A stretch of 46,446 bases of DNA, taken from the NCBI RefSeq assembly GCF_001194135.2, contig NC_068983.1, positions 122,569,834 through 122,616,279 of the forward strand, read 5' to 3'. The position numbers and the translations under genes are program-made. A model generated the notes under the pieces. The model saw nothing but the letters and a program-made list of their open reading frames with translations. It was not told the DNA's origin and did no database searches. Positions within the stretch are counted from its first letter, which is position 1; every line of letters starts with the position of its first letter. This document shows, in pieces, positions 1 through 46,446 of the stretch. The stretch comes from Octopus bimaculoides (lineage: Eukaryota).

Positions 1-46
1 CACTATTTACATTTGATGGATATTTCTCCTCATCTTGTTTGTTGTT

Positions 47-92
47 AACACAATGTTTCAGCTGAAATATCCTCCAGCCTTCATCAGGTGTC
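47..92 (-). ncRNA. Minimal type-I hammerhead ribozyme motif (Penelope-type), copy A
   Basis: GACAC CTGATGA A GGCTG-loop-CAGCT GAAAC ATT GTGTT. Stem I GACAC/GTGTT and stem II GGCTG/CAGCT pair, and the core boxes CUGAUGA and GAAA are present. One substitution disrupts the AACGTT palindrome seen in copy B. Confidence 0.72.
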
Positions 93-177
93 TTGGGGAA
101 ATTTCGAACCTGGGTTCTCATTCCTAAGGTATTTTTCAGTGTTATTGTTGTTGTTGTTGTTATTATTGTTATTATTA

Positions 178-211
<34 letters not shown>

Positions 212-230
212 CATTATTATTATTATTCAA

Positions 231-301
231 GTCACTGCCTGGAATCGAACTCGGAATCTTGAGGTTAGTAACCCATGCTCTTAACCACTACGCCATATGC
301 C
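231..301 (-). pseudogene. tRNA-derived SINE head (Pol III A/B boxes), not a functional tRNA
   Basis: A box TGGCGTAGTGG, anticodon-like arm GGG-TTACTAA-CCT, B box GAGTTCGATTCC. The acceptor stem is poor and it runs directly into (AAT)n. Confidence 0.75.
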
Positions 302-400
302 CATGGGCTACTAATCCCAAGATTCCGAGTTCGATTTCAGGCAGTGACCTGTTAACAGCAAACAAGATGAGGACGAATATCCGTCAAATGTAAATAATGT
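302..400 (+). mobile_element. Inverted, internally deleted copy of the same SINE (3' half of the tRNA head fused to the tail)
   Basis: 302-348 is the reverse complement of 231-277 (43/47 by my count). 350-399 is the reverse complement of 1-50 (45/50). Confidence 0.85.
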
Positions 401-589
401 ATAAAGAATGTTATTGTTAATCTATACCCCCTTATCTTGGAAATGTTAGACATGAAAGCAATGGTGCTGGATTGGAGTGGTTGCCTTTCTTTGGAATGGG
501 ACACACAGAAGCATGCTTCCAAATGTCAAGATATTTTCCTGTAGGGAGTAAAAGATTGAAGAGTTTGATGAGTGTAGAAGCCTTGTTGT

Positions 590-1020
590 TGGTTTGAAGC
601 AGTTGAGATATATCTGTGCTTGGCTAGTGTATAAACAGGGTGGAAACTGCATTGGCGCAGAGGAAAGAATTACTGGAGATGTCATAGCCTCAGCTCATAT
701 CTATGCATTATCAGTCACAGCTTTCTCAGTCATCCACTCAGCAAATAATGGAGCACTGGCCAGTGGAATGCATCCTTTCCACAAAAAGTGGAATAACAGG
801 TGCTCTGATCAGGTCAGATGTGAACTGGGCACACAGGACAGTCAGGCAGTATTATGTGATGGAGGTATTCTACCCTTTCAGAATACTCAATCTAGATACA
901 ACCTGGAGAACCCGATGTGGTTCGTCTAAGTCCACACTGGCACATTCAGGAAATTCAGTCAGTATCTGTCAGACAATCAGAAACATCTGTTCTGTTTCGC
1001 AAGGCTTTTGTACAAGAATT
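590..1020 (+). pseudogene. Highly decayed Tx1/L1-like RT C-terminal (thumb) remnant
   Basis: The ORF translations (VIASAHIYALSV..; YPFRILNLDTTWR) weakly parallel the thumb region of the Tx1-like element at 31500-31800. Motif similarity only. Confidence 0.35.
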
Positions 1021-1199
1021 TGAAACCATGCATACATGGGGAAAAGAAAAATAGAAGAGCTCTAGAAGAGAGAGAAGAATCATTCATAAAAAAAAAATCT
1101 CCATTGCCAGATCACAAATTTGTCAGGAAAGAAGCCCAGATTAACACACCAAGTTATGAACGAAATTTTGTACTTATCAGTTAGCTTCACACAATTCAG

Positions 1200-1760
1200 A
1201 CCTGCACCCAAGATGGCGTTCTAGTTGCTCACTAGCACTAAAGAGTGGGATGTTCTCAGAAAAATCTTTGGATGCCTGAAGAAATCCAGTTTTTCTGCCC
1301 TTGTTGGAGCATAAGTAAATACTAGTCTTAAGGCACCTCAATCACTACTGCTGACATCTAGGATCACCAACTTACCTTCTGGGTCCAAGGAAGATGATCC
1401 ATATTGTGAGATTCAAACTTTTCTGAAATAACACAACAGCTATGCCTCCCAATCCCGGTTGATTTGTGATAAGCAAATTTCATTTCCAATGAAATTGAGT
1501 TTGAAGGCTTGTGGATTAGAAACTCTGATCTTGCTGATGGTCACCACATCTATATTTAGTGACCTGAGGTCGTTGAGCAGGTGGCTCTGCTTCCAAGGTG
1601 ACCCCAGACCACATGCAGTCACACTTTCTGTTCTGAGAATAGCTATATTTGACAAAAGAAAATGAAAATGAAAAAAAAAAAAAAAAATCATTTTATTTCG
1701 GTAGAGAGACTAGTCCCTTTTCCTTCCATCTAGCTATGAGTGTTTCCACAAGCAGCTCTT
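1200..1760 (-). pseudogene. Tx1/L1-like LINE remnant: ORF1 end plus AP-endonuclease N-terminus
   Basis: ACGLGSPWKQSHLLNDLRSLNIDVV..LDPEGKLVILDV..LRLVFTYAP matches the APE at 29330-29650 (INAHGLGSKWKQTCLLNDL..FLDPEGRLVVLD..FRLVAVYAP). Multiple stops and frameshifts. Confidence 0.78.
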
Positions 1761-2399
1761 TATATTGTTTCTTTTTTTGCTTATATTTCCCCTGGAGTTT
1801 CTCATTTCTTTAGGGTATTTATTTTTTTAATATTGTTGCAATACTAGAATGATTTTTTATGTGTGCTGGAATGCCATTTGTTAATGTGCTGCATTTATTG
1901 TGTGTGATGCTTGTTTTTGCATTGCTGGTCGCTTAGATTTTTATTGTTTGTGTTTATTCTTTTTATTCTTAGTGCTGGAAGATGTATTCTTGCTGTTGGT
2001 GTGGTGGTGTTGTTCTTGTGCTTGTGATGATGGCGTTTGAGATAACAATGGTAATGGAGATGATGGTGTTGATAGTGCTGGTGTAGCTGCTATTGGGTGT
2101 GGTATTAGTATATTGTTGCTTAAAGGCACCTCCCTTATTTGTTCGCATCTCTTAGTTTTTTGGTTGGCATATTTTTCTTTTTCTTTTTTTCATTTGTTAT
2201 TGTTTGCCATTTAGTGTTCTCCCGTCACCTTTACTACACGACATGTCTGTGTGATGTGAGTCAAGGAGCGGGCATGTTTTTAGGAGGTTTGTAGTATTTT
2301 TCTTTTGATATAATTGTTGTCTCCATTACTGTTGTTGCTGCTGTTGTCTGTTATGCTGTGGTCCTTGATGTATTTCTGTCGTTTTAGTTGCTATATATG

Positions 2400-2442
2400 T
2401 GTGTATGTATATATAAATATATACATATATATATATATATAT

Positions 2443-2498
<56 letters not shown>
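2400..2498. repeat. (TA)n microsatellite running into an assembly gap
   Basis: Seen directly. Confidence 0.95.
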
Positions 2499-2859
2499 NN
2501 NNNNNNNNNNNNNNNNNNNNNNNNNNNNNNNNNNNNNNNNNNNNNNNNNNNNNNNNNNNNNNNNNNNNNNNNNNNAATTAAATTGTGGAAAAATTGAATG
2601 AAATGTTTTTTTTAAAAATATATTTCCATAGTTTTCAAATGCAAGGAACATTTTCCTTTTTTCTGCCTTTACAAGAGTAAAAAGAAAAGACAGAGACAGG
2701 CAGAAAAACGGAAAATGTTCCTTGCATTTGAAAACTATGGAAATATATTTAAAAAAAAAACATTTCATTTCATTTTTCCACAATTTAATTGTTTTTCATG
2801 CTTAATTCTAAGTTGAAAAAGTCGCAATGATTGAAACCAGTACTAAAATGTGTCACTCC

Positions 2860-2932
2860 CTAACAGTGGAAGGAACCTGTGGAAGTGAGAGACCCAGGAA
2901 GGCATGGGATGAGGTAGTGAAGCATGACCTCT
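2860..2932 (+). mobile_element. RTE-like LINE extreme 3' coding fragment
   Basis: Translates GTCGSERPRKAWDEVVKHDL, the typical RTE C-terminal GRPRKxW motif. Confidence 0.55.
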
Positions 2933-2991
2933 GTGTCCTTGATACCGGGTCACAGCCAATTTCCTTAGATATCGAGGACCTTTTCTTACAA

Positions 2992-3085
2992 TACATGAAC
3001 TTCTAACTTGTTGTCTCTTGAGGTCTCTGGGTGAGACTTGGATCCAACTTGTACAAATGCAAAACAAAAGTCAAACATAAAATAA
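2992..3085 (+). mobile_element. 3' UTR fragment of a Dong/R4-like LINE ending in (AAT)n
   Basis: Near-identical to 23594-23690, which follows the Dong/R4-like ORF stop. Confidence 0.7.
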
Positions 3086-3096
3086 TAATAATAATA

Positions 3097-3545
3097 ATCC
3101 TTTCAACTAAAGGCACAAGGTCTGAAATTTTGGGGGACAGGGTTTGTTGATTACATCGATCCTATTGTTTCACTGGTACTTAATTTATTGACCTTGAAAG
3201 GATGAAAGGTAAAGTTGGCCCTGGTGGAATTTGTGCTTAGAATGTAAAGATAGATGAAATACCACTATGCATTTTGCCTGGCATGCTAACGATTCTGCCA
3301 GCTCGTTGCCTTAGTAGTAGTAGTAGTAGTAATAATGGTTTCAAATTTTGCCACAAGGGCAGCAATTTTGGGGGAGGAGATGAGTCGATTACATCGACAC
3401 CAGAGTTCAACTGGTACTTATTTTATCAACCCTGAAAGGATGAAAGGCAAAGTTGACCTCAACAGAATTTGAACTCAGAACGTAGCGATGGGCGAAATAC
3501 TGCTGAATCCAGTGTGCTAACGATTCTGCCAGCTCGCCACCTTAG
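3097..3545 (-). mobile_element. Two head-to-tail tRNA-derived SINEs separated by (AGT)/(AAT) repeats
   Basis: Each reads on minus GGCGAGCTGGCAGAATCG (A box)..GAGTTCAAATTC (B box), then central CTTTCATCCTTTC..AAGTACCAG (resembles the MetaSINE/Sauria-type central domain, from memory), then an (ATT)n tail. Confidence 0.85.
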
Positions 3546-3645
3546 TAGTAATAGTAGTAGTAGCAGTAGTAATTATTATTATCATTATTATTACTATTAT
3601 TATTATTATTCATGGTGTGCACGAATGTTTTACATTTGGATTCAG

Positions 3646-3800
3646 TGTCCTTGATACTGGGTCACAGCCAGTTTCCCTAGATATTGAGGACCTTTCTTAC
3701 AATACTTGCTGTTCCTAACAGAGCAGATTTCTAAATTAAAGCAACTCTTTTGTGACACCAATCTCAGTAAGGAAGCTGCTAAGTTTGTTGGTGATGTGCC
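3646..3800 (-). mobile_element. 3' end of a second Dong/R4-like (RLE) LINE; its last ~60 bp recur at 2933-2995
   Basis: Translates KLSSFLTEIGVTKEL..KSALLGTASIVRKVLNI*, the typical R4/Dong C-terminus. Confidence 0.65.
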
Positions 3801-4034
3801 TATTGTTATTTTTCTTTTTATCTTATTATTCTTTTTAAGGTGGTGAGCTGGAAGAATCATTAGCGGTATTTCACTCATCACGATGATTGACGAGTACTTT
3901 GTTTTATCAACTTCAAGGGATTAAAGGTAAAGTTGACTTGGGCTGGATTTGAACTCAGGACATGTTGTTCCGAAACAAATACTGCAAAGTATATTTTTCT
4001 GTGATATTCTAACAATCCACCATCCTTAAAAATC

Positions 4035-4455
4035 CTCTTTACTACAGGCACAAAGCATGAAAATTTAGGGGGAAGGGCTAGTTGATTACATCGACCCAGT
4101 GCTCAACTGGTACTTAATTCATCGTCCACCAAAAGATAAACGATAAGGCTAACCACGCGGAATTTGAATTCAGAGCGGAAAGCCGGAAGAAATTCCGCTA
4201 ATAATTTTCTCCGGCGTGCTAACGATTTTTATTTCTTTACTGCCCACAAGGGGCTACACACACACACACACAGAGGGCACAAACAAGGACAGAGAAACGG
4301 ATTAAGTCGATTATATCGACCCCAGCGCGTAACTGGTACTTATTTAATCAACCCCGAAAAGATGAAAGGAAAAGTCCACCTCGGCCGAATTTGAACTCAG
4401 AACGTAGCGGCAGACGAAATACCGCAAAGCATTTCGTCCGGCGGGCTAACGATTC
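4035..4455 (-). mobile_element. Two further tandem copies of the same tRNA-SINE family
   Basis: Same A/B boxes and central domain as 3097-3545. Confidence 0.85.
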
Positions 4456-5041
4456 TGCCAGCTCGCCGCCTTCCGCTATCCTTAATACTGACTGCATTTA
4501 GAATGTACCACCCAAAATCTGACATAAAAAGATTACATTTACAACGAATACAGTGGGCAGAGCCTTTACGACTAGAAATTATTATAAAATATCTGTAGTA
4601 AGAATATAAAAGCATTTTGTTAAAAACTGAAACCAACTAATACAAATAGCTACTAAAATAAATAAATAAATAAATAAATAAACAAAAAACTATTCTGCTT
4701 TCAAGAAAGTTAACGAAATACAAAACTGACTGAAATGACAGACTATTGTGAGAGGGAAAAATAAACAATAGAGATTGTGGAAGGGCTGAAAACTAAATTC
4801 AAAATTGGGTTATAGACTGTTATTCTAAAACGATGGCAAGAATAGCATTTGTATAGGAAATGCTAAAAAAAAAAAATGAACGGGGTGGAAATAGATAAAG
4901 AAAAATCACGGCACTAGTTATGAAGCTCAGGACTCTGAGATTAAAGGATATCTGATTGTAGTACAAGGTTCAAATTCAAAAGCATTTAATAAAATATTTC
5001 CTAAGGTTGTTGTAACTGTAGAATATATGAAGGTTGAGAAG

Positions 5042-6221
5042 TGTAGTGAAACTACCTATCGTCACTAGATACAAAACTACCTATCGCCATTAGATACAAT
5101 ACTACTATCGCCATTACATACAATCTTCTCATTTAAATATAAATAAATGCGAGCGTAGTAGAGAACCCATTCCTTGTCATCACGTGACTGATTATTATTC
5201 GAATCGGCAACTTCTTCGAACCGTTCCCGCCAGAACGCAAACTGACCAATCACAGCCCCTAATAAGGTCACGTGATAGAGTATTAAACTGAAGCATTCGG
5301 GAGCCAATAATTCGCCTTAAATAGATCAACTCATACCCAACAAATTTGTCTCGGTCCAGTTTCTTTTAGAGACTGTTCCGTGTACCACACGACAGCAACA
5401 GCAGCCAGCGACCACTTCAGCAGCTTCGTCCAGCCACGATGACCACCGCCGTCGCCACATCAGCAACAAGAGTCTACGACTACTATCCAGCATCATCGTC
5501 ATGACCAACACGATTACTACCAAGCAGCCTCTACACCACCAGCGTCAACACAACTTACTATGTACACCAAACCAAACCTCCGCGGCACACATCTCTCTCT
5601 TCGATTCTGTTAGGTGACTTAGCTTCACCACGATAATAAACAGACAAGAGATCTCAGCCTGCGATAAACGTCTGTCCCATCGAAGCCAAAACACAACTAG
5701 TGATCAGCTCTGCCAAACGACGAACATCTGTATAACAAGAATCACGGTCCGGCATGGATGTCACGACATCACAACTAGTGATCAACTCTGCCACACTCAG
5801 CCAACTCACTTCACATACAGATTCATATTATTGTGTACCCAAGAACTGGTATAATTGCTCACGTGTTATTGACTCTTTCTCTGCTGTAATATTTCACATA
5901 CACTTACATGTATCACTCACATACATACTTTTCTTTGTATGACGGCCTGTCTTTGATTATGTTCTTATATGTCGCATTCACACTCACACACAGACATACA
6001 TCTTTAACGCTACAATAAATATCTCTGTTATTCATCTTATACGGTTGTGGTCTTTCATTACTGGTCATCTATGTTATCGTCGTATAACATATCTTGTATA
6101 TCATCATATCTGATATATATATTTTGTGTTCGACCGTGTGACACGTTTAAATAAAAGGAGTCCTCTGTTTTTCCATTCGTCACCATTTCTCCTTTTTGAG
6201 TTCGCACGGTCGTACCTTACA
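5042..6221 (+). mobile_element. Solo LTR (family A, copy 1; probably Gypsy)
   Basis: TGTAGTGAA..CCTTACA termini, perfect 4-bp TSD GAAG/GAAG, CCAAT, TATA-like and AATAAA motifs in order. Homologous to 9652, 32586 and 39269. Confidence 0.85.
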
Positions 6222-6499
6222 GAAGAAACAGTTTATTACATTGTCTCCGATTAACTCAAGAATACATGTATATGCACGCAAGTGAGGCTTTAATGCAGTG
6301 GAGAATAAACCATTATGAAATACTAGAAGAGATCTCAGAGAACAAACAAAGCGACCATTTTTTGGAATGGGCCAGTTGTTGTCAAAGACAGTCAAGAAAG
6401 GAAGTACCTTTTGATCAATTTTAGTCCGACTTGATGAAGTTTTCTCTCATGAAACTGAGAAACTGTTCAACTGTCTCAAATAAAAGAGATCATAAATTG

Positions 6500-8581
6500 T
6501 GATAAAAGAGATCCGAAAACTAAAACTAAACCCGCAGAATAATTCTCATTCCAGTTCTCCTTCGTGATGTCTAATCCAACTTAAATCCCATACATCGCCT
6601 TTTACAAACACACAAACCACTCTCCAATTCCTTTCGGAGATCTTTCACTCTTTAACTATAGTATATTTCTACTGTGTAGGTTACACTCTTAAACCTCGCT
6701 CTTAAACCTCGCTCTTATTTTGCCACCCATCTCTCACATGTAGATATCAGCAACGACTTTCAATTACTCTAACTTTTTAAAGTCTCCTTCCCCAGTCCTC
6801 CAAATACATCTGCTGCTCTATGACTCTGAATTCTTCCAACCACCACCAGCTCCTCGAACATATCTTTCCTGCATCGAAGACATTTATCTCACTTCACTCC
6901 TGTCCGAAGACATCGTTGTCTGTGACACCGATGTTTACAACTCTTCTTGATTCTTACACACATCATACACTGGTGCAGCTGGAGCAGAAGTCGAATCTTT
7001 CACAGCTGCCAACTCTTAATATTGACCAGTCGCATCGTCTACATACATCCACCATCGAGACTTCAAACACTCCTGATCTCCTTGTCATCTTCAAATCCAA
7101 CTTCTACCAAACCATCACTGCCTCTTCGTCATCACCTCGTACAACCATTGCTTTATCACGACTACCACACCCCCACTTCGCTAATCCTATAGTTCAGCTG
7201 ACTGGTCGGGACTCCGCATGTCCTTTTCTAGCTCAGTATTTCTTCTAATACTTATATTGTGTCCTAAATTTATCCAATATCCTCACCAAACTTTTTAATC
7301 TCCCTCTCTCTCCCACTCTTTTTCCTGAGATATATCACACCCTTGGAAACACTCTATAGAGAGTTCCATTCTCAAGAAAGGCAACTTCTCTGGCCTCGCC
7401 AACTACCGCCTTATAATATTCCCTTTCAATAACTCAAAAGTGATGGATGTAACCATTAATAACGACTTTCTCCAACACTGAACAACATGTAACTAGAAGC
7501 GCACGATCACCTTAAATGCTCGGCCATTCCTAACAAAAGTACATAATCAACGTAGCATACAAAGCAATACAAGACTGGTTAGAGCCAGGAAATACTTCAG
7601 CTTCAAGAAACTGCTAACCCTCTACCAGTGGCGGCTCGTGTATAGGAACCGTGGAACTGCAGCATCTCCTGTTTCCCCTCGATATTATCGATTACATTCA
7701 ATATAATGAGTCCTTTTTTTCTTTAATTCTTACTTTATACTCGTACATTATATAATCATCAAGCTTAATGTCAGTAGCTATCCCCTAATTTATGAAAATA
7801 ATACAAAATTCCTTGTATAGAACTGTGCGCTTCACAGTTCCAGCGATGCGGTGTTTGGCTGTTGTGCGCATACTCACATCTCCGAGATAGGAAGCTTCAC
7901 GCTTGGGAGAGAGAGTACTGCGTGAACGACAGTGCCGACCCCGGTGTTCCGGTAAAAGGTAGTATTTCTTTTTGATTCCGCGTTTGTTGGGCTTAAAAAC
8001 GTGTTTATATTCTTGAATGTGATAAAGTGTAAAATTAAATTATTATCCTGCTTCCAGCTTCAGTGTTGCTGCCAGGATTTGAAAGATAGGGCACATTTCC
8101 CCCACCTTATTTTGTGATTAAGAGGGGATTTTTGAAAACCAAGGGGGAATTCGCGGCGGTGTTCAGTGAACAAATTAAACACACTATCCGGCATTGGCTA
8201 AAACGCGAACTGATCAAGTCTATGTATAAATTTTCTGTTTATATGTTTGTTTCATTTTACACAATATTAAAACAACGGCTAAAACTTTTCTGAAGCAGCA
8301 CTCCCATTAATTTTATCTACGATCCGCCACTGCCCTCTACAAACCCAGATTAGACCCGCAGTCGAACATTTGGAACATTGCTGCATCTATACAAACAGAT
8401 ATCTACAGAAAAGCCAGTNNNNNNNNNNNNNNNNNNNNNNNNNNNNNNNNNNNNNNNNNNNNNNNNNNNNNNNNNNNNNNNNNNNNNNNNNNNNNNNNNN
8501 NNNNNNNNNNNNNNNNNNNNNNNNNNNNNNNNNNNNNNNNNNNNNNNNNNNNNNNNNNNNNNNNNNNNNNNNNNNNNNNNN

Positions 8582-8641
<60 letters not shown>

Positions 8642-8880
8642 TTTTACCACCATGACTACAAATGATTCTTCTCAGAGTTGGCCGATCTCGTGACACCGCC
8701 TCTTAGACACTCCCAATTCACTCATTTCCTTTTCTCTCGTCACCCACATTGTATCCACTCTTCAGTCCACTCACTAATTAATTACAGCACCCTGTCCTCC
8801 ATACCCAGAACGTCGCCCCCTTGAAATTCCTTTCTTGCAGCCGTTGATTTAAAACTATTCAAAAGAAACGTTAACGGCGT
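6500..8880 (+). mobile_element. Decayed CR1/Jockey-group LINE (APE plus RT remnants), interrupted by a hAT MITE and a gap
   Basis: APE-like frame 6820-7248; KKGNFSGLANYRLI..SKVMDVTINN (RT domain 1/2) at ~7375-7470; VDLKLFKRNVN C-terminal motif at ~8845-8875. Confidence 0.65.
7626..8332 (+). mobile_element. Non-autonomous hAT-type MITE (copy 1)
   Basis: TIRs CAGTGGCGG..CCGCCACTG and perfect 8-bp TSD CCCTCTAC (7618-7625, 8333-8340). No transposase. Confidence 0.92.
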
Positions 8881-9651
8881 CGGTCTCGCCAGCCGGACTA
8901 ATGAATCTAACAAAACATTATTGCTCTTTTTTTATGACTTCAGCGAACAAATTATTTGCTGGTGCATGCTGATATCTACCGACCGATAATAATCGTCATG
9001 TGTTATTCACCACACACACGACAATTTATTATTATCAAAGAACTGTTAACCATAAATTTGGATTGTGCACTCAAGTAGAGTGTGGTTGCATGAAAGCCAT
9101 ACCATTAAAGTTTCAAACACTCCCCTCCAGAATAACCTGGAATCCTTCTGGATTGGGTGGGGTGGATGTGAACAAACATATAAACGTGATATTACGTAGC
9201 AAACCGCTCATCTGAAACCTAAAGTATCAGCAAAGACATTTTAATAATTGAAAAACTGAAGAATGAACATTCACCTGAGAGAGACCGGAAAGTTGACTCC
9301 TGGTCCAGGAATTTCACGTTCTACAGACAAGCCTTCATCAACCTGTTCCAAAAAAACAATGGATGGTAAGCTTGAAATATATTGTCTGGCAGTTGCACAT
9401 ACCACTTTATGCTAAGAACCAAGAAATCCATGTAGGCCTATAGTATTTCTAAATTCAAATTACATAAATCTTAGTTGAATAGAACGACTGATAATGTAGT
9501 GACTAATAAGTTAAACGGTGGGGGAATCCTCGGTGATGCTGAACGGCTTCTCACAGATTAAAACTGCTGTCAAAGAATCGAAATAGCGCTCGACTTCTAG
9601 TGGCAGTCAGAAATTCTCACTCACGACTTGAACGATATGTGTTTATATATA

Positions 9652-10875
9652 TGTAGTGAAACTACCTATCGTCACTAGATACAAACTACTATCGCCATTA
9701 CATACAATCTTCTCATTTAAATATAAATAAATGCGAGCGTAGTAGAGAACCCATTCCTTGTCATCACGTGACTGATTATTATTCGAATCGGCAACTTCTT
9801 CGAACCTTTCCCGCCAGAACGCAAACTGACCAATCACGGCCCCTAATAAGGTCACGTGATAGAGTAAAATTCTGAAGGCATTTGGAGCCCTCTTAACGCT
9901 ATATATAGATCAACTCATACCCCACAAATTTGTCTCGGTCCAGTTTCNNNNNNNNNNNNNNNNNNNNNNNNNNNNNNNNNNNNNNNNNNNNNNNNNNNNN
10001 NNNNNNNNNNNNNNNNNNNNNNNNNNNNNNNNNNNNNNNNNNNNNNNNNNNNNNNNNNNNNNNNNNNNNNNNNNNNNNNNNNNNNNNNNNNNNNNNNNNN
10101 NNNNNNNNNNNNNNNNNNNNNNNNNNNNNNNNNNNNNNNNNNNNNNNNNNNNNNNNNNNNNNNNNNNNNNNNNNNNNNNNNNNNNNNNNNNNNNNNNNNN
10201 NNNNNNNNNNNNNNNNNNNNNNNNNNNNNNNNNNNNNNNNNNNNNNNNNNNNNNNNNNNNNNNNNNNNNNNNNNNNNNNNNNNNNNNNNNNNNNNNNNNN
10301 NNNNNNNNNNNNNNNNNNNNNNNNNNNNNNNNNNNNNNNNNNNNNNNNNNNNNNNNNNNNNNNNNNNNNNNNNNNNNNNNNNNNNNNNNNNNNNNNNNNN
10401 NNNNNNNNNNNNNNNNNNNNNNNNNNNNNNNNNNNNNNNNNNNNNNNNNNNNNNNNNNNNNNNNNNNNNNNNNNNNNNNNNNNNNNNNNNNNNNNNNNNN
10501 NNNNNNNNNNNNNNNNNNNNNNTTATTGACTCTCTTTCTATCTGCTGTAAACACTCATACACACATGTATCACTCACATACACACTTTTCTTTGTATGAC
10601 GGCCTGTCTTTGATAATGTTCTTATATGTCGCATTCACACTCACACACAGACATACATCTTTAACGCTACAATAAATATCTCTGTTATTCATCTAATACG
10701 GTTGTGGTCTTTCATTACTGGTCATCTATGTTATCGTCGCATAACATATTATATATATCATCACCTGATATATTATTTTGTGTTCGACCGTGTGACGCGT
10801 TTAAATAAAAGGAGTCCTCTGTTTTTCCATTCGTCACCATTTCTCCTTTTTGAGTTCGCACGGTCGTCCCTTACA
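9652..10875 (+). mobile_element. Solo LTR (family A, copy 2; middle lies in an N gap)
   Basis: TGTAGTGAA..CCTTACA, TATA/TATA flanks, both ends near-identical to copy 1. Confidence 0.85.
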
Positions 10876-10897
10876 TATATATTATCATATGTGTATA

Positions 10898-12184
10898 TTA
10901 GGTTGTTCCTAAAATAATGGTCAATTTCAGAAAAACAATTTTACTCTGGAAAATTAACAATAGAAATGTTTTGATTTGTCAAAGTATGAGCCGTGAACGT
11001 CTATGCATCTCTGCTATCGATCAACGTGATTATTTATGCTTCGTTGATAAAAACTTATTAGCTTTGATGCTAAGAAATCTTTCAAAGCTGATTCCATCTC
11101 TGGTTTTGGACCTGAAAGTTTTATAACTTACAAGCGTGTTTAAATGCTTTAAAAAATGGTAGTCAGTGGGTGAAAGATCAAGAGAATATGGAGGATGCGG
11201 TAAAGTCTCGTATCCCAAGTCTGTGAGTTTCTGAAGCACCATTCTTGCAACATGTGGCTTTGCATTATCGTGGGACAGAATTGGGCCACGCTGATTCACC
11301 AATGCAGGTCTCATTTTATGCAAGTGAGCATGCATTTCAGCGAGTTGATTGCAGTAAACCTCTGCTGAAATGCTCTGATTGGCTTCCAGAAAGCTGTAAT
11401 GGACAACACCAATTGCAGACCACCAGACAATCACCATAGTCTTTTGCTGATGCAACTTTGGCTTTGGGAAATGTTTGGGGGACTCATCACGATCATGCCA
11501 TTGACCTGATTGTTTATGGTTATCATAAAGGATACACTTATCGTCACAAGTGACTATTCGGTCAAGAAAACGAGCATTGGTTTTTTCGCAGAAAGAGCAT
11601 CGAACATACTTCAAAACGCCGAACATTTTGATTTTCATTGAGCTCATGTAGTATTTATCGAGCTTTTTCACCCTACCAATTTTCTACAGATTGCGTGTGA
11701 CCGTTGTAATACCAACACCAAGCGCCTGAGACATTTCTTTGACGTGGGTTTTGTTCAACAATTGCTTTCAATTGTTTATTGTCAAGACTGCACAGACCGT
11801 CCTCTACCTTCTTCATCTTCAAGGCTCTCATCAACACTACGGAATTTCTAAAACCACATTCGTACTTTGCGATCACTTGTGGACCCCTCTCCCCATGCTC
11901 TGTCGATATTCGGCATCAGTTTGATGTTTGAGCAGCAGTTTGGAAGACATTGTGCCCAAGCTTGAATTGACGCAAGAAAAGTAAGCGAAGGTTCTTTTTT
12001 GTCATGTTCATAATTAAAGGCGCCTATGCTTCAAGAATGTTTTCTGTCTGAAACAAGTAGAAAATTATTAAGGAGCATACATCAATTAAGTATTTTGAAA
12101 TTCACCTAAAATATAATTAAAATGCTGATAAAATTGCATTTCAAAATAACACTCAGAGCGGCCATTATTTTTGGAACAACCTAA
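10898..12184 (-). mobile_element. Full-length decayed mariner transposon (Hsmar1/cecropia-like TIR)
   Basis: TIRs TTAGGTTGTTCC(T/A)AAAATAATGG, TA TSD, 1287 bp. Confidence 0.95.
10955..12005 (-). pseudogene. Mariner DD34D transposase pseudogene
   Basis: FLDRIVTCDDK, HDNAKPH and HPPYSLDLSPTDYH with D-34-D spacing. Frameshifts split it into ORFs 11673-11876 and 11030-11671, and there is an internal stop near the C-terminus. Confidence 0.93.
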
Positions 12185-12197
12185 TATATATATTATA

Positions 12198-12626
12198 GGT
12201 GCAGGAGTGGCTGTGTGGTAAGTAGCTTGCTTACCAACCACATGGTTCCGGATTCAGTCTCACTGCGTGGCACCTCGGGCAAGTGTAACCTTGGGGCCGA
12301 CCAAAGCCTTGTGAGTGGATTTGGTAGACGCAAACTGAAAGAAGCCCGTCGTATATATGTGTGTGTGTGTGCGTGATCGCGTGTGTATGTATGTGTGTGC
12401 ATGTGCGTGTGTCTGCGTATTTGTTTGTGTGTCTGTGCCTGTTCCCCCACAATCACCTGACAACCCATGTTAGTGTGTTTAGGTCCTCGTAACTTAGCGG
12501 TTCCGCAAAAGAGACCGATAAAATAAGTACTAGGCTTACAAAGATTAAGTCCCTGGGTAGATTTGTTCGACTAAAGGTGGTGCTTCAGCATGGCCGCTGT
12601 CAAATGATTGAAACAAATAAAAGAAT
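12198..12626 (+). mobile_element. tRNA-derived SINE with internal (GT)n (second SINE family; resembles octopus OK/OR-type SINEs, from memory)
   Basis: Head GGAGTGGCTGTGTGGTAAG..GGATTCAGTCTCACTGCG, CORE-like GCACCTCGGGCAAGTG, (GT)n, and 3' tail ..GAAACAAATAAAAGAATA. Confidence 0.85.
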
Positions 12627-12643
12627 ATATGTGCGTGTATGTG

Positions 12644-14393
12644 TGTAACGGAAATGCAGTTCGTTGCAGTCGAGGGTCACCAATGTAACGGTAATGGTTG
12701 AAGTGGAATCAGTGGTCACCAGTGTAACGGTTGTTGCTGCAGATGTGCAAGATGAACGAAGAACGGTGATCGAAGTAGTAAAGAAATATTTATTTACCGT
12801 TACTTTAATATAAGCCATACCTCGAAGGGTAGGTTAGTGTAATAGTATAACACAGTTCGTAAAGCATGCAAGGTAAAAAAAAAAGTTAATTTCGGCCTGT
12901 ATATGTGTGTATACGATCTTGTAGCAGTATATAGACAGAGACCTAGGGTCTTACAGAGACGTGTTGTGTCTAAGAAGGCGCAGGGTGCATGGAAAACAAG
13001 CAAGAGAAGCATGGTGTGGTGCAAGAATGTGACAGTATAAGCATGCAGGTGCATGTATGAACGTTGTGTGGTGCAGCAAAAGAAATGAATTGTACAGAAA
13101 TTAGTAAACAAAAGGTGGAAAACTTAGCTGGAAATAGTGCCCTTGTTAACAGTCTATTGCTGAAAGTGAAAAAAAGATGTGCATGCAACGAAAAAGAGCT
13201 GTTGAAAGTCGATATGAGAGTCTTATATATATGAAAAAGTTCGTAGATAATGCAGACGAAAAGCATGTGTGCCAAAAAGGTTGCATGTCCGGGCTTTCGT
13301 ATTTTCTTCCAGTTAAATTGGGTTCCATGGTCAGCGAATTCTTTCTGCGTCAGCAGGATTGCATTGTAGTGAAGTTAATCACAGTTTGCATCGCGGTATA
13401 ATGCTTTTTGTTGCGCGTACTGTAACAAGTGGAACGAGGGCGCATCTTGGTAGTGACGAAGATTGTCGTTCTTTTCCTTAGGTTTAGCGATTGTTGATAT
13501 GAACACTGTAGTTCTTTAGTTCGAAGTCAACAAAATTCAGCGGCATGTAGCATCAAAAGGAAGTAATTCTTTCTAGACGGGTGACCAATGTAACAATAAT
13601 AGCATTCGTTGTTGCATCAGTAGGAAGTAGTTCTTTCTAGTCGGGGTTACCAATGGTAGACACCGTGGTTTTACGAGAAGGAATGAGTGTTCTTAGTCGG
13701 GTCACCAATGTAACGGCTTTTGTTAAGGTGTGGGTTGCCAGTGTAATGGTTGTAAGATGAACGAAGAACAGTGATCGAAGTTGTAAAGAAATATTTATTT
13801 ATCGTTACTTTAATAAATGCCATACCACGATGGATAGGTTAGTGTAAAACATGCAAGGTAAAGAAAGTTAATTTCGGCTTGTATATGTGTGTACACGATC
13901 TTGTAGCAGTATATAGACAGAGATATGCTAATATTACAGAGAAAAGAAAGTGAGCTAGTGAAAGTTATAGAGTCGAGGAAGGTTGTGTCTCATAGTTGTC
14001 TGGTTGTAACCTTCTTTTTCCCTCTGTTCCTTTGTCTTTAGTGGCTGCTTGCTTGTGACCATGACTCTAGATGTCCGTTCACTAACTAATTTTTCCTTGC
14101 CAAATTCTGGTATTTATATCTATCCAAAACTAGTTAGAAAGATAGACATATTATTGAGAACAATAGATTTCGTTGGTGGTACCTGTTATCTCAATTCTAA
14201 CTTTTGGTGGCCTAGAAGAGGTTAGAAGGGTCAAGTGGCAAGGCATTATTCTGCTTAGTGAAGGCACATGGTAAAGGTAACTGCTGTCACACAAAAAAAC
14301 TATTGCTTTACCATGAGAAAAGTACTGTTGAACTGTTAGGTGACATTTGGCTATCGAGGATCTAATCCACGAATCCTGCATGAAGCCACTACA
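12644..14393 (-). mobile_element. Solo-LTR-like or LTR-derived element (family B) with internal duplication and repeated PBS-like modules
   Basis: Minus-strand termini TGTAGTGG..CCGTTACA, TATAAATA ~270 bp in, AATAAA in a duplicated ~190-bp block (13756-13923 and 12750-12940). Flanked by (TG)n and (TA)n. Confidence 0.7.
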
Positions 14394-16612
14394 TATATAT
14401 ATATATATTCGACGTCGTCGTTGGTTTTATCCCGTATCCGAGAATTTATTTTCTTCTTTACTGTACACTTCCTTTATGGTGCTGTCGTTGACAATTTTGT
14501 TGACCAATTCTTACGTGAAACTCAGAGTAACAGTTCTGTGATTATTTTGTAGCTTTAATAATACATACATACATACATATATATANNNNNNNNNNNNNNN
14601 NNNNNNNNNNNNNNNNNNNNNNNNNNNNNNNNNNNNNNNNNNNNNNNNNNNNNNNNNNNNNNNNNNNNNNNNNNNNNNNNNNNNNNNNNNNNNNNNNNNN
14701 NNNNNNNNNNNNNNNNNNNNNNNNNNNNNNTATATATATATATATATCAAATATTAATTTTGTATGTATTGTGGCGGAAATTTCATTCGAGCCTTTCGGT
14801 CCCTCTCAATGTAGAAAATATATTCTCTATTGCAAAAATTGCCTCCATCCTTACCCACATACCAACTGTCTCTGGTAAAAATTTCTGCAACCATTTCTCG
14901 TGTAAATATTTAATTTAGAACAAGGTCGAAATTGTTCTGTCTCTAACCATGCGTTATATCCGCATGTATTTATAAAGCGATTAGGTTTTCTTTTTCTTTT
15001 TTTCAAATAAATTTCTTTAATCTTTAAGTGAAAACAAATATAAAACTTTGTATGCATTTAAAGAACTCTACGTCACTTCAGATTTCTTCTATACAACTTT
15101 TATTGGACTAGTATTTAAAGAAAAATTATATTTGTATCGACAGTGTTCAGTTCAAAATAATGACATCTATAGTACAAGTTGCGTATACCTACAGACACCG
15201 GGGAAGACGAAGAGAGAAAGCAATACGATTAGCCAATCTGGTGCGTTGTGAAATACCTATCACAGGAACCTGGCCAGAACCTGACGTATAACAGGAAAAT
15301 GAAATGAAACACTCTGCTTTACTCACGCAAATTCCTCAAAATTCGGAATCGTCCCTAAGACCGAAACAAAAAACAGGGCCATTGAAAAACTAGATGGCTC
15401 CCTAGAAAAACCTATTGGCGGGATTTTTTTCCGGCTGAAAGAATCGATAGAGTGACTCTACTCAGAAGGCTGTAATCTCATTTGACAGGAAACCCGATAT
15501 AAAGAATATATAAAACAAGGCTATGACTTTAAATACCTTTAATCTGACCACACGTATATATACAAGCTGAATGATAAATGAAAATGGTTTGATGCGTAGA
15601 GGCCATGGTCTTTTCCTGTGCGTTACCTCCTATCTGCTAGCTGGCGTGTCGTGTGAGAGATTACGTCATCACAGTCTCGCGTCCCAAGGCAGAAAGAGGA
15701 AGAGATGAGTCTCTGAACCTTAATGTCACGTAATACCCTCTATTGTCCAGCTTGTTTCAACCTGCTATCAAAGGAGGTAACTGCGACTACAGAGCCCTCC
15801 TTATACCGGTAGCGGTCGATTAAGAGTAGTGTAGGCGGAATAGGTGTGCACTAGGAGGGCGCAGAAGAACTAACCATGGCAAAACAGTTGTATGAACAAT
15901 TGAAATCGGAAAAAATACGATGCAAGTATGTACAAGGAAAAGGTTCAGCAAAGAAAGGTGTCCAGTCAAATAGAGAAAAGTATATATGTACAATGATAAA
16001 GAAAGAGAGAAAATGTGAATGCGGTGTCTGTAACAACATAAGTCTGTTCTCCAGAACAGTCACTGGCGAGGCAAAGTTAAGAAATGTAAATAGTCTGAGA
16101 CACAGAACATCTGACATGCAAACGTGATAACAACTGTCCAGGAAACTGGAAATCACAGGATGCAAAAGTCAAACTGCTTGAGATGCAAAAGTCAAACTGC
16201 TTGAGATGCAATGTTGGTTGCTGGGACATGAGTAGTGCCAGAACTTTGCCTGCAAGGGCAGTGAGTCGCTTGTAGTAGAAGAAAAGTGTTGTTAGTCTGC
16301 AAAAGCAGTAGGTCACTTGCAGAGGCTAGTGTTGCAAGCTAGCAAGAACGGTGGGTCGCTTGCAGAGGCAGGAGGTGCTAGCATGCAGGAGCAATGAGAA
16401 AGCAAGATCCTAGAAAATGGTGCATGCGTATATGAACATTGAAACAAGTTAACATATAATATACACAATATTCAAAAATATGTACATACATAGGTAAAGT
16501 CATGAATAAGGAAGTGATATGCAAAGAAAAGTGAAAAAAAACCCAAAAAACAATCAACTGAAATGCAATACAATGCGCAGGCAAAGAAAAGTTCCAGTCT
16601 TTAAAGCAGAGT

Positions 16613-16807
16613 TCAATTAAGTTCGAAGTGGCCAATATGTCTAAAGGTGTCATTTACGTGACGATGCATCTTGGAACGCTGACATTGTAGACAGGCACGT
16701 GACCAAACAGTAATAGACCGGCGCATATTCGGCCAGAAAAAGCGGGCCGAGATGAGTTTTACTGTGGTCGCAATGCCGGGGTGTGACAGTGAATGCAGTG
16801 CTTCCAA
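16613..16807 (-). pseudogene. Gypsy integrase N-terminal HHCC zinc finger; catalytic core absent
   Basis: LHSLSHPGIATTVKLISARFFWPNMRRSITVWSRACLQCQRSK. Confidence 0.9.
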
Positions 16808-17387
16808 ACAGCACGACGGTGATTTTCAAGAACAAGGGGTCGTAATGACTCAGTAGAAACATCGCAGAGAATGGTTCCTTCAGAAAAAAAGGCAGAGGCA
16901 GGTATTCAAACTTGCAGCAGGAAAACTGTGGCGAAGAGACGTCCAGAGAGTCTAAGGAGGGTTGGTCAGTAGCCGTAGCAACCAAATCAATCGTAACAGG
17001 AGACGACAATGCACCGACAGGCAGGCGAGATAAGGCGTCGGCGGGGATGTTGTCAATGCCAGCGATGTGACGAATGTCACTAGTGAACTGTGATATGTAG
17101 TCCAAATGCCTTGTTTCGCTGGGCGAGTACCGGTCCGTTTTGGCAAAGAGAGCGAACGTTAGCGGTTTGTGGTCGGTGAAAATCGTGAAATCTCTACCTT
17201 CGAGAAGATAAGAGAAATGCTTCACTGCCAGGTAAATTGCTAAGCGTTCTTTACCAAACATACTGTATCTCAATTCGGCATTTTTCAGCTGGTGAGAGAA
17301 GGCTAATGGCTGTCTTCGGCTGTTGACAGATAACTCTAAAACTACGGCAATAGCTGATGGTGATGCGTCTTCCTGTAATACCAGCAA
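16650..17387 (-). pseudogene. Gypsy RNase H domain ORF
   Basis: DASPSAIAVVLE..RYSMFGKERLAIYLAVKHFSYLLEGRDFTIFTDHKPL..NIPADALSRL. Confidence 0.92.
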
Positions 17388-18190
17388 ATTGAAGCAAGAG
17401 GCGCACGTCCGAGCGAGAAGCAGCGACGTCCGGTTCTCCCTTCAGTATGATTCCATGAAAACGAATGGTTCCTGCACATGCGTGCGACATAACGGGTCAG
17501 TTCTTCAATGGCCCGCAAGATTGCGGTGGATTGCATATCGTCCGGTTCAGAAGAAATACAAGCTTGAAAGGAAGACGAAGAAGTGCATCGAGGCAAAGGA
17601 AAGGGACTCATGTTTAGAGGATAATAAGAACGGAACGTCACGAAGAACAAGCTAGTTGAAAGAAACGCCGTTAAAAATAGCAGTCAAATACTCTAGTAGG
17701 AAGAGGACACGACGAGCAGCGAACTAGGAATTTTTTTTTCAGTGGCAGAAGATGAAAGTAGAAGTCCTTGCTAACGGATTAAGAACAAAACATGGCTAAC
17801 ACATGGATAATCCGGGTGGTTGATAGAAAGAAACTCATACATGACACATAGGAAACATTTGTTGTCCTTGTGAATTCTAGAGAATATTCTAGATAATTGT
17901 TTTTCTTTTATTTTCACAAGCAAGAGGAATACTCCCCTAGGACACTGTGTCTTCAAAGGACCAAGTTGTAAATCCAGTTACAATACAAGGAAAAATGATT
18001 TGCAGTTTCCTGCTTGAAAATGGTGCCAAAATTTTCTGATGAAGAAGACAATATGGCGACGAGAGACATCGGTGGTATGCTCCTATATGATGAATGGCGG
18101 TCTGGTCGCGGAGGCGAAAAAAGGAATACGTATTCACTGGTCAGAATTCGTCCGAGGTTCACCGTTTTAGAAGGAATTGTAGTGTGCTGC

Positions 18191-18202
18191 GTCGGGTCAC
18201 CA
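18191..18202 (-). promoter_or_regulatory. Primer-binding site complementary to the tRNA-Trp 3' end
   Basis: TGGTGACCCGAC compared with the metazoan tRNA-Trp 3' end ..GUCGGGGUCACCA (one C fewer). Confidence 0.75.
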
Positions 18203-18244
18203 TTTTAGATAATACAGTTCTATATTTGAGAGATGAGGAATTAT

Positions 18245-18430
18245 GTACCTTATGTACATTTGACGGATATTTGTCCTCTTCTTGTTGTTAATACAACGTT
18301 TCGGTTGATATACTCTCCAGCCTTCATCAGGTGTCTTGGGGAAATTTCGAATCTGGGTTCTCATTCCTAAGGTATTTTTCGATGTTGTTGTTATTGTTAT
18401 TGTTGTTATTATTATTATTATTATTATTAT
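18245..18430 (-). mobile_element. Hammerhead-bearing SINE, copy B (head missing beyond the (AAT)n)
   Basis: Aligns with 1-140 over linker, hammerhead and tail, followed by (AAT)n. Confidence 0.82.
18290..18335 (-). ncRNA. Minimal type-I hammerhead ribozyme motif, copy B
   Basis: GACAC CTGATGA A GGCTG-loop-CAACC GAAAC GTT GTATT. The palindromic AACGTT is intact. One mismatch each in stems I and II, at positions that pair in copy A. Confidence 0.72.
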
Positions 18431-18431
18431 T

Positions 18432-18987
18432 GAGTGAGAGAGCAGTGCATGCCATCAAAGTGACACGGGTAAAATATACGAAACCCATTATACCCATCAT
18501 GACTACCCGTCTGATAAGGGTACATCAGGTACATGCATCACAACCATATGTACGCGACATGGTGATCTCATATCAAGATAAACAGCGCATGACCTTGTAG
18601 GTTGGGCCCAGTTAGAATTTTCTTCAGGTCGAGTAGCCCATCCTGCTCAAAAGGTCCCTGAATAAGGTTTGTTTAAGGATGTTGAGCAAAACACCCATGT
18701 TTCCAAATGTGAATTATTCAAACCCCAAAGAATTCCTCTCAACACATGGCTATGATTCTCCCCCACTACTTCTGCTCATGATCAGAGATGCACATATCGT
18801 CGGCCACCAAGGGACATGCTCAACTGGTTAAGGTCAAACAACTGACAAGCAAATCTGTGGTATTAAGCAGAATATTTGCTGTAGCCCATCTTTTTATACT
18901 AAGACAAAACAATGTACATGATTACACTTCCAATCAGTTAAGATCAGAAACCATGAGAGCCACTGCCTGGTACAGCATCGGACATCA
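18432..18987. mobile_element. Unclassified ~555-bp non-coding element embedded in (AAT)n
   Basis: Complex sequence sharply bounded on both sides by (ATT)n tracts. No recognisable ORF or TIR. Confidence 0.5.
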
Positions 18988-19189
18988 TTTATTATTATTA
19001 TTATTATTTATTATTATTATTATATTATTATTATTATTATTATTATCATTATTATTATTGTTGTTGTTGTTGTTGTTGCCTTTGCACAGCTTCTAACGCT
19101 GGAGATGTACTACAGTGTCAGCTGTTCACTACCAGTGAACTAAGGTAACACCTCTTATTTTCGAGCACCTTTCAGACCCAACTCTGAAA

Positions 19190-19497
19190 ACAGAGAGGAA
19201 GTTGTCACAGATCATGATTAAGAACAAGGACCACTTTATACCAATGAAGTACAGGCAGCTGACTCAACACTATAATAAACTACTACACATGTACTGTCTG
19301 CCTAAGATTCACAAGGATGGTATTCCATTAAGACCTATAGTGAGCTGCAGAGGTTCAGCATGTCATCCACTGAGCCGCTTCCTTGTGGATATAATCAGTC
19401 CATTAGCAGGTAAGTCAACATCGTACGTGTAGAATTCAATCCACTTCACAGAATTGATCAAGGATACTCCCATTGGATCCAACCAGATGATGTCTTC
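19190..19497 (+). pseudogene. Penelope-like reverse transcriptase N-terminal fragment
   Basis: MYCLPKIHKDGIPLRPIVSCRGSACHPLSRFL: the PKIHK..PLRPIVS signature of PLE RTs. Confidence 0.85.
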
Positions 19498-20960
19498 AGT
19501 CGCGGTTTTGCACAGCCTATATTTGTTATCTCTCAACGTTTTCTGTCTTTTATGCTGTAGGTACTTGGTGAAGATTTCTTGTGCTTGAATTGCATGGAGA
19601 TGGCCTTCTAAGTGGGATGTCATAAACTTATCGGTACCCCATGCCAAGTTTTTGATATGATCACTTCCTTCTGTGTTTTTTTTTTGTTTTGTTTTTATGT
19701 CAAATACCCATGGTTTGTTTAAGGATGTTGAGCAAAACACCCATGTTTCCAAATGTGAATTATTCAAACCCCAAAGAATTCCTCTCAACACATGGCTATG
19801 ATTCTCCCCCACTACTTCTGCTCATGATCAGAGATGCACATATCGTCGGCCACCAAGGGACATGCTCAACTGGTTAAGGTCAAACAACTGACAAGCAAAT
19901 CTGTGGTATTAAGCAGAATATTTGCTGTAGCCCATCTTTTTATACTAAGACAAAACAATGTACATGATTACACTTCTCAGTGAACTGGTTCATTTTAAAT
20001 TATTTTGTTCTCTTGATAGATTTCACCAATGCTCCTTGGGGAGAGTTCTGTATGAGCTCTTATTTTATATCTCTTCTCGAGTTCATTAGTCATCCTAATT
20101 ATGTTAATGATTTCATGATCACAAACATGGGCAATATAGCGACTGGTCTCTCTCCTCTGCTTCAGATACTGCTCCAGTGTTACAATATGTGCTTCATATG
20201 ACATCAATACAGATTTGAGACACGGCCACCATCCTTGCGTGGTAAGTATAGCCTGTCTACATCTTCATGGAAGTCAAACCGAGAAGCTTGAGAGTTCGAA
20301 CATCTATCTCATTGAGTCCTTGTAGTGACCAAGTCAGAAGGCCAAACGTAGGCGCGAGGACAGGCACTGCAAAGGTGTTGCGAGCAAAATGCTTATTGTA
20401 AGTCGAAACCATATTCTCTTTACACTCCTGGATTATTTATTCCCGGCCCTCTCCTTATTTATGGGTCCATCGTATCTGACATTCTCATCTTGTCTAAGAT
20501 ACCTATAATCGTTACTTGACTATAAGGTTTGTATTGTCAAGCCGTTCGTTTTCAGGTTATCAGGGGAGTGCGCAACTTTTCCACGTTTTATGATTAAAAA
20601 AATGCATATTTGGACTCACCAAATTTCATTTCCAATGTCTGTAAAAAGTTGGGAAATGAGGTCCGACTGCTTTTTTTACATGGTTGATATTTAACCCATA
20701 CAGTTTCAGGTCGACGACGAAGAAAAGATGAGAGATACTTCTGGATCCATTTCTTTGGCCACAATATTTTGTGAGCAGGTATGATAGTGAGTTTAATGAG
20801 ACCACGAAGAGTAACATCGACAAGCTATCACCTTGAAGACGCCTCTTTAGTAATGAATACTAACCGACTCGATTTACTCTTTACCACTCCTAAAGAGAAA
20901 AGTGGTGTACCAAGTGTTGTTCAGGTATTCAATAGCGCTCAGTAGTGGTTGTGGGACTTT
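19497..20960 (-). pseudogene. Dong/R4-clade LINE RT-to-zinc-finger remnant
   Basis: LQGDSLSMLLFVVSLN, ISHLFFVVDLKLY (YxDD region), DVDRLYLPRKDGGR, HAIQAQEIFTKYL..DNKYRLCKTATEDI. Confidence 0.85.
19712..19976 (+). repeat. 265-bp apparently identical copy of 18666-18930
   Basis: I found no differences by eye. Offset is 1046 bp. Confidence 0.9.
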
Positions 20961-21996
20961 AACTAACTATGTATGCGTGCATGTATGTATGAATGCACGT
21001 TTTTATGTATATAAATATGTTTGTATTCAATCATGTTTGAGGCATGTATACATATTAGCAAGATAGAGCATAGAAAAACAAAATACCTTATTGTAATTTT
21101 TAAAATCATTACAAGATCAAATCAAAATGGAAAATGTAATATTCAATAACAATTTATGTTTTTCAAATTCGAAGAGGGGCGATACAATTTCTCTTTCATA
21201 ATAATAATTGTCAATGAGTATATCGTTATTGCCCAAAATAAAGGTAATTTTAAATTCTTCTGTGAATATGCTGCAATGATTTTCTCCTGGCAATATGTGC
21301 AGAAGCTTGCTGACATATTTTTATAAACAGCGACGCAAATGGCAAAGATGTGTGTAGCATTATTAGTTCTCATGATCTCAGCTGATATATTTATTCCTCG
21401 CCTTAAAGAAATTTTCACGCTGCACTTTATGTCAGTCAATGAAACATATGCAGATGTCTCCTATTTATCAACTAAATCAGCAATTTATGGCCATGTCCTC
21501 GCTAACATTTTTTATCCTCACAATAAGAATTGAATTAAAATTAAACTGTAAGAATAACGCCAGCATCCTATATATCGTTCCAATTTTCGCTATTGACGGT
21601 AAAATTTAAAATAATATTACATCAACAATAATGTAGAAGAAAATTGTGGAATCACTTATATAAAGTCATTAACATCATTCTCATTATTACTATTTTTAAC
21701 AATAATAGTCAGCAGTTCGAGATGAGCTAACGAAGGAACTTCTACTAGGTTCCTTGTGCTACAAGAAATAGCAGTCAAATTTCCTTCAAATCACATGTTA
21801 TTGTTTTAAATGAAGACCACATGAGACGTTATAGTCCTTGATATGCAAACAAGACTGACCTTGGGGTAAATAGCACCATCAATAGCAACACAATTGTTTT
21901 TTTTTATGGTTGCCCAGAGATTAAGAAAGAGGAAAACTAGAATCATTATCAGCAAAATCAGCAGTAATGGTAATAACGAAATAATAATAATTATAT

Positions 21997-23186
21997 GGTT
22001 TAAAATTTTGGCACAAGGCCAACAGTTTTTGAGAGACGGAAGAAGTTGATTATAGAGACCCCAGTACTTAACGTGTACTTATTTTATCGACCCCGAAAAC
22101 TGAAAAGCGAAATCGACCTCGGCGGAAATTGAACTTAGAATGTTGAGACGGACGAAATGCCGCTAAGCATTTTCTCCAGCGTACGAACGATTCTGCCAGC
22201 ACATTGCCTTAATAATAATTTCAAAGCCAGTGATTTCGGGGGAGAGGTAAGTAGATTACATCCACTCCAGTACTCAGCTGGTACTATTTTATCGACGCAG
22301 AAAAAATAAAAGGCAAAATCGACGTCGGTGAAATTTGAACTCAGAACGTAAAGACGGGCGAAATGCTGTTAAACATTTTGCCTGGCGTGCTAACAGTTCT
22401 GTCAGCTTGCCGTCTAAAATAATAATAACAATGCTTTCGGCGATAGGCACAAGGCTTGAAGGGTTTATTTATTTATTAATTTTTTTTTTTTTGAGGTGGG
22501 GTGATCGATTATATCGACCCAGTGCTCAACTGGTACTTATTTCATGAACCACAAAAGGATGAAAAGCAAAGTCGGCCTCGGTGTAATTTGAACTCAGAAC
22601 GTAATGCCACTAAGCATTTTGCCCGGCATGCTAACGATTCTGTCAGCTCGCTGTTTGAATAATAATAATAATAATAATAATGATAATAATAATAATAATA
22701 ATAATAAAAATTTGGGCGCAAGGCCAGTAAGTTCGGGGAAGGGAGTGAGTTGAACATCGACCCTAACATTCAACTAGTACTTATTTTATCGACCCCCAAA
22801 GGATGAAAGATAAAGTCGACCTCAGCGGAATTTGAACTTGGAACGTGCAGGCGAACGAAATGCCGCTAAGCATTTTGCCTGACGTGCTAACGATTCTGCT
22901 AGAATAACTATAACAGCAATAACAACAACAAAAATAACAATCCTTTCTACTATAGGCGCAAGGCCCGAAATTTGGTGGGGAGGGGTAAATCGATTATATC
23001 GACCTCAATACGTAACTGGTACTTATTTAAGCGATCCTGAAAGGATTAAAGACAAAGTCTACCTCGGCGGAATTTGAACTCAGAACGTAAGGACGGACGA
23101 AATGCCATTAAGCATTTTGCTTGGCGTACTAACGATTCTGTCAGCTGGCCTTCTTAATAATAACAACAACGACGACGACGACGACG

Positions 23187-23224
<38 letters not shown>

Positions 23225-23349
23225 CCTTTCTACTATAGGCACAAGGCCTGAAATTTGGGGGAGGGGGAATGTCGATTACATTGACCCAGTACTCAATTGG
23301 TACTTATTTAGCTACCTCGAAAAGATGAAAGGTAAAGTCGACCTTTGTG

Positions 23350-23406
<57 letters not shown>

Positions 23407-24086
23407 AGGAAATCCCAAAATGGCTGAAGTTCAAAAGATAGTGCTCATGGGAACTGCCCATATCCTACGTAAAATACTGTCTATGTGATCTCAAATTTTA
23501 AAACAAACACACAATTTTCTTATGGTTTCTTAAACATTCTCTAGAACAACACTATGTACAAATCCAAATATATGGTACCCTAGGCATAACACCTACATGA
23601 ACTTCTAGCTTGTTGTCTCTTGAGGTCTCTGGGTGAGACTTGGATCCAACTTGTACAAATGCAAAACAAAAGTCAAACATAAAATAATAATAATAATAAT
23701 CCTTTTTACTATAGGCACAAGACTTGAAATTTGGGCGGGAGGACTAGTTAATTACAACTGTTCCATTGTATAACTAGTACTTATTTCATCGACCTCGAAA
23801 GGATGAAAGGCAAAGTCGACCTCGCCGGAATTTGAACTCAGAACGTAAAAACGGACGAAATGCCGTTAAGCAATAGTTTATAACAATAGTTTCAGATTTT
23901 GCTACAAGGGCAGCAATTTTGGGGGAGGTGTGAGTCGATGGTATCGACCCCCAGTGTTCAACTGAAATTAATTTTATCGACCTCAGAGGGATGAAAGACA
24001 AAGATGATTTCGGTAGAATTTGAAATCTGAACGTAAAGAACCGGAAAAAATACTGTTATGCATTTTGCCCGACACTCTAACGATTC
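21997..24086 (-). mobile_element. Array of eight head-to-tail tRNA-SINE copies separated by (AAT)/(AAC)n
   Basis: Repeated GGCACAAGG..TCGACCC..GGTACTTATTT..GAATTTGAACTCAGAACGT..GCTAACGATTCTG units; the sixth is truncated at ~23350. Confidence 0.88.
23406..23690 (+). mobile_element. 5'-truncated Dong/R4-like LINE 3' end inserted in (AAT)n
   Basis: GNPKMAEVQKIVLMGTAHILRKILSM* (stop 23486-23488), 3' UTR, and (AAT)n on both sides. Confidence 0.8.
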
Positions 24087-24808
24087 AATAATAATAATAA
24101 TGGTAGAGTGGGAGTTGAAAGAGCAATTTTATACTTACAGTGAAAAGAGATGGTCACTATCAAGGAAAGAAGCGCTGACCAGTTCATGCTCTACTTCTGT
24201 ATTGAGGCTTTTTGGTCAGATGGATAAATTTCTTATAACTATTGCATGCGGCATCTACGATAATGCACTCTTAATCTGAATCACAGTGCACTAACAGACA
24301 CTTAGTAAATATATCCAGATTTGGTTGAGGTACGAGTCTGTGCAAATATGTTTCTTTATATAGTTTGTAAGTTAATGGAAGTGATATTTATGTTTATGTA
24401 TGTATACTAATGACTGTATGCCTGTACATGTTTATGGGTGTGGATAATGCATAGGTGTATAAAATCTGCATCAATGGACTGAAAGATGAAGGCCTCAGTC
24501 TATGTATATCTGGATGTATCAATGTAAAGAGTGTTGTATTTGTATGTTATGTGTTAGATTGTAGAGCTCTGGGTTTCTATCTGTGTCATTGACAACTGTA
24601 TGGGAATAGAGTGAGATGTGAACTGATGGTGTGTATGTATTTAGATGTCAACATATGTATTTTTATGTTTATATAAATGTGTATTTACATGACTTGGGAC
24701 CACGATTAAATGTATATGTGAGCATATGTGATGCAGGCATCTATTTCTATGTGTTTGTGAACCCTCTTTACATGTATGTTTGCCTGTGTATGTTTATGGT
24801 AAGTATTG

Positions 24809-24839
<31 letters not shown>

Positions 24840-25405
24840 TTTAACGATGTGCAGGACAGAATGGGTACCTCGGTCTTTTGCTTGAATGGTTACTTGCATT
24901 CCTTTTCCTGTGCCCTATCGTTGTGGCATTCAATTCTTGAAATAAAGTAATTTAATTATATAAACGAGAAATGGTATGGCAAGAATGAACTAATGAAACT
25001 TGGTGGGGGCTATAGTAGTTCCACGTCTATTGCTAGTACTCTGCTTCCACCCCAACTTCTGCCATTGCCATCCAATTCCTCTGCATCTGCTCATACTGCT
25101 GCTGCTGATTATAGTGGCGGTACCGTTTTTTCTCCAGCTTTCCTTTTCTTATCTTCCCTTCTCTTGTTGCTCCTTCATTTCATTCCAGCTTTGATATTTT
25201 TCTCATACATTTAATTTAAACTTTAAAACAAAAATGGAAAGGAATAAAGAAAATGCAAGAGGAAATAGTGAATCAAATCTACTATATTTGACATTGCAAT
25301 TTTGTTATTCACGACTTAATTTAACAACAGGAACTCTTTCTTGAAATACATTTCCAGCAACTCACCGAGATTGGCGCACCCTTAGTTCTTAAAATTTATT
25401 TCGAT

Positions 25406-25472
<67 letters not shown>

Positions 25473-25689
25473 TCTTACATATATGCTTTCATACACATAT
25501 ATATACACATACATACGTACGTACGTACGCATGTATGTATGTATGTATGTATGTATGTATGTATGTATGTATGTATGTATGTATGCATGTATGTATGAGG
25601 ATCGACAACAAAACAAAACACAAATGAAAACAAAAACATCAAAGAGGAAAAAACTTAGTCCTAGAAAAATGGCACACGCGTACAGACGT

Positions 25690-26330
25690 TCAGCTAGATG
25701 CACGTGAAGAAACAGGCCAGTCAGGGGAAGCTGGCTTCGGGGATGGTCTCCGATGCAGTCACAGAAGCAACTGCATACCACAATCAGGTGGGTCACGCTC
25801 ACGACAGCAGCCCTCGTTGCTCACGACCACCAGGATCATGAGAAATGTGAGAAATTTTGTGTATATATTCGTGGTTATCAATGTGGAGTCTTCGACAAGC
25901 CACTTGCTGCCCTTCCTGTTCCAAGTGGAAGGTCTCACAGTTGAATCAGAGCATGACGAAATGGCTGAGCTTGTTCAGCAAGCGCATTGACTGAATCACA
26001 CGGTTCTCTTGGGTCTTGCCGGATATAGACTGTCATCAACACGTCGCAGTTTTACTGGAGCATAAAAATCTGTTAGTTGACCACTTTGAGCTACTCGGCG
26101 ATGGTCCACATCGACCTGTTGAAATTGTTGTTGATGACGTCCTGTGGCCTACTGTTGCTAAGAATGTTCCTTCTTTTTGACTACGGATGGTGTACTCACC
26201 AAAGGTCTCTAGCTCTTTTCCGACCGTAAATACAAAGGATCTCGGCGGCTGGAACCATGAATACGGCATGTCTATTACTTTCTTGTGCTGCATTAGAATC
26301 TTCCATTCGATGCTGTCGATGTCTCATAAA
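25690..26330 (-). pseudogene. Decayed Tc1/mariner-superfamily transposase fragment
   Basis: Frameshifted pieces including FLTFLMILVVVSNEG (MxLGVVSxEG motif) and upstream HTH-like remnants. No TIRs found. Confidence 0.5.
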
Positions 26331-26382
26331 GAGATTAAGTTAAAATTTGGCACAAGCCGTGTAAGATTACTTCTATTTATAG

Positions 26383-26423
<41 letters not shown>

Positions 26424-26424
<1 letters not shown>

Positions 26425-27644
26425 GAGGATGAGCTGAAAAGTTTGTAGGATGACTATGAAGGAGTGAAGCTAGAGCAGTGAAATCTTGCATACATTAATT
26501 TCAGATCCTCTTATTAACAACTGCATTGTTTCTTTTCAGGCAAACTAACATCTGATTTTCAAAGAAGACTTCAAAAGTTACTAGTAGCAACTTCTCTTGA
26601 AAATGGACAAAATTTGGCATCATACTGTCCAGCACCTGCAGTAAAAAGCTTTACCCAGCAAGGACATTCATACTGACATCGTTGCTGCATTAGGGGTTGA
26701 TGCTCCAGCTTTATCATCAGTGCAAAAATGGACAGCTGAATTTGAAGAGGAGATCGGAGTGTCTTGAAGATGACTCAAGGTATGGACATCCTGAAATTGC
26801 CACTTTCGAGGAAAATATTGAGCATAAATCAAACAGCCACTGCAATTAGCATATCCCGAGAGAGAGTTGAGAATATTCTGCACAGTGAACTGGTATGACA
26901 AAGGTTTCTGCTTGGTGGGCGCCACATTTTCTGATACCTGATCAAAAGCGCACCAGGCTGACCATATCATGGGGAAATCTAACACTGTTTCAGACAGATC
27001 CAGCTGGTTTCCTTGAACGTTTCTTAAGCCAGGATGAGTGTTAGGCTTCATTACTTTGAGCCAGAGAAAATGAGACAATTGATGTAGTGGAAACACCCCT
27101 CCTCACTTGCTCCAAAGAAGGTCAAGGTAGTTTCATCTGTAGTGAAGGTGATGACTTTAGGCTTTTTGGGATGCAAAGGGCCTTGTGTTTAATGACTATC
27201 GTGAAAAGGGCCAACTTGCTAACGCAGTTATGAAGGGCTATCAAGACTATACACCCAGGAAAAATGACGAAAGGGCTCTTGCTTTATCAGGACAATGCTC
27301 CAGCATATAAGTTCTTTGTTCCAGTGGCTGTTGTGTGTACCAGTGGCTTTGAACTGGTTGATCATCGTCCCTATTTCCTGATGTGGCTCCATCTATCACT
27401 TGTTGCCCAACATGAAAAAAAAACACTTTGCTGGGAACCAGAATTGCAGTAATGAAGACAACATATCTTCTATTGACTTTTATGACCAACAGGGTGAAAG
27501 CTTCTTCATCAATGAAATCCAAGCACTGCAACACCGATGAAAGAAGTGTGTGAACCGCAAGGGGAACTATATTGAAAAATAAGCCTCATTTGGTCACATT
27601 CCGTGAGAGTATCTTGGACAGCCTATGAACTTTTCAGCCGATCT

Positions 27645-27647
<3 letters not shown>
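26424..27647 (+). mobile_element. Near full-length decayed mariner (Hsmar2/irritans-like TIR)
   Basis: TIRs CGAGGATGAGCTGAAAAGTT / AACTTTTCAGCCGATCTTCG, left TA, flanked by (CA)n and (GT)n. Confidence 0.92.
26603..27582 (+). pseudogene. Mariner transposase pseudogene
   Basis: MDKIW..DAPALSSVQKWTAEF, KVSAWWAPHFLIPDQKR (WVPxLL-like), FWDAKG, QDNAPAYK, GFELVDHRPY, YIEK*. Many stops and frameshifts. Confidence 0.9.
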
Positions 27648-27707
<60 letters not shown>

Positions 27708-27901
27708 NNNNNNNNNNNNNNNNNNNNNNNNNNNNNNNNNNNNNNNNNNNNNNNNNNNNNNNNNNNNNNNNNNNNNNNNNNNNNNNNNNNNNNNNNNNNN
27801 NNNNNNNNNNNNNNNNNNNNNNNNNNNNNNNNNNNNNNNNNNNNNNNNNNNNNNNNNNNNNNNNNNNNNNNNNNNNNNNTATATATATATGCATGTATGT
27901 G

Positions 27902-27954
<53 letters not shown>

Positions 27955-28020
27955 ACATATACACACAAACACACACACATATATATATGTATATATATTG
28001 AGAGAGAGAGAGAGAGAGAG

Positions 28021-28052
<32 letters not shown>

Positions 28053-28056
<4 letters not shown>

Positions 28057-28726
28057 TACTAGTTTTAAATTTCTGAGCGAGAAATATGTAGTAACAGTAC
28101 CGTACTGTAAAGTCTATTTGCCAACGCAACGTGACAGTCCTACATAGGACGATGTTACTACTTTTTAGCCCCAGGTAAACATCTTTTCCAGCTGGCTACC
28201 GATACATGATCCGCGTCCGTACACTGTGAGCAAGGGAGTCCACTGCTCCCTTTCTAACCGCTACGGCTTTCTCACTCAGAGATTTAAAACTAGTACTTAC
28301 GAGACCAGCGGTTGTGTCGTTTTAAAAGTACATACTGTGAACAAGGGCGAATGACTGCTATCTCTAACCGGCGGTTGTCCTGTACTGACAAAGGGAAATT
28401 ATCCAGAAACCATTGGTCTACAGGTATCACCACGGCTAGAAAGGAAGCGGTAAACTCCCTTGCTCACAGTATACGGACAGAGATTGTGTGTCGGTAGACA
28501 GCTGGAAAAGATGTTTTCCTTGGATTAAAAAGTAGTAACATCATCCTATGTAGGACTGCTACGTTGCGTTGGCAAATAGACTTGACTGTACAGTACTGTT
28601 ACTACATATTTCTCGCTCAGAGATTTAAAACTAGTAGTTTTTCTCTCAACGAGATCAGCCACTGTGTGTCGCTGTAAAAGTATATACTGTGAGCAAGAGC
28701 TAGTGACTACCATCTCTAGCCAGCGG
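28053..28726. repeat. Fold-back / rearranged MITE-like structure
   Basis: ~208-bp inverted arms 28053-28260 and 28432-28640, plus ~105-115-bp direct repeats 28271-28374 and 28612-28726. Confidence 0.85.
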
Positions 28727-31700
28727 AGAAAAGCCAGCAAACGCAGAGGAGAAAGAAAAGCAAACGGCAAAGCCAACAAAAGTTGCGGAAGAAACCGAAC
28801 AAACAAGACAAGTAAAACAAGAAATAATACAAAACACAGAAGGCGAAGAGATGGAATTTACCACTGTAAAATCCCCAAAAAGGAAAAAGCCACAGTCCCA
28901 GACTCTCCACCCCAAATAAAGAAAACAACAAAAACAAATACAGACACACAAGAAAAAACTCCCCACACCATCACCTTGTTAAAACCCATTTCCCAATCCG
29001 ACCCCAAAACACAGAACAAAATTGTGTCATTTAATGACAACAACCCACCACTCTCCAGAATTATTCGAGCCCACTATATGGCTCAAGTATACAAAGCTAG
29101 TAAAGACATGCCGCCTCACATCAGGATTGCCAGGATGGAAGTGGCCTTATGTACAGAATTGAAAAGTAGGTATTCCGATGATATCAAGGACGTTAGCCAA
29201 GAGTTGACTGGCAAAAGTTTTATGGTGAGTCCAGTGGTTACACCACAGAAGTAAAAGGATGCGGAGGAGGCTGATTTCGTGCAACCCCGTGCCCAAAACT
29301 AAGAATGTAAGTACGATTTACTATGGAGATTAAGCTAGGGTGCATAAATGCGCATGGCCTAGGGTCGAAATGGAAACAAACTTGTCTCCTGAACGACTTA
29401 GGTCACTAGATATAGATGTGTGTGTTGCAACAGAGTCAAAGCTGAGCGGGCCACAAGCGTTCTCGCCCCTTCTAAATGTCTATGAGAAATTTATTTCTCC
29501 TAGACAGCGGGGGAAGGCGGAGTGGTCTTATTCAGGAAAAAAACTTGGACGTGCAGGTAAGTACAGTCTTTCTGGATCCAGAAGGTAGGCTGGTCGTTTT
29601 GGATAAACAACGTAATAAACAACCCTTCAGGCTGGTAGCTGTCTACGCACCGAAACAGTGTAGACAGGCTAGTTTTTACCGGGACCTGGAGAGTTTCTCA
29701 GTGACGTCAAAAAACTCTAGTTGCACAAGGAGACTTTAACACTATTCTCGACACACGAGTGGATAGTGTTATCTCAACCGATAGAAAAGGAAGCCCTGAC
29801 CTCAAAAGGCTACTAGAGAGCTATAATCTAGTAGACCAGTATAGACTGGATGAACCGCTCGTTCCACAATGGACGTGGTCTAATAACGACGATTCACTCA
29901 GATCTTATATAGATAGGATATTCGTTAGAGATAGAGATAAGGATACGTTAAGTTGTCTTCGCTTTTGTTGTTCCCCCTACACGGATCACAAGTTTGTGAA
30001 GTGTAGGGTGTACCTAGTTAAGTGCCATAGGCAGGGACCAGGGTACTGGAAGATTAACAAGTCTATTTTGACTTGTAAAACCTTCCGTGCCCAGGCATTA
30101 ACCGGCACCATTATTAATAATAGGTGGTGGTGTACCCTCAAACGAGCCATTCGTTCTGAGTCTATTAGATTTAGAAAGCAGTTAAGTCTAGATAAGACTA
30201 AAATAGAAGAGACTTAAAGAATTAGATGAGGCCATGGAATTTGGCTCTGCACCCAGAGTAGTGGCGGCGAAAGCAGTTTTTTACCGTCATCTCAAAGCCA
30301 AACACGAAGGGTGTAGAGTCAGAGCTAAACTTTGTGCGGTGGGGAGAGAAGGTATTAACGTTGTCGGACGGGCACGTCGTGTGGAGAGTCGGAGAGGCAG
30401 AGAAGCCTCTGTTAAATCTTTAACAGACGAACAGGGACGTTCGATAGAAAGACAGGAGAAGATGCTAAAGGCTTTTCACCAGCATTTCGTCCAGTTGTTC
30501 GGCACGGGAGGCGGAATGCTGTGAAGGGTCGATTACGGCTACGGAGGTTGAAGAGGTACTGGCTGAGTGCGCCAGGGACAAATCGCCGGGGCTTGATGGT
30601 CTGTCCTATGAATTTCATTGTAGTATGCCGGACTTGTTCGGGCACTTGCTAGCCGGCGTCTACACAAACTGGCAGCAGAATAGGAGGATTCCTAGCTCTG
30701 TGACTCGGAGAGTGGTGACGCTGATCAGAAAAGACCCAAGCAAGGGGAACTATATCAGTAATTTTAGGCCCATAACTCTACTTAGCGTAGAGTTAAAGAT
30801 TTTGGCTAAGGTGCTAGCTAAGAGGTTGTCACGTGTCGCGGAGAAACTTGTTGGGAGGGTGAAGACATGCGCTATCCCAGGCAGGTCAATCCAGGAAAAT
30901 CTCCATCTCCTGCGCTACACCTTAGGTGGGTAAGTTATCCGGTAAAGGTGGAGCACTGGTTAATTTAAGCCAAAGTAAAGCTTTCGATAGGGTAGACCAC
31001 CAATACCTGGCGGTGGTCTTCGAGGAAGTTTGGCTGGATCCGGACTTCCGTGGTTGGATCATTGCCAGTCATAACGGCATCAAATCTACAGTTCAGATAA
31101 ACGGTTACCAGTCGGTACAGTTTAGAATAGAGCTCTCGGTGCGTCAGGGGTTCCCCCTGTCTCCGCTTCTGAACGTATTGGCTCTTGAGCCATTGCTGCG
31201 GAGGCTGGAGAGTTTTTTGGGGAGGGTATCCCCAATGAATTGGGATGTAGTAAGTCTGTTTCTGCAAATGCGGATGACGTTACCATCACCGTATCTGATG
31301 ACGCTCTGCTACATTTTGTAGAGGATGCAATCAAAGGATACGAGCGGTGGAAGGGGCAAAAATTAACAAGGACAAGTCCATCGGCTTGCGGATCGGCACC
31401 TGGAATGTCAAGACAATACCGTCCAGTGTCGTGGGACGGAGAAGAATTGGAGTGAGGTGGAGGCCTTAATCCGGACCTGGTCTGCAAGGGCGCTATCCCT
31501 GAAAGAGAGGGCGGAGGTGGTGCAGGTGTATATTGCATGCTCTCACCTACCGTTTGACCGTTGTCCCTTGCTCTGATTCATGGCTAAACAAGCTGGAACG
31601 CCTTCTCTTCCGCTTTTCGTGGAGGAAAGGAAAACCGCCTGTGAAGCGTTTTGTTTGCTGCCAAAAACCGCTAAAAGGTGGGTTAGGGATGCTGTGGCTG

Positions 31701-32205
31701 ATGATGCGCAAACATGCGCTGAGGCTGAGGAACCTCTGGCTCTACCTGGAGGATGACCAGGTGTGGAATCCGCTGGCGGAGACATTCTTTCCGTAGCGGG
31801 CCCCCTTGGAGGAATTCAAACCGAACTTCATAAAAAGACGGAACTTGACTGAATGGCAAAAAGAATGCCGACGGGCACTCGTGCTAATCCACAAGGCGGG
31901 CAAGGCCGGCAGCGGGAGTACCACCTCGATACTCTATACCGGGCTGGTAGAGTTCAAGAAGGATGACGTCCTAGGAGAAGCTCTGGGGCTCGATGAGGGC
32001 CAGCTAGCCAACCTGTTTCAAAGAACTTTCGGGTCGGGGTACCCGGAAAACTACCAGAAATCCCTGACCTGGCTGTGCTATAGGAGTGCTTTACCTGTTC
32101 GTGATAAACTGTCTAAGCATGGGATGTCTGTGCCACCGGCATGCCTAAGGTACGGGCAGGATGATGAAACCGTTCTGCACGCCTTTATACAGTGCCCGGA
32201 GCACC
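28727..32205 (+). mobile_element. Tx1/L1-clade LINE, decayed and 3'-truncated (ORF1 remnant plus APE-RT-zinc finger ORF2)
   Basis: APE GCINAHGLGS, SYIDRIFV, TDHKFV; RT NFRPITLLSVELKILAKVLAKRL, KAFDRVDH, RQGFPLSPLL, ANADDV; GGLGM thumb; ACLRYGQDDETVLHAFIQC finger at the end. Confidence 0.92.
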
Positions 32206-32315
32206 TCTATGTAAAATTCGGCACCTCTTACCAAATAATCACAGAAAACGCACATGGGAAGTTCGTTTACAAAAAACATTATGAAGTTATAGTTATTGAA
32301 GTTGAGTGGGAAAAG

Positions 32316-32396
32316 CCAGTGTGTACGTTAGTGTAAATGATAGCACACATGTCGCGAATACATAGAGGTGTGGGTTCAAGTTCCATGCATACGGCA
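32316..32396 (+). pseudogene. tRNA-like sequence with a downstream T7 terminator
   Basis: A-box-like TTAGTGTAAATGATAGCAC, stem CATGT-7nt-ACAT, GGTTCAAGTTCC, acceptor-like GCCAGTGTG/CATACGGC, and TTTTTTT at ~32405. Confidence 0.5.
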
Positions 32397-32561
32397 AACT
32401 CTACTTTTTTTCTGTCAAGAGCTTATATGCCCCAATATTAGACTATTTACCTTAGTCAATGCACGGTGATCGCTTATAAACTTATGAAAATATTATTATT
32501 TACAGATTGTAAAATTCGGCTTACCAAATAATCGCAGAATATATGTGTGTATGTATATACG

Positions 32562-32585
<24 letters not shown>

Positions 32586-32592
<7 letters not shown>

Positions 32593-33677
32593 AACACTTC
32601 TATCGCCATTATATACAAACAAACCATCTTCTCTCACTATAAATATTGACAGACGCGAGCGTAGTAGAAAGCAACTCATTCCCTGTCATCACCTGACTGA
32701 CTAGTTCTTTGCGCGGGTAAATTATCTCCTCCATTCCCGCCAGGACGCAAACTGACCAATCACAGCCCCTAATAAGGTCACGTGATAGTATTTTTCTAAT
32801 GCTTCTCTGGAGCCTACCTTCAGCTATAAATAGACTAAATTATACCCGCCAAATCGTCGCGCTTCAGATCTCCTTTGAGATCTGGTCGTTGACCACACAT
32901 ACGCGTAACACAGCCAGCCAGTTTCCAGCGACGACATCAATACCATCGTACAACTACGAACTACAAGCATCGCCCCCGACGTCGCCAGCAGCAACACGAC
33001 TCTAAGTACTACCAGCATCGCCGCCAGCGTCAACACGACACTACGACTACCAGCACCGCCGCCAGCGTCAACATGACTCTATACGTACACAAGCTACCAA
33101 CAGCTAACTGCAGCACTTCTAACCCTGTTTGTGTGATTCACTTCACCACTATAAATAACAGCCAAGAACTCAGCCTACGAAGGACATCTGTATTCAAGAA
33201 CCCGGCTTGGCATAGAAGCCACAACATCACAACTAGTGATCGCTCTGCCCCACACGCCTTAACTTCTTATATACAGACCCTTACCACCGTGTACTCTAAG
33301 AACTGGTATCTTAAATTCTTATACGTGTTACTGACTCTATTCTATACTATGTATCTCTCGCATACACATACATGTATTACTTACACACACTCTTTTTTGT
33401 TTACATGACGGCCTGTCTATAATGTGTTTTATTATGTCGCATTCACTCACACACAGACATACAATTTAATGCTACAATAAATCTTACTGTTATTCATCTC
33501 ATACGGTTGCGTCCTATCTTGTCCTTCCAGGCATTTACGAATTCTCTATGTTATCGAAGTATAACATACATATATATCATTTGATATATTTTGTGTTCGA
33601 CCGTGTGACGCGTTAAATAAAGGAGCCTGTTTTTCCATTCGTCACCATTTCTCCTTTTGGGTTCGCACGGTCGTTCT

Positions 33678-33681
<4 letters not shown>
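32586..33681 (+). mobile_element. Solo LTR (family A, subfamily 2, copy 3) in (TA)n
   Basis: TGTAGTGAA..CGTTCTTA(T)A, homologous to 5042-6221, flanked by (TA)n on both sides. Confidence 0.85.
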
Positions 33682-33711
<30 letters not shown>

Positions 33712-34504
33712 CATACATATATATCTGTATATACACTTATATATATATGCACATATGTGTGTGTGTGGGGGGGCATTATGCCGATAATAATAATCACACG
33801 CACTGGTTTATTGTTATTGTAAGTTAATGGGTTAATTACTCTTTTAACCAATTTATCGATCAGCTGTCTTTTACTATAGTTTTTCAAACTCATATGTTAA
33901 ACACTTTGGTCAAACAGTTAATCGTTCAAACATTCAGTATTGTTAGTGTTGTCATTTCTTTTTTCGTCTAATAATTATTTCATCGCATTGTTGCAATCTC
34001 TTCAGTGACTCGTCCCTCTACTGCCATTTCTTTTGAGCTTATGTTCCAGCGTTGGGATTCGTCCGAGATTTGTCCAAGATTAGTATGTGAGTGTGTGTAT
34101 GACTGCATGTGTGTCTTTTAATACATAAGTGTGTGCATCTGTATGTGTGTGTGTGTGTGTTTTAAATACTATGTCATTTTTCATATACATAAGATAGCGG
34201 TTTTGGTTTTCTCTTTGTTTTATTCGCAAACGCACACGTTCATCCATATAACGTTTCTCTCAAAGACAGTTAAACCGTCTTCTTTGATAAATGTCGAATA
34301 AATTTATATCTATCTGAGCTGTGAGCATGCGTATGCGTGCGCGTGTCTATGTGTATGGGAGGGCATGTGTGTCTGTGTTTGCGTGTACATCTGTGTGTGT
34401 GTGAGAGTGTCTGTGTCTCAGTGTGTCTTTATGTGTGTGTATGTGTTTGCATTCATATGCGTGTGAGTTCCTGTGTTCCTGTTATTCGATTACTTTGTAT
34501 TTCC

Positions 34505-35355
34505 GGATCTTTATGGTTTGACGGCCAACACTTGTTTTCTTAACGAAACACTTTCAAACTTGGGATACTGGTAGAATGTGTCATATAAAACATCTTTTTC
34601 TCTTAGCCTTCTTAACAAAAAATACTTCTTAATAAGTTATTTCATGTTAAAGTTGTCTTTCTGTAATTTCAACCAATCACTGACGTCTATTCAGCTGAAT
34701 ACAGTTAGTGCTGTTCGGTGTCAAGTGTGTTATTCCCTGTTTAATTATATCATTATTCCCTAGTAAGGGTTTAGGGTTCGGGTTTTAGGGTTAGGGTTAG
34801 GGTTATGGTTATGAGTTATAGGGTTAGGGTTAAGGTTATGGCAAAAATAATCATAACCCTAACCGTAATCCTAGAACTAACCCTAACTNNNNNNNNNNNN
34901 NNNNNNNNNNNNNNNNNNNNNNNNNNNNNNNNNNNNNNNNNNNNNNNNNNNNNNNNNNNNNNNNNNNNNNNNNNNNNNNNNNNCTAAAGCTAAAACCAGT
35001 ACAAACGCACGAACGATGTCATAAATAACAGTGACAAACGAAATATATACCGCTGATAGTTGTTGTTGACAACGGATAGTTTTTGTTGACAAACAACGGC
35101 ACTAATTTTATTCAAGGGAAAAAATCCCGTAACACCGTTGTTTACATTCCACGGCGTAATTGTTTTCACCTCAACAGACGTCAGTGATTGGTTGAAATTA
35201 CCGAAATACGACAATTTCTTACATGAAATAACTTCGAATACAACATTTTTTATCTGTTCTATAACACAAAATATACAAATATTCGAAGTTTAAAAGTGTT
35301 TCGGTACCAAAAACACTACATAAAAAAATGTTGGCCGTCAAACCATAAAGATCCG
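34505..35355. mobile_element. Non-autonomous TIR DNA transposon (GG termini, 8-bp TSD; Merlin- or Mutator-like) with internal telomeric repeats
   Basis: TIR GGATCTTTATGGTTT(T)GACGGCCAACA, interrupted homology over ~200 bp, perfect TSD GTATTTCC (34497-34504, 35356-35363). Confidence 0.85.
34765..34888. repeat. Degenerate (TTAGGG)n followed by (CCCTAA)n
   Basis: Seen directly; runs into an N gap. Confidence 0.85.
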
Positions 35356-35924
35356 TATTTCCTCATTTATGTTATCGGGGTCTCATTTCGTCCTTGATTC
35401 TTGTTGATTTTTTCTTTCACAGGACACTATCAGAAGAATTGCAAATGTTTCACTTCTTTTATCTTTTCTGTGTCAGTTTTAAATTTCAGACTTCGCATTT
35501 TCTTGAATCTATTAGCATCATCTGCGATAATATGATAATATTCTGAGAAATCATGCTATCTTGCTCATGATGTCTCTGCCTTTTTCTTGAACAAACCCAG
35601 ATACTTACCCAGCCATACTTGTAAATGAATCTATTTAGAGACGTCTGGTTTGTTGGGCGGAATTCGCTTCAAGCTCACTCAAGTTTTACTTTAAACATGG
35701 AAGCGTTAGATTCAGTAATAGATTATAAGTTAACTTACAACATATTATTTTCATTCCATTCACAAATTCAAACAATTCTTGTTTTCCTTTGTTGCCTTTA
35801 CCAACTTATTTTTCTCTTCAGTAATTCAGTTTCATTTTGATGTTTATCATCCCACTGAGTAATTTTAATTTTGGTTTTCAAACACAAAAGACACACAAAT
35901 AGATACACACACACACACACATAT

Positions 35925-36055
35925 ATATACAACAGATTTCTTCCAGTTTCTGTTCACCAAATACACTCACAAGGCTTTGGTCGACTCGGGACTAGGTGCT
36001 ACGCAGTGGGTTTGGACCCGGAACCATATGATTATGAAGCAAGCTTCTTATATCA
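35925..36055 (-). mobile_element. Fragment of the SINE family seen at 12198
   Basis: Reverse complement of GCTTGCTT..CATATGGTTCCGGGT..CACTGCG..GACCAAAGCCTTGTGAGTG. Confidence 0.75.
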
Positions 36056-36608
36056 GACCCACGTCTGCGCATATATGTGTGTGCGCGTGTGTGTGTGTGT
36101 GTGTGTGTGTATTATTTGTGTGTCTTTTGTGTTTGAAAACCAAAATTAAAATTACTCTGTGGGATGATAAACATCAAAATAAAACTGAATTACTGAAGAG
36201 AAAATAATCATCCCTCTTTTTCGGGTTCTTTTGCAGCAGTGCCACAAGTTTAATAAATACTCTGTGAGAACTCTTTACATATCCAAGCGTTGCTATTTTC
36301 TGGAACATGCTCTATGTCAGTTCTTGTAGGTAAATTGTCGATGTCTTTGCAGAAGTGATTTTGTACCATTCCAGTTGTATCAGTTACAAATTTGACGTTG
36401 AGTCCATTTCTGCTCTCATTTTAGTACACCAATAAAGTCATTCGAGTTTTCCCTATTATGAGCACTTACAACTGCAATCCTTATTATGAAAAATGAAGTT
36501 AGACTTGATGTATGCTATCTGTTGGTTTATCTTTAGACAAAGCTTCTACAGTATCTCCCCCTTATTGATTTTTAAGACGGGTGGAAGTTCATATGACTAC
36601 TTCAAATC

Positions 36609-37327
36609 CACTGGCGGCTCGTAGATAAAATTAGTGGGGGTGCTGCTTCAGAAAGGTTTTAGCCGTTGTTTTAATATTGTGTAAAATGAGACAAACATAT
36701 AAAAAGAAAATTTATACATAAACTTGATCAGTTCACGTTTTAGCCAATGCCGGATAGTGTGTTTAATTTGTTCACTGAACACCGCCGCGAATTCCCCCTT
36801 GTTTTTTTCAAAAATCCCCCCTTAATCACAAAATAAAGTGGGGGAAATGTGTCCTATTTTTCAAATCCTGGCAGCCACACTGAAGCTGGAAGCAGGATAA
36901 TAATCTAATTCTACACTTTATCACATTCAAGAATATAAACACATTTTTAGGCACAACACACGCGGAGTTAAAAAGAAGCACTACCTTTCACCGGAACACC
37001 GGGGTCGGCACTGTCGTTCACGACGCAGTACTCTCTCTCTCTCTCTCTCTAGCGTGAAGCTTCCTATCTCGGAGATGTGAGTATGCGCACAACAGCCAAA
37101 CACCGCGTCACTGGAACTGTGAAACGCACAGTTCTATACAAGGATTTTTGTATTATTTTCATAGACTAGGCGATAGCTACTGACATTAAGCTTAAGGATT
37201 ATATAATGTACAAGTATAAAGAAAGAGTGAAAGAAAAAAGGACTCATTATATTGAATATTATCGATAATATCGAGTGGAAACAGGGGATGCTGCAGTTCC
37301 GCGGTTCCTATACACGAGCTGTCATTG
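36609..37327 (-). mobile_element. hAT-type MITE (copy 2, inverted relative to 7626-8332)
   Basis: Colinear reverse complement of copy 1, with decayed TIRs and TSD TTCAAATC/CTCAAATC (7/8). Confidence 0.9.
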
Positions 37328-38159
37328 CTCAAATCTTTCTTTAAGGAGTTGAAACTAGATTGAATCATTGAAATGAAGCAATTTCCTTGCATTTATGAAT
37401 ATTGGAGATGCTTGTACAACATGGTATATTGTTTCAGAGAATGTAACACATGTAGCATTTAACAACTATATTACAGAAATTATAGATGCATTTCTTGTGA
37501 AGGTAAGCTGTTTTGTGTGACAAATAATGTTGCTTCTGCTATTGTTTTGTTTTGAGTATATATTCTTTCTTCCAGGACAAATATTAAAAAAAAAAAATCT
37601 GTACGTAGGTCATTCATTTCAGAGAAGTATTGATATTGTAAGAGCGCTACGATTATATTTTCACAATGGCTCATATTTGTGTTCTTAAGTGTAACCGCTA
37701 TTCCATCCATCTTAGATTTCGACATTTTTTTGTTCGTAATCTGAAATAATTTAAAAAAAAACTTAAATAGAGAACTAGATATATCTTTCAAAGTAGGCAT
37801 AAGAATGTTTAAGGTTAACAGAGGCTTTTTTGTGTTACTTACAAAAGCCTAGTAATGCTACTTCTGGAACAAGTCTGTCTTTATAGGTAGTATGTCACAG
37901 AATTTACTTATATCCGAATAATGGCACCGAGGTCATGTTACCCTTTCATTTTTCCAGGCTAAATAAAATGAATATCAGAGTATTAAGGATTAATTAATTG
38001 GCCACACACACCCACAAAATTTTATCATTATGCTTGTTAAAACTCATTATTGTAAAAATTGTGTTTCATAATACATGGCAGAACCAGTACATTTGATGTA
38101 TGCGGTGTTTGTTTATTTGAGAGATGGGGAAAGTGGCGTGAGAAAGAGGTGGAAAGAGA

Positions 38160-38209
<50 letters not shown>

Positions 38210-38329
38210 TGTGGTGTGTGCGTGTGTGTCCGCCCACAATAATGCTATTTTTGTAATGCTATATGTGAAAACCCTACTTATTTATGTCGCTGGACGGAAA
38301 CACTCTTAAACAAGCACTGACTTCATTAT

Positions 38330-38760
38330 CTAGTGCAGGGGTCGACAACAAGTCGGTCACTAAAGAGTTCTCTGTAGGCCTCAAAACTTTCTAAAAAATT
38401 GTTAATATTTTATGCATTTGTGAGTCAACGAGCAGTTAGTCTTCACAAACATCAAATGTCTCTGGTCGTCGACAGCAATGCTCAAGAAATCATTAACATC
38501 CTTCATCACCTAAGGACCTCTTACCCATAATACTTGCTTATGTATTTCATTTATCTCTGATCTTTGAATCGAAAACTTCTCACCTGATCGCTCCAATATA
38601 GTATACGCTGACAGAGGGCTCTCCATTCCACAATTTTATTAACTCTGATCTAGATTCCGTTATACCTCACATTGTCCTCTTCTTGTACATTAACTTTCTA
38701 CTTACAGCTATTTCTTACCTGTTTCACTTATGTGGAGCAGATGTTACCCTTTAATCACTC
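38330..38760 (+). pseudogene. Possible very old CR1/Jockey RT fragment
   Basis: IVYADR (YADD-like) followed by INSDLDSV at ~38600-38665. Otherwise heavily degraded. Confidence 0.3.
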
Positions 38761-39268
38761 CACTTTAAGCCCAGAAATCATTGAGGCCGTCCAGATAGTC
38801 ACTACAGAGAAATAGAAATTCGCAGTGACGGTGGAGATTTTTTTTATGAATGTCTGCATTTTATATGGTGGAAATGGGACTCGTGGATTAGAATTAGCAG
38901 GGTTAGAAATCTTGATCATGGGACATACTACTGAATATTTCTACACACTGCGATAGATTTCTGTAGAGAAAGGAACAAGCTCTGAAGTTTTGAAAAACTT
39001 GACTTTTTATTGGAGAAATGACGTACTGCTCGTGAAACCGTTTCGTATAGAAAACTAAATGCTTAGATATAATCAATATCATTTACACAACGAAAGCCAG
39101 CATGTTACTGCCGTTTCTGATATTGATACTAAATCTACTTTCAGTCTTTCTTCAATAAATGCTGTTATTATTAATCCCAGGTAAACCTTGTATAATTAAG
39201 CATAAGTAGGTCGTTTGTTCCATATATATATATATATATATATCTATATATGTGTGTGTGTGTGTGTG

Positions 39269-40307
39269 TGTAAGAACGACCGTGCGAACCCAAAAGGAGA
39301 AATGGTGACGAATGGAAAAACAGGCTCCTTTTATTAAACGCGTCACACGGTCGAACACAAAAATATAAAATGATAAATATGTTATACTTCGATAACATAG
39401 TGAACTCGTAAATGCCAGTAAGGAAGACGATATTGAACCAACCGATAGAGATGTATAACAGTAGTATTTATTGGAGCATTAAATCGTATGTCTGTGTGTG
39501 AGTGTGAATACGACATAATAAAACACAATATAAGACTGTGTGCAAGTAATACATGTATGTGTATGCGAGAGATACATAGTATAGAATAGAGTCAGTAACA
39601 CGTATAAGAATTTAAGATACCAGTTCTTTGTTAGAGTACACAGTGGTAAGTGTCTGTATATAAGAAGTTAAGGCGTGTAGGGCAGAACGATCACTAGTTG
39701 TGATGTTAGGGCTTCTATGCCAAGCCGGGTTCTTGAATACAGATGTCCTTCGCAGGCTAAATTCTTGGCTATTATATTCGTGGTGAGGTGAATCATACAA
39801 ACAGGATCGAAGAGAAGTGCTGCAGTTAGCTGTTGGTAGCTTGTGTACGTGTAGAGTCATGTTGACACTGGCGGCGGTGCTGGTAGTACGTAGAGTCGTG
39901 TTGCTGCTGGCGACGTCTGGGGCGATGCTTGTAGTTCGTAGTTGTACGATGGTGTTGATGTCGTCGCTGGAACTAGCTGCTGCTGTGTTACGCGTGTGTG
40001 GCCGGCGGCCAGATCTAAGATCTGAGGCGCGACGATTTGCTGGGTATCTAGCAGGCTATTTATAGCTGAAGGTAGGCTCCAGAGAAGCATTAGAAAAACA
40101 CTATCACGTGACCTTATTAGGGGCTACGGTTGGTGAGTTTGCGTTCTGGCGGGAACGGTACGAGATAATTTACCCGCGCAAAGAATAGTCAGTCATGTGA
40201 TGGATACAGCAGGCTGCTCTCTGCTACGCCCGCGCTTGATTATATTTATAACAGTGGGGAAGATGCTTTGTTTGTATATAATGGCGATAGAGGTTAGTTT
40301 CACTACA
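39269..40307 (-). mobile_element. Solo LTR (family A, subfamily 2, copy 4)
   Basis: Reverse complement of 32586-33681, with termini TGTAGTGAA..TCTTACA, between (TG)n and (TA)n. Confidence 0.85.
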
Positions 40308-40537
40308 TATATATAAATAATACAAATGATATATAAGCATATGCATCTACATGTATATATAGATGCATATCCGGGTACAGGACATTAGAAAGATAAACGG
40401 GGACATAAAAGCAAAACGGACTTTGTTTACAGACAATAGAACGAACACATAGGAAAACAAACAAGCCACTTGGAATTATTCCTTCATCAGCTGCCTCTAT
40501 TCTAAAACTAGGCGTTTCGAAGATATATATATCGTGA

Positions 40538-41038
40538 TGTCAGGATTACCATTTTATAGTGGTAATGTCGAATAAATGGCACACTATAATTTAGTCAGCA
40601 TGAGAGAAAGGGGGGTCACCATCTTGATCGTAACAACAAGAAAATAGAAATTCATGAGACGCTTGTAACAAGTCATAACATTTATTACAAGAAATAATGC
40701 GTTAACATATTAGGTTAATTGAAGGAAAGCTTGTAACATTACATGAATATATCCTGTTTGCAAACCACATGTCTTCAAGTAAGTGAGGCGAACGTGCGCG
40801 CGAGCTGTTGTGTATGTGCGGCGGTCTGACTCAGGTATGTCGAAAAATCAACAAACACTGAGTGGCGCGAATTTAGAAATTCCTTCCCTTATATAAGGGA
40901 TGAACCGGAAGCCCCCGACTTCTATGTAAACCGGAAGTTTCCAGAAAGCTCTCGAACATTCTAGAAGCTCGAGAGAATTACTCTCTTTGAATTCCTTTTC
41001 CGTTTTGCTTCCTATCGTGGCCGCCAGGATTCACTACA
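40538..41038 (-). mobile_element. LTR-like element (family C)
   Basis: Minus strand starts TGTAGTGAA, has CTTATATAAGGG ~150 bp in and AATAAA, and ends either at ..CCTGACA (40538) or just before PBS-like TGGTGACCCC (40612-40621). No TSD seen. Confidence 0.55.
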
Positions 41039-41109
41039 CACGCACGCGCACATCTATTTATGCATGTATGTATGCGTGTGTATGTATGTATGTAACGACA
41101 GTTTTTCTC

Positions 41110-42510
41110 TACATATACAACTGGAAGACCATACTAGACAGTGCAATCTAGATGAAATAATACTGGGTTTAGCGAATAAGCTCTTTCAAAACCAGGAAAG
41201 TCCAGATCAATGATCCGAGATTGACTTGATACCAAACCCAAAGTCAGGAAATCTCAGCAATGAAACTAACTACAGGGGAATTACACTATCCAATATTTCA
41301 CTCAAAATCATCAACCGAATGATCCTGAACAGGATTCAACCGGTGCTTGATAACCATCTGAAACCAAATCAAATGGATTTAGACCAGGTAGATCCACAAC
41401 ATCTCAGATCTTAGCTTTGAGGTGTATCATAGAAGGGGTTAAATCAAGGCAGCTACCTGCCATTGTAATCTCGTGGGCTTCAGAAAAGCATTTGACAGCA
41501 TCCATCGTTACAAAATGAAGTTCCTTCGAGCATGTGGCATTCTAGAAGAACTAGTTCTTGTCATTGCAAAGACCTACGAGAAGACCAGAGCTCGTGTGTT
41601 GTCATCTGACGAAGAAACGGAATTCTTTCAAATACTAGCTGGAGTTCTATTAGGAGATACACTTGTCCCTTACTTGTTTGCAATTGTAATGGATTATGCA
41701 ATGCAGCAGGCTATAGACAACCGTGAAAGAGACCTTGGTTTCACCATAAACCGGCAAAGATCGCGGAGATTACCAGCAATAACCATCACACACCTGGATT
41801 TCGCAGATGATATAGCACTCATATCTAATGAAAGAGATCAAACATAACAGCTGCTAAAATAGAACTACACACAAATGTCAAGAAAACTGAATACATGTCT
41901 TTCAACTAATCAAGTGATGCCAAACTGTTTGCTTTGAGTGGTTCCAAATAGAATGTTACTGAAGACTTCAAGTACTTGGGTGGTTAGGTGAGCAGTTCGG
42001 AAGCAGACATCAGGATCAGGAAGGCACAGGCATGGACAGCTTGTCACAAACTAAAGAAGGTCTAGAACTTCAAATTGCCTAAGCAAATCAAAATCAAGTG
42101 GTTCATTGCAACTGTCGAATCAATGTTATTATACGGCAGTGCAACATCGACGCTGAGAAAGAAATCATCAAACTGGCTAAATGGATGCTACACAAGGGTG
42201 CTATAAATGGCTCTAAATGTAAAGTAGCTGCAGCATATGACAAACGAATGCCTTTATGGAGACCTGCTGAAAGTTAGCTAGAAGATCAGGCGAAGACGAC
42301 TGCGACTATCTGGACTGGAAACGTCCAAATTTGTCTTGTGGAACTCACTTCACGGTGATGTAAGAAACATCGTCACACTTCCATCAACAATTTGGTTACA
42401 GACACTGGCCTGGAATGTATCCAGGACCTCGAGGCAGAGATGATGGACCGAGAAGTGTGGCGGGTGGACTTTGTTGCTGCGACCCGGGCTGGAACTCGGC
42501 CATAATAATA
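41110..42510 (+). mobile_element. 5'-truncated decayed RTE-clade LINE
   Basis: NYRGITL, GFRKAFDSIHR, GVLLGDTLVPYLF, HLDFADDIAL, FKYLG, LLYGS, ending ..TRAGTRP* plus (TAA)n. Confidence 0.9.
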
Positions 42511-43042
42511 AAAACAAACAGTGCAACGTGAAGTGGTTTATCGCATTGAATATTGGATCACGGCCTAAGAGTATTACTTCTTTCCTGTTGTCCATTCTGT
42601 TTTTGTGCCCTTGACAGGTGATGGTGGTAACCACAAAAGAGAGGAAGGAAGGAAACTCGATTTAAATATTGTAACAGCTATTCCTCTGTATTTATCTCGC
42701 TTGAAATGCTTCCAAGTTAATCAGCAGCGAGGTAGTCTCCTACCAATGAGAAAGGTTTGAAAAGTCATTTAACCATAAAATGTATTATTCCAATCATAAT
42801 ATTAAAATATGTTTATTATGTATATGACACACGCACACACACACACCTAAAGCATTAGTATTTTATACGTTTCGGCCCAGAGGCTGTGACCATGCTGTTT
42901 TTTTATTTGTATCAATTATTAACAGAAGTTACAAAGTGGCTCAGAGGCCGAGAGTTTCGTGCGTAGGCACTTATCAAACTTTGATAAATAATAAAAACAA
43001 TATACTTTATTGTATGCACGATATATTACATTATATAAATCG

Positions 43043-43085
<43 letters not shown>

Positions 43086-43111
43086 GCTCACAAAAGATAT
43101 ACATATGAAAC

Positions 43112-43267
43112 TACTAGCGTAGCTGGAGTGAGTGCCCTTCCGTTTGCCGCCCCCGGTCCCCACAAAAAAAACACATATTGCTTACAGCAGACCCAAAACT
43201 GGTGCTCCTTTAAAAGTGCCGCCCGCGGCGGACTGCTTTTACCCCCCCCCTCCCAGCTACGCTAGTG
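43112..43267. mobile_element. 156-bp mini hAT-type MITE
   Basis: TIRs (T/C)ACTAGCGTAGCTGG / CCAGCTACGCTAGTG, 8-bp TSD TATGAAAC/TATGAGAC (7/8). Confidence 0.8.
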
Positions 43268-44646
43268 TATGAGACATTTAATACAAAAGTAAAATCTACA
43301 TAGTCACGTTTTCAGTAACATGTGTGTGTGTGTATGTGTGTTTGCGCGCGCGCGGACACACACGCGCATACAATCATACGCACACACAACATTTAGTCAT
43401 TCTTTTACATATAAGACAATGTTTTTATTGGAATGAACTGAATTTTTCCTAAGCCGAATTGTATAGCATGTTGTCGAACAGTATAACAATTGTTAAGGGA
43501 TTTTTACTGTCGTTTTATAACTTATAACCATATCAGCCAGACTACACAAAGACTTGAAATCTTATAAAATGTTTCAGACTTCGTATGCACATGATTACAG
43601 TGAATAACGATTATATATAGTCGAAATTACAAATGTTTTCAGACAAGCAGTTGGAACCAGCTATCAGCTAACAGAAGACCATAGCAAGATACGCATTAAC
43701 CCAAATTGTTTTATATCACGTTCATCAACTGGTGATGTTTGTACGTAAACTTATGTGCGTGTTACATGATACACAGGAAATCTTTATGAGTAAAATGGAT
43801 CTTTCAATTAGCATTCTCTGAAGATAAAAAAAAAGTAAAGGCGTGACATTTAAAATGCCTTATCGGTTAACTCATAGACAGTACTTCTCAAACTGACAAA
43901 TACCAGGTTCACTTAAAAAAAAAGTACATGTTTTGGGTGGGGATACATTTCCCTCTCTTTATTAAAGAGATGTCAATAAAATTTTGCATCCATACAAATG
44001 TCTAGAGTTAGAGCTAATATAAATTTCATTAGGCATGACAATTTGTGCGCCCCCTTTTCCATTCTCATAGGTTCCTTTGTAATGAAAAATAACGGGTTTC
44101 TAAAACGTAACCTATGAAATATAAGTTGGAAAAATTTTGACAAAATTCTAATCATATGAATGTTCACACACACATCCACATTGCTGATGAACAAAAAGCA
44201 AAATTGAACTCGACTTGGTGGTGGAGCATTAAGAAATTACATCAGGCGATACTCTGTTATCTTCTTTTGCTTCTCTCACAAATAGAAAAGTTCATTGAAG
44301 ATCACGGTGTCCAAATTTTAGTGACTAGCATAAAAATATAGCACAGAAAAAAACTTCTGAAATGGATTGAGGGAGAATGCATGTTTTCATATATTTTCTC
44401 TCTCTCTCTCTCTCTCTCTNNNNNNNNNNNNNNNNNNNNNNNNNNNNNNNNNNNNNNNNNNNNNNNNNNNNNNNNNNNNNNNNNNNNNNNNNNNNNNNNN
44501 NNNNNNNNNNNNNNNNNNNNNNNNNNNNNNNNNNNNNNNNNNNNNNNNNNNNNNNNNNNNNNNNNNNNNNNNNNNNNNNNNNNNNNNNNNNNNNNNNNNN
44601 NNNNNNNNNNNNNNNNNNNNNNNNNNNNNNNNNNNNNNNNNNNNNN

Positions 44647-44692
<46 letters not shown>

Positions 44693-45464
44693 TAGAAAAA
44701 ATGATAAGGTACTCAGATATCTGGATGGTTGTACATTAACAGATTTTTATTAATAAGTCACGTTTTTATAAATATTAACGCTTGCATCTATTCTTGTAGA
44801 ATCTATATATATACTGTTGTGTCTGGGAAGAGTATTCTATTTTAGTGCCTTATAATTTAACACACACACCGGTAAAATTTCCACTTATTTCTTTTTTATT
44901 TTTCTTAAATTTTCGTCGAGTCTTGCAACCTCTTCAATAGTTTTAAGGCACCAAAAAAGAATGTCTCTCCCCCGACACAACAGAATATGCTTCAACGCAC
45001 GAACTCACATAAAGAATCTTGCAAACCAAATCCAAAAGCGAAATATATATATATATATATATCGTCTCAGGCATTGAACTGTAGCTATGCTATTGGACTA
45101 CTTTGAGATGTTACAGTCGATTATATCGACTGCAATTCTTATATCTTTATGTCTGGTACTTTCTTCTCGTACTCAATTTGTCGAACCCTAGTGATGTGAC
45201 GTAGACAAGTGATATAGAGATAGTCACACAAACACGAAGCTCTTTAAAGTGAAGTAAGTGCTTTGCACAGGGCCAATCCCACTCTGAACAACGTACGTAG
45301 TTGTCCAAAAATACGATCTAGTTTGATGCAAACGAAGTCGCATCAAACTTTTCCTTGTCCTAGAGGGATGTTTAAGCAAAGACTAGGGATTTGTTACTCC
45401 CACCTGTTGTATGTCCCGTTGGCGAATTTTCCCCCACGAGAGTTCCGGACCCCAGTAATGAACC

Positions 45465-45536
45465 ATTTGCATACAGCCAATCAGAGCTCACATTGAAAAT
45501 CCACATACTGTGTACTGCTACATCACAGCCAATCAG
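45465..45536 (+). promoter_or_regulatory. Octamer plus two CCAAT boxes
   Basis: ATTTGCAT at 45465-45472; ACAGCCAATCAG at 45473-45484 and 45525-45536. No downstream gene identified. Confidence 0.3.
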
Positions 45537-46446
45537 GCATAGAATGGTGTGTACCATTCTGTGAGTACAGCATAGCAGGTCTCACATAAGCATCACATTC
45601 CCCCCTCCACCATCCTCATAGCTCAGTTGAGTACTATCTCTATACAGAGCTAACATTACGTACCTATACTCAGACTGAGATAAGTGATACTGCAGGTACC
45701 CATTGATATATGCAAGGAGGGCGCAATGCGACACAACGCCATATTGATTACGATGTTTTCAGATCAACACCAACATTTTAAATTAGGAATATACAAAATC
45801 AGTCAAAAAATTAGGAAACTACACTGTTATGTATTCTTTTGTTCTTTGTGGGATAATAAACAACTCACTCAAGGCCTTGTTATGTTTCTACGTGTTTACT
45901 TTATTTGACGTGTTTACAAACCGTGTCTATAGCGGAGTGATTCACGCTGTGCGTATCTGCCTTAAACACAGTTCATACTGCTTAGTAGATGCGCTTAACA
46001 AANNNNNNNNNNGCCTTAAACACAGTTCATACTGCTTAGTAGATGCGCTTAACAAAATAGTACTACTAGTGAAGATGTATTCATATATACGTATACCTAC
46101 GCATGATCATAGATGTGAACATATAACATCCCTTCTTCTTATAGAAGTAATCTCCCTTACACTAATGGATTGTCAGCGCGAGGGTGGCAATCCTGCAGCA
46201 GAAACCGTGGGATTATTCTGCCCACAGACATGGTTTTCTGCTTCCTAATCTAGCAGAAGTAGTTGTTTTATTTTCCTTCTCTCTTAACGGTATCGAATCG
46301 GTGGTAAAATGTTCGATCTCCATCTGGTGGATCTTGTGCTCTGCACTGGTGTCTGAGGTGTGTTGTTGGGCTGCTGATGGGTGGTTGGTACCCGTTGGGG
46401 TGATGATCCTGTGGAAACACGGATTCTGTTTGTGCTGTCATCTGCT

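Follow-up and report, generated by a model that had tools for sequence, protein, structure and literature searches.

Tandem LTR-end/tRNATrp primer-binding-site junctions in a decayed TRIM-like element, probably derived from reverse transcription

A tandem array of short units, in which the 3′ terminus of an LTR is joined again and again to a sequence resembling the primer-binding site (PBS) for tRNATrp, lies on the minus strand of the window, that is, the whole 46,446-nucleotide stretch of Octopus bimaculoides DNA analysed here. The units are real and non-random. I regard it as fairly probable that they are tandem U5-end/PBS junctions of a tRNATrp-primed TRIM-like element, that they were derived from reverse transcription, and that some of them were shifted into U5.

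Results

As the original prediction had described, four units of the form ..TTACA, T or C, and TGGTNACCC.. are present in positions 13750-13576 (minus strand). Their TTACA or CCA ends lie at 13742, 13709, 13654, and 13589, with start-to-start spacings of 33, 55, and 65 nt. Unit 1 (13718..13750, ACCATTACA-C-TGGCAACCCAC...) is the most divergent, with a 7/9 match to the tRNATrp antisense sequence. Unit 2 (13660..13717, GCCGTTACA-T-TGGTGACCCGAC-TAAGAACACTCATTCCTTCT...) has a 13-nt PBS core with one deletion, while unit 3 (13596..13659, CTACCA-T-TGGTAACCCCGAC-TAGAAAGAACTACTTCCTACTGAT..., then about 25 nt up to TTGTTACA) has the best PBS core of the array (12/13). In unit 4 (13533..13595), the LTR end at 13589 (TTGTTACA) is followed by a spacer T at 13588, the PBS-like TGGTCACCCGTC from 13587, and then TAGAAAGAATTACTTCCTTTTGAT. 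The leader holds a further, degenerate unit, the fifth (about 13476..13532, minus strand, TGTTGACTTCGAACTAAAGAACTAC...), which is weak, being recognised by eye and in a MAFFT alignment only. The predicted trailing sequence TAGAAAGAA(C/T)TACTTCC was found after units 3 and 4 and, as the variant TAAGAACACTCATTCC, after unit 2; neither form follows unit 1.

The motif TTACAYTGGYNACCC, allowing up to two mismatches, has 6 matches in the window against 0.91 expected, and none of 100 shuffles reached 6. All six matches fall in two homologous places, four in 13746-13579 and two in 12727-12674. Between units 3 and 4, identity is 83-85% across 46-53 nt; it is about 75% in the PBS cores and about 88% in the tails. 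Tandem Repeats Finder (minimum score 30) made no call in 13476-13750 because the units are unequal in length and decayed.

The array belongs to an old, decayed, non-coding, TRIM-like LTR retrotransposon of about 1.3 kb on the minus strand. Two long direct repeats, the upper (5′) LTR copy (13589..13938, TGTAAT... to ...TTGTTACA) and the lower (3′) LTR copy (12644..12955, TGTAAG... to ...CCGTTACA), flank a non-coding internal region of about 630 bp (12956..13588), as expected for an LTR pair. The upper copy has a TATA-like box and an AATAAA signal, and its U5 part most likely holds units 1-3. The two copies (13938-13589 and 12955-12644) are about 75-82% identical, with 75% over 268 nt including gaps, 82% over 193 nt, and local blocks of 91-95%. 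A TGTAA...TTACA terminal inverted repeat fits both, although weak homology between them (TCTC, AGACACAAC) runs on upstream of TGTAA and leaves the start of the LTR uncertain. The PBS-like TGGTCACCCGTC begins 1 nt past the TTACA at 13589, that is, a tRNA-complementary sequence lies within a few nucleotides of the 5′ LTR. The total size, the LTRs of about 310-350 bp, and the lack of any domain are those of a TRIM; of the remaining TRIM signature, the PBS is present, while a polypurine tract (PPT) and a target-site duplication (TSD) were not found. The flanks (..TTCTC and CACAT..) have no TSD of 4-6 bp, and several assumed LTR starts gave chance-level 4-mers only. The sequence ahead of 12955, ..CTTAGACACAACACGTCTC, has no purine run. 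A purine-rich run, AAAGACAAAGGAACAGAGGGAAAAAGAAGG (14010..14039, minus strand), precedes the upper LTR copy by about 70 nt and could be the PPT of some upstream unit; it has no counterpart ahead of the lower LTR copy.

Pfam gave no domain for the internal ORFs of 101 and 103 aa, and tblastn detected no gag/pol similarity in the internal 630 bp. Thus, the element lacks the gag-pol with reverse transcriptase (RT), RNase H, and integrase between LTRs that defines an autonomous Ty3/gypsy element. The LTR-like element of the original prediction is supported by the LTR pair, and a Gypsy identity of this TRIM-like element is not demonstrable. The LTR element is known here as a single copy, from the window only; the window has no further copy and no third LTR, and a chance 72-aa ORF spanning the LTR and units, used as a query for other copies, found no homologue. 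Rfam gave only a sub-threshold microsatellite-type miRNA match, and no tRNA gene was found in the window or in 17 loci. Because everything in this copy is decayed, the array has no present-day function; the copy is a fossil, old and inactive.

The lower LTR copy, 1 kb away, has two more units. Unit c_a (12692..12730, minus strand, CCGTTACA-C-TGGTGACCAC...) is the counterpart of unit 2, and unit c_b (12644..12691, minus strand, CCGTTACA-T-TGGTGACCCTCGAC-TGCAACGAACTGCATTT-CCGTTACA) is the counterpart of unit 3 and the end of unit 4. The final CCGTTACA of c_b, whose last base is 12644, is the end of the element and aligns with unit 4; past 12644 the homology with the upper LTR copy stops. It had been predicted that the units repeat the element's own terminus at 12644, and this is indeed where CCGTTACA ends. 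The two units and the terminal CCGTTACA in the second LTR copy, as well as the degenerate fifth unit, go beyond that prediction. Since the lower copy carries these counterparts and ends at a CCGTTACA aligned to unit 4, the units would predate the insertion and would have lain in U5. Judging from this alignment, units 1-3 most likely fall within U5 in each of the two LTRs, which leaves unit 4 alone as the positional LTR/PBS junction. AATAAA lies about 30-45 nt ahead of the first TTACA-type ends (13751 and 13742); U5 would be only about 15-25 nt long if the LTR ended there, and about 175 nt if it ended at 13589. The placement of units inside U5 rests on one locus, because in the two contigs with LTR pairs described below (L004 and L014) the units follow the LTR.

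The antisense sequence of human tRNATrp begins TGGTGACCCCGACGTGATTTGAACACGCAACCTTCTGAT (bioRxiv 10.1101/400127). Its first 13 nt are identical to the unit consensus TGGTGACCCCGAC, for a human reference from which the host tRNATrp may differ. The unit cores match at 12/13 positions, or at 13 with one indel, and the match is not continuous to 18 nt. These matches support the original prediction of a tRNATrp-type PBS. The likeness is firm over 13 nt, and collinear traces extend to about nucleotide 39 (p of about 0.007-0.017): the tail GAACAC..CCTTCT of unit 2 is collinear with the tRNATrp antisense (p=0.017), as is CCTTCTGAT in the unit consensus (p=0.007), while a tRNAGly control was not significant. 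In the window, the support for a tRNA copy beyond 13 nt is statistically modest and comes from paralogous units. It was also considered whether a unit is a near-full-length tRNATrp cDNA in which the D arm gave rise to CCGTTACA. Semi-global alignment to tRNATrp against shuffles did not support this; units 2 and 3 gave p=0.06-0.08, and the other units were not significant.

A Ty3/gypsy pol remnant (16655..17306, minus strand) lies on the strand of the array, 2.7 kb upstream and outside the LTR pair. It has RNase H and an integrase zinc finger only (Pfam RT_RNaseH). By tblastn, it is 61-63% identical to the pol of a related element, L003, and it has 1234 homologues, while an exact-sequence look-up of the pol ORF matched no record. 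No link between the remnant and the LTR-pair element was found; the window has no integrase core, RT core, or third LTR. Relatives of the remnant use the same PBS type rather than a different one. L024 has a single tRNATrp PBS of 18/18, L001 and L003 have a single one of 10-12 nt, and L026 has a decayed copy of about 40 nt. A second PBS site (about 40.5-41.0 kb) resembles the U5 of L001 and L003 marginally (scores of 37 and 43; the shuffles reached at most 41 and 42).

Are such arrays found elsewhere? A metagenome scan returned 20 contigs with arrays of 2 to about 32 units; at least 16 of these contigs are eukaryote-like and carry the same array type. The unit consists of a tRNATrp antisense stretch (14, 18, 21, 24, 32, or about 40 nt) and a local U5-end repeat of 9-16 nt. 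The group comprises L004, L005, L006, L008-L018, L020, and L023; L007 and L019 (GC 0.66-0.68) were excluded as unrelated bacterial repeats, and L021 and L022 (a 16/32-nt marine satellite) were not assigned to a class. The window array fits this group, having two or more same-strand units of tRNATrp antisense and LTR-terminus repeat at the border of the 5′ LTR and leader. The array stands directly after the 5′ LTR both in L004, which is a full Ty3/gypsy element, and in the miniature element L014; the tRNATrp antisense is exact over 32/32 nt in L004, and the copy in L014 is about 40 nt long. Some arrays (L005, L006, and L012) have three or four perfect 18-24-nt sites. L009, L014, and L018 have homologous U5 ends but units that differ in the length of the tRNA copy, and in L009 even adjacent units carry differing forms of it. 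Such variation speaks for a tRNA that was copied repeatedly and against one inherited duplication. The arrays of L011/L020 (about 32 units) and L021 show a higher-order periodicity typical of satellite expansion. A family-specific double-unit pattern had no match in the metagenome and viral contigs, and neither a junction 20-mer nor the general array pattern had a match in the viral contigs.

Discussion

The favoured origin of the array can be outlined as follows. In each unit, a short stretch copied from the 3′ terminus of the LTR (..CCGTTACA) would be followed, after a single spacer base, by decayed cDNA made from the 3′ part of tRNATrp. During plus-strand strong-stop synthesis, the reverse transcriptase would copy the primer tRNA, at times beyond the usual 18-nt stop. 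It may then jump back to the last 10-25 nt of U5 and recopy the junction, as judged from the finished arrays rather than from intermediates. The unit number may have been altered later via slippage or unequal exchange. From its anatomy, each unit would provide an integrase-type end (TTACA) and a PBS, hence a usable LTR/PBS boundary. Priming from a downstream unit in the ancestral lineage would place the upstream units within U5, from where they would be copied to both LTRs by reverse transcription. The general idea of a serially duplicated priming junction stands, but probably not as a plain duplication, since the analogous arrays point to reverse transcription. The similar arrays in unrelated invertebrate-type contigs suggest, by analogy, a recurrent by-product of reverse transcription that may shift the LTR end.

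A broader version, which I hold only tentatively and consider rather unlikely, is that the arrays represent a general heritable "stutter" of the RT of tRNATrp-primed Ty3/gypsy elements. Read-through of the tRNA and switching back to U5 would yield interchangeable junctions, a moving LTR boundary, possible buffering, and satellite growth. The read-through may pass the T-loop block, reach the anticodon loop, or run off a 3′ tRNA half. The spare sites could protect priming from PBS decay or from PBS-directed silencing by tRNA fragments, and some arrays might become satellites.

The simplest alternative is a DNA-level minisatellite, in which the U5 end, PBS, and leader start were duplicated by replication slippage or unequal exchange with no special role for the reverse transcriptase. 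The 83-85% identity of units 3 and 4 throughout, including the non-tRNA leader, is what such a process would give, as is the satellite-like periodicity of L011/L020 and L021. However, it does not explain why tRNA stretches extend beyond the 18-nt PBS in L004 (32/32) and L014 (about 40 nt), why tRNA copies of differing length and form stand in adjacent units on the same U5-end repeat, or why the LTR terminus is constantly included at the unit borders. I therefore consider this origin rather improbable. A comparably low probability is given to a different anatomy, in which the LTRs end before unit 1 (at about 13751 and 12746), the units belong to the leader, and the whole is a tandem duplication or an LTR-int-LTR-int chain truncated at 12644. 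The missing TSD and PPT before the lower LTR, the purine run and weak homology that precede the upper LTR copy, and the position of the units outside the LTR in L004 and L014 would all fit this anatomy. On the other hand, truncation exactly at the TTACA end of a unit would be a coincidence of about 1 in 100 to 1 in 200, U5 would extend merely about 15-25 nt after AATAAA, and no more element sequence occurs past 12644 in the window.

It is quite unlikely that the extra units were retained by selection, as putative alternative or redundant priming sites or as decoys for 3′ tRNATrp fragments that block the true PBS. The recurrence of arrays across several LTR families and sources could be taken in its favour, together with the three or four perfect 18-24-nt sites of L005, L006, and L012 and with engineered two-PBS vectors, which reportedly initiate at both sites. 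However, the PBS core in the window is no better conserved than the rest (about 75% against about 88% for the tail in units 3 and 4), and close relatives thrive with one PBS. Finally, the repeated GGTNACC-containing motif might be unrelated to the PBS, being either bound by a protein or a product of chance in an LTR of low complexity; its centre is variable (G, A, or C) while the palindromic arms are kept. This is very improbable, as the LTR terminal motif stands immediately before every copy, the consensus is identical to the tRNATrp antisense over 13 nt with a collinear extension, and arrays elsewhere have up to 32 nt of exact tRNATrp antisense.

If the reverse-transcription origin is true, the arrays are natural fossils of two RT errors mostly known from engineered systems, namely copying of the primer tRNA past its normal stop and a template switch at the U5/tRNA border. 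The LTR boundary would not be fixed but able to jump among spare junctions. This would bear on the annotation of LTR/PBS boundaries, the priming competence of non-autonomous elements, and the origins of minisatellites. Junction arrays also offer a concrete substrate for asking whether 3′ tRNA fragments act on the PBS. This particular locus, being an old and inactive copy, is of low practical importance.

Comparison with known systems

The canonical tRNATrp PBS of Ty3/gypsy elements (L024 from Apostichopus japonicus, L001, L003, and L026) likewise lies 1-2 nt past the LTR end, begins TGGTGACCCC, and is complementary to the CCA end, acceptor stem, and T-stem start. These elements have one PBS, whereas the window has four to five junction units, of which three probably lie within the LTR, with about 13 nt clearly matched. 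The papers searched contained no description of natural tandem LTR-end/PBS arrays.

The ta-TRIM of taeniid cestodes is an example of a TRIM (PMC4558846). Like TRIMs, the window element is a very short non-coding LTR-internal-LTR structure with a PBS adjoining the 5′ LTR, presumably needing an autonomous element. It differs in that no PPT or TSD was found and in its LTRs, which at 310-350 bp are at the upper edge of the usual TRIM size range or above it. I know of no TRIM with a junction array.

The two-PBS retroviral vectors of Voronin and Pathak also have more than one PBS per RNA. Both sites can reportedly initiate, and downstream initiation is said to put the upstream PBS in U5. Those vectors are artificial, whereas the duplication in the window is natural, multi-copy, and includes the LTR end in each unit.

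Extended or bipartite primer-template contacts are known in Ty1 and Ty3, as are unusual primers, such as the half-tRNA of copia and the anticodon stem-loop of Ty5 (PMC5371799). As in Ty1 and Ty3, complementarity to the primer tRNA goes past its 3′ terminal 18 nt in the clade of the window element. In the window units, L001/L003, L014, and L026, the PBS is followed by a recurrent CCTTCTGA(T) box that corresponds to the tRNATrp variable loop and anticodon stem. These extra matches are collinear with the tRNA, resembling a copied 3′ half with an internal loss rather than boxes that evolved separately.

In plant Ogre/Tat-type elements, tandem repeats in untranslated regions seed satellites. The junction arrays are alike in that short arrays in non-coding parts expand, up to the approximately 32 units of L011/L020. 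Here, however, what is repeated is the priming junction itself, with tRNA-derived sequence inside.

Results

An array of LTR-end/PBS-like units in a short LTR element

Four units, each with an LTR-end motif (..TTACA), one spacer base, and a tRNA-Trp-type PBS-like string, were found on the minus strand within 13750-13576: ACCATTACA-C-TGGCAACCCAC (unit 1), GCCGTTACA-T-TGGTGACCCGAC (unit 2), CTACCA-T-TGGTAACCCCGAC (unit 3), and TTGTTACA-T-TGGTCACCCGTC (unit 4). The sequence is identical to that read in the original prediction. The distances from one start to the next are 33, 55, and 65 nt, and Tandem Repeats Finder made no call on the array because the unit lengths are unequal. With two mismatches at most, TTACAYTGGYNACCC has six matches in the 46-kb window (0.91 expected; six in none of 100 shuffles), all confined to two short clusters, 13746-13579 and 12727-12674. 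Units 3 and 4 share 83-85% identity across about 50 nt. A multiple alignment of all units gave the consensus CCGTTACA-T-TGGTGACCC(C)GAC-TAGAAAGAACTAC and points to 13532-13476 as a probable fifth, degenerate unit.

The array lies at the upper of two LTR-like direct repeats on the minus strand (~13938-13589 and 12955-12644), both of which begin with TGTAA and end with TTACA. The two copies are about 1 kb apart; identity reaches 91-95% in blocks and is 82% across 193 nt and 75% across 268 nt of gapped alignment. The lower copy has CCGTTACA-C-TGGTGACCAC, then CCGTTACA-T-TGGTGACCCTCGAC (units c_a and c_b), and terminates on a third CCGTTACA at 12644, past which there is no homology. When the copies are aligned, these two units are the counterparts of units 2 and 3, and the terminal TTACA pairs with the TTACA of unit 4; by alignment and inspection, the counterpart of unit 1 is a shortened remnant. 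The array is older than the divergence of the two LTR copies. Neither a protein domain nor gag/pol similarity was found in the 630 bp separating them, and thus the element is a short (~1.3 kb), non-coding LTR element resembling a terminal-repeat retrotransposon in miniature (TRIM). A target-site duplication (TSD) was sought and none was found, nor was a polypurine tract (PPT) ahead of the lower LTR. Since TCTC and AGACACAAC lie upstream of both LTR copies, the LTR start is uncertain; a purine-rich run (14039-14010) also lies upstream of the upper copy.

Are the units inside U5 or in the leader? It is favoured that units 1-3 are part of U5 and that unit 4 is the true LTR/PBS junction, since the lower LTR copy terminates exactly on the LTR-end motif of a unit. 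A tandem duplication of the LTR-leader region, cut off by chance at the element end, is less favoured: truncation just at the motif would be a coincidence of about 1 in 100-200, and U5 would reach just ~15-25 nt past the AATAAA of the LTR. The original prediction correctly described repeated junctions, but under the favoured placement units 1-3 belong to U5, in both LTR copies of a TRIM-like host.

Match to tRNA-Trp

The reference for scoring the unit cores was human tRNA-Trp with CCA, which may differ from the host's own tRNA-Trp and whose antisense starts with TGGTGACCCCGACGTGATTTGAACACGCAACCTTCTGATC (bioRxiv 10.1101/400127). The matches are 12/13 for unit 3, 13 with one indel for units 2 and c_b, 8/8 for c_a, 8/9 for unit 4, and 7/9 for unit 1. 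Past the core, unit 2 has a collinear trace (GAACACTCATTCCTTCT versus GAACACGCA-ACCTTCT, p=0.017), and in the consensus of units 2-4, CCTTCTGAT stands without a mismatch at the offset expected (p=0.007); the tRNA-Gly control for collinear matches was not significant. A test of whether the units are almost complete copies of the tRNA gave no support for this stronger idea. Exact copies of 18, 24, and 32 nt of the tRNA-Trp antisense exist in invertebrate-type loci, and thus this part of tRNA-Trp is unchanged there.

A pol remnant and its relatives with a single PBS

A 650-bp pol remnant (RNase H/integrase zinc finger) lies at 17306-16655 on the same minus strand as the LTR pair and has 1234 homologues. 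No link between the remnant and the LTR pair was established, and their distance is unreliable because an assembly gap (14596-14730) lies between them. Further N runs are present at ~2495-2520 and ~27708-27879, and microsatellites adjoin each of the three. Four loci with relatives of the remnant (L001, L003, L024, and L026) also have a tRNA-Trp-type PBS, the type assigned to the array in the original prediction. There is one per element, and thus the array is no clade-wide requirement. L003 has LTRs of 95.8% identity, a PPT, the TSD CATC, and the PBS TGGTGACCCCACATGG, while the PBS of L001 is TGGTGACCCCGAATGG; in both, CCTTCTGA follows soon after. L024 (Apostichopus japonicus GCA_002754855.1) has 99.8% identical LTRs and a perfect 18-nt PBS, and L026 has a decayed complement of ~40 nt with CCTTCTGAAT at its end. 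The Ty3/gypsy element of L001 sits in a long satellite (L001 6-6947 and 12787-15510) with a period of ~790 bp and a sub-period of ~395 bp.

An LTR-like stretch at 40539-41038 (minus strand) has a TGTAG.. start, a TATA box, and AATAAA. Its tRNA-Trp-type PBS-like strings, TGGTGACCCCCC at 40621 and TGGTAATCCTGAC at 40551, are 70 nt apart, and the latter is preceded by ..CACTATAAA-A, similar to the LTR ends of L001 and L003, to which the alignment is marginal. No partner LTR was found within the window. The stretch may be a second instance of a PBS-like string within U5.

Similar arrays in metagenome contigs

I scanned metagenome contigs for two TGGTGACCCCGA strings spaced 25-55 nt and obtained 20 contigs (L004-L023). 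In at least 16, the GC content is eukaryote-like and the units, ranging in number from 2 to ~32, are arrayed on one strand at periods of 27-64 nt. Near-identical contigs came from different samples (L004/L017, L005/L016, and L011/L020). In each unit, tRNA-Trp antisense comes first, and after it the local LTR terminus is repeated over 9-16 nt (e.g., ..CCACATATAT). The tRNA-derived part is 14 nt in L010, 18 nt in L006 and L012, 21 nt in L009, 24 nt in L005 and L018, 32/32 nt in L004, ~36 nt in L015, and ~40 nt in L014, where the T-loop part is skipped. A T-loop-skipped form, GAC(G/T)AAGAACAC, is common to unit 2 of the window and several of these loci. The complete Ty3/gypsy element L004 has three units past its 5′ LTR. 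L014, a miniature LTR pair whose 95% identical LTRs enclose 970 bp, has two to three. In neither does the 3′ LTR extend into the units. In L009, L014, and L018, the U5 ends are clearly homologous and the tRNA copies in the units are unequal in length; in L009, the form of the copy also changes between adjacent units, one with GACGTGAT adjoining others with GACAAAGAACAC.

L011 (1131-2664) and L020 (1115-2648) have ~32 tandem 31-nt units, TGGTGACCCCGACGAAGAACACTCCATATAT, with a higher-order spacing of 31/62/94-96/154; this is a junction unit grown into a minisatellite, accompanied on the contig by the remnant of an insect-type non-LTR RT. In the marine metagenome contigs L021 and L022, TGGTGACCCCGAT is part of a satellite whose period is 16/32 nt and whose tRNA-Trp antisense match ends after 12-15 nt. 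An inverted repeat at the U5 end, ATATGTGGTACTGTGG ... CCACAGTATCCCACATAT, lies ~60 nt ahead of the first unit in L009, L014, L018, L004, and L015. Pairing of its arms could place a stem exactly at the LTR/PBS border, recalling the retroviral U5-IR stems.

Other features of the window

The ~1.1-kb direct repeats at 5101-6221 and 9685-10875 (94-98% identical, ~4.6 kb apart) possibly arose by segmental duplication or belong to a further LTR-type element. Between them (8379-8677) and overlapping the second (9908 onwards) are long arrays whose period is 8 bp, together with an extremely AT-rich stretch (GC 0.16 at 10-11 kb). A mariner-type transposase remnant (11030-11671, minus strand; Pfam Transposase_1, E=1e-27) lies ~1 kb from the short LTR element, past its lower end. 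A SINE-like repeat of ~240 bp with the motifs ..GGCACAAGGCCTGAAATTTGGGGG.. and ..CTGGTACTTATTTTATCGACC.. forms two clusters, 3063-4472 and 22041-24036 (6-10 copies, 60-85% identity), and a copy-like stretch lies at ~12330-12600, just past the end of the short element. A 265-nt direct repeat (18666-18930 and 19712-19976; 100% identical, 1046 nt apart) is the result of a very recent duplication or else of misassembly. On the plus strand, 28664-32336 has several ORFs of 150-200 aa; nowhere in the window is the GC content higher (up to 0.53).

Discussion

A normal PBS is an 18-nt copy of the primer. The tRNA-derived stretches of 24-40 nt, unequal in length between neighbouring units, are hard to obtain by duplication of an existing PBS and favour repeated copying of the tRNA itself by reverse transcriptase. 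Thus, the serial duplication of the priming junction proposed in the original prediction is right in general, but its origin seems better explained by reverse-transcription errors than by plain duplication. Plus-strand strong-stop synthesis, proceeding from U5 into the attached tRNA, would at times go beyond the usual stop, switch back to the terminal 10-25 nt of U5, and copy the junction anew. If the final copy stops at the normal site, plus-strand transfer would go ahead and the minus strand would copy the whole tail. The predicted product, 5′ LTR - [tRNA copy - U5 end]n - PBS - interior with a normal 3′ LTR, is the arrangement observed in L004 and L014. In the following cycle, tRNA-Trp could bind any unit; priming at a downstream unit would make the upstream units join U5 and appear in both LTRs, while the LTR terminus would remain TTACA for integrase, which is the structure favoured for the window element. 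Later slippage may alter the unit number or expand the array, as in L011 and L020.

The window copy has decayed: overall identity between its LTRs is ~75-82%, and ORFs are absent. It therefore has no present function. In active ancestors, redundant priming sites are a plausible role and a decoy role is possible. In the unit alignment, the PBS core within the window is conserved no better than the remainder of the unit.

Primer contacts that are extended or bipartite, as well as half-tRNA primers, have been documented in Ty1, Ty3, Ty5, and copia (PMC5371799). No description of natural LTR-end/PBS arrays was found in the literature searched, whose coverage excluded most subscription journals. 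The nearest experimental precedent to the array in the window is the engineered vectors with two PBSs reportedly described by Voronin and Pathak in 2004.
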